64,000 nt of DNA from Actinomycetes bacterium (GTDB taxonomy: Bacteria; Actinomycetota; Acidimicrobiia; Acidimicrobiales; Bog-793), in contig JAJZBI010000001.1 in assembly GCA_021798985.1 (NCBI GenBank), positions 194,444-258,443 on the forward strand, written 5' to 3'. Below are positions 1 through 64,000 of this stretch, piece by piece. The first letter of the stretch is position 1, and every line of letters starts with the position of its first letter. A model generated the notes under the pieces. The model was given only the letters and a program-made list of their open reading frames with translations, did not search any database and was not told the origin of the DNA. The position numbers and the translations under genes are program-made.

Positions 1-827
1 TCGACACCGAGCGGCCCGCGCGGCGTGCGGTCGCCGATCCAGAAGGCGGCGAGCACGCACAGCCCAACGCCGATGAACAAGCCGACGAAGCCCTCGGCGA
101 CCGGTCCGACCCCGCCGAGACCGAGACCTCCGGGGCTGGTCGGGTGCTGGATGTTTCGCGTCACGTAGGCAACGAGATCGCTGAGCTGGGCGTTCGAGAT
201 CACGCCGCTGCTAAAGCGCGGCATGTTGCCCGGCCCGGTGCGCACCGCCTCGACGATCTGGGTCTTGGAGACGTCATGCAGCGACGGGGCGATGATCCCG
301 CCGGACAACGCGTCGCCCGCGCCCGTGATCGTGTGGCACGCCGCGCAGATCTCCGCGAAGACGCTGAAGCCGTTGGCGACGTTGGCGCCCTTCAAGTTGA
401 CCTTCGGGATCGGGAAGCCTTGGTAGTTCGACAGCGAGGCGACGTACTGCGCGATGTCGATGTTCTGTGCTCGGTCGTACTTCGGCGGCTTGCGCGCCGG
501 CTGGGCGCCCGGAGCGGCGAGGGGCATCCAGCCGCTCGACAGCCACAGGTCGATGGTGCCCGCGCCAAGGCCCTGCAAGCTCGGCGCCACGGCGCTGCCC
601 TCGGCCGAGCTGCCATGGCAGCTCGCGCAGGTCTCGTCGAACAGGGTCTTACCCAGATTCAGGTTCGGCTTGTGGTTCGTCGACTTGGTCACCGACGCCG
701 TCAGCACCGTGCCCGCCAGCGATGGCGTGCTCGCCGGCCACCACACGAGCATGCCGAGGCTGACCGCAGCGATGACCACCGCAGCCGGGACGGCCAGCCG
801 CCGAGAGAACCAGCGCGCGCGCCTCAC
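1..827 (-). CDS. qcrC: Cytochrome bc1 diheme cytochrome c subunit (3' end runs off the window)
   Basis: Manual translation from GTG 827 gives two heme-c motifs (CASCH, CAACH) and a C-terminal GPVAEGFVGLFIGVG helix; lies downstream of ctaE. Absent from the ORF track because it has no stop in the window. Confidence 0.9.
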   Translation of the reverse strand, partial: MRRARWFSRRLAVPAAVVIAAVSLGMLVWWPASTPSLAGTVLTASVTKSTNHKPNLNLGKTLFDETCASCHGSSAEGSAVAPSLQGLGAGTIDLWLSSGWMPLAAPGAQPARKPPKYDRAQNIDIAQYVASLSNYQGFPIPKVNLKGANVANGFSVFAEICAACHTITGAGDALSGGIIAPSLHDVSKTQIVEAVRTGPGNMPRFSSGVISNAQLSDLVAYVTRNIQHPTSPGGLGLGGVGPVAEGFVGLFIGVGLCVLAAFWIGDRTPRGPLGV

Positions 828-882
828 GAGGCCACCGCCTCGATGACCGGCTTCGCGGGCCGCGGGGAACGCAAGTGTGACC

Positions 883-1509
883 TCATGACAGCAAGAACAG
901 GGCGCTGAACAGGCCGATCCAGACAATGTCGACGAAGTGCCAGTAGTAGCTGACCGCCTGGAAGACGGGCATCTCGCCGGGGTCGCCCTTCGGTCCCTTC
1001 ATCCTGGCGAGCATCGCCAGCATCGCCACGAGGCCAAGGATCACGTGCAGGCCGTGCAGGCCGCTCATGATGTAGAAGAGCGAGCCGTAGGCGTTGGTGT
1101 CCACCCGGAACGGGAGCGTCTTCCACTCGTAGGCCTGGTTGGCGATGAAGGCCGCGCCGAGCAGGAAGCTCACGACCGTCCAGGCGCGGGCCTTGTTGCG
1201 CTCGCCGCGCTCGATGGCCCAGACGCCGAACTGCATCGTCGGGCTCGAGGCCAGCAGGACGATCGTGAAGATCAGCGCCTGGTAGGTATCGAGCTTGGTC
1301 CCCGGCGGGGGCCAGTGCGACCCGGCGTTCGCGCGGATCGTGAAGAACGCGGCGAACAGGCCCGAGAAGAACATGAATTCCGAACCCAGCCAGATCATCA
1401 CCCCGACAGCCAGCATCTGCGGCCGTCGCTGGTGGACGGCTGCGGCCGCCGCCGGGGATGGCGGTTGGATGGCCGACACCTCGCTCACGGCCCCCTTTGT
1501 AGTCGACAC
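883..1509 (-). CDS. ctaE: Cytochrome c oxidase subunit III
   Basis: WLGSEFMFFSGLF, GLHGLHV and YYWHFVDIVW motifs. Confidence 0.95.
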   Translation of the reverse strand: MSTTKGAVSEVSAIQPPSPAAAAAVHQRRPQMLAVGVMIWLGSEFMFFSGLFAAFFTIRANAGSHWPPPGTKLDTYQALIFTIVLLASSPTMQFGVWAIERGERNKARAWTVVSFLLGAAFIANQAYEWKTLPFRVDTNAYGSLFYIMSGLHGLHVILGLVAMLAMLARMKGPKGDPGEMPVFQAVSYYWHFVDIVWIGLFSALFLLS

Positions 1510-1612
1510 CCGCCGGAGCGTTCCAAACGGGGTGCCAGACGGCCCACGAACGCGCCCGATTCGAGCGCCTCAGCAGGTCGCGGAGGTGCCGGTCCCGCAG
1601 TAGGGTCGTCGC

Positions 1613-2662
1613 GTGCCCGAGCTTGCGCCGCTGTTCCTCCGGGCCTGCCGCGGCGAGGCCACCGAGCGGGTCCCGGTCTGGTTCATGCGCCAAGCAGGTC
1701 GCTCGCTGCCCGAGTACCGCAAGCTGCGCGGCGAGGGGAGCATCCTTGAGGCCATCCGCTCCCCGGAGCTCGCCGCACAGATCACCCTCCAGCCGGTCGA
1801 GCGGTACGGGGTCGACGCGGCGATCCTGTTCTCGGACATCGTCATCCCCCTCGTCGGCATCGGGATCGACATTGACGTCGTCCCCGGGCGTGGCCCCGTG
1901 GTCGCCGAGCCGTTCGGCACGAGCGCCGACCTGCGCCGCCTCCGTCCGCTCGAGCCTGAAGCGGATGTGCCCTATGTGCTCGAGACCGTCCGGCTGCTTA
2001 CCGAGCGACTCGAGGTGCCGCTGATCGGCTTCGCCGGCGCGCCCTTCACCGTGGCGAGCTACCTCGTTGAAGGCGGGCCAAGCCGCGACTTCGTGCGGAC
2101 CAAGGCCTTGATGCACGGGGATCCCTCCTTGTGGCGCTCGCTGCTCGAGCGGCTCGCCGACCTGGCAATCGCCTCCCTGCGGGCGCAGGTCGACTGCGGA
2201 GCGAGCGCGATCCAGCTCTTCGACAGCTGGGCGGGCGCCCTCTCGCGCGCGGACTATGAGCGCCACGTCCTGCCTGCTACCCGCAGGGTGCTCGAAGGAC
2301 TCGCGGATCTCGGGGTGCCCCGGATTCACTTCGGCGTCGGCACCGGTGAGCTGCTCGACTTGATGGCCGGCGCCGGCGCCGAGGTCGTGGGTGTGGACTG
2401 GCGCGTGCCCTTGGACCGAGCGCGCCAGCGCGTCGGTCCCGAGGTCGTCTTGCAGGGCAACCTCGATCCAGCGATCTGCCTGGCCGGCTTCGCGGTGGCC
2501 GCCGAGGAGACGCGCCGCGTGCTGAAGGAGGGCGGTCGCCACCGCCACGTCTTCAACCTCGGCCACGGCGTGCTGCCGGCGACGGATCCTGAGGTCCTCA
2601 CCAAGATCGTCGAGCTGGTGCACCGCGTGTCGGCAGAGAGCGGGGCGGACGGCGAACAATGA
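1613..2662 (+). CDS. hemE: Uroporphyrinogen decarboxylase
   Basis: PVWFMRQAGRSLPEY, FSDI and FNLGHGVLP motifs. Confidence 0.97.
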   Translation: MPELAPLFLRACRGEATERVPVWFMRQAGRSLPEYRKLRGEGSILEAIRSPELAAQITLQPVERYGVDAAILFSDIVIPLVGIGIDIDVVPGRGPVVAEPFGTSADLRRLRPLEPEADVPYVLETVRLLTERLEVPLIGFAGAPFTVASYLVEGGPSRDFVRTKALMHGDPSLWRSLLERLADLAIASLRAQVDCGASAIQLFDSWAGALSRADYERHVLPATRRVLEGLADLGVPRIHFGVGTGELLDLMAGAGAEVVGVDWRVPLDRARQRVGPEVVLQGNLDPAICLAGFAVAAEETRRVLKEGGRHRHVFNLGHGVLPATDPEVLTKIVELVHRVSAESGADGEQ

Positions 2663-3579
2663 CGACCGGCGTGGTCGTCATGGCCTATGGGACGCCGAGC
2701 GACCCTGATGACGTCGAGCGCTTCTATCTCGACGTCCGCCGTGGCCGACCTCCGAGCCCCGAGCAGCTCGCCGATCTCAAGCGGCGCTACGACGCAATCG
2801 GGGGGACCTCCCCGCTGAACGCCCGGACCGCGGCGCAGGTGGCCGCCCTCCAACGGGCGCTCGAGGTGCTCGAGCCGGGGGGCTACCTCGTTGCGTATGG
2901 CGCCAAGCACTCGGCGCCCAAGATCGAAGCGGCGGTCACCGAGCTCGCCGGGCGCGGGGTGCGCGAGGTCGTCGGCGTCGTCCTCGCCCCCCACTACTCC
3001 CGGCTCAGCGTCGGCGAGTACCTCGAGCGGGCCGGCGAGCGTTGCGCCGAGCTCGGACTGACCTGCGGCTTCGTCCGTCACTGGCATGACGAGGAGGCGC
3101 TGATCGCGGCGCTGGCGGGGCGCGTTCGCGAGGCGGCGGCCGCGCTCGCGCCCGCGCGTGGCGAGATCGAGTACTGCTTCACGGCCCACAGCCTGCCCGA
3201 GCGGATCCTCGCCGAGGGCGACCCCTACCCCGACGAGCTCGCCGAGACCGCCCGCCTCGTCGCCGCCCGGCTCCGCCTGCCCCACTACCGCATCGGCTGG
3301 CAGAGCGCCGGGCGCACGCCCGAGCCCTGGATCGGCCCCGACATCCTCGTGATGTTGCGCGAGCTCGCGGCGCAGGGCGTCGGTGGCGTGGTCGTCTGCT
3401 CTGCCGGCTTCACCGCGGACCACCTCGAGGTCCTCTACGACCTCGACATCGAGGCGGCCCAACTGGCGGCGGCGCTCGGCCTCGCCTTCAGCCGCACCGC
3501 GTCGCTCAACGACGACCCGGCGGTGTTCGCCGGCCTCGCCAAGCGCGTCGCGGCGGCCCGCCCCGCCTCGGCGAGATGA
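2659..3579 (+). CDS. hemH: Ferrochelatase (coproporphyrin type likely)
   Basis: MAYGTP, FTAHSLP, WQSAG, WIGPD, GFTADHLEVLYDLD; ATGA overlap with hemE. Confidence 0.95.
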   Translation: MTTGVVVMAYGTPSDPDDVERFYLDVRRGRPPSPEQLADLKRRYDAIGGTSPLNARTAAQVAALQRALEVLEPGGYLVAYGAKHSAPKIEAAVTELAGRGVREVVGVVLAPHYSRLSVGEYLERAGERCAELGLTCGFVRHWHDEEALIAALAGRVREAAAALAPARGEIEYCFTAHSLPERILAEGDPYPDELAETARLVAARLRLPHYRIGWQSAGRTPEPWIGPDILVMLRELAAQGVGGVVVCSAGFTADHLEVLYDLDIEAAQLAAALGLAFSRTASLNDDPAVFAGLAKRVAAARPASAR

Positions 3580-5033
3580 GCCCCTCGATCGCCGTCGTGG
3601 GCGGCGGCATCGCCGGTCTCGCCGCTGCCCACGCGCTCGCCGGCACCCACGAGGTGCTCCTCTTTGAGGCCGACGAGCGTCTCGGCGGCAAGCTGCGTAC
3701 CGCCACGTTCTGCGGCCGGCCGGTCGACCTCGGACCCGACGTCTTCATCAGCCGAGACCCGGCGGCGACCGAGCTGGTGCAGGCGGTCGGCCTCGGCGAC
3801 GCGCTGAGCACGCCGAACGAAGCCGGAGCGCTGATCTACGCCCGGGGTCGCCCCCGACGGCTGCCGAGCGGGCTGATGCTCGGCGTGCCGGGCGACCTGC
3901 CGAGCCTCGCCCGCTCGGGGATCTTGAGCCCCCCCGGGCTCGTGCGGGCGGCGCTCGGGCTGGTGTGGCCCGCCCGTCCCGTCCCGGGTGCCGAGGACCT
4001 CGAGCACGACCCGAGTGTCGCCGAGGCGCTGGGCCAGCTCGGCTCCGAGGCCGTCGGGGCGCTGATCGACCCTCTGCTCGGCGGGATCAACGCCGGTGAC
4101 GTGCGTCGGCTCTCGCTGTGGTCGACCGCCCCGGCGCTCGCCGGCATGCTCGCTGGCCAGCGCACGCTCGCCGGGGCGATGCGTTCCCGCCGGCGCCAGG
4201 CCGCGCACGCGACACCAGGCGCACCGGGGTCGATGTTCCTCGGGCTCGCTAGTGGCATGAGCCAGCTCGTCGACGCCCTGGCGACACGCTGCGCAGCGGC
4301 TGGCGTGCAGCTAGCGCACACGGCGCGCATCGACGCGCTCCACCACGAGGCCGGCGCATGGCGGCTGGCCGGCCCGGGCACCGACGTCCGCGTCGACGGC
4401 GTCGTGCTCGCCGTGCCGGCATTCGCGACGGCGCGCCTGCTCACCGACGTCGACCCCGAGCTCGCCGGGTGGTGCGCGCAGATCGAGTACGCCAGCGTCA
4501 TCACCGTGACGCTCGCCTACCCGATCGACGCCGTGCCAGCGGCGACCACCCGCGCCCTTGCCTGCGGGCGCGGGGATGACTCGCCGCTGCCCGGCACGGG
4601 AATGCTCTTGCCGCGCAGCACCGGCGCGCTGTGCACCGCGCTTACCTTCATGTCCACCAAGTGGCCGCGATCTGCCCCGCCCGGCCACGTCGTGATTCGC
4701 GCCTCGACGGGCCGCTTTGGCGACGAGCGCTCGGCTCGGATGAGCGACGAGGAGCTGTTGGGCGCGGTGCGCGACGAGCTGCGGCGCTATCTCAGGATCG
4801 AACAGGAGCCGACCGACACAATCGTGCAGCGCTGGCCGCAGGCGTTTCCCCAGTACGGTCCGGGCACCCGGCGACGACTCCAGCGCATCGGCGAACGGAC
4901 CGCCGAGCTCGCGAGCCTGCAGCTCTGCGGCGCCGCGTTCGGCGGGATCGGCATCCCCGCGTGCATCCGAAGCGGCAACGCCGCCGCGGCGAGCCTCGAG
5001 GCCGCGCTCGGGCGGCAGGCCGCGAGCTCCTGA
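3576..5033 (+). CDS. hemY: Protoporphyrinogen/coproporphyrinogen oxidase
   Basis: GGGIAGL FAD motif, DPLLGGINAG, RWPQAFPQY, GIGIPACI; coupled to hemH. Confidence 0.92.
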   Translation: MSPSIAVVGGGIAGLAAAHALAGTHEVLLFEADERLGGKLRTATFCGRPVDLGPDVFISRDPAATELVQAVGLGDALSTPNEAGALIYARGRPRRLPSGLMLGVPGDLPSLARSGILSPPGLVRAALGLVWPARPVPGAEDLEHDPSVAEALGQLGSEAVGALIDPLLGGINAGDVRRLSLWSTAPALAGMLAGQRTLAGAMRSRRRQAAHATPGAPGSMFLGLASGMSQLVDALATRCAAAGVQLAHTARIDALHHEAGAWRLAGPGTDVRVDGVVLAVPAFATARLLTDVDPELAGWCAQIEYASVITVTLAYPIDAVPAATTRALACGRGDDSPLPGTGMLLPRSTGALCTALTFMSTKWPRSAPPGHVVIRASTGRFGDERSARMSDEELLGAVRDELRRYLRIEQEPTDTIVQRWPQAFPQYGPGTRRRLQRIGERTAELASLQLCGAAFGGIGIPACIRSGNAAAASLEAALGRQAASS

Positions 5034-5052
5034 GGCGGGTTGGGCCCACGCG

Positions 5053-6789
5053 ATGCACCGGCACGGCCACCTCGCCTTCGCAGAAGGCGCCGTCGCCGGG
5101 CTGCTCATCGCCTGCGCCGCTCCGCCCCTTGGCTGGTGGCCGCTCGGCATCGCCGGCCTCGGGATCTGGTCATGGGCGCTCACCGACGCCCGCCCGGCGC
5201 GGCGCGTGCTGGTGGGCGCCGGCTGCGGCATCGTCCAGTACGCGATCGGGGCGCTCTTCGCCGCCGCCTTCACCCTCGCCGGGTACCTCGCCCTGGTTGG
5301 CTTCGAGGCGCTGACCTGTGCCCTCTTCGCACTGCTCGCGACCCGAGGGGCGCTCCAGCCGTTGCGCATCGTCGCGGCGCTGGTCCTGCTCGAGTGGGCG
5401 CGCGACCACTGGCCCGTCGGCGGCATGCCGATCGGCGGCGTGGCGATCGGCCAGAGCGGCGGCCCGCTCCTCGCGCTCGCCCGCATCGGTGGCCCGCTCG
5501 TGATGGTGGCGAGCGCGGCCACCTTGGGGGCGGGGATTGCCGACAGCCTCAGGCACCTCTTTTCGTCGCGCCCCCGGCGCGGCGCCCTCGGGGTGCTCGG
5601 GAGCCTCGGCGCCGTCGGCCTCGCCGCCGCGCTCGCCAGCGTGGCGCCGAACGGAGGCCCCCCGGAGGGGACCCTGCGGGCGGCGATCGTCCAAGGCGGG
5701 GGGCGCCGGGGGCTCACCTCGCTCGAGCAGCCGGCGAGCACGGCGCTGGCGGCGACGATCGCCGAGACGGCGCGACTCGCCCCGCGTACGGTCGCTCTCG
5801 TCATCTGGCCCGAGGACGTGGTCTCGCTCCGCCGGCCGCTCGCCGGATCGGACGCCGAGCGCGCCCTCGGCGACCTGGCCCACCACCTCGATGCCACGTT
5901 GCTCGCGGGGGTGACCGCCCTCGTCGGCCAGCAGCGCTTCACGAACGCGCTGGTCGCGATCGCGCCCAACGGCAGGATCGCCGCCAGCGACGAGAAGGCG
6001 CACCCGGTGCCCTTCGGCGAGTACGTGCCCTTCCGCAGCGTCCTGCAGCACGTCGTGAACCTCGCCGCCGTGCCCCGCGACATGGTCGTCGGACACGGCA
6101 GCGGGCTGCTGAGGACACCGGCGGGACCGCTCGGCGCCCTCATCTCCTACGAGGACTTCTTCCCCGGCCGTGGGCGCTCGGCCGTGCGGGCCGGTGGCCA
6201 GGTGCTCGTCGTCGCCACGAACACGGCGTCGTACGCCACGAGCGAGATCCCCGCTCAAGAGCTCGCCGCCTCGCGCATCCAGGCGGTAGCCGAGGGGCGA
6301 GATCTCCTCCAGGCCGCCACGGTCGGCATCAGCGCCGTGATCACGCCGAGCGGCGCCCTGCGCTGGCGCAGCGAGCTCGGCGTCCCGGCGGTGCACCGCA
6401 CCACCGTCCCGCTACGGCGTGGGGCGACCCTCTACGAGCAGTTCGGCGACGTCCCCGCGCTCGGCCTGGCCGCGCTGGCGCTCGCCATGGGTGTTCCGCT
6501 TGGCGCCACGCGGCGCCGCCGCAGACAACGGCGTGACGACCGCGTCGCCACCTTCCCTGCCCGTGCGCTCACCGCCCGTGAAGAGCAGCTTGTTGAAGAT
6601 GAAGTACTTGGCCAGCCACATCACACCGTAGGTGGCGAGATTGCCGAGCTCGACCAGGATGGTCTGCACCTCGTGGCGCTGGGAGAGGTGCACCGCCTCG
6701 CGGCTCGCCAGGCCGACGACGAAGGTCGACAGCACGAGGCTGATGAAGGCGATCACCCAGAAGGGGACGACCTCACGCCACAGGTGTGA
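5053..6789 (+). CDS. lnt: Apolipoprotein N-acyltransferase (homologous part ends near 6510; tail overlaps gtrA antisense)
   Basis: Multi-TM N-terminus, VIWPED, KAHPVPFGEYVP, ISYE (Ser at the usual catalytic Cys of ICYE), TNTASY, GISAVI. Confidence 0.85.
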   Translation: MHRHGHLAFAEGAVAGLLIACAAPPLGWWPLGIAGLGIWSWALTDARPARRVLVGAGCGIVQYAIGALFAAAFTLAGYLALVGFEALTCALFALLATRGALQPLRIVAALVLLEWARDHWPVGGMPIGGVAIGQSGGPLLALARIGGPLVMVASAATLGAGIADSLRHLFSSRPRRGALGVLGSLGAVGLAAALASVAPNGGPPEGTLRAAIVQGGGRRGLTSLEQPASTALAATIAETARLAPRTVALVIWPEDVVSLRRPLAGSDAERALGDLAHHLDATLLAGVTALVGQQRFTNALVAIAPNGRIAASDEKAHPVPFGEYVPFRSVLQHVVNLAAVPRDMVVGHGSGLLRTPAGPLGALISYEDFFPGRGRSAVRAGGQVLVVATNTASYATSEIPAQELAASRIQAVAEGRDLLQAATVGISAVITPSGALRWRSELGVPAVHRTTVPLRRGATLYEQFGDVPALGLAALALAMGVPLGATRRRRRQRRDDRVATFPARALTAREEQLVEDEVLGQPHHTVGGEIAELDQDGLHLVALGEVHRLAARQADDEGRQHEADEGDHPEGDDLTPQV

Positions 6790-7086
6790 CTTGCCGCTCT
6801 TGCCCCAGGCCCAGGCCCGGTTGAGGTAGTAGGAGGGGATCGTCGTGATCGCCGTGGCGATCACGTTCGCCACCTCGGCCTGGCTGATCTGCCATCCGTG
6901 CAGGTCAACCGCCCCGACCTTGACCTTGCGGTAGAAGACGTAGAGCAGACCGAGCGAAAGGAAGGTCGTCAGGACCGAGACCGACATGTAGCGCCACAGC
7001 TTGGCGAAATGCGCGCTGCGCAAAAACGCCCGGAGCCGGCCGGGCGCTGGCGGCGCGCCGGAAGCAGTCGGCGTCGAACCTGGCAT
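6412..7086 (-). CDS. GtrA family membrane protein
   Basis: KLWRYMSVSV, ANVIA...PSYYLNRAWAW; four TM helices. Confidence 0.8.
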   Translation of the reverse strand: MPGSTPTASGAPPAPGRLRAFLRSAHFAKLWRYMSVSVLTTFLSLGLLYVFYRKVKVGAVDLHGWQISQAEVANVIATAITTIPSYYLNRAWAWGKSGKSHLWREVVPFWVIAFISLVLSTFVVGLASREAVHLSQRHEVQTILVELGNLATYGVMWLAKYFIFNKLLFTGGERTGREGGDAVVTPLSAAAPRGAKRNTHGERQRGQAERGDVAELLVEGRPTP

Positions 7087-7111
7087 GACGGGGAGAGTGT
7101 ACCTTCACGAG

Positions 7112-7966
7112 GTGGAGGCTGGCACGGCAGGATTGCTGGAACTTCTGGATCTCGAGGCCATCGAGGTCAATTTGTTCCGCGGCAAGAGCCCGACCGGGTC
7201 GCGCCAGCGGGTCTTTGGCGGCCAGGTGGCCGCCCAGGCGCTGGTCGCGGCGGGTCGCACCGTCGAGGGGAGCGCGGTGCACTCGCTGCATGCCTACTTC
7301 CTCCGGCCCGGCGATCCGACCGTCCCGATCCTCTATGACGTCGACCGCATCCGCGACGGCCGGACGTTCACCACCCGCCGCGTGGTCGCGATCCAGCACG
7401 GTCGTGCCATATTCAACCTGCACTGCTCGTTCCACCGAGGCGAGGAGGAGGGCCTCGAGCACCAAGACGCCCCGCCGATCGTCCCACCGCCCGAGGCGCT
7501 CGACGCGCTGCCCGCAGCAGACGTCGCCGCCGGTATCCCCGAGCGCTTCCACCACGCCGAGGGCCTGGAGATCCGCTTCATCACTGAGCTCCCCTGGTCG
7601 CGGGCCGGAGCATCCGAGTCCGCCCGGCGCGAGCAGCTCTGGTTCCGCTTCGCCGAGCCCTTGGTGGACGACCCGCTCATCCACGCCGCGGTCGTCACCT
7701 TCTGCTCGGACATCACCTTGGTGGACACCGTCTTGCAGCGCCACGGCTTCAGCCCGTGGGACGAGGAGTTCATCGGCGCCAGCCTCGACCACTGCATGTG
7801 GTTCCACCGGCCGTTCCGGGCCGACGAGTGGCTGCTCTACGACCTCCACAGCCCGACCGCGGGCGGGGCGAGGGGCTTCTCACTCGGGACGCTGTACACC
7901 CGCGAAGGCGCGCTCGTCGCGAGCGTGGCCCAGGAAGGCCTGCTCCGCTTCCGGAGGGCGGCATGA
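7112..7966 (+). CDS. tesB: Acyl-CoA thioesterase II
   Basis: RVFGGQVAAQAL, HSLHAYFLRPG, ASLDHCMWFHRPF, SVAQEGL; start uncertain (7086-7112). Confidence 0.93.
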   Translation: MEAGTAGLLELLDLEAIEVNLFRGKSPTGSRQRVFGGQVAAQALVAAGRTVEGSAVHSLHAYFLRPGDPTVPILYDVDRIRDGRTFTTRRVVAIQHGRAIFNLHCSFHRGEEEGLEHQDAPPIVPPPEALDALPAADVAAGIPERFHHAEGLEIRFITELPWSRAGASESARREQLWFRFAEPLVDDPLIHAAVVTFCSDITLVDTVLQRHGFSPWDEEFIGASLDHCMWFHRPFRADEWLLYDLHSPTAGGARGFSLGTLYTREGALVASVAQEGLLRFRRAA

Positions 7967-8088
7967 CGGGCCTGCTGGCGGCGTCGACCGCGGCCTTCGC
8001 CGTCGGCTTCGGGATCTTCGTGGTCCTCTTGGCGGTCCTGGTGGTCTTCGTCGTGCGCTTCGCCAGGGACCTCGGCCGGCGTCGCTAG
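7963..8088 (+). CDS. Small single-TM hypothetical protein (41 aa)
   Basis: ATGA overlap with tesB; [41 protein letters not shown]. Confidence 0.65.
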   Translation: MTGLLAASTAAFAVGFGIFVVLLAVLVVFVVRFARDLGRRR

Positions 8089-8477
8089 TAGGCGCCGCCT
8101 CGGCGGCTCTCCATGATCACGCCGATCACCGCGGAGACGATCAAGGTGCCGCCGAAGACCGCCGTCCACACCCCGAACACCAAGGCGATGGCGACGAAGG
8201 CCGCCCCGAGGCCGAGGACGAAGGGCCAGATGCTCGAGCTGGGGAAGGCGCCGATGATCGCCGCGGAGTCCTGGGGGTTGGCGTCAGGGAGATCCTCGGG
8301 CCGCGGCTGCATCCGCCGGGACCACCAGAAGTAGTAGCTCCCGGGCAGCAGACCGAGCAGGGAGACCGCGGCGAGCATGACCGTGCCGCCGTCCTCATAG
8401 GACGTGAACCAGTAGATGGTCGAGATGATCGCCCCGAAGACGAACATCACGAACAAGATCCGCGCCTCGATCTTCAT
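8085..8477 (-). CDS. ctaF: Cytochrome c oxidase subunit IV (actinobacterial)
   Basis: [21 protein letters not shown]; coupled to ctaD. Confidence 0.9.
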
Positions 8478-10207
8478 CGCTCGGTCTCCTCGCCCGTGTC
8501 GGGGTGGCCGGTTGCGAGCACCCGCTCGACCCCGGTCGCCGCGCCTTCACTGCGACGGTGCACCTGGGTGGTGTGCTCGGGGTGGTTGAAGTCCCACACC
8601 GGGCGCTCGGAGCGGACCGGTGGCAACCAGGTGAAGTTGTGGTGCACTGGCGGCGAGGCCGCCGCCCACTCGAGGGTGTGCCCGTCCCAGGGGTTGGCGG
8701 GCGCCACCTCGGGGCTGCGCCAGGAGACCCAGAGGTTGAGCACGGTGAAGGCGGCGGCAACGAAGAGGATGAACGCGCCGACCGTCGAGATGAGGTTGAG
8801 GCCAGCCCAGCCGGTCGAGGCCGAGTACTCGGCGATCCGCCGTGGCATTCCCCGCAGCCCGAGCAGGTACTGGGGCAGGTAGGTGACCCAGAAACCGACG
8901 AACATGAACCAGAAGCTCGCCTTGCCGAGGCCCTCGCGCAGCATCCGGCCGGTCATCTTCGGATACCAGTAGTAGAGCCCTGAGAAGCCGCCGAAGACCG
9001 CCGAGCCGAAGAGCACCTCGTGGAAGTGCGCGATCACGAAGTAGGTGTCGTGCACGTAGAAGTCGACCGGCGGCGAGGCGAGCAGAACGCCGGTGACCCC
9101 GCCGAACAAGAAGACGATGAGGAAGCCGACCGCGAACAGCATCGCCGAGGTGAACTGCAGCGAGCCCCGCCACATCGTGCCGATCCAGTTGAAGAACTTG
9201 ATGCCGGTCGGCACCGCAATCAGGTAGGACATCAGGCTGAAGAACGGCAGGAGCACAGTGCCGGTGGTGAACATGTGGTGCGCCCACACTGCCGTCGACA
9301 GGGCGCCGATCGTGATCGTGGCGAAGATCATGCCGCGGTAGCCGAACACCGGCTTGCGGGAAAAGACCGCGAACACCTCGGTGACCATGCCGAAGTACGG
9401 CAGGGCGAGGATGTAGACCTCGGGGTGGCCGAAGAACCAGAACAGGTTCTGCCAAAGCACCGGGACGCCGCCGCCGCTCACGGTGTAGATGTGCGCCCCG
9501 AGATGTCGGTCACACCACAGCATCACGAGCGCCGCGGTGAGCACGGGGAAGGCGACGAGGATCAAGATCGCCGTCACCAGCATGTTCCAGGTGAAGATCG
9601 GCAGGCGGAACATCGTGAGACCGGGCGCGCGCAGGTAGAAGATCGTCGCCACGAGGTTCACGCCGGTGAAGATGGCCGAGAACCCGGTGAGCACGAGTGC
9701 CACGATCCACATGTCCGGACCGGCGCCGGGTGAGTTGACCGCGTCCGACAGGGGGGCATAGGCGACCCAGCCGAAGTCCGCCGCGCCGCCGACGGTCAAA
9801 AAGCCGCCGATCATCGTCAGGCCGCCGGTCAGATACAGCCAGTACGAGAGCGCGTTCAGGCGAGGGAAGGCCATGTCCGGGGCGCCCACCTGCAACGGGA
9901 TGATGTAGTTGGCGATCCCGCCGAAGGCGAAGGGCCCGGCGAACAGGTACAGCATCAAGCTGCCGTGCATGGTGAACAGCTCGTTGTAGGTGTGCTGCGA
10001 GACGATGGTGCTGTCCGGCCCGGCGAGCTGGACGCGGATCAGCATCGCCATGATCCCGGCGGCCAGGAAGAACGCGATCGCGGTGATCGTGTAGCTCTTG
10101 CCGATCACCTTGTGGTCGGTGCTCGTCAGCCACTTCAACAAGCCCGTGGGGCCGTGCTCGGCCTCGGGGTGGGCGAGCCCGGAGGGTCGCTCGGCGAGAA
10201 CGGTCAT
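8474..10207 (-). CDS. ctaD: Cytochrome c oxidase subunit I
   Basis: [40 protein letters not shown]. Confidence 0.98.
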
Positions 10208-11076
10208 GACAGCGCTCCTGAGTGTGCCTGCGCCGACTGCTGGTGAGCGAGCCAGCGCTGGAAGGTCGCCTTCGGCTCCACTTTGACCGTGAAGAGCATC
10301 TCAGCGTGGTACAAGCCGCAGTACTCCGCGCACTGGCCGCGGAAGGTACCGGTCGTCGTGGTGGTGAAGTCCCACGAGTTTGGGTGGCCGGGCTGCGCGT
10401 ACCGCCCGAAGTCAAATTCCGGCACCCAGAACTCGTGGACAACGTCCACCGAGGTCAGATAGATCTCGACGGTCGAGTCGTCCGGCAGCACAAGCTGGGG
10501 ATAGACGCTCGAGGTGGCGGGGAGCGCCACCGCCTGGGGCTGGCCCTTGGTCGCGATGAGCACGTGCTGGCTCTGGTTGTTGCCTGAGTAGTAGTTGAAG
10601 CGCCAGCCCCAGCGGTACGCGGTGACGTGGACGATCTCCGCCGGGCGCTTGGCCAGGGCGTCGACGTTGTTCTCCGTGAGGACCGTGAAGTAGAAGATCC
10701 CGCCCACGATGATCACCGGCAGGCCGGTGTAGATGATCTCGAGCACGAGGTTGGAGTGGAACTGGCGCGGGATCGTCTCGTCCCGGCGGCGGTAGCGGAA
10801 GACCGCCCAGAAGATCAGTCCCCACACGATGACCGCCACCACCAGGCCGGCGATCATCATCCCCGACCAGAGCTTGAAGGTGTCATGGCCCTGGACCGTG
10901 GCGCCTCGGAAGGCGCCGAAGGACGGCGCGTTGCACCCAGCGAGGACGACGGCCCCTCCGAGCAGCAAGAACGGCAGGGCGAGACGGCGCCGCCACAAGG
11001 CGGTGCGGGGGGAAGGGGCCTCGGCGACGCTGAGAGCGCTCGCGTCGGGGCTGTTGGGCGGAGCTCCGGCGGTCAC
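10204..11076 (-). CDS. ctaC: Cytochrome c oxidase subunit II (lipoprotein)
   Basis: LAGC lipobox, DVVHEFWVP, CuA motif [12 protein letters not shown]. Confidence 0.95.
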
Positions 11077-11123
11077 GTGGCGAGACTAGCTACTGCCCTT
11101 CCACGGAGGCCAACCGGCCGGCC

Positions 11124-11705
11124 TCAGCACGGGCGATTGGTCTGCCGGCGCTCGTTCTGCTCGGCGATCGCGCGCTTGGTGCGCCCGGCCAGCCGACCGA
11201 GCTGTGCCGCGCCCGACAGGTGCAGCGGCGTTCGAGCCGGGGAGTCCGGCCGGGCCGTCTGGCGCGCGGCGGCACGCACCGTCAGCGCGCGGCGCGCCCT
11301 TCCGGTGAGGCGGCCGGCAAGCGCCGCCCCCGTGAGATGCAATGGGGGGCTGCCGCCCGGCAGGTCGGCGTAGCGGGTGGTGCGCTCGATCCGCAGCAAG
11401 ACCAACGCGACGACCTCGCTGACGAGGAGGCCGAGGACGTGCAAGTGGCCGAGCTCGGCCAAGGGGCCGAGGGCGAGGGCGAGGATGACCACGCCGTCGG
11501 CGACATGATGGGCGCGACGCGAGAGCAGCCGGAGCGCCCCGAGCGGGCCGCGCGTCACGGCGTTCAGCACGACGAGCAACACGCCCGCCGCGATCAGCTC
11601 GTCGGCGATCGGCCCGTTGGCGTGAAAGCCCGAGACGACGAGCGCCGCGGCGATCACGTACTCCGCGACGGTATGGCCAAAAAAAGCGACGCGACGGCGC
11701 GACAC
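11124..11705 (-). CDS. Hypothetical membrane protein (4 TM plus basic repeated tail)
   Basis: HTVAEYV and HHVADGV duplicated helical hairpins. Confidence 0.6.
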   Translation of the reverse strand: MSRRRVAFFGHTVAEYVIAAALVVSGFHANGPIADELIAAGVLLVVLNAVTRGPLGALRLLSRRAHHVADGVVILALALGPLAELGHLHVLGLLVSEVVALVLLRIERTTRYADLPGGSPPLHLTGAALAGRLTGRARRALTVRAAARQTARPDSPARTPLHLSGAAQLGRLAGRTKRAIAEQNERRQTNRPC

Positions 11706-11758
11706 CGCGCGCCCCCGAGGGCCGCGTGCTGGCTCAGACCGTTGCGTCCCCGTCGCGC

Positions 11759-11975
11759 TCAGGCGCCGCTCTTGTCCTTCTCAGCAGCAGCGTTGGAGTT
11801 GGCCGCGGTGCCGTCGCCTTGCTCGAGTCCCTTCTTGAACTCGTGCGACGCGCTGCCGAGGCCGCGCGCCAGCTTGGGCAGCTGCGATCCCCCGAAGAGC
11901 AGCACCACAACAATGACAGCGATCACGATGAGACCATCGGGACCGAAGAGATCCGCTAGCAGGCCGGTGGGCAAC
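11759..11975 (-). CDS. tatA: Twin-arginine translocase TatA/E
   Basis: VVLLFGGSQLPKLARGLGSASHEFKKG; start uncertain. Confidence 0.9.
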
Positions 11976-12135
11976 CTGTCCTCCTTCCCCCGTCCGCGCA
12001 CCTACTCTAGTTCGTTGAGCCTGAACGGTGGCAGGGTCATTGCCGCCTCGGGCGATGCGCCGGTTCTGCCGGCCGCTGCATTCCGCCGTCGGGCGGTGAC
12101 GAGGGAGGCAGGCTTCGTGCGCAACCGAGGACTCA

Positions 12136-14268
12136 ATGCGGCTGTCTGGGACGCCAGGTGAGCCGATGATGTCGCCCAGGACCCACGAGCAGCTCGAAGG
12201 CGTCGCCACCTACCGTGGCGTTCCCGTCGACGAGGTGCTGACGGACTTCCGGCTCGCCTGCTTGGCCCGCGAGCTCGACGATCGCCAGCTCATCCTTCAC
12301 AAACAGGGCCGCACCTACTTCCACATCGCCGGTGCCGGCCACGAAGCCCTGCTCACCGCCTTCGCGAGGTCGCTGCGGCCGGGCTATGACTGGTTCTTTC
12401 CCTACTACCGTGACCTGCCGCTCGTGCTCGCGCTCGGCGTCAGCCCGTACGAGGTGTTGCTGCAGGCCGTCGGCTCGGCCGAGGACCCGGCCTCAGGCGG
12501 TCGCCAGATGCCGTCGCACTGGGCGAGCCGCCCGCTCCACATCGTCAGCCAGTCGAGCCCGACCGGCAGCCAGTGCCTGCCAGCCGTCGGCTGCGCCGAG
12601 ACGACGCGCTTCGCCTCTGAGCGCGGCCTTCCGGACGTCGAGCATCACGACGACGAGGTGACCTACGTTTCGATCGGCGAGGGGGCCACCTCGGAGGGCG
12701 AGTTCTGGGAGAGCCTCAACACCGCATCGAAGATGCGCCTCCCCATCGTCTACCTCGTCGCCGACAACGGCTACGCGATCTCGGTGCGCTCCGAGGAGCA
12801 GGCGCCAGCTCCCATCGGCGAGCTCATCTCAGGCTTCCCCCACTTCGAGGTGGCCCGCATCGATGGCGGCGACTACTTCGCCGCGCGCCAGGCAGCCGAG
12901 CGCGCCGTGGCGCGAGCGCGCGCCGGCGAGGGGCCGAGCCTCGTGCAGGCCGCCGTCACGCGGCCGTACTCGCACTCCTCCTCGGACAACCAGCTCCGCT
13001 ACCGCAGCGCCGACGAGCTCGCCAAGGAGGCCGCCAGCGACCCGATCGCCCGCATGGAGCGCGAGCTCGTGACGGCTGGACTGATCAGCGTCGACGACGT
13101 CGCCAAGATGAAGGCCGAGGCCCGCGAGCTCATCCTCGACGCGGCCGCAAAGGCGCTCGGCGCGGCGCGGCCGAGCCCTGAGACGGTGCTCACCAACCTC
13201 GTCTCCCTCGCCCCGCTCCCCGAGCCGCAGCTGCCGAGCGACGAGGGGCCGCCAGTGCACTTCAGCGAGTCGATCCGGCGGGTGCTGCACGAGACGATGG
13301 CGAGCGATGAGCGCGTGCGCGTCTTTGGAGAGGACGTCGCCGATGCCGATCCCGCCATGCTCGCCGAGCTCGACGGGCTAGGCGGCGTCTTCGGGACGAC
13401 GCTCGGGCTCCAGCGGAGCTTCGGCAAGGACCGCTGCTTCAACACCCCGCTCGCCGAAGCGAACATCATCGGCCGGGCCGTCGGACAGGCCGTCCGTGGG
13501 CTGAAACCGGTCCCCGAGATCCAGTTCTTCGACTACATCTGGCCCGCCATGCAGCAGATCCGCTCCGAGGCGGCAACGATGCGGTGGCGCTCGAACGGCA
13601 CCTTCTCGGCGCCGATCGTGGTCCGCTGCGCGATCGGCGGCTACCTCGCCGGGGGGGCGATCTGGCATTCCCAGTGCGGAGAGTCGATCTTCGCCCACAC
13701 CCCGGGGCTCCTGATCGCCTTCCCCTCCCGCGCCCGGGACGCGGTCGGGCTCTTTCGCGCCGCGATGGCCTACGAGGACCCGGTGCTGTTCCTCGAGCAC
13801 AAGCATCTCTTCCGCCAGCGCTACGCGATGGACCCCTACCCCGACCCCGGCTATGTGCTGCCCTTTGGCAAGGGGACGATCGTTCGGCCCGGTGAGGACC
13901 TCAGCATCGTGACGTGGGGCGCGACGGTGCGGCGATCGCTCCTCGCCGCCGAGGAGCTCGCCAAGGAGGGCATCGAGGCCGAAGTCGTCGACCTGCGGAC
14001 GCTCGCGCCCTGGGACCGCGAGCTCGTCGCGGACTCCGTGGCGCGCACCTCGCGCCTACTCGTCGTGCACGAGGACGTGCTCACCGGCGGCTTCGGCGGC
14101 GAGGTGGCGGCGTTCGCGGCCGAGCACTGCTTTGACGACCTCGACGCGCCGGTGCGGCGCATCGGCGCCCTCGACACCTGGGTCGCCTACGAGCCAAGTT
14201 TGGAGCGGGCGATCCTGCCGCAGGTCGACCAGATCACCGACGCGGCAAGGAGCCTCGCCGAGTACTGA
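12136..14268 (+). CDS. 2-oxoacid (likely branched-chain) dehydrogenase E1, fused alpha/beta
   Basis: SGGRQMPSH, GEGATSEG TPP motif, HSSSD, FNTPLAEANIIG, EIQFFDY, HSQ, VDLRTL. Confidence 0.93.
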   Translation: MRLSGTPGEPMMSPRTHEQLEGVATYRGVPVDEVLTDFRLACLARELDDRQLILHKQGRTYFHIAGAGHEALLTAFARSLRPGYDWFFPYYRDLPLVLALGVSPYEVLLQAVGSAEDPASGGRQMPSHWASRPLHIVSQSSPTGSQCLPAVGCAETTRFASERGLPDVEHHDDEVTYVSIGEGATSEGEFWESLNTASKMRLPIVYLVADNGYAISVRSEEQAPAPIGELISGFPHFEVARIDGGDYFAARQAAERAVARARAGEGPSLVQAAVTRPYSHSSSDNQLRYRSADELAKEAASDPIARMERELVTAGLISVDDVAKMKAEARELILDAAAKALGAARPSPETVLTNLVSLAPLPEPQLPSDEGPPVHFSESIRRVLHETMASDERVRVFGEDVADADPAMLAELDGLGGVFGTTLGLQRSFGKDRCFNTPLAEANIIGRAVGQAVRGLKPVPEIQFFDYIWPAMQQIRSEAATMRWRSNGTFSAPIVVRCAIGGYLAGGAIWHSQCGESIFAHTPGLLIAFPSRARDAVGLFRAAMAYEDPVLFLEHKHLFRQRYAMDPYPDPGYVLPFGKGTIVRPGEDLSIVTWGATVRRSLLAAEELAKEGIEAEVVDLRTLAPWDRELVADSVARTSRLLVVHEDVLTGGFGGEVAAFAAEHCFDDLDAPVRRIGALDTWVAYEPSLERAILPQVDQITDAARSLAEY

Positions 14269-14310
14269 GCGCTCGCTGGCGGCCCCCGCGGCGGCCAGCG
14301 GCCCGTGAGC

Positions 14311-15258
14311 TCACGCGCCCCGGCGGGCGCGGGCGGCGCCCCGCCCAGCGCGCGACCGCTCCGGCGCGTAGCGCTGGGTAAGCCGCACCACCAGCCGGGC
14401 CGCGAGCACGAGCCCCAGGACGAGCACCACGAGCAGCACGGAGGAGTCGAAGGCGAGGTTGCGCACCGCCTGGGTCGGCTCGTTCCAGAACGTCCAGGTG
14501 GCGTAGGTGAGGTAGGGGACCGGGGCGTGGGTGAGCGCGCCGCTCGGATAGCTATTCGAGAAGCCGGCGGTGTACAGCAGCGGTGCGGTCTCCCCGACCG
14601 AGATCGCGAGGGCGACGATGATCCCCGTCGCCATCCCCGGCACCGCCGAGCGGACCACGATCTTTCGCAAGAGGTAGGTCTTCGCCATCCCGAGCGCCTC
14701 GCCGCCCTCCCGATAGGCAAGTGGGACCTGGTTGAGGGCGATCTCGGTCGACTTGGCGACGTAGGGGACGACGAGGAGCGACAGCACGATCAGCGCCGCG
14801 AGCAGCGAGAAGCCCCAGTGCAGCCCGACGACGAGCGCCACGTAGCCGGTGTAGCCGAAGACGATCGAGGGGATGCCCGACAGCACCTCCGATGCGCTCC
14901 GCAGCACGGCGGTGAGCGGGCTCGGCCGTGCCATCTCGGAGAGGAAGAGCCCGGTGCCGATGCCGACGAGCCCCGCGAGGATGCCGACGCCGAGCATCAG
15001 TACGAAGGTTCCGACCACCGTGTTCGACAGCCCGCCGCCGACCCCATTGGTCGGCTCGGTGAAGATCGACCATCTCCAGCCCGGGATCGCGCTCTGCACC
15101 ACGCCCTCGAGGACCCAGATCACGACCGCGACGAGCAGCGCCAGGCCGAGACCGCACAACGACCACCACAGCGCCGAGCGAACGCGCCGGCTCCAGGCGA
15201 TCGAGCCGGCCGGAGGAGCGACCGGCCCGGCGAGCACTCTTGTCGTGCTGGCCATCAA
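14311..15258 (-). CDS. pstA: Phosphate ABC transporter permease
   Basis: LSGIPSIVFG, YREGGEALG, GETAPLLYT. Confidence 0.93.
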   Translation of the reverse strand: MMASTTRVLAGPVAPPAGSIAWSRRVRSALWWSLCGLGLALLVAVVIWVLEGVVQSAIPGWRWSIFTEPTNGVGGGLSNTVVGTFVLMLGVGILAGLVGIGTGLFLSEMARPSPLTAVLRSASEVLSGIPSIVFGYTGYVALVVGLHWGFSLLAALIVLSLLVVPYVAKSTEIALNQVPLAYREGGEALGMAKTYLLRKIVVRSAVPGMATGIIVALAISVGETAPLLYTAGFSNSYPSGALTHAPVPYLTYATWTFWNEPTQAVRNLAFDSSVLLVVLVLGLVLAARLVVRLTQRYAPERSRAGRGAARARRGA

Positions 15259-16316
15259 AAGCCCACCCCAACGGGCAGCGCCGCGCCGCGCGCCGAACGG
15301 CGGACGAGGAGCCGGGCGGCGACGTTGACCGCCAAGGTGATCACAAGGAGCACCAGCGCCGCTTCCGACAACGTCCTGGTGGAGAAACCGGTCGGGTCGC
15401 TCTGGGAGGAGTCCAGCAAGGTGACGATGGCCGCGGCGATCGTGGTGGTTGACCCGTAGATGTTGTGCGCCAGCTGCAGCGTGCTGCCGCTCACGAGCGC
15501 GACGGCGATCGTCTCGCCGAGAGCGCGCCCGAGGCCGAGCACCAGCGCCCCGATCACCCCCGTCCGGATCCAGCGAAACTGCACCGTAAAGAACACTTCG
15601 CTGCTCGTCATGCCGAGCGCCTCTGCGCCCTCTCGCGTGGCCTCGGGGACCTGGCGCAACAGGTCGCGAGCCGTCGCTGCGATGATCGGGATGATCATCG
15701 CAGCGAGGATGATCCCGGCACTCAGCAGTCCCTGGCCATAGCCGTGGTCACCGCGGAAGATGTCAAGAGGCGGGACATTGGGCAGGTGGCTGAGTGCCGG
15801 GTAGATCGTGCGCGCCAGCCACGGCCCGAAGGTGAATACGCCGAAGAGCCCGATGACGACGCTCGGGATGCCGGCCAGGATCTCAAGGACCAGGCCGACG
15901 AGGCCCGAGAGCACCCGGGGCAGCTTCTCGACGATGAAGATCGCTGCGCCGACCGCGACGGGAAAGCCAACGATGACCGCGATCGCCGAGGTCTCGAGGG
16001 TGCCGAGAATGAGCGGCAGCGCCCCGTAGTTCGCATCCGGCGGGTGCAGCACCCCGCCGGTGCGCACCGGCGGGGAGTAGAAGCTCCCGAGGTTCCACTG
16101 CGTCCCGGTGAGGAAGCCCCAGCCGTTGTAGCGAATCGCCGGGAGCGCCTCGATCAGCAAGACGATCACCATCGCGACGAGTGCGCCGAGTGGGATGACC
16201 GCCGACGTGGTGGTGGCGATCCGCAACAGCCGTTGGGCGAGGCCGTGCAGCGAGCGCTCGCGCTCCGGCGCGTTCGGCCCCGCGGCGAGCTGCGCTGTCT
16301 TCTTGGATTCGCTCAT
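15255..16316 (-). CDS. pstC: Phosphate ABC transporter permease
   Basis: YGALPLILGT, LAGIPSVVIG, GRALGETIAV. Confidence 0.95.
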   Translation of the reverse strand: MSESKKTAQLAAGPNAPERERSLHGLAQRLLRIATTTSAVIPLGALVAMVIVLLIEALPAIRYNGWGFLTGTQWNLGSFYSPPVRTGGVLHPPDANYGALPLILGTLETSAIAVIVGFPVAVGAAIFIVEKLPRVLSGLVGLVLEILAGIPSVVIGLFGVFTFGPWLARTIYPALSHLPNVPPLDIFRGDHGYGQGLLSAGIILAAMIIPIIAATARDLLRQVPEATREGAEALGMTSSEVFFTVQFRWIRTGVIGALVLGLGRALGETIAVALVSGSTLQLAHNIYGSTTTIAAAIVTLLDSSQSDPTGFSTRTLSEAALVLLVITLAVNVAARLLVRRSARGAALPVGVGF

Positions 16317-16353
16317 TGCTCCCTAGCTCGATCAACGACTGGCCTCGCGCCAA

Positions 16354-16385
16354 TCGGTGCGGTGCACCGGAGTGCACCGCACCGA
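16354..16385 (-). terminator. 14-bp perfect hairpin between pstS and pstC (partial terminator or mRNA stabiliser)
   Basis: TCGGTGCGGTGCAC-CGGA-GTGCACCGCACCGA just downstream of the pstS stop. Confidence 0.65.
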
Positions 16386-16402
16386 GGCGACGAGTGGGGG
16401 GA

Positions 16403-17578
16403 CTAGTGGATCTGCTTCAGCAGGTCGACCGCGATCGCCATGGCGCCGGGAGCCAGCGGGTGGAAGTAGAACTTCGTGAGGTCCGCCGACGACGAGCCGT
16501 GGCGAGGGTCGATGCCCCAGGCGAGGAACGCCTGGATCGCCTTGGCAACCTGGGGGTTCGACTGGTTGGCGTTGACGATCGCGTACTCGAAGTTGACGAT
16601 CGGGTAGCCGTACTTCGCCGACTTGGAGTTGATCAGCGAGATCGCCCCGGTGCTCGGGATCTTCTTGTAGCTCGCCACTTCCGAGGAGATGTTCCCCGGG
16701 GTCGGCAGCACGAAATTGCCCGAGCCGTTCAAGAGCTTGGCGTCGCCGAGCCCAGCCTTCAGCGCGCTGCGCAGCCAGCTGATCCCGATGTAGGCGACGC
16801 ACCCAGGGGTCTTCTCGCAGCCAGCGAGCATGCCGCCGTTGCCCTGCTCCGCCAGTCCGTTCGGCACGCTCGGCCAGCTGACCGAGGTGTTCGGGCCGCC
16901 GTGCGAAGGCACCCACGAGGAGGGGTCCTGGAACGCGAGGTACGAGCTGAACATGAAGGTGTCGCCACTGCCGTCCGAGCGGTGGAAGGGGACGATCTTC
17001 ATCGCCGGCAGCTTCACGCCCTTGTTGAGGCTCGCGATCGCCGGATCGTTCCACTTGGTGATCGAGCCGTCGTAGATGCCCGAGAGCACCTTGGCGTCGA
17101 GGTTGAGGTGCTTGACCGACAAGCCGGGGAGGTTGTAATCGATCTGTTGCGCGGAGACGTCGACGGGGATGTCGAGGAGGTTCTTCGGCGCGCTCGCAGG
17201 CAGGTAGGCGTCCGAGGCGCCGATCTGCACCGTGCCGTTGCTGGCGTCCGAGATGCCCGCACCCGAGCCGGTCCCTGCGGTCGTCACCTTGGTCGCGTGG
17301 TACTGGCTCGCCCAAGTGCTGATCACCGGGTACAGCAGCGTCGACCCGGTCTCGAGCAGGGAGACGCCTGACGGGGGCTTCTCGAGCGAGCTCAGCTGCT
17401 TCTCGACCGAGGCGTAGGCGTTCGTCTTCGTCGCCGCCGGGTGCTTCTTGTGCGCGGTCGACGCGCTGGCGATCCCAGCGGTCGCCGCAAGCGCCGTCGT
17501 GCCGGCAAGGCCGGCGAGTGCAGCACGGACCCAAAGGGCGTTGCGCCGGGAGGGGGCGCGCTTCGTCAAAGCTTGCAT
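16403..17578 (-). CDS. pstS: Phosphate-binding protein
   Basis: ETGSTLLYP, GTGSGAG, GASDA, HRSDGSGDT, YPIVNFEY. Confidence 0.96.
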   Translation of the reverse strand: MQALTKRAPSRRNALWVRAALAGLAGTTALAATAGIASASTAHKKHPAATKTNAYASVEKQLSSLEKPPSGVSLLETGSTLLYPVISTWASQYHATKVTTAGTGSGAGISDASNGTVQIGASDAYLPASAPKNLLDIPVDVSAQQIDYNLPGLSVKHLNLDAKVLSGIYDGSITKWNDPAIASLNKGVKLPAMKIVPFHRSDGSGDTFMFSSYLAFQDPSSWVPSHGGPNTSVSWPSVPNGLAEQGNGGMLAGCEKTPGCVAYIGISWLRSALKAGLGDAKLLNGSGNFVLPTPGNISSEVASYKKIPSTGAISLINSKSAKYGYPIVNFEYAIVNANQSNPQVAKAIQAFLAWGIDPRHGSSSADLTKFYFHPLAPGAMAIAVDLLKQIH

Positions 17579-17686
17579 CGCGTTCGATGCTCCTTTCGCT
17601 TCCCCGCAAGGGGATCGTGGATGTGGGGCAGTTGCACGCCGACGCCGGCCGTCCGTCTCGGCAGCGCCGGTCGGTTCTTCCTCCGC

Positions 17687-18511
17687 CTATTGGCGGATCA
17701 GTGCGCCCGCCTCTCCGAGCAGGTACCGGGCGGTCTCTTGGCGCTTTGGCCGCTCGAAGAGGGCGTTGGTGGCTCCGGTCTCGACCAGCTGACCTTCGGA
17801 GAAGAGGATCAGGTTGTCCGAGAGCCGCTTGGCCTGGGCGAGGTTGTGCGTGACGATGATCACCGTCAGCTCGGGGGTGAGCCGGCGTACCAGCTCCTCG
17901 ACCGCTTCGGTCGAGCGCGGATCGAGCGATGACGTTGGCTCGTCGAGCAGCAGCACCTCCGGTTCCACGGCGAGCGCGCGAGCCAGGCAGAGCAGCTGCT
18001 GCTGTCCACCGGAGAGCCGGAAGGGCGAGTCGTTGAGGCGGTCAGCGACCGCGCTCCACAGGCCCACCTGCGCGAGATAGGTCTCCGCCACATCGCGCAA
18101 CTGGGAGCGGCGCGCCATCTTGTGGGCCTTCACACCGGCAATGACGTTGTCCTGGATGGACATCGGGAAGGGGTTGGGCCGCTGGAAGACCATCCCGACG
18201 CGTCGGCGGAGCACGAGCGGATCGACGGAGGGCGCATGGATGTCCTCGCCCTCGAGGGTGATCTCCCCGCGCCGCCAAAAACCCCGCACCTTGTCGTTCA
18301 TCCGGTTGAGCGAGCGCAAGAACGTGGTCTTGCCCGAACCCGACGGGCCGACAAGGGCGGTGATCGTGCCACGCCGGAACGCCACGGTGATGTCCCGCAT
18401 CACGGTGGCGTCGCCGAAGCCGAGCACGAGGTCGGAAGCGGCCATCACCTCCGACGGGCCTGCTGGGCGCTCGACGGCGGGGAGCGGTGCGACGTTGTCC
18501 ATCTCGGCCAC
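17687..18511 (-). CDS. pstB: Phosphate ABC transporter ATPase
   Basis: GPSGSGKT, VGMVFQRPNPFPMSI, LSGGQQQ, LLLDEP; GTG 18511 or ATG 18502 start. Confidence 0.95.
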   Translation of the reverse strand: MAEMDNVAPLPAVERPAGPSEVMAASDLVLGFGDATVMRDITVAFRRGTITALVGPSGSGKTTFLRSLNRMNDKVRGFWRRGEITLEGEDIHAPSVDPLVLRRRVGMVFQRPNPFPMSIQDNVIAGVKAHKMARRSQLRDVAETYLAQVGLWSAVADRLNDSPFRLSGGQQQLLCLARALAVEPEVLLLDEPTSSLDPRSTEAVEELVRRLTPELTVIIVTHNLAQAKRLSDNLILFSEGQLVETGATNALFERPKRQETARYLLGEAGALIRQ

Positions 18512-18518
18512 GTCAGGC

Positions 18519-18584
18519 AAGGTAGCGGGGCGACCTGAATCGAATTCGAACGCCAAGTAACCGGTCGATGACCTGCCGGTGAAA
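18519..18584 (-). promoter_or_regulatory. PHO-box array (five 11-bp units) plus -10 element of the pst operon
   Basis: Minus strand: TTTCACCGGCA GGTCATCGACC GGTTACTTGGC GTTCGAATTCG ATTCAGGTCGC in exact 11-nt phase, then TACCTT 7 nt before GTG 18511. Confidence 0.7.
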
Positions 18585-18691
18585 CCTTCTGGCAACTCCC
18601 GCCGGCCTCGGGCGCTCGAGCGGTCTCGGCCGAAGGCGCGGCGGGTGCGCGGTGCCGGTCGCGCGCCGGCCAGCGACGATACGGTGCGATC

Positions 18692-19417
18692 GTGGCCGAT
18701 GAGGCGGCGCGCTCCGCGCAGTTCATGTCCCAGGTCGATCGCAAGGTGATCCAGCTGTTCGCGCTCGTCGGCGACGCCGCCAGCGGCGCGACGCACGCCC
18801 TGCTCGCTGGAGATCGCGGCGCCGCCACGACCCTGATCGCGCGCGAGGAGGAGGTCGACGCGCTTTACCGCGACGTCGAGGCGAGCGTGCAGGACTACAT
18901 CGCCTCGCAGCGCTGCCCGCCCGACCTGCTGCGCTACCTGGTCGCCGTGCTGCGCCTGCTGCCCGAACTCGAGCGCAGCGGCGATCTCGTCGAGCACATC
19001 GCACGCCGCTCCACGAGCACGCTCGCGGCCGAGATGTCGGCGCGAGCGCGCGGCCTGATCGAGCAGATGGGCGAGGTGGGCGCGGCGATGTGGCACATGG
19101 CGGCGGACGCCTACGGCGAGCGATCACCCGAGGTCGCGACCCGCCTCGATGAGCTCGACGACGAGATGGACGAGCTGCACGGCACCTTCATGGACGAGCT
19201 CGCGAGCGGTGCGATGGCGCTCCCCCTCGTGATCGAGCTCGTGCTGATCGGGCGCTTCTACGAGCGCCTCGGGGACCACGCGGTCAACATCGCCCGCCGG
19301 ATCCCCCCACTCGTCGGTGACGCGTCGGCACGCGAGGGCGAGCAGGAGAACCGCGCGCCCGTGCGCCCGCGGCGGCCGGGCCCAGGCCTGCGCTGGCGCG
19401 CCGAGCGCTCGACTTGA
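18692..19417 (+). CDS. phoU: Phosphate signalling protein PhoU
   Basis: ELERSGDL and YERLGDHAVNIA repeats; DDEMDEL. Confidence 0.9.
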   Translation: MADEAARSAQFMSQVDRKVIQLFALVGDAASGATHALLAGDRGAATTLIAREEEVDALYRDVEASVQDYIASQRCPPDLLRYLVAVLRLLPELERSGDLVEHIARRSTSTLAAEMSARARGLIEQMGEVGAAMWHMAADAYGERSPEVATRLDELDDEMDELHGTFMDELASGAMALPLVIELVLIGRFYERLGDHAVNIARRIPPLVGDASAREGEQENRAPVRPRRPGPGLRWRAERST

Positions 19418-21104
19418 ATCGCCGCTCGGCATAGAAGGGGCGCAGCTTGAGGCGCACGGGGGGCAGGTGCCCATACAGGAGCATCGCCTCCCCGAGCGGC
19501 AGCCTGCGGATGGCGTCGGCGGGGGCGAGCGCAGCGGTGCTCGGGCTGAACGTGGTGCTGCGCCGGCCCTCGCCGTCGACGCTCGTGCTCTCACTCCAGC
19601 GCTCCTGCTCGCCGGCGAGCTGGCGGACGTGCTCGAGGGTCGCCGGATCGGCGACGCCCGAGCAGATGAGCTTCGCCCGGTGGTTGTTCACAACGGTGGC
19701 CGCCCGCGGCCCGTAGCGCGCCTGCACCTGTGCGAGGTCCTGCCACAGCGTCACGAGCTGCACGCCGTGGGCGGCGGCCGTGGCGGCCACGGCGTCGAGG
19801 TTGGCGAGCGGCGCGATGTTCGCGGCCTCGTCCAACACGACGAGCAGCGGCGGATCCAGCGGTGCGCCGCGACGCGCCGACTCGCTGAAGGCGGCATCGA
19901 GGAAGCTCCGCAGCAAGGTGACGAACACGGGCTGCAAGCGCTCTTGCTCGTGAGCGGGAGCGACGAGATAGCAGGTGTCGCTGCGTCCGCTCGCCACGAC
20001 GCTGACGGGGTCGATGTCGCTGCCGCTCGCGGAGGCCAACACGAGCGGATCGGCGAACGCCGCGAGGATCGTCTCGGTCGTCGCGTAGACCGAGCTGCGC
20101 TGGCGCTCGTCGCGCCGCGCGCTCGCGCCGAAGGCCCGCCGTGGCGCATCACCGGCGCCCATGGCCAAGATGGCGTCCACCTCGTCGATCTCCTCGGTGT
20201 CGACCCAGCGCACGACGTCGCAGATCGAGGCTCCGGCGAGCGCCGCTGCGTGCAGCAACGGCGCCAGCAGCTTCTCGGCGGTCGCGTACCAGAACGCGCC
20301 ATCCTCCAGGCCGCCGCCGGCTCGGGCGACCGAGCAGAGCGCCGCCGCCACCCGCCGCGCCCCAGCCCAACTCACCGCGTCCGCGAGCGGCGACCAGGTG
20401 TCGCCCGGCACCCCGCTCACCCCGGTCGGGTCGTAGACGAAGACACGGCCGCGCGCCGCGCGCGCCGCGCTCGTCGCGCGCACGAGATCGCTCTTCACGC
20501 TGGCGGCCACGGCGGGTCCGTGCCAGTCGAGCAGGGCCGGGATCGCAAGACCGCTCGTCTTGCCGGACTGGGTCGGCCCGGCGACGAGCAGCGAGTGGTT
20601 GCGCTCGACGGCAATCAGCCGGCCGGCCACCCGGCCCACGACGATCCGGCCCACCGGTGCCGACGCGACGAGCAAGGGGGCAAGGTCGCTCCGGCGCGCC
20701 CAACGCGCCCCGTTGTCGCGCACCGACCGAGATGGCCGCCGCACGGCTCGAGCACCCCGTGCGGCGCCCACCGCCATCGCCGCGACCGCGACCGAGGCGG
20801 CGAGCACGAATGACAGCGCGAGCCAGCAATCTGCCGCCCGGGCCGCCGATGACGCCCCGATCGCGTGCAGCGCGCTCGGCAGGTCCAAGTGATCGGCCAC
20901 GAGCGTCCCAGTCAGTCGCGGCACCTCCGCGAGGTCGAGGAACGGGCGCGGCCTGCCGGCCAAGGTGCCCGCTATCCCGGCAACCAACCAGCCGCACAGA
21001 CCGACGAGCGCGGCGAGGCCGAGGACCCCCGCCATGACGGCGGTGAGCGCGCGGTCGCCAGCTGGCGCGGGGCCGGCCCGCCGGGGCTGGGGAGTCGGCG
21101 TCAT
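19284..21104 (-). CDS. VirD4/TraG-like type IV coupling protein
   Basis: N-terminal TMs, GARWA, Walker A GPTQSGKT, DPTG, WSPL, Walker B LVVLDEAAN, QDLAQVQARYG. Confidence 0.9.
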   Translation of the reverse strand: MTPTPQPRRAGPAPAGDRALTAVMAGVLGLAALVGLCGWLVAGIAGTLAGRPRPFLDLAEVPRLTGTLVADHLDLPSALHAIGASSAARAADCWLALSFVLAASVAVAAMAVGAARGARAVRRPSRSVRDNGARWARRSDLAPLLVASAPVGRIVVGRVAGRLIAVERNHSLLVAGPTQSGKTSGLAIPALLDWHGPAVAASVKSDLVRATSAARAARGRVFVYDPTGVSGVPGDTWSPLADAVSWAGARRVAAALCSVARAGGGLEDGAFWYATAEKLLAPLLHAAALAGASICDVVRWVDTEEIDEVDAILAMGAGDAPRRAFGASARRDERQRSSVYATTETILAAFADPLVLASASGSDIDPVSVVASGRSDTCYLVAPAHEQERLQPVFVTLLRSFLDAAFSESARRGAPLDPPLLVVLDEAANIAPLANLDAVAATAAAHGVQLVTLWQDLAQVQARYGPRAATVVNNHRAKLICSGVADPATLEHVRQLAGEQERWSESTSVDGEGRRSTTFSPSTAALAPADAIRRLPLGEAMLLYGHLPPVRLKLRPFYAERRFKSSARRASAGLGPAAAGARARGSPARPRVPTRHRRVGGSGGRC

Positions 21105-22339
21105 CGCTGGGCTCCGCGCAGCGCGGCATCGGTGTCAACGAGCGACCGCTCGAGCGGGCTGAGCCGGTGCTCGACGAGGTGCGACCGGGCGCCGACGCGC
21201 CACAGCGCCGTCCCCCGCGGAAGGCGGGCGAGGGATCCTGCCTCCCGACGCCCGAGCCCGAGCGCCCGCTCGGCGGCGCCGACCTCCGCCGGGGCTTGAG
21301 CAAAGCACACGACGGTCTCGGAGTCGGCGAGCAGCCCCTCGGCGACCTGTGCCGCCACGCTCCCCCGTTCGCCAGCCGCGGCAAGATCCGAAACACGATG
21401 CACGACGGCGATGTTGGCGACGCCGTTCGCCCTTGCCAACTTCCATGATGACTGCAAGAAGCGCGCCACTCCGAGGTCGCCGAGCACGGCCCAGGCCTCG
21501 TCCACCACGAGCAGGCTCTGCTGGCCGCGCCGACTCGCCACCTTCCAGATCGGCTCGAGCGCCGCGATGGTGCAGGCGACGAGGGCCGGCAGCGCGCTCG
21601 AGCGGAAGAGCGCCGAGAGATCGACGACGAGGGCGGTTGCGTCGAGGCGCAGCCCGGGGCTCGTCGCGTCGTCGAACATGCCGCGCAGCTCGCCGTGGAC
21701 GAGGCGACGAAGCCCGAGCGCCAGCGAGCGGGTCTCCTCGGCGAGGGCCCGCCGCCCCGTGCCGAGCGTCCGAGCGGCCGCTTGGCTCGGCTCGAGGAGC
21801 GCCGCGACGACCTCCTTGACGGTCGGCACGCCGCGCGCGGCGCGGGTCGCCTCGTCGAGCGCGGCCTCGAGCCCTCCGTGCTCGACCGGGGCGAGCGGGC
21901 GCTCGAGGCAGGTCGTCGCCAGGCTCGACAGCAGTGCCAGGCGTCGGCCCGCGGCGTCATCACCCGTTGCCACCTCGAGCGGATTGAGCCGAACCGTTCC
22001 CGCCGGGCGCAGGGCGATCGGCTGAGCGCCGAGCGCCTCGGCGAGCGCGCCGTACTCCCCCTTTGGGTCGAGCACGACGATTCGCCGGCCGAATGCCGCA
22101 TGGCGATAGCAGTAGGTCTTGACGAGCGCGCTCTTGCCCCGACCGATCTGACCGAGCACGAGCAGGTTCGGGTTGGTCACGACGCCCGCGCCGTAGAGGG
22201 CGAACGGGTCGTGCACGAAGGCGCCGCCATGGAGGTCCCGGCCGACGAGCACGCCGTGGCGAAGCAGGGGGCGGCTCGCCATGAAGGGAAAGGCGCCGCC
22301 GAGCTGGGCCGTGGTCGCCTCGTGGGCGGGCGCTTTCAT
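21101..22339 (-). CDS. VirB4-like ATPase (C-terminal ATPase half)
   Basis: HEATTAQLGGAFPF, GQIGRGKS, DPKGEY, RLNPLE, LVVDEAW, KLARANG. Confidence 0.88.
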   Translation of the reverse strand: MKAPAHEATTAQLGGAFPFMASRPLLRHGVLVGRDLHGGAFVHDPFALYGAGVVTNPNLLVLGQIGRGKSALVKTYCYRHAAFGRRIVVLDPKGEYGALAEALGAQPIALRPAGTVRLNPLEVATGDDAAGRRLALLSSLATTCLERPLAPVEHGGLEAALDEATRAARGVPTVKEVVAALLEPSQAAARTLGTGRRALAEETRSLALGLRRLVHGELRGMFDDATSPGLRLDATALVVDLSALFRSSALPALVACTIAALEPIWKVASRRGQQSLLVVDEAWAVLGDLGVARFLQSSWKLARANGVANIAVVHRVSDLAAAGERGSVAAQVAEGLLADSETVVCFAQAPAEVGAAERALGLGRREAGSLARLPRGTALWRVGARSHLVEHRLSPLERSLVDTDAALRGAQR

Positions 22340-23697
22340 GCGCACCCCCGTCCGAGCGGCAAGGCGGTCACCATGGCCTCGTCGTGCTCCCCATCGAGAC
22401 GCCGCAGGTCGAGTCGCGCCACGGCGCCGAGCTGTTCGAGGCGACCGCAGGCGCTCTCGAGCTCGTCGGGCGTCTCGGCGCTGACGGTGAGATATCCCGA
22501 GAAGCGGTAGCCGGCGTGCCCGGCGGCAAGCTCCAGCTCCCGGCGGGTGACCGCCTCGTCCTCTCGATGCGCTCGCGCCGAGACGGCAAAACCGTGCCGG
22601 CGCTTCAGCTCGGCGTCAGCCACCCGGGAAGTCCGGGCCTGCTCGGCGGCCCGCTGGGCCGCAAGCGCCGGCACCGGAGCCATGACGAGCGAGATGGTCC
22701 GGCGCTCGGCGCCAGAGAGCACCAGGGGCGCCAAGAAGTCGCTCCCGACCTCTTGGCGCGGCCACTCCGCCACCCAGTAGCTGGCGTGCCACATGCCGCC
22801 AGCCCTCACGCGGTCCCAGCGCCGTTCGCCGATGCTGGGCCACGGGGCGCTCGTACCGAAGCGGTCGTTCGGCCGAGCTTCGCCAAAGCGGCGGACGAGC
22901 CGGGCGAGCGCGTCTGCCGACAGCGGCCCGGTGGGTGACAGCCCCGCCGCCCGGCACCGCTCGGCGAGGGCGTCGAGCTCGTCGCCGAGGAGCCCGGCCC
23001 GCTCGGTGGACAGGCCGCGGATCAGGCGGAGGCTCCGGATCGACAGGACGAGCACCAGCTCGTGGGTGCTCGTGGTGCGCTCGGCTCGGACGAGCGCGGC
23101 ATACGATGCCCGCGCGCCGGCCAGGGCGTCGCCCGACATCGGCGCCGCGACAAGCCCGGGGGGGGCGAGGGCGGGATGCACACGCTCGATCCACTGGATC
23201 CGGTGCACGACCGCCGCTCGCTCGGCGAGCGCGTCGAGGACGGCGCACCACGCGCCCACCCGCTGGCTCCTGGCCGCGTCATCGAGAAGGACAAAGGGAA
23301 CCTCGCCGACGGCAAGCGCCGCGCTCGCAGTGCCGTGGGCCGGGTCGAGCACGACCCCGAAGCGGCGACCCAAGACATCGGCGTCGACCACCTGCTCGCC
23401 ACCCGGGCCGCGCCGGGCGAACGGCCGCCGCTCGCCGCGCCGGCGGCGAAGGAGGAACCTGGCGACGACGGGAGCCCACTCTTCGGTACTCCGACCCCTG
23501 ATGGGGAGCCAGACGATGCCGGCCGCAACCAGGACGAGCACCGTCGCGCCAGCGAGCCCCACCGGGCGTTGGCTGCGGACGAGCAGCACCGCGGCGACCA
23601 GCGCCACCCCGAGGACGACGAGCTGACCGGTGCGCTGACCAGCGACCAGTCCACGCCGATCTCTCGGGCCGAAGCGGTAGCGCGCTCCCTCACTCAT
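22336..23697 (-). CDS. SCO6880-like/PrgI-like membrane protein of conjugation clusters
   Basis: YRFGPRDRRG, two TMs, YWVAEWPR, ELAAGH, GYLTVSA; ATGA-coupled to the VirB4-like gene. Confidence 0.75.
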   Translation of the reverse strand: MSEGARYRFGPRDRRGLVAGQRTGQLVVLGVALVAAVLLVRSQRPVGLAGATVLVLVAAGIVWLPIRGRSTEEWAPVVARFLLRRRRGERRPFARRGPGGEQVVDADVLGRRFGVVLDPAHGTASAALAVGEVPFVLLDDAARSQRVGAWCAVLDALAERAAVVHRIQWIERVHPALAPPGLVAAPMSGDALAGARASYAALVRAERTTSTHELVLVLSIRSLRLIRGLSTERAGLLGDELDALAERCRAAGLSPTGPLSADALARLVRRFGEARPNDRFGTSAPWPSIGERRWDRVRAGGMWHASYWVAEWPRQEVGSDFLAPLVLSGAERRTISLVMAPVPALAAQRAAEQARTSRVADAELKRRHGFAVSARAHREDEAVTRRELELAAGHAGYRFSGYLTVSAETPDELESACGRLEQLGAVARLDLRRLDGEHDEAMVTALPLGRGCA

Positions 23698-24829
23698 CAG
23701 GTGCCTCGTCGTCGTCCCAGGCTGCGCCGGCGCTGGCGCGTCGCTCGGCGGCGCGCTGTTTGAGCTCGTCGATCCGTTCCTTCAGGATCGGGTCGTCGAG
23801 CCCGATGTCCATGCCGTCCTCGTTGGTCGCCCAGGGGATGAGATCGATCGGCGACGGCTCTTCGGCCGCTCGCGGTCGGGCGGTGAGATAGCTGAACCCA
23901 TAGCCAGCGCCCACGACCGCGCGCGAGGCGCGTCGGCCCAGTCCCTCGAACGCGGCGAGGGACTGGCCGTCGACGAGCGGGATCAGGCGGAACAAGGTCA
24001 AGGGGGACAAGACGGCGAGGGCGAGAAGCGCCAAGGCCTGGAACGCCCCGGTGAGCCCGCCAGCCGGGCGCGCCGTATCGGCCGCCAGCACCAAGACCGC
24101 CACGACCACGAGCTTGCTCAGCACCAATGCGGCGATCGTCTCGGCAAGGCGCCTCGCCCAGTGGGCCGTCGCGTCCCACACGATCCCGACCAGCGCGAGT
24201 GGAAGGAACAGCGTCGCGAGGCTGATCGCCGCCGAGCGGAAGGCCAGCTCGAACCAGAGCACCGCGGCGACGAGGACCGCGAGGCCGGCGATAAACACCC
24301 CGGCGAACGAGCCCATGACCTGGTGCATCGCGCCCGGTCCCGACAACAGCGTCGTGAGGTTGGTAAGCAGCTGGGAAAGCGACGGCTCGCCGTGTACGAG
24401 CAATGCGCTCGAGGCCTCGTCGGTGAGCGTCATGACGAGCGAGACGAGCGCGGTCGCCGCGGCCGACAGCAACACCGCCACCGGCAAGCGCAAGAAAGCG
24501 GCCCGGAGCAGTCTGCGGAGGTCGTGGCGCATGAGCGCCTGCAGCGCCGCGAGGAGGAGGAAGGGCAGCGCCACCAGCTCGGCGATATGGACCATCTCGT
24601 CAAATGCCATCGCGAACCCGGCGCCAAAGTCCGGCCGCCCGGCCGCGCCGAGTGAGGTCCCGAGCTGGTCGATGAGCCCGACGGCCCCCTGGATGACAAA
24701 GCGTGTGAGGAAGCCGAAGAACTCAGCGACAAGGCCCACACCCGTCGGGAGCGGGGAGATCGGGCCAAGGCCGCCGATTGGGGAGGGGTGGAGGGGGACC
24801 GACCCTCCCAAGGTGAAGAGCCCCGCCAC
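23690..24829 (-). CDS. VirB6/TrbL-like polytopic membrane protein
   Basis: About 7 TMs, LWFELAFRSAAI...FLPLAL...W...WARRL pattern; operon position. Confidence 0.7.
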   Translation of the reverse strand: MAGLFTLGGSVPLHPSPIGGLGPISPLPTGVGLVAEFFGFLTRFVIQGAVGLIDQLGTSLGAAGRPDFGAGFAMAFDEMVHIAELVALPFLLLAALQALMRHDLRRLLRAAFLRLPVAVLLSAAATALVSLVMTLTDEASSALLVHGEPSLSQLLTNLTTLLSGPGAMHQVMGSFAGVFIAGLAVLVAAVLWFELAFRSAAISLATLFLPLALVGIVWDATAHWARRLAETIAALVLSKLVVVAVLVLAADTARPAGGLTGAFQALALLALAVLSPLTLFRLIPLVDGQSLAAFEGLGRRASRAVVGAGYGFSYLTARPRAAEEPSPIDLIPWATNEDGMDIGLDDPILKERIDELKQRAAERRASAGAAWDDDEAPDE

Positions 24830-24830
24830 C

Positions 24831-25157
24831 TCAATTCACCCGCTGGCCGGCGGCGAAGAAGAAGTTGAGGATCGTCGGTGCGGCACCGATGACGAGCGCC
24901 GCGGCGGCCGAGACGAGCACCGCGCGCTTGCCGGTCGAGGTGTGCTGGTAGTTGTTCGTGTGCGCACCGAGCGCCCAGGTGGCAGCGCCGATGACGATGC
25001 CGGCCAAGGCGGCAAGCAGGCCCCACCAGCCGAGGCCGTTGACCAAGCTCTGCAGCACGTTGCCACCAGGTAGCCCAGACGAGTCGGGCGAGAACGAGAC
25101 GACGCCGCGAGCCAGCGCGGCGGCGACAGGGGGGACAGGGGCGAAGAGCAACTGCAT
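24831..25157 (-). CDS. VirB2/TrbC-like pilin (DUF6112-like)
   Basis: PDSSGLPGG, two hydrophobic helices separated by GKR; GGAGG RBS before ATG 25157. Confidence 0.72.
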   Translation of the reverse strand: MQLLFAPVPPVAAALARGVVSFSPDSSGLPGGNVLQSLVNGLGWWGLLAALAGIVIGAATWALGAHTNNYQHTSTGKRAVLVSAAAALVIGAAPTILNFFFAAGQRVN

Positions 25158-25453
25158 CGGGACCACCTCCGAGCGGCCGGTGACGCCGGCCGGTTGACAC
25201 CGGCGGACGCCGGTTGGACAGGACGGGCGGCGCAAGGGCTCGCCGAAGAGGCAGAAGCCTCAGTTCGGGGGGTGCGCGTTGGGCACCGACAAGCGCGGAC
25301 GAAACGTCCTCGGAGGCAGGCGAGAATCGCCTGCGGGCTGCACGATAGCCACGGCGCCCGCGCTTCCTCAAGGGCCAGGCTGTTCACCCTCGCGGACGCG
25401 AAGGCGCAGAGCTGCAATGCTGGAGTCGTGAGCAGGAACATCGGTCCGGCGCG

Positions 25454-26698
25454 ATGAAGGTCTCCTCGCTCGATCTCGCCGCTGCCAGCGCGATCGCCGT
25501 CGTCGTGTTCTTCGTTGCCTTTCTCCTCGGGGGACGTCGCGGGATCACGCCGCTGCGCCAGCGCCTCTCGGCGCTGGCCGCGCGCCTCGGCGCGAGCACC
25601 GCAGATCCCGATCCGCGCACCGTCGAAGAGGCCCTCACCCGCGTCGAGCGGGCGACCGATCGGGCCGCTGAAGCCGTGGCCGAGTCGAGTGCGGATGCCA
25701 TCCGCTTGCGGCGCGCACTGGACGCCCTGCCCCAGGCAGTGATCGTCTGCGACGAGCGAGGAGAGCCCGCCTTCCGCAACGCCCGAGCGATCGCCCTCAT
25801 GGGCAACCGCCACGGTGACGCCCTCGCCGCACAGGCAGTGGACGAGCTGCTCGCGAACACCGCGCCGGGCTCCTCGGAGGAGCGAACGCTCGAGCTCTAC
25901 GGCCCCCCGCGGCGCACCTTGAACGTCCGCACCCAGAGCCTGGACAACGGCCAACGCGCGCTCGGCGTGATCGCGGTGATCGAGGACGTCTCAGAGCGCC
26001 GTCGCCTGGAGGAGGTGCGGCGGGACTTCGTCGCCAACGTGAGCCACGAGCTGAAGACCCCAATGGGAGCGCTCGGGCTCCTCGCCGAGACCCTCCTCGC
26101 CGAGACCGAGCCGGAGGTCTCCCAGCGTCTCGCGCAGCGGATCCACACCGAGGCGTTCCGGATCTCTCGAATCATCGACGATCTGCTCGATCTCTCCCGC
26201 ATCGAGAGCGAGGAGTCACCGCCGCGCGAACCGGTGCTCGTGAACCTCGTCATGGCCGAAGCGGCCGAGCGCGTCCGCGCTGCAGCCGAGCAACGCAGCG
26301 TGGAGGTCGTGCTCGAGGAGCCTTCGCCGCCGGTCGCCGTCCTCGGCGACCGGCGTCAGCTCACCTCGGCGATCTACAACTTGCTCGAGAACGCCGTGAA
26401 GTTCTCCTACGAGGGTGGCACCGTCGAATGCCGGGGTGAGGCCACCGCGGACGAGGTCGCGATCACCGTCCGCGACAAGGGGATCGGCATTCCCGCGCGC
26501 GACCTCGAACGGATCTTCGAGCGCTTCTACCGCGTCGACCACGGCCGCAGCCGCTCGACGGGCGGGACCGGCCTCGGTCTCGCTATTGTCCGCCACGTCG
26601 CCCACAACCATCACGGCACGGTCCACGTCGATTCGCGCGAAGGCGAGGGCGCAACCTTCTCGCTGCGGCTTCCGCTGCAGCCACGAGCCGAGGGATGA
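25454..26698 (+). CDS. senX3: Sensor histidine kinase SenX3/PhoR
   Basis: RRDFVANVSHELKTP, NLLENAVKF, DKGIGI, FERFYRVD, GGTGLGL. Confidence 0.92.
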   Translation: MKVSSLDLAAASAIAVVVFFVAFLLGGRRGITPLRQRLSALAARLGASTADPDPRTVEEALTRVERATDRAAEAVAESSADAIRLRRALDALPQAVIVCDERGEPAFRNARAIALMGNRHGDALAAQAVDELLANTAPGSSEERTLELYGPPRRTLNVRTQSLDNGQRALGVIAVIEDVSERRRLEEVRRDFVANVSHELKTPMGALGLLAETLLAETEPEVSQRLAQRIHTEAFRISRIIDDLLDLSRIESEESPPREPVLVNLVMAEAAERVRAAAEQRSVEVVLEEPSPPVAVLGDRRQLTSAIYNLLENAVKFSYEGGTVECRGEATADEVAITVRDKGIGIPARDLERIFERFYRVDHGRSRSTGGTGLGLAIVRHVAHNHHGTVHVDSREGEGATFSLRLPLQPRAEG

Positions 26699-27498
26699 CG
26701 TTGACGGCGCTGAACGACTCAGCGACGAGTCTCGATGGGACGGTGCAGGTGCTCCTCGCCGAGGACGAGGAGTCCTTCGTCGATGCGCTCGTCGTCGGCC
26801 TGGAACGTGAGGGGTTTCGCGTCACCGTCGCCCGCGACGGCGCCGAGGCGCTCGAGCGCTTCGACTCCGAGCCGTTCGACCTTGTCTTGCTGGACGTGAT
26901 GCTGCCCAAGATGTCCGGCCTCGACGTCTGCAGGAGCATCCGCACCCGCTCAGCGGTCCCGATCATCATGGTCACGGCAAAATCCACCGAGATCGACACG
27001 GTCGTCGGCCTCGAGGTCGGCGCCGACGACTACGTGGCCAAGCCCTACCGGCTCCGCGAGCTGGTCTCGCGCATGCGGGCGGTCCTGCGCCGCATGCCGC
27101 GCGAGGCGATCCGGGCCGAGGAGTATCCGACGGGTGCCATCCCGGCGGTCCAGCTGCCTCCACTGCCGGCTTCGCCACCGCCCGACACCGCCCTCGAGGT
27201 CGGCGAGGTCCGCCTCGACCCCGAGCGGCACGAGTGCACCGTGCGCGGCATCGAGGTGCAGCTTCCTTTGAAGGAATTCGAGCTGCTCGAGCAGCTGCTG
27301 ACGAGCGCTGGCCGGGTCGTGACGCGGGACTCCTTGATCGACCGCGTCTGGGGCGAGGACTACGTCGGCGACACGAAGACCCTCGACGTCCACATCAAAC
27401 GCCTGAGATCTCGCATCGAGGAAGACCCGTCCAAGCCACGGCTCATCACGACCATCCGCGGCCTCGGCTACCGCTTCGAGGCGCCGCGCGGACGGTGA
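26695..27498 (+). CDS. regX3: OmpR-family response regulator RegX3/PhoP
   Basis: LLDVMLP, LPLKEFELL, LIDRVWGEDYVGDTKTLDVHIKRLR. Confidence 0.93.
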   Translation: MTLTALNDSATSLDGTVQVLLAEDEESFVDALVVGLEREGFRVTVARDGAEALERFDSEPFDLVLLDVMLPKMSGLDVCRSIRTRSAVPIIMVTAKSTEIDTVVGLEVGADDYVAKPYRLRELVSRMRAVLRRMPREAIRAEEYPTGAIPAVQLPPLPASPPPDTALEVGEVRLDPERHECTVRGIEVQLPLKEFELLEQLLTSAGRVVTRDSLIDRVWGEDYVGDTKTLDVHIKRLRSRIEEDPSKPRLITTIRGLGYRFEAPRGR

Positions 27499-27500
27499 CG

Positions 27501-28445
27501 ATGGAATCGATCGCAGTCAGCCAGCTCTCGGTCCACCGACGGGGCGTCCTCGCCGTCGATTCGGTCTCCTTTACTGCGCGCGCCGGCGAGGTGACCGTCC
27601 TGCTCGGCCCGAACGGGGCGGGGAAAACGACGACGGTCGAGACCCTCGAGGGCTACCTGCGCCCGGACCGAGGCAGCGTGCGCGTGCTCGGGCTCGACCC
27701 AGCCCATCAGCGCGCCGAGCTCACCCCGACGCTTGGCGTGATGCTCCAAGAGGGCGGCATCTACCCCCCGATGACGTCGGCGCGGGCGATCTCGCTGTTC
27801 GCGTCCTACTACGCCAACCCGCTTGGGGTGGACGAGCTGCTCGGCATCGTCGGGCTCAGCGAGGTCGCCGGGGTGCCGGCGAAGCGGCTCTCGGGCGGCC
27901 AGCGGCGACGGCTCGCGCTCGCGCTCGCACTGGTCGGGCGCCCGCGCGTGGTCTTCCTCGACGAGCCCACCGCTGGCGTCGACCCCGAGGGGCGGTTGGC
28001 CATCCGCGGCGTCATCGAGCAGCTGCGCGGCGAGGGCGTCTGCATTCTGCTCACCACGCATGAGCTCGAGGAAGCCGAACGCCTCGCCGACCATCTCGTG
28101 CTGTTGCGCGCCGGCACGATCGTGGCCGACGGGACACCAGCCGAGCTGCTCGGCGGTGCCGACGAGATCCGCTTCGCGGCCGCAGTCGGTCTGCCGACCG
28201 AGGAGCTGGCCGCCCGCCTCGGTGCCGCCGTCCGCGAGGAGCGGCCGGGCGAGTATCGGGTCGCCAGAGCGCCGGATCCCGCGGCGCTCGCCGGGGTCAC
28301 GACGTGGCTCGCCGAGCGGGGCGTGGCGCTCGATGAGCTGCGTGGCGGCAGGCGGCGGCTCGAGGAGGTCTTCCTCGAGCTGCTCGTCGAGGAGGCTCAG
28401 CCCCGCGAGGCGGCGCCCGGTCGCCGGGGAAGGCGGCGCCGATGA
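27501..28445 (+). CDS. ABC transporter ATP-binding protein
   Basis: GPNGAGKT, LSGGQ, FLDEPTAG. Confidence 0.92.
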   Translation: MESIAVSQLSVHRRGVLAVDSVSFTARAGEVTVLLGPNGAGKTTTVETLEGYLRPDRGSVRVLGLDPAHQRAELTPTLGVMLQEGGIYPPMTSARAISLFASYYANPLGVDELLGIVGLSEVAGVPAKRLSGGQRRRLALALALVGRPRVVFLDEPTAGVDPEGRLAIRGVIEQLRGEGVCILLTTHELEEAERLADHLVLLRAGTIVADGTPAELLGGADEIRFAAAVGLPTEELAARLGAAVREERPGEYRVARAPDPAALAGVTTWLAERGVALDELRGGRRRLEEVFLELLVEEAQPREAAPGRRGRRRR

Positions 28446-29173
28446 ATACGAATGCCCTGCTGGCGCAGAGCCGTGAGGAGATTCGGATGACCCTTGAGCA
28501 GGGCGAACGGCTGCTGCTCACCTTCGTCATCCCGATCCTCGGCTTGATCTTGTTCTCAGAAACGCCGATCGTCTCGACGGGCACCTCGAGCCGCGTGGAG
28601 TTCTTTGCGCCGAGCGCGCTGGCACTTGCGGTGATGTCGACGGCCATGGTGAACCTCGCCGTGGCCACCGGCTTCGAGCGCTCCTGGGGGGTCTTGAAGC
28701 GGCTTGGCACCACACCCCTCACCCCAGGCGCCTTGCTCGCCGCCAAGGCGGTCGCTGTGATCGTGGTCGAACTGGTCCAGACGATCGTGCTGCTCGGCAT
28801 TGCCCTCGGGCTCGGCTGGCGGCCCCACGCCGGGGCGGGCGTGGCCGTCGGGGCGGCACTGCTCGCCACCGTGGCCTTCGCCGGGCTCGGCTTCTTGATG
28901 GCCGGCACGCTGCGGGCCGAAGCCACGCTCGCCGTCGCGAACGGCCTGTACGTCGTCTTTCTCGGGATCTCGGGGATGATGTTCCCCCTCTCGCGCCTTG
29001 GCGGGTTCGCCGACGTTGCCCGCCTCCTGCCGCCGACCGCGCTCGCCGACGCCCTCCATCCCGCGCTGGGCTCCGGCGCCGGGGTACCTGCCGAAGCCTG
29101 GATTGTGCTCGCTGCCTGGGCAGTTGTCGCCCCTGCGCTCGCTGCCTGGCGCTTCCGCTTCGCCACGGACTGA
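28442..29173 (+). CDS. ABC-2 type permease
   Basis: GFERSWGVLKRLGTTPL, LRAEATLAVAN; 6 TMs. Confidence 0.88.
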   Translation: MNTNALLAQSREEIRMTLEQGERLLLTFVIPILGLILFSETPIVSTGTSSRVEFFAPSALALAVMSTAMVNLAVATGFERSWGVLKRLGTTPLTPGALLAAKAVAVIVVELVQTIVLLGIALGLGWRPHAGAGVAVGAALLATVAFAGLGFLMAGTLRAEATLAVANGLYVVFLGISGMMFPLSRLGGFADVARLLPPTALADALHPALGSGAGVPAEAWIVLAAWAVVAPALAAWRFRFATD

Positions 29174-29197
29174 CCCGGCTCCTAGCATGGACTGACG

Positions 29198-30190
29198 GTG
29201 CCTCGTATCAACCCTTCGCCTCACCCGGCACGCCGTTGGCTCCCCCAGCTGAGCCCAGCGAGCGTCGGCACGATCCTCACGGCGCTCGTCGTCTGCTACG
29301 CCCTGTTGATGGTCACCGGCGGAGCCGTCCGGCTCACCGGGTCTGGGCTCGGATGCGCCGACTGGCCCACGTGCTCCCACAACGACCTGATCGCAAGCGC
29401 GTCGTTCCACCCGCTCGTCGAGTTCGGCAACCGCTGTGTGACGATCGCCGTCAGCGTGGTCTCAATCCTCGCTTTTGTCGCGACGTTGCAGCGTGCGCCG
29501 CGTCGCGGTGACCTCGTCTGGCTCGGCAGCGCCGTGCTCGGCGGCCTGCTCGCCCAGGTCGTGCTCGGCGGCCTGGTGGTGCTGTTCAAGCTGAATCCCT
29601 ACCTCGTTGCCCTGCACTTCGCGCTCACCCTCGTGGTGCTCGCCATCGCGATCGTCCTGAGGTATCGCAATGCTCACGCTGACGCGCCGGGCGAGCTCCT
29701 CGTCCCGAGGGAGCTGCTGTGGCTTAGCCGTCTGCAGCTCGTCACGCTCAGCGCGCTCGTGCTCGCCGGCACCGTGGTGACCGGCGCCGGCCCGCATGCC
29801 GGCGGACCGGGTGCCAAACGCATTGACGTGCCCTTCCAGCGCGTCGCCGAGCTGCACTCGACGATCGCGCTCTTCTTGATCGGCATGAGCCTGGCGACGC
29901 TGTTCGCCCTCCACATCGCAAAGGCCCCCGCCGAGGTGCAGCGGCGTGCGAGGTGGTTCCTCGAATTGCTCGCGATCCAGGGGATCATCGGCTACAGCCA
30001 GTACTTCTTGCACGATGCGGCCGGCATCGTCGAGCTGCACATCGCAGGGGTGACGTTGCTGTGGTGTGTGGCCGTCGCTCACTATCTCGGCACGTACCGT
30101 CGTCCAGCGGAGCAAGCCGCTCCCGCCCTGGTGCGAAGCGACACCGCGACGAGCCGGCCTGCACCGGTGCAGGCCGCGCCATCACCGTGA
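29198..30190 (+). CDS. ctaA: Heme A synthase (COX15/CtaA family)
   Basis: [31 protein letters not shown]. Confidence 0.88.
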
Positions 30191-30513
30191 ACGACACCAC
30201 CGCCCGCCACGGGACCGCCAGCCCCGACACCGAGGAGCGAGAGCTCACCGGCGCCGAGCGTGACGAGTCCTTCGGCTACGACCGCCCATGGCTCGTGATC
30301 GTCTGGAACGACCCGGTGAACCTCATGAGCTACGTGACCTATGTCTTCCAGAAACTCTTCGGCTTCTCGCTCGAAAAGGCCACCAAGCTGATGCTCGACG
30401 TCCACCGCAAGGGCCGGGCCGTCGTGACGAGCGGGCCGAAGGAGCGCGCCGAGCTCGACGTCATGCGCCTTCACCGCTATGGCCTCTGGGCCACGATGGA
30501 GCAGGCCGGGTGA
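30187..30513 (+). CDS. clpS: Clp protease adaptor
   Basis: [30 protein letters not shown]. Confidence 0.95.
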
Positions 30514-31106
30514 ACATCTTCGGCCTCCGCAGAATCCGCCCCGACCACCGCGGCGGCTTCCAGCTGCGACTGCCCAAAGCCGAGCGCCAGCTGCTCCGCC
30601 AGCTCCCCGACGAACTGACGACACTGCTCGCTGCGGTCGGCACCGAAACGGGCGCAGAGACTCCCCCCGTCCCCGATGAGCTCCGACGGCTCTTTCCAGT
30701 CGCCCATCCCCGTGATGCCGCCGAGGAGGCGGACTACGTAGCCGTCGCCCGGGGCGAGCTGCTCCGGCATCATCGCGAGGCACTGGCGACGCTGGAACGC
30801 ACGATCGACTCCACCACGCTCAGCGTGCCAGAGCTCGAGTCCTGGCTCGCCGCGTTGAATGACCTCCGCCTGGTGATCGGGACGGCGCTCGGCGTCACCG
30901 AGGAGGACGCCGTTCCTGGGGCCGAAGATCCTGACTACCCCCGTTGGATGTGCTATGGCTACCTGTCGTTCCTCGTGACCGAGGTCGTCGAGGCGCTGTC
31001 TGGCGAGCTGGGGCCGCCGAGTGACAACGATCCGGCGCCGGAGGACCCGTGGGGCGAGCCCCCCGGTGGTCTCCGCTGGGACGGAACGCCGACTCCGGAA
31101 GGATGA
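30510..31106 (+). CDS. DUF2017 family protein
   Basis: [19 protein letters not shown]; typical neighbour of actinobacterial clpS. Confidence 0.85.
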
Positions 31107-31161
31107 GCACGGCGTTCGCGTGCCAACAGCGGCGCTAGCCTTCGCAGTCATCGCGCCACCG

Positions 31162-31234
31162 GCCCCCATCGTCCAGAGGCCTAGGACATCGCCCTTTCAA
31201 GGCGGAAACACGGGTTCGAATCCCGTTGGGGGTG
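31162..31234 (+). tRNA. tRNA-Glu(TTC)
   Basis: Cloverleaf with GCCCCCA/TGGGGGT acceptor stem, anticodon loop CTTTCAA, T-loop TTCGAAT. Confidence 0.97.
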
Positions 31235-31329
31235 CGCGCGGTCGTCCCAGCTCAAAGCGGGTTTCAGGCGCTCGGCGTTGGGTGCGGAGTGCGCGACGGC
31301 GGTCGCCGAGACGAGCCGCCTCGCCGGTC

Positions 31330-31495
31330 GCGCGGGAGGCCAGCGCGTCGGCGATCGCTCGGTCGCGGTCCTCGGTGGCGTGCTGGTAGCAGAGCGCCGC
31401 GACCGGGTTCGCGTGGCCGCCGCGACGCATCACCTCGACCACCGAGGCACCCGAGGCGGCCGCCGAGGTCGTGGAACCTGCCGCCCTCGATGTGC
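31330..31495 (-). pseudogene. Tyrosine integrase C-terminal remnant
   Basis: GRFHDL in one frame, then AAASGASVVEVMRRGGHANPVAALCYQHATEDRDRAIADAL in another; adjacent to tRNA-Glu. Confidence 0.8.
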
Positions 31496-31825
31496 CGGTC
31501 GTCGCCGTAGCCGGGATCATCGAAGCCGGGGAAGGTGACCGGCCACGATCCCATCTCGTGGGTCAGCTTCCACCGTCCCGGCCCCACCAGGTGGTCCACG
31601 GTGGCGACGAACCGTCCGTCACGGGAACAGGCGATGTCGAACCGCTTCTACTTCTCCGCCGTCGACGCGGGGGCACCCTGCTAGTCGAAGGACCACACCA
31701 CCTGGCCGCCCGGCTGCTGTGGGAGTCCGAGCCGGACCGGATGAGTACCGTCGGCTTCGACGAGCCGCGTCCAAGATTGGCGAGCGTGCGGTCGGAGTAG
31801 GCAGCTGGGGCAAAGGGGGCCGCGG

Positions 31826-32192
31826 TTGACGCGGTCCTTGATCTCGGTTCGGTGTCCACGCGATCGACCCACATCCCCGACGAGGACCTGCCCGCCGCGG
31901 CCGAAGCCGCACACGCGGTCGTCCAAGGCGTCCTGAACGCCGGGAGTACGTCGTCGCCGGCGGACTGGGTGATCAGAGAGCTAGCGAGGTGATGCCCGAC
32001 GGGACGGTCACCGACGGTCCCTTCCTGGAAACCATCGGCGGCCTAATTGTCGTGGACGTGGCCTCACACGAGGAAGCGCTGGGCTCGGCCGACAAGATCG
32101 CCGTCGCCTACCGCTGCGCACAACAGGTCCGGGCCTTTGGTCCCGATCCCGAACTCGACGCAATGATCCGTCGCGCGCGTGGCCGGCGGTGA
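31826..32192 (+). pseudogene. YciI family protein, frameshifted
   Basis: HIPDEDLPAAAEAAHAVV, then in another frame DGTVTDGPFLETIGG...SHEEAL...KIAVAYRCAQQVR. Confidence 0.7.
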
Positions 32193-32440
32193 CTTCCCGC
32201 GAGAAACCTCACCAAGAGCAAGGAAAGACAGACGCTCTGTGCGGAGTCGACGCGCACCAAGCAGGCGGATGCGGAGCGACGGCTCGGCGTGCGCCCTTCA
32301 CGCCGCTGACAGCGGCGGCAGCTCGTCCGCCAGCACAGCCCAGCTCGCGAGGAGACGTTTCTGGAATTTCAAAGAGACACGCCCTTTTCCCCAATCTGGC
32401 AGTCCGCCCGCGATAGGCGTCGAGGTGCGCTGATCGCCGG

Positions 32441-33166
32441 TCAGCGGTCGAACAGCCGCCACTGGCCCTCGGACACGACCTCGACGGTGCCGTCGGCCAC
32501 CTTGACGGCCGAGGCGTCGTCGAGGGCATAGGCGGGCACGGGCAGCCGAGCAGCCCATTTCTCCGCAGCGGCCACGTCGTAGTCGTCGTCGTACTCGACG
32601 TGGGGGATGATGGCGAAGTCGACGAGCCCGACGCCTTGGGCCATGACGAGGGTCACGGTGGTGTCGCCGTCGGGTCTGGCGAACACGAGGTTCTCCGATG
32701 AGAGCCGCTCACCGGCGCAGGCGGGCGGGTCGTGGTAGGTCTCGCCAAACCTGCCGGCCATCGCCATGCTGCCGGCGCTCACCCCGACGTAGACCATGTC
32801 CCCAAGCGACTCGAACAACTCCGCCATCCCCGAGTGCTTCAGCCAGTACGACAGGTAGATGGGATCGCCGCCCCAGACCAGGAGGGCGTCGGCCTCCTCG
32901 ACCGTGGCAACCCAGACGTCCCTGTCGATGCTGGGCAGCGCTGTCAGCTCTAGCACCCCGAGTGACTTCCAGCCCAGGTCACACAACGGGCTCTTTGCCT
33001 GTCCCGTGATCGCCCGGAACGCGCCGCCGGGCCCGTCGGCGAAGGGGTAGATCCCCGTCGGGACGAACAGTGCCCGGGACTCGGCGACCGGCTTGCCCAG
33101 CAGGTCGAGGAGCGCTCCCAGAATGCTCGGATTGCTGATGCCGGAGGAGGTGAGAAGCAGTCTCAT
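32441..33166 (-). CDS. Peptidase S51 / dipeptidase E (GATase1-like)
   Basis: MRLLLTSSG, VWGGD, YVGVSAGS, IIPH, YALDD. Confidence 0.88.
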   Translation of the reverse strand: MRLLLTSSGISNPSILGALLDLLGKPVAESRALFVPTGIYPFADGPGGAFRAITGQAKSPLCDLGWKSLGVLELTALPSIDRDVWVATVEEADALLVWGGDPIYLSYWLKHSGMAELFESLGDMVYVGVSAGSMAMAGRFGETYHDPPACAGERLSSENLVFARPDGDTTVTLVMAQGVGLVDFAIIPHVEYDDDYDVAAAEKWAARLPVPAYALDDASAVKVADGTVEVVSEGQWRLFDR

Positions 33167-33325
33167 CTCGATCGCCTCGCTCGAGGAACAACACCAACCT
33201 CCCACCGGCGGAGGTCCACACGGCCGAGCGCGCGACCTTTCTCACTGACGTCCGCCGCCCAGCTGTCATCGACAAGTGCACTCATGATGGTCAAAGGGTA
33301 ACCAACCAGCTGGCACACTGACCTG

Positions 33326-33952
33326 ATGGCCAATGTCGATACCGAGCTGCTCGTTGCAGACGCATCAGGCTGGTCGGAATGGTTGGAAGAGCACCAAGCG
33401 GACTCGACGGGAGTCTGGCTGGTCCTGGCGAAGAAGGGCACGACCCAGCCGACGAGCTTGACCTACGACGACGCGCTGGAGGCAGCAATTTGCCATGGGT
33501 GGGTCGATGGACAACTCGCCACCCGGGACGAGCGCACCTTCCGGCGCAAGTTCACCCCACGACGGCGTGGAAGCGCCTGGTCAAAGCGCAATGTTGCCAT
33601 TGCTACCAGGCTGACCGACCAGGGCCGCATGACGCCCGCGGGACTCGCTACCGTCCAGCGAGCGCAGGCCGACGGCAGCTGGGACGGCGCCTACGAGGGC
33701 CAGTCGACGGTAGCCATCCCACCCGACCTGGCTGACTCCCTCGCCGCCACTCCCGCAGCCGAGGCGATGTTCGACCAACTGGATGCCGCCAACCGATACG
33801 CAATCCTCTACCGCGTATCAACCGCCAAACGGGCCGAGACGCGCCAGCGCCGAATTGAGCAGCTCGTCTTGATGTTGGCGAGGGGCGAGACGATCCATCC
33901 TCAACGGCAGCCGCGGAGATCGCCGGCGACCGGTCCTCCGGGCAGTCGCTGA
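33326..33952 (+). CDS. YdeI/OmpD-associated family protein
   Basis: AICHGWVDG, FTPRRRGSAWSKRN, GRMTPAG, AKRAETRQRRI. Confidence 0.9.
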   Translation: MANVDTELLVADASGWSEWLEEHQADSTGVWLVLAKKGTTQPTSLTYDDALEAAICHGWVDGQLATRDERTFRRKFTPRRRGSAWSKRNVAIATRLTDQGRMTPAGLATVQRAQADGSWDGAYEGQSTVAIPPDLADSLAATPAAEAMFDQLDAANRYAILYRVSTAKRAETRQRRIEQLVLMLARGETIHPQRQPRRSPATGPPGSR

Positions 33953-34099
33953 GACCGGTGCGTCCCCAATGCGGCTCACGAGAGCGCTCGATCCTTGTGG
34001 ACGGGCGCCCACCTCGATGTGCCGTCCACCGTGGCCGTGGCTCGTGCCAGGCGAGCGAGGATCACGATCCTGCAGCTGGCGACACCGCTGGCGGCGAGC

Positions 34100-34560
34100 A
34101 GGGCCGTCGCGGATCGCACGCGCCAGGTCGCTGGTGACGGCGCGCCGTTCCGAGCGGCGCAACTTGCGGGCATCCCGGCGGCCTGTCCTGCGTCCCGCCG
34201 GCGTCTCCACGCGCGCCAACCCGACCGCCCGCTCGCGCACCGGTGCCGTCTCGCAGGGGCTCGATGACATTGACGTCCCACACCCGATGGATCAGCACCT
34301 CGACGCGACCAGTGGCGTCGAGCACCGGCACCGGGACCAGCCTCCAGGAGCGCTCCTCGGACCGCACCTTCCTCCAGAGCAGACCCCGATGTCGTACCTC
34401 TGCGGCGCCATCGCGTCGGGCCGATCGTTCGCGCGGGGCGCGCTCGAAGGACGCCCGAAGATTCGCCACGCCCTCAGCGGTTGGATCGGGGGGGTTGTCG
34501 CCGAAGGCGTCGCACATGATCCGGCCGACCAAAGCGGCCAAGGTGCGGCTCGTCGCCCAC
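34100..34560 (-). pseudogene. PAS-domain sensor remnant
   Basis: DAFGDNPPDPTAEGVANLRASFER...EERSW...PVLDATGRVEVLIHRVWDV; internal frame disruptions and no clean start. Confidence 0.6.
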
Positions 34561-34734
34561 GACGCGCGGGATTCTGTCGTGGCCGTTTCGCCTCGCGTCA
34601 CCCGGGCGGGCCACACCCTCCGACTCGGTCGCATGACGCGTCGGCGCAGCTAGCAGGCCAGACCGGACGGTGCGTAGCGCTGGCTCCGCTAGGCTCCCGG
34701 CGGCGTCAGGCGCGAGAGACACGGGAGCTTCGAG

Positions 34735-35694
34735 GTGGTGCAGACGAGCATCTTGGACCACACGATGTTCGTCTACCGCGAAGCCGACGAGCTCGTCGAG
34801 GCACTCACCCCGGTGTTGCGCGACGCGCTGGGCGCTGGACAGCGCGTGGTCGTCAACATCCGCGACGAGCGCACGGCGCCGCTCAGCGCAGCGCTGGGCG
34901 ATACGGCCAGCCGCATCGAATGGACCGACACGTACGCCTGGATGCCACATCCCGCCCGACGCCTCCGCGCGATCGAGGAGCTCGTCGAGGCGCAGCGAGC
35001 TCAAGGGGACCAGGGGCTCCTCTTCGTCGGTGAGTGCGCGTGGCCGCGCGCGCCTGAATCGCTCGTACGGGAGTGGGAGCGCTTCGATGTGATCTTGAAC
35101 GAGTCGCTCAGCGGCGCGCCGGCGTCCATGCTCTGCCTCTATGACGCCAGTGTGCTCGCCCCCTCGATCATCGATCGTGCTCGGCAGACCCATCCGCAGC
35201 ACGGCTGTGGGCCCAGGATCATCGCCAACCCCCATTGCACCGACACGGTGACCGCGCTGAGGCGTCTCGCTCCCGGAGATCTCGTGGTGCCCGAAGACGC
35301 ACCGTGTCTCGGGCAAGTGCGCGAGGCGCGCGCGGCGCGCGCGTTCGTCGCCGAGCACTTGAAGCCGACGGACCTGCAGCAGGACCAGCGCGAGGAACTG
35401 ATTGTGGTGACGAGCGAACTCGTGGCCAACTCCTTGAAGGCCGCTGCCGAGACGGTCAGCGTGGCGGTCTGGGAGCGCGATGGCGCCATCGCGGTCCAGG
35501 TCGACGACGACGGTCGGGGCATCAGCGACCCCTTCGCCGGCTACCACCGCCCAGAGCGTGAGGCGACCGGCGGCCGCGGGCTTTGGATGGCCCGTCAGCT
35601 CTGCGACGTCGTGGAGATCTCCAGCCGGCCGGATCGCACCGCCGTGCGCGCGATCCAGGTCCTCGCGCGTTCCTCCCAGGCGTCGAGCGCGTAG
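34735..35694 (+). CDS. MEDS-domain anti-sigma factor / HATPase (RsbA-like)
   Basis: HTMFVY, VGECAW, LCLYD, SELVANS, DDGRG, GGRGLWMARQLCD. Confidence 0.85.
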   Translation: MVQTSILDHTMFVYREADELVEALTPVLRDALGAGQRVVVNIRDERTAPLSAALGDTASRIEWTDTYAWMPHPARRLRAIEELVEAQRAQGDQGLLFVGECAWPRAPESLVREWERFDVILNESLSGAPASMLCLYDASVLAPSIIDRARQTHPQHGCGPRIIANPHCTDTVTALRRLAPGDLVVPEDAPCLGQVREARAARAFVAEHLKPTDLQQDQREELIVVTSELVANSLKAAAETVSVAVWERDGAIAVQVDDDGRGISDPFAGYHRPEREATGGRGLWMARQLCDVVEISSRPDRTAVRAIQVLARSSQASSA

Positions 35695-35844
35695 GAGAGC
35701 CGCGGCTCGCGCTAACGGGTCGATGCGCTCGCCGGCGTACTCAGCGTGCGGCAAGGCGACTCGCGGCGGGCGGGCCACAGCACCCGTCCGCCGAAGGGAT
35801 CTCCTGCGCGGTCCGAAGGCCCGCCACTCGAGACATTCGGGCAA

Positions 35845-36282
35845 CTAGGCAGCCGCGTCTTCGCTCGGAAGCTCGCTCGTGCAATACCGGCAGCGCTGCG
35901 CGCCCAGTGGGAGATCGCTCGACAGGCAGTACGGGCAGGTCTGGGTGGGTGCCGGCTCGCCGAACACGGACTTTCCTCGCCGCGCCTGGGCGCGCCGGTA
36001 CGGCGCGACGATGAAGATGTAGACGACGATCATGAAGATGAAGAAGTAGATGATCGCGGAGATGAAGGCACCGAAATTCAAGAAGGTTGTCGCGCTCCCC
36101 TTCGCACCGAGCTGAACACCGAGCTTGACCGAGTGCGAGCCGGAGGCTCGGTTGACGATCGGGTTGATGAGATCGGTGGTGAACGCCTGGATCAGCGTGC
36201 TGAATGCCAGAGCGACGACCAGCCCGGTCGCCGTGACGACAATGTCACCATGACTGAGAAAACGCCGGAATCCCTTCAACAT
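35845..36282 (-). CDS. mscL: Large-conductance mechanosensitive channel with C-terminal zinc ribbon
   Basis: MLKGFRRFL, NFGAFISAII, CPYC...CRYC; GGAGG RBS. Confidence 0.9.
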   Translation of the reverse strand: MLKGFRRFLSHGDIVVTATGLVVALAFSTLIQAFTTDLINPIVNRASGSHSVKLGVQLGAKGSATTFLNFGAFISAIIYFFIFMIVVYIFIVAPYRRAQARRGKSVFGEPAPTQTCPYCLSSDLPLGAQRCRYCTSELPSEDAAA

Positions 36283-36478
36283 CGCTCCTCCTTGTCGACA
36301 GGCGGTCGTCCGCGCCCCGCGCTGTGACGAGCATGCCAAATGGATGCGACGCGTGCAGGCTTCGCTAGGAAAATCCTTCCTCCTTGCCCCCGCGGAGGTG
36401 ACTTCCTCAAGTCAGTCAGCCATCACCGCTAGTGTCGCGTTCGATGCCAGACGACGCCGGATCTGAGCTCAGCGCGCG

Positions 36479-37546
36479 GTGATCAAGTACCTCGGTTCCA
36501 AGCGGCGCCTCGTCCCCGTCCTGAGTGAGCTGCTGACTCGATCCGGTGCTGCCACGGCTCTGGACCTGTTCACCGGCACCACCCGGGTCGCACAGGCATT
36601 CAAACAGGCAGGGGCGTTCGTGACCGCGGTCGACACCGCCCGCTACAGCGAGATCCTCGCGCTCGCGCATGTCGCCACCGACCCGAAGAGCATTTCGACC
36701 GACCGTCTCGAAGGCGAGCTTGCCCGCCTGAACCGGCTCCCCGGCGAACCCGGCTATTTCACTGAGACATTCTGCATCAAGTCCCGGTTCTTCCAGCCGG
36801 CGAACGGAGAGCGCATCGACGCGATCCGCGACACGATCGAGACGGAGCTCAAAGGGGACCCGATCTACCCCCTCGTGCTGACGAGCCTCATCGAGGCGGC
36901 CGACCGCGTCGACTCCACGGCTGGAGTCCAGATGGCCTACATGAAGACGTGGGCACCGCGCTCGTATCGGCCGCTCGAGCTCCGAGCTCCCCAGCTCTGG
37001 GCAGGGCCCGGCGCCGCACGACGTGCCGACGCTCTCGACGCTGCGCGCGCCCTGGCGCCCGTCGACCTCGCCTACCTTGACCCGCCGTACAACCAGCATC
37101 GCTACTTCACGAACTACCACGTCTGGGAGACGCTGGTGGCCTGGGACGCCCCCGAGCACTACGGCGTTGCCTGCAAGCGAATCGACAGCCGTGACCCCGC
37201 GACCAAAAGCGTGTTCAACCAGAAGCGCTCCATCGCAGCAGCGCTGCGCGAGCTCGTCGCGACGGTCCGAGCCGAGACGCTCATCGTGTCTTACAACGAC
37301 GAGGCGTGGCTCGAGCTCGCGGAATTGGTCGACCTGTGCGCCGTGCGCGAGGCGGTGACGGTCCTGTCGTTCGACTCCAAGCGCTACGTGGGGGCCCAGA
37401 TCGGGATCCACAACCCGAAGGGCGAGAAGGTGGGCACGGTCTCGCACCTGCGCAACCTCGAGTACCTCGTGGTGAGCGGGCCGCGCCAGCTCGTCGCGCG
37501 CATGACCGCCCCATTCGCCGCTGCGCGGTTGGCGCTGCCCGCTTAA
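36479..37546 (+). CDS. DNA adenine methyltransferase (D12/FokI-like class)
   Basis: IKYLGSK, DLFTGT motif I, YLDPPY motif IV, VSYNDE. Confidence 0.9.
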   Translation: MIKYLGSKRRLVPVLSELLTRSGAATALDLFTGTTRVAQAFKQAGAFVTAVDTARYSEILALAHVATDPKSISTDRLEGELARLNRLPGEPGYFTETFCIKSRFFQPANGERIDAIRDTIETELKGDPIYPLVLTSLIEAADRVDSTAGVQMAYMKTWAPRSYRPLELRAPQLWAGPGAARRADALDAARALAPVDLAYLDPPYNQHRYFTNYHVWETLVAWDAPEHYGVACKRIDSRDPATKSVFNQKRSIAAALRELVATVRAETLIVSYNDEAWLELAELVDLCAVREAVTVLSFDSKRYVGAQIGIHNPKGEKVGTVSHLRNLEYLVVSGPRQLVARMTAPFAAARLALPA

Positions 37547-39264
37547 GGCAGCGGGAGCGGCGGGGGCACCGAGGCCAGACGGGCGTCCGCGTCGCCGTCG
37601 TCGTCTTGGAGTTCGGCGGCGGCGCGAGCCCGTACCGCCGCCTCATAGCCGGCGAGCTCGGCTTCGATGGTCGGCGCGTCCCAACCGAGTCGGGCCGCCA
37701 TCACCTCGGCGACGCCGGGGGCCGCGGCGAGCGCGCCGTCGCGCCCTTCTATCGCAAGGCGCGTGCGACGCTCGAGGACGTCCTCGAGGTGACGGGCTCC
37801 CTCGTGGGAGACGGCGTAGGCGACCTCGGCATCGAGGTAACTGTCGGCCCCCTCGATCGGTGCGGGGTGGCCCTCCACCGAGAGCACCTCCTCAGCGAGC
37901 GAGCCGTATCGCCCGACGAGGCGCTCGGCCTGCGCGCCCTCGAGCCCCGAGCGCGCGAGGCGGTGGGTGAGGTCGTCGAGCTCGGCGCGACTTGCGGCGC
38001 CGACTATCGGCACGCGGGCCGTGACCGAGGGACCCGCGCCAAGGCGTGCGTGCTCGACGGCGGCGTCGACCGCGTCCTTCGCCATCACGCGGTAGGTAGT
38101 CAGCTTGCCGCCCGAGATGAGCACGAGACCCGGCCGGGGCCGGTTGACGGCATGCTCGCGTGACAGCTTGGTGGTCTCGTCGCCAGCACCCGCAATCAGC
38201 GGACGCAGCCCCACGTACACCGCCTCGATATCGGCACGCTCGAGCGGCCTGGCGAGGGTCGGGTTCAGCGTGGCGAGCAGGTATTCAACGTCGCGATTGG
38301 TCGCCGCGGGCCGGGCGAGGCCGTGCTGCCACGGGGTGTCGGTCGTGCCGATGATCCAGTGCGCGCCCCACGGGAGAACGAACAGCACGCTCTTTTCGGT
38401 CGGCAAGATGAGGGCGCGCTGGAGATCGAGGCGTTCGCGCGGGACGACGAGGTGGACGCCCTTGGAGGGCCGAACGGCCATCGCCCGCTCAAGGCCGACG
38501 AGCGACTCAAAGGCCTCCGTCCACACACCGGTGGCCGAGAGCACCACGCGGGCTCGAATGGCGATGCGCTCGCCGTCCTCGGTCGAGCGCACGATGGCAC
38601 CGGTGACGGCGTCGCCATCGCGTTGTAGCTCCACGACCTGCATACGGTTGAGCGCCATGGCGCCGTAGCTTGCAGCCGTCCGCACCACCGAAAGCGTGAG
38701 ACGAGCGTCATCGACCTGTGCGTCGTAGTACTGCACGGCGCCGACGTAACGATCCGGCGCGAGCGCCGGCGCGAGCGCCCGCAGCTTGCGGCGCGAGAGC
38801 TGGCGGTGCATGGGGAAGGCGCGCCCGCCGCCGTTCCGCCGAGCACCGAGGCGCGCCAAGATGTCATAGAGCAGCACTCCGCTTCCCACGTAGGCGCGCT
38901 CAACGATGCGGTGGCGCAGCGGGTAGAGGATGGGAAGAGGCTGCACGAGGTGGGGAGCGAGCTCGCTGAGCAAGGAGCGTTCGGCGAGCGCCTCGCGGAC
39001 GAGGGCGAAGTCGTACATCTGTAGGTAGCGCAAGCCCCCATGAACGAGCTTGGAGGAGCGGCTCGATGTCCCCGCTGCCCAGTCCTGCGCCTCGACGACA
39101 GCGACGTGGAGCCCACGGCTCGCCGCGTCAAGCGCGGCCCCGGCACCGACGATGCCGCCGCCCACGATGAGCACGTCGAGCGGTTCGCTTGCCAGCCTGG
39201 CGCGTTCAGCGCGCTGGCGTTCTGGCGAGAGCGCCGACGAAGCGGTCGGATGAACCAGAGACAA
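37543..39264 (-). CDS. glpD: FAD glycerol-3-phosphate dehydrogenase
   Basis: GGGIVG, GTSSRSSKLVHGGLRYL, DDARL, GGKLTTYR. Confidence 0.95.
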   Translation of the reverse strand: MSLVHPTASSALSPERQRAERARLASEPLDVLIVGGGIVGAGAALDAASRGLHVAVVEAQDWAAGTSSRSSKLVHGGLRYLQMYDFALVREALAERSLLSELAPHLVQPLPILYPLRHRIVERAYVGSGVLLYDILARLGARRNGGGRAFPMHRQLSRRKLRALAPALAPDRYVGAVQYYDAQVDDARLTLSVVRTAASYGAMALNRMQVVELQRDGDAVTGAIVRSTEDGERIAIRARVVLSATGVWTEAFESLVGLERAMAVRPSKGVHLVVPRERLDLQRALILPTEKSVLFVLPWGAHWIIGTTDTPWQHGLARPAATNRDVEYLLATLNPTLARPLERADIEAVYVGLRPLIAGAGDETTKLSREHAVNRPRPGLVLISGGKLTTYRVMAKDAVDAAVEHARLGAGPSVTARVPIVGAASRAELDDLTHRLARSGLEGAQAERLVGRYGSLAEEVLSVEGHPAPIEGADSYLDAEVAYAVSHEGARHLEDVLERRTRLAIEGRDGALAAAPGVAEVMAARLGWDAPTIEAELAGYEAAVRARAAAELQDDDGDADARLASVPPPLPLP

Positions 39265-39267
39265 CGA

Positions 39268-40764
39268 CTACCCCTCCCAGTCGAGCGCCCGGCTGACCGC
39301 TGCGTCCCAGCGGCGGCGGGCGGAGGCCCGCACGTCCTCTGTCCACGTCGGGTGGAAGCGACCGCCCTCACGCCACGCGGCGCGGAGCGCCTCCTCATCC
39401 TGATAGAGCCCGAGACCAAGGCCAGCGGCAGAAGCCGCCCCGAGCGCGGTGGTCTCGATCATCGCCGGACGAACGACCTCCACGCCCAGCACATCGGCCT
39501 GGAGCTGCATGGCGAGGTCGTTGGCCGCCACGCCACCGTCCACCTTCAGCTCATCGAGTCTGGTGCCGGTCTCCTGGCACATCGCCTCAACGACCTCTCC
39601 GCACTGTTGCGCGATCGCCTCCAAGGTGGCGCGAGCGAGATGCCCCTTGGTGTGCGCCCGCGTCAATCCGACGATGACCCCGCGAGCATCCGAGCGCCAC
39701 CGCGGGGCGTAGAGGCCCGAGAACGCTGGCACGAAGACCAGACCCCCACTGTCGGGGACGCTGGCAGCGAGGGCCTCGATGTCGCGCGCCTCGGCGATGA
39801 CGCCGAGCTGGTCGCGCAGCCACTGGACGGCTGCGCCGGTGACTGCAACCGAGCCCTCGAGGGCGTAGCGCGCCGGTTGGCCGGCACGTTCGTAGCAGAC
39901 CGTCGAGAGCAGGCCGTGTGAAGATCGAACGCACCGCTCGCCGGTGTTCAACAAGACGAAGCTTCCAGTTCCATAGGTGCACTTCACGTCGCCTGCCGAG
40001 AAGCAGGCCTGCCCCACCATCGCCGCCTGCTGATCGCCGAGCACGGCGGCGATCGGAAGCGAGGCGCCGAAGGGCCCTTCGGCGCTCGTCGTCGCGATCG
40101 GGCCGATGGAGGGAACGATCCGGGGCAGCATCGCCATCGGGACGTTGAACAGGTCGAGCAGTTCCTCGTCCCAGCAGCGCCGTTCCAGGTCCATGAGCTG
40201 GGTGCGGCTCGCGTTCGTGACGTCAATGACGTGCGCCGCGCCGCCCGTCAGCTTCCATACCAGCCAGCTGTCGATCGTGCCGAAGAGCGCGTCGCCGCGG
40301 CTCGCAGCCTCTCGGAGCCCCTCGGTGTGCTCGAGCAACCAGGCCAGCTTGGTCGCAGAGAAGTACGTGCTCGGAGGCAGGCCCGTGCGCTCGATCAGCA
40401 GCGAAGCGTGCCCTTGGTCAATGAGCGTGGAAACTTCAGGCGCGGTCCGCGTGTCCTGCCAGACGATCGCGTCCGCGAGCGGCCGCCCTGAGCGGCGATC
40501 CCAGACAACGACGGTCTCGCGTTGGTTCGCAATACCGATGCCGGCGAGATCCGCGCCGGTGGCACCCGAACGATGCAGCGCCTCGACGACGACGTGATGC
40601 GTGCGCTCCCAGATCTCGGCCGCGTCGTGAGCGACCCAGCCAGGCCGGGCGAGGAGCTGGCGATGCTCGAGCTGTGCGCTCCCCCGCGTGCCGCCGGCGG
40701 CATCGAAGATGATGCAGCGCGTGCTCGTGGTGCCCTGATCGAGGGCCGCGACGAGCTCCCTCAC
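39268..40764 (-). CDS. glpK: Glycerol kinase
   Basis: DQGTTSTR, NQRET, WQDTR, DVTNASRT, GDQQAA, KCTYGTG. Confidence 0.97.
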   Translation of the reverse strand: MRELVAALDQGTTSTRCIIFDAAGGTRGSAQLEHRQLLARPGWVAHDAAEIWERTHHVVVEALHRSGATGADLAGIGIANQRETVVVWDRRSGRPLADAIVWQDTRTAPEVSTLIDQGHASLLIERTGLPPSTYFSATKLAWLLEHTEGLREAASRGDALFGTIDSWLVWKLTGGAAHVIDVTNASRTQLMDLERRCWDEELLDLFNVPMAMLPRIVPSIGPIATTSAEGPFGASLPIAAVLGDQQAAMVGQACFSAGDVKCTYGTGSFVLLNTGERCVRSSHGLLSTVCYERAGQPARYALEGSVAVTGAAVQWLRDQLGVIAEARDIEALAASVPDSGGLVFVPAFSGLYAPRWRSDARGVIVGLTRAHTKGHLARATLEAIAQQCGEVVEAMCQETGTRLDELKVDGGVAANDLAMQLQADVLGVEVVRPAMIETTALGAASAAGLGLGLYQDEEALRAAWREGGRFHPTWTEDVRASARRRWDAAVSRALDWEG

Positions 40765-40992
40765 CGCTCAGCGCGCCCCGACCACGCCGATCCACTTTCC
40801 GATGGCACGAGCCGCAGTCTACGTCGGGTGATGCCGCCGAGCTCGGCCGCGCGACCGCATTCTCCCTGCTCCAACGGTTCGGCGTCAGGACAATCGGGCG
40901 TGGTTCGCAGGGCCCGCGATATCGCCTAGCATTTCTGACCTCGGGTGCGGCGCGCCGCCCCGCCCGCGGAGCCGGCATGCCGGCATCCGCTG

Positions 40993-41067
40993 GGACCTGT
41001 GGTGCAGCTTGGAGTGCACGCCGGCCTGTCAAGCCGGAGGTCGCGGGTTCAAATCCCGTCAGGTCCG
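40993..41067 (+). tRNA. tRNA-Asp(GTC)
   Basis: GGACCTG/CAGGTCC acceptor stem, anticodon loop CTGTCAA, T-loop TTCAAAT. Confidence 0.97.
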
Positions 41068-41122
41068 CTGAGTGGTGTTCCAGGGAGACTGCCGTGCGCA
41101 AGACTCCAGAGCAGCACAACGA

Positions 41123-41195
41123 GGTCGGGTAGCTCAGTTGGCAGAGCGCGCGCCTGAAAAGCGCGAGGTCACCGGATCGACGCCGGTCCCGACCA
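41123..41195 (+). tRNA. tRNA-Phe(GAA)
   Basis: GGTCGGG/CCCGACC acceptor stem, anticodon loop CTGAAAA, variant T-loop ATCGACG. Confidence 0.95.
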
Positions 41196-41229
41196 CCGCA
41201 CCGCACCGCACCACAGCCACAGAAACACC

Positions 41230-41705
41230 GGATGAGCTGCAGCGATGTGACCTGCCCGGTCCGCTCCTTCGTCCTCCAGGACCACCGCATCGCCGCCAAG
41301 CACTGCCTGCTCACGACGCGCACCGCCAAGTGGGCGCCGGTGCAGGTCGGCGGGGGACGGACGGCGGAGGAGGTGACGGCGAGCTCGCCTGTGACTGGCA
41401 CACGGTGAACCACGCCGTCGCTACCTATGGCCAGGCGCTGCTCGCGGCCGACCGCAAGCGCCGCAGCCACACGAGCGCCATCGGCCTTGATGAGACGACT
41501 TCGTCCGTCTGGAGGGTCGCCACAGCGATTACGTGCGCGACGAGGTCTGTGACGTCGAGCACCACCAGATCATCGACATCTTGCCGACCCGGCAATTCGA
41601 GGAGGTCGCTGGCCCTTTGGACCAACAGCCGAAGGTCTGGAAAGAGCGCATCTGCTTCGGTGCCCTCGACATGTCCGACACCTACACCGCGGTCTACAGC
41701 GTGAC
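41230..41705 (+). mobile_element. ISL3-family transposase remnant (frameshifted, truncated)
   Basis: LLTTRTAKWAPVQVG / ELACDWHTV...AIGLDET / IIDILPTR...GALDMSDTY spread across frames. Confidence 0.8.
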
Positions 41706-41865
41706 CTCCGCCTCCGTTAGGAATGCCATCGGCGGACCTCCACCTCCCCTAATCGGCCTCGATTACCCTTTGTCGAGTCGCACGAGTAGCAGAGCTGGGA
41801 GCCCGACGACGGCGACACCGGGCGGGTCGTCCCGCGGAGACCGAGTCGTCGCGCGCCATGATGAG

Positions 41866-42462
41866 GTGGTGGTTGGGCAGCTCCGCACCGAGCGCTTGGT
41901 GCTGCGCCGCTGGCGCCCCGAGGATCGTCAGCCCTTCGCCGAGCTCAACGCCGATCCCACCGTGATGGAGCACTTTCCCTCGACCCTCGACCGGTTGGCC
42001 AGCGACGCGCTCGCCGTCGCCGCCGACGAAGCCTTCGAGCGCCGTGGCTTTGGTTTGTGGGCCGTGGAACTCGTCGCAACGGGCGCGTTCCTCGGCTTCA
42101 CCGGCCTCGCCGTTCCCCAATTCACCACGCACTTCACGCCGGCCGTGGAGATCGGCTGGCGGATTTCCCGGTCGGCGTGGGGGCACGGCTACGCCACGGA
42201 GGCGGCGAGCGCTGCGCTCGCTGACGGCTTCGAGCGCGTCCAGTTGGAGGAGATCGTGTCGTTCACCGCTAGGTCCAACGTGCGCTCTCAAGCGGTGATG
42301 CAGCGGCTCGGAATGGCCCGTGATCCCGATGACGACTTCGACCACCCAAGGCTCGCTGAAGGCCACCCACTTCGACCCCATGTGCTCTATCGCATCGACG
42401 CGCCAACCTGGCGGGCGCGCCGAATGGGAGCGATCCGTCCCGAGCACGCCCAGCCGACATGA
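41866..42462 (+). CDS. GNAT acetyltransferase (RimJ/RimL-like)
   Basis: LRTERLVLRRW, VEIGWR, WGHGYATEAA, NVRSQAVMQRLGM. Confidence 0.9.
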   Translation: MVVGQLRTERLVLRRWRPEDRQPFAELNADPTVMEHFPSTLDRLASDALAVAADEAFERRGFGLWAVELVATGAFLGFTGLAVPQFTTHFTPAVEIGWRISRSAWGHGYATEAASAALADGFERVQLEEIVSFTARSNVRSQAVMQRLGMARDPDDDFDHPRLAEGHPLRPHVLYRIDAPTWRARRMGAIRPEHAQPT

Positions 42463-42613
42463 GGGCCTTGCTCAGCTTCTGCATGACCATGGGCGCGTAG
42501 AACGAGCGACGTCGCTTGGCGAGGGCAATCGGGCCGAGGATGGCCGCGCTGTCGCGTTCGGCTGGAGGCTCGATCAGCAGGGTGGGCCGCTCGAGGCCCA
42601 ATTGCCCCGCCGC

Positions 42614-43348
42614 TCAGCCTCGCCGGGTGAAGAGCGCGCGCCGCTTGCCTTGCCAGGCCATGTTCCAGTAGTCCCGGGTGGTCGGAACGCCGAGGAACAG
42701 GACGCCGCCGTAGCCGAGTGCTGTCCCCACCCAGCGGACGAGGCAACCGGCACGGGGGGACGTCTCCGCGATCTTGTGCCCGATCACCTGCACGCCAACC
42801 CCGGTGGTGGTCGCGAACATGGCGCGTTTTGCCCGCCGCGTCACCTCGATCTGCGGCTCCTCGTTGGCGACGACGGCGAAGGTCGTGAGCGCCGCGTTCG
42901 CCAGGTTGTAGCACGCGACCGCCGCGAGGAGCGGCTTGTCGGCAAGCTCGAGCCTCCAGATCTCGCGAACCCCCCAGAGCACTTTGGGCTTGTCGCCGAC
43001 GTGGTCGACGAGCTCGCCGACGCGGCTCGAGGTGTTGGTTCGGCGCGCGATGACGCCGTCGGCCACATCCGCGAGGTAGGACGCGGCCGCCACTCCAATG
43101 CCGGACCACCGGTCGAGACGCGAGGCGGACCAGGCGACGCCTGCCATCGCGACGACGTCCAGCGCGTTCGCCGGGGTGACGACGCCGTGGGTTCGCTTGG
43201 CGGCACGCTCGAACAGCGTCGGACGGCCGATTCCGGGCTCAGTCGGGCTCACGACCCCGAGCGTAGAGGAGTGTCGAGGAGGGGCCGAGACCGTGCCCGT
43301 CGGGCCCACCGAGTCACCCGCCGCGTCGAGCCCGACCCTTCTCGGCAT
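42614..43348 (-). CDS. CDP-alcohol phosphatidyltransferase family protein
   Basis: TPANAL, DVADGVIARRTNTSSRVGELVDHVGDK signature; true start probably near 43250. Confidence 0.8.
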   Translation of the reverse strand: MPRRVGLDAAGDSVGPTGTVSAPPRHSSTLGVVSPTEPGIGRPTLFERAAKRTHGVVTPANALDVVAMAGVAWSASRLDRWSGIGVAAASYLADVADGVIARRTNTSSRVGELVDHVGDKPKVLWGVREIWRLELADKPLLAAVACYNLANAALTTFAVVANEEPQIEVTRRAKRAMFATTTGVGVQVIGHKIAETSPRAGCLVRWVGTALGYGGVLFLGVPTTRDYWNMAWQGKRRALFTRRG

Positions 43349-43626
43349 GCGGCCGCTCGTCCTCGCGTGGTGATCGGTGGGTTGCAGTGCACCTGGGGCG
43401 AGCAGGGGCGCAACGGCGCGTCGGGCGGCACACCGACCGACGACGTGGTGGCCTGCGGTTCGGCTGACCGAGCGCTGCAGCCGGGCCTCGCGGCCTTGTC
43501 AGGTCGCGAGCTCCAACCGGGCGACGACTCGGTTGGTCCGGTGCTCACCGACGGGCTGGGCACCACCCCCCACCCCGGTGCAAGGGCCTCAGATCTCCAG
43601 CAGGTCCAAGCACAAGGGCGCCCCGT

Positions 43627-44790
43627 CTACTGGCCGATGTAGCCCGCGAGATGGGCCGGACGGTCCCACTCGGCGAGCGAACCACGCTGACGCTCGAGGG
43701 CCTCGGGATCGAGCGTGACACCGAGGCCGGGCCCTTCGGGGACGAGCAACGTGGCGCCGCGGTACTCGACGCCCTGGGCCACCACGTCGTCAAGGTAGAG
43801 CAGTGGTCCCACGGCATCGCCGGTGAAATGAAGCGCCGCGGCCGAAGCACCGAGGTGCGCGACCGCCGCCGTCCCGATGCCCAGTTCCTGGGTGGTGCCG
43901 AGCAGAGCCTTCAGGCCAGCGGCGTCGGCGAGCGCGAGCAGGCGCTGCGCACCCCAGAGCCCACCAGAGTGGTGGACGACGTTGAAGACGTCGATGGCGT
44001 CGGCACGGATGAGGCGCATCGCCTGGGCGTAGCTCGACACGTGCTCGGAGACGGCGGCGTCGACGCGCCGCCGGACCTCGGCCATGCCCTCGTAGTCCTC
44101 GTGCCAGCTCACGCTCTCGATGAGGTCGATCCCGTAGTGCTTGAGCCGCTCGTAGTGCGCGATCGCGTCCTTCCAGTAGAAGCGACCCTGGAAGTCGAGC
44201 CCTTTCAGCTGCACGCGTGACCCAAAGCGCGAGCGGAGCGCGTCGAGCAGTGCGTCGTCGGCGTCCCGGTCGACACCGACGTAGTAGCGAAAGCAGTCCA
44301 CGCCGAGGGCGAGCAGCTCCTCGACCGAGGCTAGGCGGTGTGCCACGCCCTCGTCGCCGGCGGCGGGGAAGAGCGGATAGGCCATCTCGAGCTCGTCGCG
44401 GCTGCGTCCGCCGAGGAGATCGCACACGGCGATGCCGGCTGCCTTCCCTGCGAGGTCGTAGCACGCCGAGTCCAGCGCCGCGGCGAGCTGGGACGTCAAG
44501 GTGAAGGGGGGGTAGCTGTTCGCCGCCACGAGATAGGAAGGCATCTGGGCGTGCAACATCTGGTGCAGCGCTGCGTGCCGGGTGGGGTCGAAGCCGACCA
44601 TCACTCGGTCGATCGCTACCGACAGCGCGTCGAGGTCGGGCAGCGTCATCCGGTAGCAGTCGAGATCGGACATCTCACCGAGGCCGATCAGGCCGGCGTC
44701 GGTCGTGAGCTCGACGATCACATGGACCGAGATGCTGCCCGTTCGGCGTCGTGAGCGCACCGGGGTGAGGCGGTGCCCGGTAATGATCAC
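43627..44790 (-). CDS. Enolase-superfamily acid-sugar dehydratase, galactarate dehydratase II-like
   Basis: GEMSD, YPLF, FRYYVG (RxY), LIES, VSEHV, GTTQELGIGTAA, GPGLG. Confidence 0.8.
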   Translation of the reverse strand: MIITGHRLTPVRSRRRTGSISVHVIVELTTDAGLIGLGEMSDLDCYRMTLPDLDALSVAIDRVMVGFDPTRHAALHQMLHAQMPSYLVAANSYPPFTLTSQLAAALDSACYDLAGKAAGIAVCDLLGGRSRDELEMAYPLFPAAGDEGVAHRLASVEELLALGVDCFRYYVGVDRDADDALLDALRSRFGSRVQLKGLDFQGRFYWKDAIAHYERLKHYGIDLIESVSWHEDYEGMAEVRRRVDAAVSEHVSSYAQAMRLIRADAIDVFNVVHHSGGLWGAQRLLALADAAGLKALLGTTQELGIGTAAVAHLGASAAALHFTGDAVGPLLYLDDVVAQGVEYRGATLLVPEGPGLGVTLDPEALERQRGSLAEWDRPAHLAGYIGQ

Positions 44791-44848
44791 GGCCGCGGTT
44801 CTCCTCTCACAGGCCTGCTCACGCTGAGCGGGGCGCGCCACTGCTGGA

Positions 44849-45619
44849 ATGCATCGGCGATCGTGCACGATACGTGATCTTGCGCAAATCTGTCAAAGTG
44901 AGCAGGTGCCACACGACCCGGCGATTCCTCGCCGCGAGGTCCTCAGCCGGAGGATGCTCGCCGACAGCGCCTATGAGCTGGTGCGCCGGCGCATCATGGA
45001 CCTGACGATCCCGCCCGAGTCGCGCATCAACATCGACCACCTCGCTCGGGAGCTCGACGTGTCGAACACTCCCCTGCGAGAAGCGCTCGCCCGCCTCGAG
45101 AGCGAGGGCCTCGTCGAGCGCCAGAACCTGCGCGGCTACCGGACCACGAGCTTGCTCACGGCGCGCGCCCTCAACGAGCTGTACGACTTGCGGCTGCTCC
45201 TCGAGCCTGAGGCGGCGCGCCTCGCTCGCCTGCACGCCGACCTGCGAGCGCTCGAGGCCAAGCTGCGCCAGACGCTGCAAGAGATGCAAGAGATGCTGGA
45301 CCACGCTGGTGGTGATGACCGCTACGCCCTGTACCGGGCCTTCATCGAGGCGGACGCCGCTTTCCACACGGCCATCACCGAGGCCTCGGGGAACCGCCTG
45401 CTGCAGGCGACCTTCAGCGGCCTGAACGCCCACGTGCACCTCTACCGCCTGCTGATCCGCTCTCGGATCGCTCCGTGGGCGGTCAGCGAGCACCTCCTCG
45501 TCCTCGACGGCCTGCTCTCGCCCGACCCCGAGGCGGCAGCGGCCGGCATGCGCGGGCACCTCGAGCGGGCTCGCGGCCGCCTGGCCAACCTGGTGCGCAA
45601 CGAGAAAGCGCAGGAGTGA
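44849..45619 (+). CDS. GntR/FadR-family regulator
   Basis: LARELDVSNTPLREAL HTH; DAAFH...SGN, EH...HL FCD domain; divergent from the dehydratase; start may be near 44906. Confidence 0.9.
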   Translation: MHRRSCTIRDLAQICQSEQVPHDPAIPRREVLSRRMLADSAYELVRRRIMDLTIPPESRINIDHLARELDVSNTPLREALARLESEGLVERQNLRGYRTTSLLTARALNELYDLRLLLEPEAARLARLHADLRALEAKLRQTLQEMQEMLDHAGGDDRYALYRAFIEADAAFHTAITEASGNRLLQATFSGLNAHVHLYRLLIRSRIAPWAVSEHLLVLDGLLSPDPEAAAAGMRGHLERARGRLANLVRNEKAQE

Positions 45620-45655
45620 AGGACGGGGCGGCGATCCGGCCGGACCGCCGACTGC

Positions 45656-46330
45656 TCAGGTCGCCTGCCAGGCGATGTCGAAGCTGAAGTGATCGGCGCT
45701 GCAGCGCAGACCATTGCCGTTCGCCGGCTCGGCTCCTCGAGGGTAGGCCCGGATCAGGAGATCTTCGGCCCCAAGCCGGCCGGCATCGTGCCAGCCGGCG
45801 ACCATCTGCGCCAGCGCCTCCGCCGCTCGCCCGCAGTCGCCGAACGTGCTGATCGCGAGCGGGACCGAGCCAGCCGCGCCGCCGGGGTCGTCGCTCCAGG
45901 ACTCTTAACGGCTGAGTGCGGCGAAACCCCGGCGCGTCACGACGAGCGGCGTGCGCACCCAACCATCTTCCTCCGGGCGGAGCACGCTCAGCACCGGGAC
46001 GCCGCGCTCCAACAGCGTCGCCGCCGACACCGTGCAGCTCAACTGGGCGGCGCGGCGGTCGTGCAGGGCGATCCAGCGCGCAAGGCCATCGAAGGACGCC
46101 GCCGGCGGCACCGAGATGCCGAGGGGCTCGACATGGGATGCGGAGCTCGTCGGGAGCCCGTGCTCCCCGTGCGTCACGATGGCGCGATCGGCGGAGGCGG
46201 GACCGAGGTCGACCGCGAGGACGAAGCGGTGCCGCGGAACCGTCCCGAGGGCGCGGCGCACCCGCTCGTCGAGGATTCCATAGTGCTCCCGCACCCGCTG
46301 CACCATGGCGGTCCCAAGCGCGACGCCGCC
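45656..46330 (-). pseudogene. PIMT-like (FxLD-system type) methyltransferase pseudogene
   Basis: RALGTVPRHRFV...PTSSAS N-terminus joined directly to the C-terminal part with no SAM-binding core; in-frame TAA at 45905; tail WHDAGRLG...LLIRAYP. Confidence 0.6.
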
Positions 46331-46547
46331 CGCGCGCCTCGGTCACCGCCCCGATCACCGAACGTCGGCGCCACGGGTCCATCATGCGCGCCCGACATCC
46401 ACGGCGCGCGACGCAATCGTCCGATCGGCAGCGGTCGATTGCGGCCGAGGTCGATGCGAGGGCTACAGAATCGAACGAGATGGTCCGTTATGACCACTAC
46501 GCCCCCGGCAATGGGCCTGGACCGGGGCGTGTGACAGGAGGAGCCAG

Positions 46548-47780
46548 ATGGGCGTGCTCGACGTCGTTGTCGGTCGCCAACCGGTGTTCGACCGCGATCT
46601 CGAGATTGTCGGCTACGAGCTCTTGTTCCGCCCGGTCGCGGACAGCAACAGCACGCTCGGCGAGGTCGACGGGGACCTGATGACCTCGGCCGTGCTCTTC
46701 AGCTCGGTGAGCATCGGTATCGACCGCCTCGTGGGCGACAAGACGGTCTTCTGCAACGCCGATCGCGGGCTCCTCGTCGGATCCCAGCCGATCATCCTGC
46801 CGCCCGAGCGCACGATCATCGAGGTGCACGGGTCGATCGCCACCGATCCCGAGGCACTTGCGGGGTGCCACCGCCTCTATGACGAGGGATTTCTCATCGC
46901 GCTCGACGACTTCACCGGGGTCGAGGGGGCCGAGGTGATGCTCGAACTCGCCTCGATGGTCAAGATCGACCTCCAGCTCGTTCCCGAGGAGGACCTGGCG
47001 GGCCTCATCGAAAGCTGCCGCGGCTTTGGGGTGCTGCTCGCCGCCGAGCGCGTCGAGACCGACCACCAGCTGCACCTTTGTCGTGCGCTCGGCTTCGACT
47101 ACTTCCAGGGCTACCAGCTCTCGCGGCCGAAAATGGTCCCGGGCAAGGCCCTCGCCGTCTACAGCATGGACCGCCTGCGAGGCGCCAAGCGCCTGCTCGA
47201 CGAGGGGCGCGGGGCGGCCGACCTGCTTGAGGTGATCGCTACCGAGCCGGCGATGGCCTACCAAGTCCTGCAGATGGCGGCGGTCGGCAACGACACCAGC
47301 ACACGCCGGGCGATCCGGACCCTGCGCGAGTCGCTCGTGGTGCTCGGTGCTCGCCAGCTCGAAAACTGCGTCCGCCTGCTCCTCACGACGACGAGCGGCG
47401 TGACCTCAGAGGACGAAGTCGTCGCCGCCCTGACGCGGGCTCGCATGTGCGAGCTGCTCGCGGCGCAGATCGATCCCAAGCTCGCCGAGATGGCCTACAC
47501 GGCGGGCCTGCTCTCGAGCTTCGACCTGCTCCTCGGTATCAGCATCGAAGAGGCGCTGCTTGCGCTGCCGCTCGACAGCGAGCTCCTCCAGGCCTGTCTG
47601 CGCAAACCCACCCCCGTCGGACGGATCGTGGCCGACGTCACCGACTACCAGCTCGGGCGCCCCGAGCGTGCCCGCCGCAGCCTCCAGGACCAGCGCGCGA
47701 TGCACGCCGCCGCCGCGACCGCGCTCAGCTGGGCCGTCGAGGCGGCTCGAGGCGCCGGCGCCGCGCTCGTGGGCTCGTAG
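46548..47780 (+). CDS. EAL-HDOD domain protein (YuxH/PdeH-like)
   Basis: GRQPVFD, GYELLFR, IALDDF, AERVET, FQGY; HDOD RARMCE, AYTAGLLS. Confidence 0.9.
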   Translation: MGVLDVVVGRQPVFDRDLEIVGYELLFRPVADSNSTLGEVDGDLMTSAVLFSSVSIGIDRLVGDKTVFCNADRGLLVGSQPIILPPERTIIEVHGSIATDPEALAGCHRLYDEGFLIALDDFTGVEGAEVMLELASMVKIDLQLVPEEDLAGLIESCRGFGVLLAAERVETDHQLHLCRALGFDYFQGYQLSRPKMVPGKALAVYSMDRLRGAKRLLDEGRGAADLLEVIATEPAMAYQVLQMAAVGNDTSTRRAIRTLRESLVVLGARQLENCVRLLLTTTSGVTSEDEVVAALTRARMCELLAAQIDPKLAEMAYTAGLLSSFDLLLGISIEEALLALPLDSELLQACLRKPTPVGRIVADVTDYQLGRPERARRSLQDQRAMHAAAATALSWAVEAARGAGAALVGS

Positions 47781-47795
47781 CGGGAGCCGACGGGA

Positions 47796-48827
47796 TCACT
47801 CGCGCGGCGGAGCGCCCTCGGCCACGGCGTCCGCGCGGGCGTCGTCGGTGAGGTAGCGGCGCACCTGGGCAAGGGCGCCGTCGCCGAGCGGTCGGCCGGC
47901 GAGGTCGCTGACGTGCTCGAGCCCCTCGAGGAGCACGGCCGCCTCCTCGCGGCGCCCGCTCGCCACGAACGCCAGCGCCCGCAACCAGGCGGCATAGCTC
48001 GAGCCCGGCGCCGACTGTTCGATCTGGGCGATCAGTCCGAGGGCGTCTTCTGGCTCGCCCGCCCGCAGGGCAAGGCGCGCCAAGAAGTCCAACGCCCACA
48101 CCCGGTAGGGCCCTGCGTCGGGCTCGTCGACGATCGCCTCGAACGATGCTCGTGCCGAGTCGTCGCTGCCGGCACCGAACTGGCCGCGCGCCAGCTCGAA
48201 TCGAGCACGCAATAGCTCAGCGGCATCTGCGCCGCGCCGGCGCAAGCCGGCGAGCTCGAGCTCCGCGAGCCGAGCATTGCGCGCGGCCTTCATCCGGACC
48301 ATCTCGTCGTCGTCGTAGCCGCGATGCAGCAACCGGACGACGTGGGCGTCGATCGGCTCGACGTGCAGCGGCGCACCGTTCGCCCGCACGAGGCGCTCGT
48401 GGACGCGCCCTTGCCAGCGGACCCGCTGACGGCGAAACAGCTTGGCCTCGCGATGCCACAAGATTCCGCCGGAATCCCGAGCTGCTTCGAGCTCGATCTC
48501 AACGGCGTACGCGTCGATGTGCTCTGGGGCCCGAGCCAGGTGCTCGCGCAGGCCGTTCCCGATCGCGGCGACCTCGTCGGCGTCGATGCTCAAGACCCAC
48601 TCGGTCCGGCAGTGTTCGAGGCCGACGTTCCGGGCGGCCGCGAAGTCGTCTCGCCACGCCCACTCCACCACCCGTGCGCCGTGGTGGCGGGCGATCCCCA
48701 CGGATTCATCGACCGATCCGGTATCGACGACGACGAGCGCATCGATCGCTCCTTTGAGCGATGTGAGACAGGCCGGCAACACCGCCGCGCCGTCTCTCAC
48801 GATCAGGCAGGCCCCGATGCTCGGCAT
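47796..48827 (-). CDS. GT2 glycosyltransferase with TPR-like C-terminus
   Basis: ACLIVRD, VDTGSVD, DFAAARN, IDADE, GRVHE, HRGY. Confidence 0.85.
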   Translation of the reverse strand: MPSIGACLIVRDGAAVLPACLTSLKGAIDALVVVDTGSVDESVGIARHHGARVVEWAWRDDFAAARNVGLEHCRTEWVLSIDADEVAAIGNGLREHLARAPEHIDAYAVEIELEAARDSGGILWHREAKLFRRQRVRWQGRVHERLVRANGAPLHVEPIDAHVVRLLHRGYDDDEMVRMKAARNARLAELELAGLRRRGADAAELLRARFELARGQFGAGSDDSARASFEAIVDEPDAGPYRVWALDFLARLALRAGEPEDALGLIAQIEQSAPGSSYAAWLRALAFVASGRREEAAVLLEGLEHVSDLAGRPLGDGALAQVRRYLTDDARADAVAEGAPPRE

Positions 48828-48911
48828 GTCCAACGCGCGGCCTTTCCTGGTTGGCGGCCTGTCGAGGCGCTCCGCCTGGGCGGTGCTCCCCTCGGGCAAT
48901 ACTGCCATGGA

Positions 48912-49169
48912 ATGGCCAAGCTCAAGCTCGACCTGCACGACATCTACAACCGCGGCGACCAGATCGACCGCGCGCTGCGCGAGGTGATGGACGAGGCGGT
49001 GCGGCGACGGATCCCCCTCGTCGAGATCATCCCCGGCAAGGGATCCGGTCAGCTCAAAAAGCGCGTACTGCGCTTCCTCGAACAAAAAGACGTCCGCTCT
49101 CTGTACCACCGCGTCGAGAAGGACGCCGACAACTTCGGGCGGATCTTTGTCCACTTCCGCTGGAAATAG
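48912..49169 (+). CDS. Stand-alone Smr domain protein
   Basis: LDLHDIY, IIPGKGSG, NFGRIFVHF. Confidence 0.88.
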   Translation: MAKLKLDLHDIYNRGDQIDRALREVMDEAVRRRIPLVEIIPGKGSGQLKKRVLRFLEQKDVRSLYHRVEKDADNFGRIFVHFRWK

Positions 49170-49298
49170 CCGACTCACACAGAGGCATCACATCTCCTTC
49201 AGCAGGCGTTCAGTTTTGTGCGAGATGCTGGAGGCGCACCTTGACCCCCACGTGGTTCGCGCCCGCCCGAGCGAGTGGGCAGAAGCTGGAGACCTGCA

Positions 49299-50531
49299 AT
49301 GCCCCCGAACCGCCCCGCTCGCCGTCGCGGGACCACCCCGGCGCTGGGCGCGGCCGCCCTGGTCGTCGCAGGACTGGCTCCGCTCGCCGCACGTACCGCT
49401 GCGCCGGCCGCCGCCTCCGTGACGGCCGCACCCGAGCGGCTCGTGGCTCGAGCCGCACCGGTCAAGGCCGCACTGAGCAGCGCTCGCTTCGCCACGACAG
49501 GAGGCCGGCTCGTCGTCCGCCTGAGCGGTATCCCAGCGCTCAGCACGTGCGCGTTCAGCTCGGGGGCGGGCGTCGTGCGCTACGGCGGCAGCTTCGCGTG
49601 TGCCGGAAGGTTCGTGCACGTTGGAATCGTGCGCCCCAACTCCGCCGGCAGGGCGCACCGCTGGACGGTTCGTGCCTCGGTTACCACGCGCGGCCGGCTC
49701 CGTCGCTTCGCCTGGGTGATCTCCGTCGCCGCCCGTCCTGTGCCGAGCACGTCGACGACCAGCCCCGCGACCTCCACGTCTCCGACCACGACCCCCCCAC
49801 CGCCACCGCCACCGCCACCGCCACCGCCACCGCCACCGAGCAGCGTCCCGCCCAGCTCGCCCGTTCCGAGCTCGCCAGCGCCGGGCTCGCCAGCGCCGGG
49901 CTCCCTCTCCTCGAACTGGGCGGGCTACTCCTTGCAGGGCAGCGCAGGATCGGTCAGTGAGGTCGGCGCGAGCTTCACCGTGCCGACCCTGAACTGTGCC
50001 GCCACCCCCCAGGGCCAAGACGCCGAATGGGTCGGCGTCGACGGCACCTCGGGGGACAGCCTGTTCCAGGCCGGCGTCGCGTCGAGCTGCGCAAGCGGGA
50101 TCCAGCAGAGCACCGCCTGGTACGAGGACATCCAGGGCAATCCCCCCGATCCCGCACAGGAGCTCTTCACGGTCAGCCCCGGCGACCTCATCACCGCACA
50201 GGTCCAAGAGATCTCTCCGGGCTCGTGGCAATACGCCGTGAGCGACGTGACGAGCGGGCAGAGCTCGAGCGCATCGATGCCCTTCGACGGGCCGGCTGCG
50301 GCGGCGGACTGGATCGAGGAGGACCCCGCCACCGAAACCTCGGGCGGAAGCATTCACTTGCTGCCCTATGCCGATTTCGGTGGCGTGAGCTTCACCAACC
50401 TGTCGCTGAACGGACAGGCACCCAGCCTCGACCTCGGTGCCGACGGCATCTCGCTCGTCCAGTCGGGTCAGCTCCTCGCGCTTCCCTCGCCACCGTCGGG
50501 GGATGGCTTCGGGGTAACCTATCAAGGCTAG
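49299..50531 (+). CDS. Secreted G1 glutamic endopeptidase with Pro/Thr linker
   Basis: Signal peptide; SSNWAGY, WVGVDG, LFQAG, AWYE, ADWIEEDP. Confidence 0.85.
   Translation: MPPNRPARRRGTTPALGAAALVVAGLAPLAARTAAPAAASVTAAPERLVARAAPVKAALSSARFATTGGRLVVRLSGIPALSTCAFSSGAGVVRYGGSFACAGRFVHVGIVRPNSAGRAHRWTVRASVTTRGRLRRFAWVISVAARPVPSTSTTSPATSTSPTTTPPPPPPPPPPPPPPPSSVPPSSPVPSSPAPGSPAPGSLSSNWAGYSLQGSAGSVSEVGASFTVPTLNCAATPQGQDAEWVGVDGTSGDSLFQAGVASSCASGIQQSTAWYEDIQGNPPDPAQELFTVSPGDLITAQVQEISPGSWQYAVSDVTSGQSSSASMPFDGPAAAADWIEEDPATETSGGSIHLLPYADFGGVSFTNLSLNGQAPSLDLGADGISLVQSGQLLALPSPPSGDGFGVTYQG
49794..49838 (+). repeat. (CCGCCA)n coding microsatellite (poly-Pro)
   Basis: Tandem CCACCG units encoding a 15-Pro run in the peptidase linker. 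Confidence 0.85.
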
Positions 50532-51553
50532 GAGCGGGACCGCACCGCCGTTTTTGCACTGAAGAACGCCGACATCGGCGTCGCGCTGGTGGCGTGACCC
50601 AGCAGCGGTAGGCCGAACGCGTCCTCGATGGTGGCCAGCAAGGAGTAGTGGTTGTAGGCCACGCCGACGCGCAAGCCGCGGCGGAGGCCCGGTGCGATCA
50701 CAAGCATCATCACCTGACCACCACCGCCCGAGCTGACCACCCTTCCGGGTGGCACCACGGCGGCATTGCTGCCTTCGGACTCGTCCCAGGTGACGAAGAG
50801 GACGCCGCCGTCCTTCCAGGCGGCGCTCGTGGTGACCTCGCCCACAAAGCGCGTGAGCCAGGCCGCGGCGGTCGACGGCGGGCAATCGTGCCCGTCGTTG
50901 CAAAGGTTCGGGGTGAACCACACCACGCGCGGCACCCCGGCCGCTGGGCCCTTGAGTAGGGGACCGAGGCGGGCCGCCGGCTGCAGGAGGCGACAGAGCT
51001 TCCGGCTCGTCCGGATATCCACGAAGTAGCGGAAGGGGTTGTGCTTGCCCGCGTAGTTGCCGCCCGCATAGGGAGCAAGGTCGCAGGCCGATGGGAGCCC
51101 CTCGAAGTAGGCGCCCACCGGGATCTTGCGCGTCACCAGCTGGCTCAACAGGTTCGGTGCCTTCACGTAGCAGTCGGTGCAATCGCTCGAGATCCCAAAG
51201 GTCGAGCCGCCCGTCACGGCTAGGTAGTTCGGCAGGCTCGGGTGGGACGCGGCGTAGTAGTCGGTCGCGAGCGCGTAGCGCTTCGCCAACGCCGCGAGGC
51301 CCGGCGTCGACATCGCCCCCGCATAGCTCAGGTTCTCCATCATCACGACAAAGACATGGCGGAACGCCGGAACACCGGCGCGACCGACCGAGCCGGCAGG
51401 CCGGCCTGCGCGGGCGCTGGCCGATCCGCTCGCGCGGCTGGCCAGCGACGCGCTGGCTCCAGCGGCGATGCCGAGCCCGAGCGTGACGCTCACGACGACA
51501 GACCCGACACGAGCCCGCAGGCGCCGAGGGGGATGGACGCTCATCACGCCCAT
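50528..51553 (-). CDS. Secreted phosphoesterase / acid phosphatase
   Basis: HVFVVMMEN, HPSLPNY, KHNPF, PNLCNDGHD, VTWDE, NHYSLLATIED. Confidence 0.88.
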   Translation of the reverse strand: MGVMSVHPPRRLRARVGSVVVSVTLGLGIAAGASASLASRASGSASARAGRPAGSVGRAGVPAFRHVFVVMMENLSYAGAMSTPGLAALAKRYALATDYYAASHPSLPNYLAVTGGSTFGISSDCTDCYVKAPNLLSQLVTRKIPVGAYFEGLPSACDLAPYAGGNYAGKHNPFRYFVDIRTSRKLCRLLQPAARLGPLLKGPAAGVPRVVWFTPNLCNDGHDCPPSTAAAWLTRFVGEVTTSAAWKDGGVLFVTWDESEGSNAAVVPPGRVVSSGGGGQVMMLVIAPGLRRGLRVGVAYNHYSLLATIEDAFGLPLLGHATSATPMSAFFSAKTAVRSRS

Positions 51554-51554
51554 G

Positions 51555-52610
51555 CTAGGGACGCCCGTCGCCCCCGCCCTGCAGCCGCGACGGACCGTCG
51601 CGAACGATCCGCTCGTAGAGCGACAGGTGTTCGGCCACCATGCGCTCGGTGGAAAAGCGCAACCGCGCCGACAGCCGGCACGCGCCCCGGTCGAGCCCGC
51701 CGCTCGCCATGACGGCAGCGGCCAGCTCGGTGACGTCGCCGGCGAGATAGCCGGTCCGGCCCTGCTCGACGATCTCGGAGGCCGCGCCCGCATCGCTCGC
51801 GACCACGGGCGTGCCACAGGCCAGCGACTCGATCATCACCATGCCGAACGGCTCGTTCCAGCGGATGGGGTTGATGAGGCAACGCGCCGCGCCAAGCAGC
51901 GCCACCTTGTCGCGCCAGGCGACCTCGCCGATGAAGTCCACCGCGGGCCCGAGCCGCGGCCGGATCCTGTCCGCGAAATAGGCGCGCTCGTCCACCTCGG
52001 TGCACTTGCCGGCGATGACGAGCGGGATCCCCGCCAGCTGCGCCGCGTCGATGGCGAGGTCCACCCCCTTGTCAGGGTGCATCCTTCCTAGGAACACGGC
52101 GTAGTCCCCCCCGGCGCCCACGGGAAAGGCGGCGACGTCGATGCCGTGGTGGATGACCGCGGCGATGCGGGTGCGCTTGGCGCTCGCCGCCTGGGCCGCC
52201 GAGATGGCGATCACACCCACGCGCTCGTCGACGCCCGACAGGACATCGTCGAGCCCGCGGTCAAAGGGGTGGTGGTTCGTGGCCACGACGGGAGCGCTGC
52301 CTCGGCGGGGGCCCGCGAGCGGCCCGAGCAGCGTGTGGTCGTGGATCACGTCGAGATCGGCGAGCGCGTGGTAGGCGGCGCTGACATGGCGAAGCTCGAC
52401 GAGCGCCGCCTCGTCGGGCCAGATCCCGAGCGCCGCGGGATACAGGCTGGAACGCTCGACGGGGCAGGTGCTGTCACCGCTCGCGAACAAGCGCACCTCG
52501 TGGCCGCGGGCGACGAGACCGCGGGCGAGGTGGTCGATCACCACCTCGGTGCCCCCGTAGCCCGGTGGCGGCACGGCCACCCACGGCGGTGCGACCAGAC
52601 CGATGCGCAT
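51555..52610 (-). CDS. GT4 glycosyltransferase
   Basis: PPPGYGGTE, HDH, FLGRMHPDKG, EPFGMVMIESLACGTPV. Confidence 0.92.
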   Translation of the reverse strand: MRIGLVAPPWVAVPPPGYGGTEVVIDHLARGLVARGHEVRLFASGDSTCPVERSSLYPAALGIWPDEAALVELRHVSAAYHALADLDVIHDHTLLGPLAGPRRGSAPVVATNHHPFDRGLDDVLSGVDERVGVIAISAAQAASAKRTRIAAVIHHGIDVAAFPVGAGGDYAVFLGRMHPDKGVDLAIDAAQLAGIPLVIAGKCTEVDERAYFADRIRPRLGPAVDFIGEVAWRDKVALLGAARCLINPIRWNEPFGMVMIESLACGTPVVASDAGAASEIVEQGRTGYLAGDVTELAAAVMASGGLDRGACRLSARLRFSTERMVAEHLSLYERIVRDGPSRLQGGGDGRP

Positions 52611-52618
52611 GTCGAGCC

Positions 52619-53236
52619 TCAGCGGTACGTGAAGGTCACGGCGTTGGAGACGCCGCCCGCTGTGTGCAACCGCACCCTCACGGCAGCGCCGGCGTGTGCT
52701 GCCGGCGCGGTGGCCAAGCATCGGCTCACGCTGGGACAAGTCGTCGGCGCCGGCACGGCGCCAAAGTAGACGAGCACGTGGCCGTTCGCGCTCATGAACC
52801 CGGTGCCCTGCAGGGTCACCCGGGTACCAGGCGGCCCCGAGGCCGGACGCAGACTCGCCACGCGAGGCGCACCGGGGGCGCCAGATCCGGCGGCGGTGCT
52901 GCTGCTGCTGGTGGTGGTGGTGCTGCTCGCCGACGGGCGGCGCGCGACCGTGGTCGACGGCCCCGATATCACCGCCGCGGCGCCCACGCGCGTCCCCTGG
53001 TTGCGCAGCCGGGCAAACGCGCTCGGTCGCAGCTTCTCGAGCACGAGACCGGTGAGCGCGAGCACGAACAGCACGCTGAGGGCCACCACCGTGGACCGGA
53101 GCCAGCCCGGCGCGGCCGGTGCCCGGCGCAGCGGCGGGTACCCCGCGCCCGCCAAGAACGAGTCGGCACGGCGCGGCGGCACGGCGATCTCGGCCGTCGG
53201 CTCCCCATCTGGGTCGAACGGCGGGCGACGGGCCAT
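52619..53236 (-). CDS. Membrane-anchored IPT/TIG domain protein
   Basis: One TM, Ser/Thr linker, PASGPPGTRVTLQGTGF...SNAVTFTY. Confidence 0.75.
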   Translation of the reverse strand: MARRPPFDPDGEPTAEIAVPPRRADSFLAGAGYPPLRRAPAAPGWLRSTVVALSVLFVLALTGLVLEKLRPSAFARLRNQGTRVGAAAVISGPSTTVARRPSASSTTTTSSSSTAAGSGAPGAPRVASLRPASGPPGTRVTLQGTGFMSANGHVLVYFGAVPAPTTCPSVSRCLATAPAAHAGAAVRVRLHTAGGVSNAVTFTYR

Positions 53237-53300
53237 CGTGCTCAGTCTGTCGGCCGCCGGTGCCCGCCCGGACGCGCACGACGCCTATGGTGGCCCGCCG

Positions 53301-54437
53301 ATGCCGACCGAGACGAGCTGGCGTGCCGTCGCCGCCGCGGTGTGCACCGTGGGACTCGCCGCAGGTCTTGGCCTGGCCCCGCGCCCGCCTCGAGCGGGGC
53401 AACCGAGCTGCCAGACGCTGTCGGGCTGGAGCGTCCGCCGGCTCGCCGAGCAGACCCTCGTCATCCCCGTCCAAGAGCGCGATGTCCACGCGATCCGCCC
53501 CGAGGTCGCAGCGGGAGCCGGCGGCGTCATCCTCTTCGGCGCACGCGCGCCCGCGGACCTCGCGCACCAGCTCGCACAGCTCGGCGCCGCCGCGCCTGGG
53601 CGGATCCGGCCGCTCGTGATGGCCGACGAAGAAGGTGGAGCCGCGCAGCGGCTGGCCAACCTGGTCGGCCAAGTCCCCGCCGCTCGGACCCTCGGCGCCG
53701 AGGACACGCCCGTCATGATCCGCCGCGTCGCCACCTCACTCGGCCGAGCGCTCCGTGCCGCCGGGGTGACGATGGACCTGGCACCGGTCGCGGACGTGGA
53801 CGGCGGTGTCGGCCCGAACAACCGCGATCCCGACGGGACGCGGTCATTCAGCGCGGACCCCACCCGAGCGAGCGCCGACGTCGTCGCCTTCTTGAAGGGC
53901 CTCGCTGCCGGGGGCGAGATCGCGGTCGTCAAGCACTTCCCGGGCCTCGGTGGAGCCAGCGGCAACACCGACGTCATGGCGGCCCGCACCCTCTCGTGGC
54001 CAGTCGAGCAGCGCGTCGGCCTGCCGCCGTTCGCTGCGGCGATCGCCGCCCACGTGCCGGCGGTGATGGTGAGTAACGCGACGGTCCCCGGGCTGAGCAC
54101 CCTGCCGGCGAGCCTCTCACCGAGGGTGGTCGAAGCGGTCTTGCGTGGCCGGCTCGGCTTCCACGGCCTCGTCCTCACCGACTCGCTCTCGGCCGTCGCA
54201 ATCAAGGCCGCCGGCTTCAGCGTCCCCGAGGCGGCGGTGGCCGCCCTCCGGGCGGGCGAGGATCTGGTCCTCTACAACCCTCCGTCAGGGTCGCTCGCCG
54301 CATTGACCGCTGCGATCCGCACCGCCATCACCCGCGCGGTCGCCGCTGGCTCGCTCAGCCGCTCGCGGCTCGAGGCCGCGGTCGCTCACGTCCTTTCGGC
54401 GAAGGCCATCCCGGTCTGTGGCACGGGCGTCGGGTAG
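53301..54437 (+). CDS. GH3 beta-N-acetylhexosaminidase (NagZ-like, secreted)
   Basis: DEEGG, APVADV, RSF, KHFPGLG, VMVS, LTDSL. Confidence 0.88.
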   Translation: MPTETSWRAVAAAVCTVGLAAGLGLAPRPPRAGQPSCQTLSGWSVRRLAEQTLVIPVQERDVHAIRPEVAAGAGGVILFGARAPADLAHQLAQLGAAAPGRIRPLVMADEEGGAAQRLANLVGQVPAARTLGAEDTPVMIRRVATSLGRALRAAGVTMDLAPVADVDGGVGPNNRDPDGTRSFSADPTRASADVVAFLKGLAAGGEIAVVKHFPGLGGASGNTDVMAARTLSWPVEQRVGLPPFAAAIAAHVPAVMVSNATVPGLSTLPASLSPRVVEAVLRGRLGFHGLVLTDSLSAVAIKAAGFSVPEAAVAALRAGEDLVLYNPPSGSLAALTAAIRTAITRAVAAGSLSRSRLEAAVAHVLSAKAIPVCGTGVG

Positions 54438-55801
54438 TCGCCCGTCAGGCACGCCGAGCAGAACCCCGTTCCCGGAGCCGCGATGGCGGCGAGCAGACCG
54501 GGGAGGCTCAGGTAGCCGAGCGAGTCCGCACCGAGATGCGCCGTCATCGCTTCGAGGTCCATCTTCGCGGCGAGCAGCTCGTCTCGGACCGGCGTGTCGA
54601 TGCCGTAGAAGCAGGGCCAGCGGAAGGGGGGCGAAGAGACGCGCAGATGGACCTCGGCGGCACCCGCCTCGCGCAACAGCCGGATGATCTGCCTGGTCGT
54701 CGTCCCGCGGACGACCGAGTCGTCGACGACGACGAGGCGGCGACCGGCGATCGTCTCGCGCAGGGGATTGAGCTTGCGCCGCACGGCGGCGACGCGATCG
54801 GCCTGGGTCGGCGCAATGAAGCTCCGTCCGATGTAGCGGTTCTTCACCAGCCCCTGGCCAAAGGGGATGCCACTTCCGGCAGCGAAGCCCTCGGCGGCCG
54901 GCACACCCGAGTCCGGCACCCCGATGACGAGGTCGGCCTCCACGGGGATCTCCTTGGCGAGCTGTTCACCCATGCGGTGGCGAGCCGAGTGCACCTCGCG
55001 CCCATACAGACGGGCGTCGGGCCGGGCGAAGTAGACGAACTCAAAGACGCACAGATGGGCGTCGATCCGCTCGGCCGGGAAGGGCCAGACCGAGCGCGGC
55101 CCATGCTCGTCGATCACCACCATCTCGCCCGGCGCGATCTCGCGCACGAACTCGGCAGCGACGATGTCGAGCGCCGGGCTCTCCGAGGCGACGACCCAGC
55201 CGCCCACACCGTCGCCGTCGCCAGCAGCGACACGACCCAGGCACAGCGGCCGGAAGCCATTGGGGTCACGCACCGCCACCAGTTGGCGCTCGTCCATCAA
55301 GGTCAAGGAGAAGGCCCCTTCGAGGCGGGGCAGGACGCTACAAAGTGCCTGCTCGAAGGCGTCCGCCTCCCCGGCGAGGAAGGACTGGGAGATGAGCTCG
55401 GCGATCAGGTCCGAATCCGAGCTCATCACCCCAGGGAGCATGCCGGCCTCGGACTCGAGCATGGCCACGTTGCTCAGGTTGCCGTTGTGGCCGAGGGCGA
55501 AGCCCGCCCGTCCCTCGGAGCGGTACACCGGCTGGGCGCTGTGCCAGGTGCTCGGCCCGGTCGTGGAGTAGCGGACGTGGCCGATGCCGAGGTGCCCTTC
55601 GAGGCAGGACAGATTCCGGGCGTCGAAGACCGAGGTGACGAGACCCATGTCCTTGACCACCGTGATGGTCTCGCCATCGCTCACGGCGATCCCTGCGGAC
55701 TCCTGACCCCGGTGCTGCAGGGCGAAGATGCCGTCGAAGACCAGGGGGGCGACCGACCGAGCAGGCGCGTAGATCCCAAAGACGCCGCACGCCTCCCTCA
55801 C
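54386..55801 (-). CDS. purF: Amidophosphoribosyltransferase
   Basis: CGVFG, LQHRGQESAG, GHVRYST, HNGN, VDDSVVRGTT, PCFYGID. Confidence 0.97.
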   Translation of the reverse strand: MREACGVFGIYAPARSVAPLVFDGIFALQHRGQESAGIAVSDGETITVVKDMGLVTSVFDARNLSCLEGHLGIGHVRYSTTGPSTWHSAQPVYRSEGRAGFALGHNGNLSNVAMLESEAGMLPGVMSSDSDLIAELISQSFLAGEADAFEQALCSVLPRLEGAFSLTLMDERQLVAVRDPNGFRPLCLGRVAAGDGDGVGGWVVASESPALDIVAAEFVREIAPGEMVVIDEHGPRSVWPFPAERIDAHLCVFEFVYFARPDARLYGREVHSARHRMGEQLAKEIPVEADLVIGVPDSGVPAAEGFAAGSGIPFGQGLVKNRYIGRSFIAPTQADRVAAVRRKLNPLRETIAGRRLVVVDDSVVRGTTTRQIIRLLREAGAAEVHLRVSSPPFRWPCFYGIDTPVRDELLAAKMDLEAMTAHLGADSLGYLSLPGLLAAIAAPGTGFCSACLTGDYPTPVPQTGMAFAERT

Positions 55802-55859
55802 CCCGCCATTGTGCCACCGATGGGCCAAGGTCCGGGCTCGCGGCACTACCGTGCGGGCC

Positions 55860-56705
55860 GTGATCGACCTCCACACCCACTCGACGTGCTCGGACGGCTC
55901 CGAATCGCCCGCCAGCGTTGTCGAGCACGCCGTTGCGAGCGGCTGCAGCGCGGTCGCGCTCACCGACCACGACAACTTGGACGGGCTCGCCGAGGCGCGG
56001 GCCAAGGCCAGGACGCTCGGCGTCCGTCTGGTCCCTGGATGCGAGGTGTCGTGCTCGACGCCGTCTGGGACCATGCACCTGTTGTGCTACTTCATCGAGG
56101 AGGGGGACGGCCCCCTCCAGCGTGAGCTGGCGGCGCTGCAGCGCGACCGGGAGCAGCGCAACGAGGTGATGGCGGAGCGCCTGTTGGCACTCGGGCTTCC
56201 GATCACCTATGGCGAGGTCCTCGCCGAGGCGGGCGGGACCGGGGTCGGGCGTCCGCACTTCGCCGCTGTGCTGGTACGCCACGGCCTCGCGAGCTCGGTG
56301 AACGATGCCTTCGAGCGCTACCTTGCCAAGGGTCGACCGGGTTATGTGCCAAAGACCCGCGTCGAGGCGCCCGAGATCATCGAGCTGTGCCGCCGCTCGG
56401 GCGGCTGCGCCGTGCTCGCGCATCCGCTCTCCCTCGAGCTCGAAGGCGACGACCTGCGCCGTCGCCTCGCCGAGCTCGCCGCGACGGGACTGACCGGCCT
56501 GGAGTGCTACTACGGCCGCTACGAGCCCGACGAGCGCCGCCGGCTCGCGAAGCTGGCGAGCGAACTCGGCCTTGTCGCAACCGGCGGCTCGGACTACCAC
56601 GGGAGCTACAAGCCCGATCTCGAGGTCGGAACCGGACGCGGCGACCTCGAGGTGCCCGAGGCGGCCCTCGCCGAACTCGACGAGCGGCGTCCGGACGCGC
56701 CCTGA
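55860..56705 (+). CDS. PHP domain phosphoesterase
   Basis: DLHTHSTCSDG, LTDHD, GRPH, LAHP, GGSDYHG. Confidence 0.92.
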   Translation: MIDLHTHSTCSDGSESPASVVEHAVASGCSAVALTDHDNLDGLAEARAKARTLGVRLVPGCEVSCSTPSGTMHLLCYFIEEGDGPLQRELAALQRDREQRNEVMAERLLALGLPITYGEVLAEAGGTGVGRPHFAAVLVRHGLASSVNDAFERYLAKGRPGYVPKTRVEAPEIIELCRRSGGCAVLAHPLSLELEGDDLRRRLAELAATGLTGLECYYGRYEPDERRRLAKLASELGLVATGGSDYHGSYKPDLEVGTGRGDLEVPEAALAELDERRPDAP

Positions 56706-56708
56706 GCG

Positions 56709-57176
56709 CTAGCGGTCCTCGGCTCGCGGTTCGAGCACCAGGTCCGCCGGCGGCTGCTCGGGCACCTTCCAGACCAAAAAGCCGTGGTTCCAGTCGTCGT
56801 GCAGGCGGTTCACCGACGCGGTCATCGTCGAGAACGCAGCCTCGAAGCCCTCCCAGTCCCCCTCGTCGATCGCGCCTCGCAAGGCGGCGAGCTCGCCATC
56901 GATGAACGCCGCCATGTCCTCGTCGTACTGGGGGCGAACGACGACACACTGCTTGAGGAGCTTGGTGCCCTCAGAGAGCTGGAACCGCGCGAGTCGCCGG
57001 TTCTGCGCCTTGGCGGCGTGGTAGCAGCGCCAGAAGCGCTCGCCGATCTCGAGCATCAATCGCGCGACACTCGGCTGCAGCCGAGCCAGCGCCTCGAGGC
57101 TCAGCTCGGTCTTGCCGTTGCTCGCAGCGTGGGTGTGGTCCCGCTCGACGCGCACCTCTGCCTGCTCATTGCTCAT
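56709..57176 (-). CDS. Hypothetical four-helix-bundle protein (cytochrome c'-like, no CxxCH)
   Basis: Amphipathic helices; C-terminal SVNRLH...HGFLVWKVPEQPP. Confidence 0.6.
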   Translation of the reverse strand: MSNEQAEVRVERDHTHAASNGKTELSLEALARLQPSVARLMLEIGERFWRCYHAAKAQNRRLARFQLSEGTKLLKQCVVVRPQYDEDMAAFIDGELAALRGAIDEGDWEGFEAAFSTMTASVNRLHDDWNHGFLVWKVPEQPPADLVLEPRAEDR

Positions 57177-57246
57177 GACCGCCCCGTTCGCTCCCGGCGA
57201 CGGCGGTGCCCGCCGCCGCCGGGCGATGGTAGCGGCGCCCTGGCCG

Positions 57247-59787
57247 CTAGTGCCCCGAGGCGATCGCCACGGCGCCGGCGATGGGCGCGTTCGGAGACGG
57301 GGCGAGCGCCCGTGCGCTCCCGCCCGCATTGACATAGCCGCGCCACGAGACGATCCAGTAGCCAGCACCGACGGGCGAGGCGGCGATCCCGAGGAAGCGA
57401 CCGGGATGCTTGATGAGCCCCCCGAGCGCGTGGCCCGAGCCGAAGGTGTACACCCGCCCTGACGACGTGAGCACCAGGTATCCCTGGCCATCGGGGAGGG
57501 CCGCCATCCCGACCGCCCGCACCCGCAGCCGCTTGCCGATGTAGCCGAAACTCGGCGCGGCACCGAAGGCGTCGACTTTGCCCGACGCCTGGATCACCCA
57601 GTAGCCGTCGGCGACCGGGTCGGAGGCGATGCCAACGACGGGCCCGGTGACCACGGTCCCAGCGGTCGCCGTGAGGGCGTGCGCGCTCCCGAAGCCGAAC
57701 ACGTGGCCTGTTGAGTCCACAACCCAGTACCCCGTGCCGGCCGCGTCGGCGGCGATCCCGACGAGCTGGCTCGCATGGGCGATCGGACCGACCGAGCCCA
57801 AGCTGCGCGCTCCCCCGGCACCCACCACGCGCCCACTGGCGGCGAGCGCCCACCAGCCATGGCGGGGATCACCGGCGAGCGCGACGAAGTGCGTCCGGCG
57901 GCGCGGGAGGAGCGTGTCGAGCGGGGCGCTGCCATAGGCGACCAGCCGGCCACCCGCGGTGAGGACGCCGTAGCGCTCTGGCGGCGGGGGCGGCGGGGCA
58001 ACCTCGAAGCCGAAACTGACGGTGTCACTGCCGCCGCGGGCGTCGATGACCTGGATCGCCACCGACGTCGTGCCCACCGTCCCCGGCCTGCCGCTCAGCA
58101 CGCCAGAGGAGGACAGCAGCAAGCCGCCGGGGATCGCGCTGCGCTGGGCGATCGCCCAGTGGTACGGGCGGACCCCGCCGTGCGCGCGCAGCGCCACGGC
58201 GTAGGGCTCGCCGAGGCGCGCCTCGGGCAGGCGTGTCGTGGTGACCACCGGACCCGGCGCCACGACGAACTGGAGCATCGCCGACGCGACGTCCCCGTGG
58301 TTGTCGACGACGCTCACCCGGAACTGGCTGGTCGAGGGCGCCAGGGGACGGCCGTTCAACAGGCCGTTCGCGGCGAGGCTCACCCCGGGGGGCAGACCGC
58401 TTGCGGTCCAATGGTTCCCGCCGGTGCCGCCGTCGGCGACGAGCACCGTCGAGTAGTTCGCGCCGACCTCGGTGGCGGGCACCTCGCTCGTCGAGACGAC
58501 GAAGCGGCCGGTGGTGAGGAACGTCGTCGTGGTCGTGCCGTCGGGGCTCGTCACGACGACCGGCGCCTCGGCGTCAAAGACGCCGTGAGGGACGCTGAAG
58601 GTGAGGGTCGTGTCCCCGGTCGCCTTGAACGGGACGACCACGGTCTCGATACTGACCGAGCTCACCCTCGCAAAGCCCGAGCCCGACAAGGTCACCTCGG
58701 TGCCGGCACCGCCGCTCTCGGGGCTCATGTGGGTGATGCGGGGTGGATCGGGCTGCACCGCGCCGCTGGCGCACGCGGTGGCGCCCGGCAGCAGCCGGCC
58801 GTCGCCTCGGGCGTCGGCCAGTGCGCAGTAGGTGGCGGCGGGATCGGTGAGGCTCTCTTGGCTCTCGGGGACGGCGCCGAGCGCGGGGTCCGACGGGGAG
58901 GGGTTGAGCGCGACGGTCTTCACCGGCCCCCCGTTCGACGCGAGGGCGGGCTTGCCGTCGACGAACAGCAGCGCCAAGCGTGCCGACGGGGCGCCGTCGC
59001 AGGTGCTGGCGGCGACGATCACGCCAGCGCCAACCGTCGCACCCGCAGGACAGGCACCCGCGCCGGTGCGCGCCAGCACGTCGCCCTGCAGCCCGACCAC
59101 TCCCGAGCCACCGACCGCCCCGGCGCCCGCGGTCACCTGGTCGTCGACGAAGGTCGAGCCCTCGATGCTCGCCGTCCCCCCGCCGAGCGCGATGGCGCCG
59201 GCGACCTCACCGGCGAGATCGTCGACGAAGGTCGAGCCCTCGATGTCCAAGGTGCTCGAGCTCGAGGTGGGAGAGAAGTCGATCGCGCCACCGCTCACGC
59301 TCGGGGCGAGCGAGCCGTCGTCGGCGAAGGTGCTGTTGCGCACGCTGAGCGAGCCCCCGCGGTCGAGGATCGCCCCCGCCGGAGCTGCCCGCAACGTCAG
59401 CGCCGTCATCGTGATGCTGCCGGGACCGGCGATCGTGAGGGTGGGTCCGAGACTGCCACCGATGAGCACCGAGCCGGCGGGGGAGCCGACGATCGAGACC
59501 GGCAGGGAGCTGTCGAGGGTGAGCGGGGAGGCCACCTCGTAGGCCCCCCGAGCGAGCTCGATCGTGCCGCCGGTACGGCTGGCGTGGGCGATCGCCTGGG
59601 TGAGGGTGCACGGGTGCGCCCGCCCGCAGGTGCCACGCTTGGCCGTGGGCGTGGTGAAGAGCACCGGGGGACCCGATGCCGACGCCCTGGGCGCCGGGGC
59701 GCTCGCCGTCGCGAGGCACGCGAGAGCGCTGAGCAGCACCAACGCGAGCGCTCGCAGGGCGCGCGGCAACCGGCTCGCTTGGGCCAT
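57247..59787 (-). CDS. Large secreted surface protein: beta-helix/choice-of-anchor-Q-like, IPT/TIG, two Ig-like domains, six GYW repeats
   Basis: Signal peptide; NGGPVKT...DARG...GAVQ; SGGAGTEVTLSGSGF; GLPPGVSL; C-terminal GYW repeats. Confidence 0.8.
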   Translation of the reverse strand: MAQASRLPRALRALALVLLSALACLATASAPAPRASASGPPVLFTTPTAKRGTCGRAHPCTLTQAIAHASRTGGTIELARGAYEVASPLTLDSSLPVSIVGSPAGSVLIGGSLGPTLTIAGPGSITMTALTLRAAPAGAILDRGGSLSVRNSTFADDGSLAPSVSGGAIDFSPTSSSSTLDIEGSTFVDDLAGEVAGAIALGGGTASIEGSTFVDDQVTAGAGAVGGSGVVGLQGDVLARTGAGACPAGATVGAGVIVAASTCDGAPSARLALLFVDGKPALASNGGPVKTVALNPSPSDPALGAVPESQESLTDPAATYCALADARGDGRLLPGATACASGAVQPDPPRITHMSPESGGAGTEVTLSGSGFARVSSVSIETVVVPFKATGDTTLTFSVPHGVFDAEAPVVVTSPDGTTTTTFLTTGRFVVSTSEVPATEVGANYSTVLVADGGTGGNHWTASGLPPGVSLAANGLLNGRPLAPSTSQFRVSVVDNHGDVASAMLQFVVAPGPVVTTTRLPEARLGEPYAVALRAHGGVRPYHWAIAQRSAIPGGLLLSSSGVLSGRPGTVGTTSVAIQVIDARGGSDTVSFGFEVAPPPPPPERYGVLTAGGRLVAYGSAPLDTLLPRRRTHFVALAGDPRHGWWALAASGRVVGAGGARSLGSVGPIAHASQLVGIAADAAGTGYWVVDSTGHVFGFGSAHALTATAGTVVTGPVVGIASDPVADGYWVIQASGKVDAFGAAPSFGYIGKRLRVRAVGMAALPDGQGYLVLTSSGRVYTFGSGHALGGLIKHPGRFLGIAASPVGAGYWIVSWRGYVNAGGSARALAPSPNAPIAGAVAIASGH

Positions 59788-59846
59788 GCGCCGACCGTAG
59801 CGGGCGGATCTTAGAGAACGGGACGCGCCCTTTTGGACGTCGCGCG

Positions 59847-60503
59847 TTGGTATGGTTCGGCGTGCAGCATTTCCTGGTCCACTGGGGCTACATCGCGCTG
59901 TTTCTGGTGACGGCGATCTCCGCCTTCGGGATCCCCATCGGCTCCGAGCTCGTGATGGCCTACGGCGGCGCGCTCGCGAGCGGCCAGATCCTCACGGGGC
60001 CGAAGGACCACTTCTCGCTCGGCCTCGTCATCCTCATCGCCGTGCTCGGCGAGCTGGTCGGCTCGCTCCTCGGCTACGGGCTCGGTCGATTCGGCGGCAG
60101 ACCCTTCATCGACAAAGCGGGTCGATACCTGCTCCTCACGCACCGAGATCTCGATCGCGTCGAGGGCTTCCTCGCTCGCCACGGCGAGAGCTTCGTCTTC
60201 GTCGGGCGCCTCCTGCCGCTGCTTCGTTCGTTCGTCTCGATCGTGGCCGGGCTCGCCGAAATGACGATCGCCCGCTTCCTCGTCTTCACCGTGGTTGGCT
60301 CCGCGATCTTCAGCGCAGCGCTCGCCGGGATCGGTTATGCCGTCGGCAGCAACTGGCACCACGTCGTCAAGGGCTTCTCTGACGCCGGGTACGTCGCCGG
60401 CGCCATCGCCGTCGTCGCCGTGCTCGTCGCCATCGCCCACCGGGTGAAGGTCCTGCGCGAAGAGCACGAGCTCGAGCGGCGCGGGGAGCCCGGCGCCCTG
60501 TAG
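59847..60503 (+). CDS. DedA family protein
   Basis: GIPIGSE, GYGLGRFGG, GRLLPLLRSFVSIVAG. Confidence 0.9.
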   Translation: MVWFGVQHFLVHWGYIALFLVTAISAFGIPIGSELVMAYGGALASGQILTGPKDHFSLGLVILIAVLGELVGSLLGYGLGRFGGRPFIDKAGRYLLLTHRDLDRVEGFLARHGESFVFVGRLLPLLRSFVSIVAGLAEMTIARFLVFTVVGSAIFSAALAGIGYAVGSNWHHVVKGFSDAGYVAGAIAVVAVLVAIAHRVKVLREEHELERRGEPGAL

Positions 60504-60544
60504 CGATCCACCGCGACCGCGCAGCTGGATGCTACGAAGAGCGG

Positions 60545-62107
60545 GTGACTGAACCCCGCCGCGCGTCGCGCGCCAAGACGCGGACCTCCACGTCCAACTT
60601 CGGGGTCGGGCGGCGCGAGGCCCACGACTCGGCACCCTTCTACGCCCGCTTCAGCGCCCCTGAGCTGCTCTTGAGCGAAGACGTCTCGGACCCCGCGACG
60701 ATCGCCGAGCCATTCATCTGCGGCGACGCGCGCTCCATGGACCACGTGCCGGACAACTCGGTCGCCCTCGTGGTGACCTCGCCGCCGTACTTTGCCGGCA
60801 AGCAGTACGAGGAGGAGCTCGATCGCGAGGGGGTGCCGAGTTCCTACCTCGAGTACCTCGAGCTGCTGCGCGACGTCTTCGCCGAGTGCAAGCGGAAGCT
60901 TGAGCCGGGCGGACGGATCGCAGTCAATGTGGCCAACCTCGGGCGCAAGCCCTACCGGAGCCTTTCCGCCGACGTCACCCGCATCCTGCAGGACGAGCTG
61001 CACCTGCTGCTGCGCGGCGAGGTGATCTGGCAGAAGGGCGAAGGCGCCAGCGGCTCCTGCGCCTGGGGCTCGTTCCGCAGCGCCGCCAACCCTGTCCTGC
61101 GGGATCTCACCGAACGGGTGATCATCGCGAGCAAGGGGCGCTTCGACCGCGCGCTGTCGGTCAAGCAGCGCCAGCTCCGCGGCCTTCCCCATGAGAACAG
61201 CCTGACGAGCGACGAGTTCATGGCGGCGACGCTCGACGTCTGGGAGATCCCGCCGGAGAGCGCGACCCGCGTCCGACACCCGGCGCCGTTCCCCACAGAG
61301 CTGCCCGAGCGCCTCATCCACCTCTACACCTACCGAGGCGACCTGGTCCTCGACCCCTTCATGGGCTCCGGCTCGACGATGCTCGCCGCGGCTCGCAGCG
61401 GGCGCCGCTACGTCGGCTACGACCTCGACCCGAGCTACGTCGAGATCGCCCGCGAGCGGGTGCGCCATGGCGCAAGCGAGCGCGCCAACAGGCGCCGCGA
61501 GCGCACCGAGGAGGCAAATCGCTACCTCGGTGCGGCGGCCGACCAGGGCAAGGCCGTGCAAGCGATCGCGGAGCACGTGCTCGAGTCGGCAGGATTCACG
61601 ATCATCGCTCGCAACCACAAACTGGCCGGACTCGGCCTGTCGGTCTCCCTCGTCGCGACCGACCGGACCGGCGGTGCGTGGTACTTCGACGTCTCGGGCG
61701 GCTTCACCACCAACCGCGCGGGGATGAGCCGCACCGACACACTCTGGAAGTGCCTGGGGCGCGCCCACGTCCTTGCCGCCAACGGCGTTGCGCCCGTCGT
61801 GCTGCTGACCTCTCACCTGCCCCGCGCCGGAAGCGCTGGGGACGCCGCGCTGCACGCAGCCGGACGAGACGCCTTCTTCGACGCCGCCGAGATCCTCGAC
61901 CCCGCGGCAACCGACCGCCTCGCCACGTACGCGCGGGGCGGGAAGCGCCCAACTCCCCTGGCGGGCTTCTGGCGACCCGGCGAGCTCGGAGATCGCCTCC
62001 GTCGAACCGGCGCCCTCCGACCCGCCACGGCCGGCACCGCCCGCCGCGCCGCACCGGCCAAAGCGGCGCGCGCGAGGAGCGCGCCGTCGGGGCGACACTC
62101 TGCCTGA
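60545..62107 (+). CDS. Beta-class N4/N6 DNA methyltransferase fused to a C-terminal restriction-endonuclease-like domain
   Basis: VTSPPY, HPAPFP, LDPFMGSGST; extra ~200 aa with WYFDVSGG...RTDTLWK...VVLLTSHLP. Confidence 0.85.
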   Translation: MTEPRRASRAKTRTSTSNFGVGRREAHDSAPFYARFSAPELLLSEDVSDPATIAEPFICGDARSMDHVPDNSVALVVTSPPYFAGKQYEEELDREGVPSSYLEYLELLRDVFAECKRKLEPGGRIAVNVANLGRKPYRSLSADVTRILQDELHLLLRGEVIWQKGEGASGSCAWGSFRSAANPVLRDLTERVIIASKGRFDRALSVKQRQLRGLPHENSLTSDEFMAATLDVWEIPPESATRVRHPAPFPTELPERLIHLYTYRGDLVLDPFMGSGSTMLAAARSGRRYVGYDLDPSYVEIARERVRHGASERANRRRERTEEANRYLGAAADQGKAVQAIAEHVLESAGFTIIARNHKLAGLGLSVSLVATDRTGGAWYFDVSGGFTTNRAGMSRTDTLWKCLGRAHVLAANGVAPVVLLTSHLPRAGSAGDAALHAAGRDAFFDAAEILDPAATDRLATYARGGKRPTPLAGFWRPGELGDRLRRTGALRPATAGTARRAAPAKAARARSAPSGRHSA

Positions 62108-62120
62108 CCTGCGGACCACG

Positions 62121-63098
62121 GTGACCGAGCTCGCCACTGGGCTCGGGATGCTCGGCGACGATTCGCTCGAGGCGGTCTTCGCGCGGCGGCCGCCCGAGAT
62201 GACGAGCGTGGCTCCAGAGCTCTGGGACCGCCTCGATCAGGCCTACGCCGGCGGCGCGCTCGAGGACCAGTTCCAGCTCGCCTGGGCGAACGGTCGAGCC
62301 TTTCTCGAGGCGCGCGACGGCCTACGCGGCCGGCACCCGCTCAGCGTCGAATGGAAGGGCTCGCATCGCGCGCCGGGGGACGAGGTGGCACCGATCGACC
62401 TTCGCATCGACCACGTCTACCTCGTGAGCTGCAAGTACGCCTCGAAGATCATGATCAACACGTCGCCGTTCCACCTCTTCGAGCACCTGCTGCGCGGGGC
62501 GCAGGGGACACGGAGCGGCGACTGGTACGCCGAGATGGCCCCGAGGGAGTACGAAGAGCTGTACTCGGCGACGCTGCGGGCGACGGGCGTGTCAGCGGCC
62601 GACAGCCCGGCGCAACTCGACGCTCGCGATCGCGCGGCGCTGGCCACCGCACTCGCGGGAGGCTGGCCCGAGGCGGTCCAAGACGCACGCCGCGCGTTCG
62701 TCCGGGTCGTCGCCGAACAGACCGCGTCGCGCTGGCGCCACCACGTCGGCCGCGCGTCTGCCGAGCCGTTGCTCTGGCGGCTGCTACGGATGGGAAGCGC
62801 CCCCTATTTCCTGCTGGGTGGCACCTTGGACTCCCCCTTGCGGCTCCGGGTCGCGACCCCCTGGGACTGGCGGCAGTCATTCCGGCTGCGTCGCTTTGTC
62901 ATCGAGGCGTCGTCGAGCGCACAGCCCAGTGTCACCTGGCAGGCCGCCATCGAGGATCGCCATCGAGGCGAGCTCTGCCAAGTCGCCGGGCACGTCGAGG
63001 TGCGCTGGAGTCACGGCCGCTTCGGCGGCAACCCGGAGGCCAAGGTCTACCTGGACACACCGCACCGTCTGGTCCCCGGCTACTTCGCGCTCAGCTAG
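62121..63098 (+). CDS. Putative PD-(D/E)xK-like endonuclease
   Basis: PIDLRIDHVYLVSCKY motif; 13 bp downstream of the MTase. Confidence 0.55.
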   Translation: MTELATGLGMLGDDSLEAVFARRPPEMTSVAPELWDRLDQAYAGGALEDQFQLAWANGRAFLEARDGLRGRHPLSVEWKGSHRAPGDEVAPIDLRIDHVYLVSCKYASKIMINTSPFHLFEHLLRGAQGTRSGDWYAEMAPREYEELYSATLRATGVSAADSPAQLDARDRAALATALAGGWPEAVQDARRAFVRVVAEQTASRWRHHVGRASAEPLLWRLLRMGSAPYFLLGGTLDSPLRLRVATPWDWRQSFRLRRFVIEASSSAQPSVTWQAAIEDRHRGELCQVAGHVEVRWSHGRFGGNPEAKVYLDTPHRLVPGYFALS

Positions 63099-63141
63099 CG
63101 AGCAGCCGACGCCCCTCGGAGCGTTGCGGGCACGGCGCGGG

Positions 63142-64000
63142 CTACTGACAGGGATTGGGGCGGCTCGTCGGCGCGAGCGCCCGGCTCAGCAGGCCGCCGT
63201 CATCGAGCGCATCCCAGAATTCGGTGTCGACGCTCGAGTTCCACGTCCACATGAGCCAGCCGGAGATCGCCAGTCCGCCGATATGGCAGCTCGCGCGCTG
63301 CCAGGAGGTCAGGGCCCTCACCGCCACCGCGACCGGCGCAGCCCGCGTGGCGCCGAACTCCCCCATGATCACCGGCTTGCGGGTCGAGCCGGCGCCGAAG
63401 CTGTTGACCTGCATCAGCTCGGGGCCGAGGTTCGGGTAGACATGGATGTCGACGAAATTGACCTGGGTCGCTGCGGTGAACAAGAGCTGCGGCCGAACGG
63501 TCCATGTTGACCGCTTGACCGATGGCGGGTAGACGCCGACTCCCACCAGGCTCTGCGGGATCAAGCGGTGGATCGTCGAGGTGAGGCTGTTCGCCCAGTG
63601 GACGAGGTTCGAATTCTCCATCGCCGCGCGCGACGCCGCAGAGGCCATGTTGTAGCGCTTGCCGTCGGCCGTCGCGACGATCCCCGACTTCCAAGAGAGC
63701 GGGGCGGCGGTGTTGTTCCAGTCCTGCTCGCCCTTCAGCTCCCAGAGCGCGTCGACGAGCGGCGCACCGTCGGCACGCAGGGCGATGATCAAGTTGGTCA
63801 GGTAGCGGTTCTGACTGGCGATGAAGACCGGGCTCAGGTAGTCGGCGTTGTAGATGCCAAAGCTGTGGGTGAGCGACGGGGCGTAGCCGCCGGCGTTGGG
63901 CAGCGCCCCGACGGTGATGAGGGTGCGCACGCCGTACTGCGCCGCAGTCTTGACAAAGTCCGCGACGTTGCCGACGTACGCGCTGCTCAGCCCCGGACCG
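63142..64000 (-). CDS. GH5-like (clan A) glycoside hydrolase, 5' part outside the window
   Basis: WELKGEQ, DIHVYP, VIMGEFG, GWLMWTW. Confidence 0.75.
   Translation of the reverse strand, partial: GPGLSSAYVGNVADFVKTAAQYGVRTLITVGALPNAGGYAPSLTHSFGIYNADYLSPVFIASQNRYLTNLIIALRADGAPLVDALWELKGEQDWNNTAAPLSWKSGIVATADGKRYNMASAASRAAMENSNLVHWANSLTSTIHRLIPQSLVGVGVYPPSVKRSTWTVRPQLLFTAATQVNFVDIHVYPNLGPELMQVNSFGAGSTRKPVIMGEFGATRAAPVAVAVRALTSWQRASCHIGGLAISGWLMWTWNSSVDTEFWDALDDGGLLSRALAPTSRPNPCQ

Follow-up and report, generated by a model that had tools for sequence, protein, structure and literature searches.

Between phoU and senX3-regX3 in an Actinomycetes bacterium of the Acidimicrobiales lie genes that resemble part of a conjugation machine. 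What is a T4SS doing in a phosphate-control locus, and is it a mobile element, a relic, or a working part of the host? We analyzed a 64,000-nucleotide stretch of contig JAJZBI010000001.1 that contains the locus (hereafter, the window) and compared it with related genomes. The initial annotation, made from the letters alone, had proposed an orphan, domesticated and possibly phosphate-regulated system.

Organization of the T4SS operon

The ORF list of the window contains, on the minus strand at 19284-25157, five overlapping or abutting T4SS-like genes (Table 1). The gene-to-gene overlaps are 4, 10 and 8 nt, and the remaining junction is a 1-nt gap.

Table 1. Features of the T4SS operon and the surrounding phosphate locus (positions in the window)
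Feature	Position	Strand	Description or matches
pstB-pstS-pstC-pstA operon	14311..18502	-	Pfam
PHO-box-like array	18535..18589	-	Five GTTCA-type units, 11-nt period, upstream of pstB
phoU	18692..19417	+	PhoU Pfam 1.5e-28; TIGR02135 2.8e-29, below cut-off
Gene 5	19284..21104	-	Membrane-anchored VirD4-type coupling protein, 606 aa
Gene 4	21101..22345	-	VirB4 C-terminal RecA-type ATPase domain as its own protein, 414 aa
Gene 3	22336..23697	-	SCO6880-family; N-terminal TM hairpin and VirB4 N-terminal domain, 453 aa
Gene 2	23690..24829	-	Polytopic membrane protein, VirB6/TrbL-like, 379 aa
Gene 1	24831..25157	-	DUF6112; two-TM hairpin, VirB2/TrbC-pilin-like, 108 aa
Divergent spacer	25158..25453	.	Common to the T4SS operon and senX3, 296 bp
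RegX3/PHO-box-type unit	25382..25394	+	Single GTTCACC-N4-CG, ~60 nt upstream of the senX3 ATG
Conserved senX3-proximal element	25412..25423	+	CTGCAATGCTGG
senX3 (25454-26698), regX3 (26695-27498)	25454..27498	+	HisKA/HATPase/PAS; Response_reg/Trans_reg_C

The ORF of gene 1 spans 24831-25235, and its ATG at 25157, with GGAGG 8 nt upstream, gives a 108-aa protein with two hydrophobic helices that matches Pfam DUF6112 (9e-8, 32.3 bits; cut-off 25). Its structural neighbours in the Atlas are clusters named TrbC/VirB2 and T4SS_pilin (TM 0.64-0.84), a match that is weak because the hairpin is short. Gene 2, whose true start may lie further downstream, encodes about six TM segments and has matches below cut-off to Pfam TrbL (5e-3) and NCBIfam SCO6881_fam (6e-7); in a Foldseek search with its AF2 model (pLDDT 70.4), R388 TrwI/VirB6 was the sole natural family recurring among the top matches (E 0.07-0.19, prob 0.57-0.99). 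Gene 3 matches NCBIfam SCO6880_fam (3.3e-63, 214 bits; cut-off 60). Gene 4 passes the Pfam cut-offs of AAA_10, P-loop_TraG and DUF87, and covers only positions ~400-730 of the VirB4/TraC NCBIfam models. The product of gene 5 has two N-terminal TM segments and matches PF02534 (2.3e-37), TraG-D_C (3.2e-18) and TrwB_AAD_bind (1.6e-12) in Pfam; its alignment with homologues stops at about residue 560-590. Both ATPases have intact Walker A and B motifs (GQIGRGKS and LLVVDE in gene 4, GPTQSGKT and LLVVLDE in gene 5), and the five coupled genes first described from the letters are thus borne out by family matches and motifs.

A profile scan of 54 window ORFs found no relaxase, integrase, replication or wall-hydrolase families, and no att-like repeat was found in the window, where the nearest tRNA is at 31162. 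In the operon itself, there is no VirB8-like protein, adhesin or wall hydrolase. GC3 (0.86-0.88) is the same as in the flanking genes, and GC is only mildly raised (0.73-0.75 vs 0.68-0.72). The initial annotation had described the window in the same way, as free of these families and of any obvious compositional shift. Together the five genes make up an intact operon, which encodes the core of a monoderm T4SS of the actinobacterial SCO6880 type at the cytoplasmic membrane.

VirB4 is encoded by two genes

With the AF2 model of gene 3 (pLDDT 87.2, pTM 0.85), the top Foldseek matches were R388 TrwK/VirB4 (E 2.9e-10), and VIA-align superposed residues 91-453 on TrwK residues 14-384 (Z 24.1, rmsd 3.8 Å, 328 aligned). 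Since the modelled SCO6880 protein has a TM hairpin followed by the VirB4 N-terminal domain, VirB4 is split here: gene 3 supplies these two parts, the hairpin in a VirB3-like position, and gene 4 the C-terminal ATPase. The likeness to the R388 Trw inner-membrane complex (PDB 8rtb, 7o41-7o43, 8rtd) lies in gene 3 and the TrwK N-terminal domain and is weak for the TrbL-like model of gene 2 against TrwI/VirB6, all at a sequence identity of 10-19%. In R388, VirB4 is a single chain, whereas here it is two genes, and no equivalents of VirB5, 7, 8, 9, 10 or 11 were found in the operon.

Distribution and inheritance

An SCO6880 homologue is present in all 24 other sampled genomes of the window's family, and senX3 adjoins the operon in 12/12 family loci. 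Among 80 species, 57 loci could be assessed for senX3 adjacency, and the operon is divergent to senX3 in 55 of them. Pairwise distances of the operon follow those of SenX3 (r 0.84-0.86, vs 0.93 for RegX3). The sen/pho-linked VirB4C sequences all fall into one group in a FastTree phylogeny (89 rows, support 91), and in IQ-TREE this group comprises 32 rows plus one intruder (SH-aLRT 89). Five genomes of the same order have no T4SS; phoU adjoins senX3-regX3 in four of them and regX3 in the fifth, which looks like an empty site. The dN/dS values are 0.034, 0.145, 0.154, 0.089 and 0.19 for genes 1 to 5, a range of 0.03-0.19 compared with 0.04-0.16 for flanking genes.

The initial annotation had named four observations that would count against domestication. 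Three were not seen: the site is occupied in sister genomes, the closest homologues are not on complete ICEs, the best plasmid homologue being only 42% identical, and selection is not relaxed. The fourth, patchy distribution, applies across the phylum, where the SCO6880 family is found in 72 of 401 genomes, and not to the window's family, where it is near-universal. The operon is a core trait of a large Acidimicrobiales clade, inherited vertically under purifying selection, and the proposal of a domesticated chromosomal T4SS-like operon inside the pst-phoU-senX3-regX3 locus is upheld; we are highly confident that it represents a domesticated, vertically inherited T4SS core.

A second core locus with a relaxase and a coupling protein

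The terms "orphan" and "no relaxase" hold for the window but fail for the genome as a whole. Contig C35 carries a conserved core MobF/TrwC relaxase and a second T4CP. A further, ICE-like copy on contig C7 has NlpC/P60, a gene resembling ParB and a TrwC of its own (a 1305-aa ORF), and its VirB4C clusters with those of four other families, joined by short branches.

At this C35 locus, next to pafBC, are the relaxase, whose catalytic motifs are all present, and a T4CP without TM segments (T4CP2). The relaxase has 571 aa without a helicase domain and scores 213.8 bits against MobF NF041492 (cut-off 100). Its motifs YY, APKSVS and HRTSRxxDPHLH(T/S)H are retained wherever the aligned piece covers them, with motif III in 16/16 orthologues and motif I in 15/16. 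PF08751 was detected in 40 of 41 family genomes. Synteny of the relaxase and T4CP2 holds in 11/11 relatives and in all three distant sen-linked genomes compared, T4CP2 being present in 5/5; the relaxase has a dN/dS of 0.30 and T4CP2 one of 0.20. Moreover, T4CP2 orthologues are confined to families with the sen-type T4SS (f1, 23/24, plus f2, f8 and f15), and none were found in the remaining families searched. In one sister genome (G038, f15), an 810-aa TrwC gene is divergent from and adjoins the DUF6112 gene, with a homologue of a neighbour gene of the second locus beside it. The link between the T4SS operon and the relaxase locus rests on co-distribution and on this adjacency; the families with both loci may form one clade, and the co-distribution may therefore be a single event.

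Setting and possible regulation in the phosphate locus

The placement between phoU and senX3-regX3 given in the initial annotation is confirmed, as are the overlap of VirD4 with phoU and the divergent spacer common with senX3. The best NCBIfam matches of senX3 and regX3 are PnpS/PhoR and MtrA/PhoB, both below cut-off; PstS passes the TIGR00975 cut-off, and PstB reaches 332 bits against TIGR00972 (cut-off 343). The ORFs of gene 5 and phoU converge and share 134 bp (19284-19417): the last ~45 VirD4 codons cover the phoU 3' end, and the sister species has an overlap of 140 bp. Where senX3 adjoins the DUF6112 gene divergently (the 55 loci above), the median spacer is ~303 bp.

The GTTCA-type array upstream of pstB is also kept in six other genera. 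In the spacer, the single GTTCACC unit agrees with the RegX3 site quoted in PMC7884335 and occupies the place of 3-5 TTTCA repeats in other lineages; it is not kept in the sister species, and the spacer comparison found the TTTCA array absent from the window's lineage. The element CTGCAATGCTGG is likely the promoter or the 5' end of the senX3 transcript. The pattern CTGNNATGCT is present in 39 of 63 spacers, and the top spacer 8-mers exceed all 20 shuffles. The operon's promoter region is common with autoregulated phosphate sensor genes, and starvation induction is therefore possible. On the other hand, the RegX3-type box adjoins the senX3 promoter, and the spacing between the TTTCA array and the senX3 element is constant, so that the array may serve senX3 only. 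Phosphate control of the T4SS operon is thus plausible but unproven, and we propose it only tentatively.

Proposed function and alternative explanations

Our preferred reading, with a probability of roughly 0.5, is that a domesticated conjugation apparatus transports DNA piloted by a relaxase; we give an even chance to the operon and the core relaxase acting jointly on DNA. The T4SS operon and the relaxase locus would be the split remains of one domesticated conjugative element, acting together. The core relaxase would nick a chromosomal oriT-like site (no oriT was identified) and stay on the 5' end of the ssDNA, one or both T4CPs would deliver the nucleoprotein to a VirB4/VirB6 channel, and the DNA would be pumped out of the cell, to be released or given to a neighbour. 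Expression of the operon may rise under phosphate starvation. Among the functions put forward in the initial annotation, the conserved relaxase would point to DNA transfer or export more than to DNA uptake or protein export. Counting against the preferred reading are the operon's lack of a wall hydrolase, VirB8-like protein and adhesin, the lack of a helicase domain in the core relaxase, and the unaltered SLP2 transfer after deletion of the similar Streptomyces cmd operon (see below).

Among known systems, the nearest is Streptomyces cmdABCDEF, SCO4126-4131 in S. coelicolor (Xie, Zeng & Qin 2009, PMC2782261). According to the available part of that paper, cmd is a conserved, co-transcribed chromosomal cluster of membrane proteins and a VirB4-like ATPase (CmdB), SCO6878/6880/6881 are likened to cmdB/C/D, and cmd deletion causes sporulation and chromosome-segregation defects and leaves SLP2 plasmid transfer unaffected. 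A cluster of this kind is a point of likeness, and the same part mentions no relaxase with cmd. We found a cmd-like six-gene layout ~11-15 kb from pstSCAB in two 8-9 Mb genomes (small proteins, weak SCO6881-like, SCO6880_fam, VirB4C ATPase, weak VirD4-like), and the likeness to cmdA-F suggested in the initial annotation thus proved sound. These matching families and gene order, and an operon that is a core gene set without hydrolase or adhesin, would also suit a housekeeping membrane complex that acts intracellularly or at the septum in segregation, division or envelope organization, with no cell-to-cell transfer and an unrelated job for the relaxase/T4CP2 locus. Such a role was proposed for Streptomyces CmdABCDEF, and the cmd deletion defects with unaffected plasmid transfer speak for it. 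We regard this as unlikely for the operon here. Acidimicrobiales of this group are not known to sporulate; the cmd-like VirB4C is only 35% identical to the window's and sits on a long separate branch; and a relaxase that appears catalytically intact from its motifs, co-retained in the clade, would be left unexplained. In addition, the cmd phenotype is developmental, cmd has six genes rather than five, the cmd-like cluster lies near pst and not inside the phoU-senX3 junction, and the available literature describes no partner relaxase locus for cmd, whereas the window's clade has one as a second core locus.

Several conjugation-derived machines have become fixed in chromosomes and used by their hosts, including, in the available parts of the sources, H. 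pylori ComB and the Neisseria gonorrhoeae GGI DNA-secretion system (PMC3548315) and a chromosomal T4SS of Patescibacteria, which is monoderm-type with no relaxase in its cluster (bioRxiv 10.1101/2025.01.22.634366). The GGI needs both T4SS and relaxase for DNA export, the mechanism proposed here. According to the available part of PMC3548315, exaptation of MOB-less T4SSs has happened repeatedly, and free-living bacteria may use such systems to transfer proteins. A protein-secreting T4SS, in which VirD4 recruits effectors, toxins or surface proteins and DNA is no substrate, would agree with the lack of a relaxase in the operon itself and with an 837-aa surface-type protein (F5/8 type C, Big_3_5) in the G038 operon. 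It is nevertheless improbable: across 80 loci, the operon has no conserved neighbour that is a candidate for an effector or immunity gene, VirD4 retains the DNA-binding-type TrwB_AAD_bind domain, and the core relaxase is co-retained.

Archaeal Ced is an exapted T4SS for import, chromosome-fixed and host-used like the others. A ComB/Ced-like uptake machine, induced by phosphate starvation and taking in environmental DNA for transformation or as a source of phosphorus, would fit an operon inside the Pho locus, divergent to senX3, with RegX3-type boxes in the common spacer; ComB is a further import precedent (PMC3548315, available part). This seems very improbable, since those boxes are located at the senX3 promoter, a relaxase and two T4CPs are export parts, and the operon includes no periplasmic or surface DNA receptor; nor does the operon belong at sequence level to any of these exapted systems, the CedB model matching only at E 0.0023. 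All of these exapted systems have another gene set, whereas split VirB4, DUF6112 and two T4CPs occur here, with the relaxase at a second locus and the operon inserted in a Pho regulatory locus.

Actinobacterial T4SS-type ICEs and plasmids with a MOBF/TrwC relaxase are known (Ghinet et al. 2011, PMC3218068, available part). These elements, of which the C7 copy is one example, have the same family order (DUF6112, SCO6881/TrbL-like, SCO6880, short VirB4 ATPase, T4CP) and a relaxase family common with the core locus. The ICE-type copies differ in that they encode NlpC/P60, ParB-like proteins and a relaxase-helicase of full length, and in being patchy, with short VirB4C branches across families. 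None of this applies to the window's operon, which keeps one site and co-diverges with the genes around it. A still-mobile element or decaying ICE remnant, as suggested by five families typical of actinobacterial plasmids and ICEs, a VirB4C homologue in 204 plasmid records and the paralogous C7 cluster, is already contradicted by the intact frames and motifs, the near-flank GC, the lack of integrase, att site or tRNA, the one insertion site in 55/57 loci, the 24/24 family presence, the co-divergence with SenX3 and the low dN/dS.

Returning to the preferred reading of a domesticated apparatus that would move relaxase-piloted DNA, a five-gene remnant of a conjugation machine is now permanent and inherited in the phosphate-control locus across a soil group of Acidimicrobiales, which also retain, elsewhere on the chromosome, the relaxase that probably matches the T4SS operon.

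Gene content and surroundings of the T4SS operon

The five-gene cluster described in the initial annotation was recovered as such when its ORFs were assigned with Pfam and NCBIfam (table below), and the DUF6112 ATG at 25157, which is preceded by GGAGG, marks the same end of the cluster as had been proposed. Neighboring genes of the operon overlap by 4, 10, or 8 nt or are separated by a gap of 1 nt. Their GC3 (0.86-0.88) is similar to that of the flanking genes, and the GC content of the operon is raised only mildly. Walker A and B motifs, previously reported as intact, are present in both ATPases (VirB4C and VirD4). The T4SS operon is real and is no artefact.

At its 3' end, the VirD4 ORF converges on phoU with an overlap of 134 bp in the window (19284-19417), a feature that recurs in the sister species at 140 bp. 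VirD4 is unconserved past approximately residue 560. The tail encoded by the overlap is rich in Arg, Gly, and Ala and unalignable in other genera, and it may be an extension that is either untranslated or under no selection. At the other end, 296 bp lie between the DUF6112 ATG and senX3-regX3 on the opposite strand. The rest of the window consists of housekeeping genes, including those for cytochrome oxidase, E1 dehydrogenase, pstBSCA, ABC transporters, ctaA, and glycerol kinase. The nearest tRNA lies at 31162, and no att-like repeats were found in the window. A permissive Rfam scan of 14-31 kb returned two chance-level matches only, with no 6C or other RNA, and a simple promoter/terminator scan of 18.4-25.6 kb gave no promoters and two terminator-like sites (2.2 expected). 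The window also carries two DNA methyltransferase genes (36479-37546 and 60545-62107; D12-class N6-adenine and N6_N4_Mtase), with no restriction enzyme families in the neighboring scanned ORFs.

Features of the T4SS operon, the relaxase locus, and related loci
Feature	Location	Strand	Remarks
VirD4-type coupling protein ORF	19284-21104	-	PF02534 (2.3e-37), TraG-D_C, TrwB_AAD_bind
VirB4C ATPase, 414 aa	21101-22345	-	aligned only to positions ~400-730 (C-terminal half) of VirB4/TraC models
SCO6880-family gene	22336-23697	-	SCO6880_fam 3.3e-63, above cut-off
TrbL/SCO6881-like polytopic protein gene	23690-24829	-	weak match
DUF6112 gene	24831-25235 (ORF)	-	ATG at 25157 preceded by GGAGG; over cut-off
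phoU	18692-19417	+	convergent 134-bp overlap with VirD4 ORF
Five GTTCA-type units upstream of pstB	18535-18589	-	11-nt spacing; conserved in six other genera
TTTCA-array loci			L033, L036, L039, L049, L056, L066, L067, L072, L073, L082, L086, L087, L088, L092, L094, L105
Core relaxase locus	contig C35 (L164), 7699-12713		typA, pafB, pafC, 571-aa relaxase; convergent 451-aa T4CP2
Locus L027 of genome G038	G038:C26, 4777-14119		TrwC, DUF6112/TrbL-SCO6880, 837-aa surface-type protein, VirB4C

SCO6880 as the missing half of a split VirB4

An AlphaFold model of SCO6880, built from an alignment of 46 SCO6880-type proteins, reached a pLDDT of 87.2 and a pTM of 0.85. The best Foldseek matches in the PDB were without exception structures of the R388 plasmid protein TrwK/VirB4 (E 2.9e-10), and VIA-align superposed model residues 91-453 on TrwK residues 14-384 (Z 24.1, rmsd 3.8 Å, 328 aligned); two TM helices are located in residues 22-64. 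Because of this superposition and these helices, the SCO6880 family is identified, at the level of the predicted structure, as a VirB3-like hairpin plus a VirB4 N-terminal domain. In every locus examined VirB4 is split over two adjacent genes, the gene after SCO6880 encoding the C-terminal ATPase, and the single-chain VirB4 model TIGR00929 scored 47 bits against a cut-off of 643, with the VirB4 domains on adjacent genes. The VirB4 N-terminal fold (Z 24.1) and the Walker A/B ATPase are both present in the operon. The SCO6880_fam score (214.3 bits, cut-off 60) is low for the family, the copy in an ICE-like cluster on contig C7 of the same genome reaching 453.8 bits. No SCO6880-ATPase fusion was found among longer proteins (weak evidence), the single match being a TrbL-SCO6880 open frame. 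Long open frames of 871-946 aa, considered as VirB4 fusions, were rejected as read-through into the TrbL frame.

The other parts are less distinct. The TrbL-like protein scored 28.8 bits with SCO6881_fam (cut-off 325) and 17 bits with Pfam TrbL (cut-off 25.9); its model is mediocre (pLDDT 70.4), and the sole natural family recurring among the top fold matches was R388 TrwI/VirB6, weakly (E 0.07-0.19). DUF6112 forms a two-helix hairpin, and among its Atlas structural neighbors are clusters that bear the names TrbC/VirB2 and T4SS_pilin; since this fold is so simple, the likeness of the predicted hairpin to TrbC/VirB2 pilins is suggestive only. PDB sequence searches with SCO6880 and TrbL profiles gave nothing useful. 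The gene order is that of actinobacterial SCO6880-type clusters: the DUF6112 gene precedes the SCO6880 gene, and genes for a short VirB4-type ATPase and a T4CP follow it.

It is worth noting that the SCO6880 model (22336-23697), along with its TM hairpin, also superposes on EccE of the ESX-3 and ESX-5 type VII secretion systems (e.g., 6umm_A, residues 22-453, Z 17.5; 7b9f_E, Z 12.2). The Pfam EccE match to the SCO6880-family protein is weak (E 2.2e-4). EccE and the VirB3-VirB4 N-terminal module may be of shared ancestry.

Distribution, empty site, and inheritance

The genome of the window, like its named relatives, is a MAG that carries the label Acidimicrobiales or Acidimicrobiaceae. Every one of the 24 further genomes sampled from its family has a SCO6880 homolog, as do 7 of the 16 other families in the order. 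Across the phylum sample, the SCO6880 family occurs in 72 of 401 genomes, a tally that takes in four unpublished genomes (G041, G088, G291, and G185). The order ctaA-ABC2-ABC-regX3-senX3, divergent to DUF6112-TrbL-SCO6880-VirB4C-VirD4, was found in 12/12 fetched family loci, and phoU and/or pstB-pstS-pstC follow the operon in nine of them. Among the best 80 species loci out of 185,579 species genomes, 57 could be assessed, and in 55 of these senX3 directly adjoins the DUF6112 gene in divergent orientation; the exceptions have pstS/pstC there (L064) or senX3 1.9 kb off (L090). The other 23 loci were not counted, 19 having insufficient flank and four no detected DUF6112 gene despite a long flank. 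Five contigs contribute both to these 80 loci and to the 12 family loci, so the two counts overlap and are not additive. The phoU/pst side is less stable, being within 3 kb of VirD4 in 25 of the 80 loci and not in 41, with 14 unassessable.

In five genomes of the same order that have no cluster, phoU lies directly beside senX3-regX3 (four genomes) or beside regX3 (one), the usual arrangement being pstCAB-phoU-senX3-regX3. This phoU/senX3-regX3 junction looks like the empty site. Because of the phoU/pst adjacency in these genomes, senX3-regX3 is, by linkage, the phosphate two-component system.

Pairwise protein distances correlate with those of SenX3 for VirB4C (Pearson 0.84), SCO6880 (0.86), and VirD4 (0.86), the value for RegX3 being 0.93. 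A FastTree phylogeny of VirB4C placed all sequences from operons divergent to senX3 or in the Pho locus in one group (89 of 127 rows, support 91), and IQ-TREE (LG+C20, 66 rows) recovered a group of 32 such sequences together with a single intruder on a long branch (SH-aLRT 89). Of 204 plasmid homologs, the best match has 42% identity. Between the window and the sister species, Nei-Gojobori dN/dS is 0.19 for VirD4, 0.089 for VirB4C, 0.154 for SCO6880, 0.145 for the TrbL-like gene, and 0.034 for DUF6112, and 0.04-0.16 for six flanking genes, with dS of 0.38-0.65. A site left vacant in sister genomes, nearest homologs on ICEs, and relaxed selection, all named in the initial annotation as evidence against domestication, were tested for and not seen. 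Patchy distribution, the fourth point raised there, is absent within the family but does apply to the SCO6880 family across the phylum. The operon is a vertically inherited core feature inserted in the Pho locus. Taken together, these analyses demonstrate a complete inner-membrane T4SS core with two motor ATPases (three genome-wide) that is selected as host genes.

A sub-clade of the senX3-linked loci (L051, L058, L070, L074, L077, L091, L096, L097, L102, and L107) has VirB4C several kb from the nearest detected upstream operon gene. The gap is ~3-9 kb in the six loci with a SCO6880-like match, with ABC-ATPase-like genes inside it in L096 and L107. A query-based search found no SCO6880, TrbL, or DUF6112 match upstream of VirB4C in L077, L097, and L102; L102 has a partial second VirB4C match there instead.

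PHO-box-like sites and possible regulation

The GTTCA array upstream of pstB is PHO-box-like and fits the RegX3 site G(T/G)TCAcc-n4-cG, as given in PMC7884335. Of 63 senX3/DUF6112 spacers, 39 contain the element CTG(C/T)(C/A)ATGCTGG, placed ~30-45 nt ahead of the senX3 start, and many lineages carry 3-5 TTTCA units at 10-nt spacing just upstream of it. A strict scan for three TTTCA units matched 16 of 92 loci, and all 16 matches were in this spacer, on the senX3 strand and next to the senX3 element. These direct-repeat arrays are AT-rich within genomes of otherwise ~70% GC. When five whole genomes were searched for the triple unit with one mismatch allowed, the only matches were in the senX3 spacer itself (four of the five genomes; controls, 0), so that TTTCA x3 is no general box at that stringency and was rejected as a motif of a regulon spanning the genome. 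The most evident candidate for binding the TTTCA arrays is RegX3.

The window's lineage has a single GTTCACCCTCGCG at 25382-25394 where other lineages carry the TTTCA array. The pattern GTTCACC-N4-CG has six matches in the window (0.65 expected), the spacer unit among them; the motif GCTGNNATGCTG shows no excess elsewhere in the window. This single GTTCACC unit is not kept in the sister species, and no conserved PHO box for the T4SS operon was found in the window's lineage. As the spacer boxes are at the senX3 end and on the senX3 strand, they point to autoregulation of senX3. The pst operon itself (14311-18589) has the unusual order pstB-pstS-pstC-pstA, which is conserved in relatives, and a hairpin-rich gap of 108 nt between pstB and pstS.

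A second core locus with a MobF relaxase

No relaxase, integrase, replication, or wall-hydrolase family was found among the 54 scanned ORFs of the window. The earlier statement that no relaxase is present therefore stands for the window but not for the genome, which has a core MobF relaxase on contig C35 and a TrwC on contig C7. TrwC (PF08751) was detected in 40 of 41 family genomes, many with one match only, and the single miss is a 68%-complete genome. The core relaxase scores 213.8 bits with MobF NF041492 (cut-off 100). T4CP2, the second coupling protein beside it, has no TM segments and a Walker A motif GPPRSGKT. The pair is syntenic in 11/11 fetched relatives (with a pafC-like gene adjoining in 10) and in 3/3 distant senX3-linked genomes fetched, and T4CP2 is present in 5/5. 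The MOBF motif III, HRTSRxxDPHLH(T/S)H, occurs in 16/16 orthologs, and the YY of motif I in 15, the aligned piece of the sixteenth not covering this position. The dN/dS values are 0.30 (relaxase) and 0.20 (T4CP2). Judging from its motifs, the core relaxase, which has been kept along with the T4SS core, looks catalytically competent. The two genes lie directly beside pafB-pafC, actinobacterial regulators of the DNA-damage response.

T4CP2 orthologs share 42-83% identity; 23 of the 24 family genomes have one, as do families f2, f8, and f15, and none was found in the other 13 sampled families of the order. These are the same families that have the closest T4SS relatives, and genome G031 of f8 is senX3-linked. 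In the phylum sample, only four other genomes had a T4CP2 match of at least 40% identity, a tally that takes in one unpublished genome (G088). The families with the T4SS and T4CP2 may form one clade, so their co-distribution may count as a single event.

A link between the two loci is provided by genome G038 (f15), which is sister to the senX3-linked clade in the tree. Here, an 810-aa TrwC is divergent from and adjacent to the DUF6112 gene, i.e., in the place of senX3 in the window, and beside it lies a homolog (48%) of an LPG_synthase_TM gene that, in the genome of the window, adjoins the relaxase locus. The surface-type protein of this locus has two F5/8 type C domains and a Big_3_5 domain; the flanks contain LPG_synthase_TM, a sigma factor, flagellin/FliW, and MurT, and no VirD4 was found in the locus. 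This arrangement is probably an intermediate of domestication in a sister family. In our reading, the two loci derive from a single ancestral conjugative module, first fixed in the chromosome and split afterwards.

In addition, contig C7 of the window's own genome (L023, C7:5000-24999; L109) bears a second, ICE-like T4SS cluster with DUF6112, SCO6880-like, VirB4C, VirD4, NlpC/P60, ParB-like, and TetR genes, and a 1305-aa TrwC ORF ~13 kb away. Its VirB4C clusters with those of four other families, joined by short branches, a pattern that recent horizontal spread would produce.

Comparison with known systems

The closest known system is Streptomyces cmdABCDEF. Two 8-9 Mb genomes, which are Streptomyces by inference, contain a conserved six-gene cmd-like cluster of the same families ~11-15 kb from pstSCAB, in agreement with the placement of cmd near pst in the initial annotation. 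The window's operon and the cmd-like clusters are both conserved chromosomal operons, and their gene families follow one another in the same order. The cmd-like VirB4C sequences form a long branch in a polytomy of our trees, so no clade with the window's operon is resolved. In the cmd paper (Xie, Zeng & Qin 2009, PMC2782261), cmdB/C/D are linked to SCO6878/6880/6881, deletion of cmd affects development and leaves SLP2 transfer unaffected, and pst is nowhere mentioned.

T4SS exaptations that lack a relaxase are a kind already known, as described in PMC3548315 and in a Patescibacteria preprint (bioRxiv 10.1101/2025.01.22.634366). Literature searches of main texts found nothing on a Pho-locus T4SS, the SCO6880 fold, or T4SS in Acidimicrobiia. 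On this basis, we call new the SCO6880 fold assignment, the fixed Pho-locus insertion with its empty-site control, and the co-retained MobF/T4CP locus.

Possible function

The co-retention of an intact relaxase and a second coupling protein points to DNA as the probable cargo. According to our preferred reading, to which we give a probability of roughly 50%, the relaxase would nick a chromosomal site, the VirB4/VirB6 channel would receive the relaxase-ssDNA complex from the T4CPs, and the DNA would exit the cell, a process that would resemble the DNA-secretion island of Neisseria or a host-owned, Hfr-like transfer. Evidence against DNA export includes the operon's lack of a hydrolase, a VirB8-like protein, and an adhesin, the failure to find an oriT, the absence of a helicase domain from the core relaxase, and the cmd deletion phenotype, which is developmental with unchanged SLP2 transfer. 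Among the rival readings, we consider a Cmd-like intracellular role unlikely. Protein secretion through the channel is improbable, and DNA uptake is slightly more so. A mobile or decaying element is highly improbable: the operon has the VirB4-type ATPase and T4CP of self-transmissible ICEs and plasmids but no relaxase in it or in the window (PF03432 has no match in the whole genome, and PF08751 and PF13814 match on other contigs only), no integrase, att/tRNA borders, or replication gene, and, rather than patchy spread with a variable site, presence in 24/24 family genomes, the same site in 55/57 loci, and co-divergence with SenX3.

We put forward, as a rather doubtful proposal, that a clade-wide, two-locus host conjugation apparatus of free-living Acidimicrobiales, made up of a Pho-wired T4SS core and a MobF/soluble T4CP pair beside pafBC, exports or exchanges its own chromosomal ssDNA under starvation or stress. 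If true, these cells would transfer genes or release DNA with machinery encoded by the host, independent of any mobile element. To our knowledge, MOB-less or chromosomal T4SSs of free-living bacteria have been counted in surveys and rarely explained, and Streptomyces cmd is the one studied actinobacterial example we know of, with a phenotype and no mechanism since 2009. SCO6880, hitherto a mere name, is predicted from its model to be the missing VirB4 N-terminal half with a VirB3-like hairpin, which would make such clusters true T4SS cores. Moreover, the empty-site comparison, the mobile paralog in the same genome, and the probable intermediate in a sister family together provide a clear example of domestication in nature. 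Should the phosphate-sensor link prove functional, nutrient sensing would be joined to DNA export or exchange in abundant Actinomycetota of soil and mine drainage.
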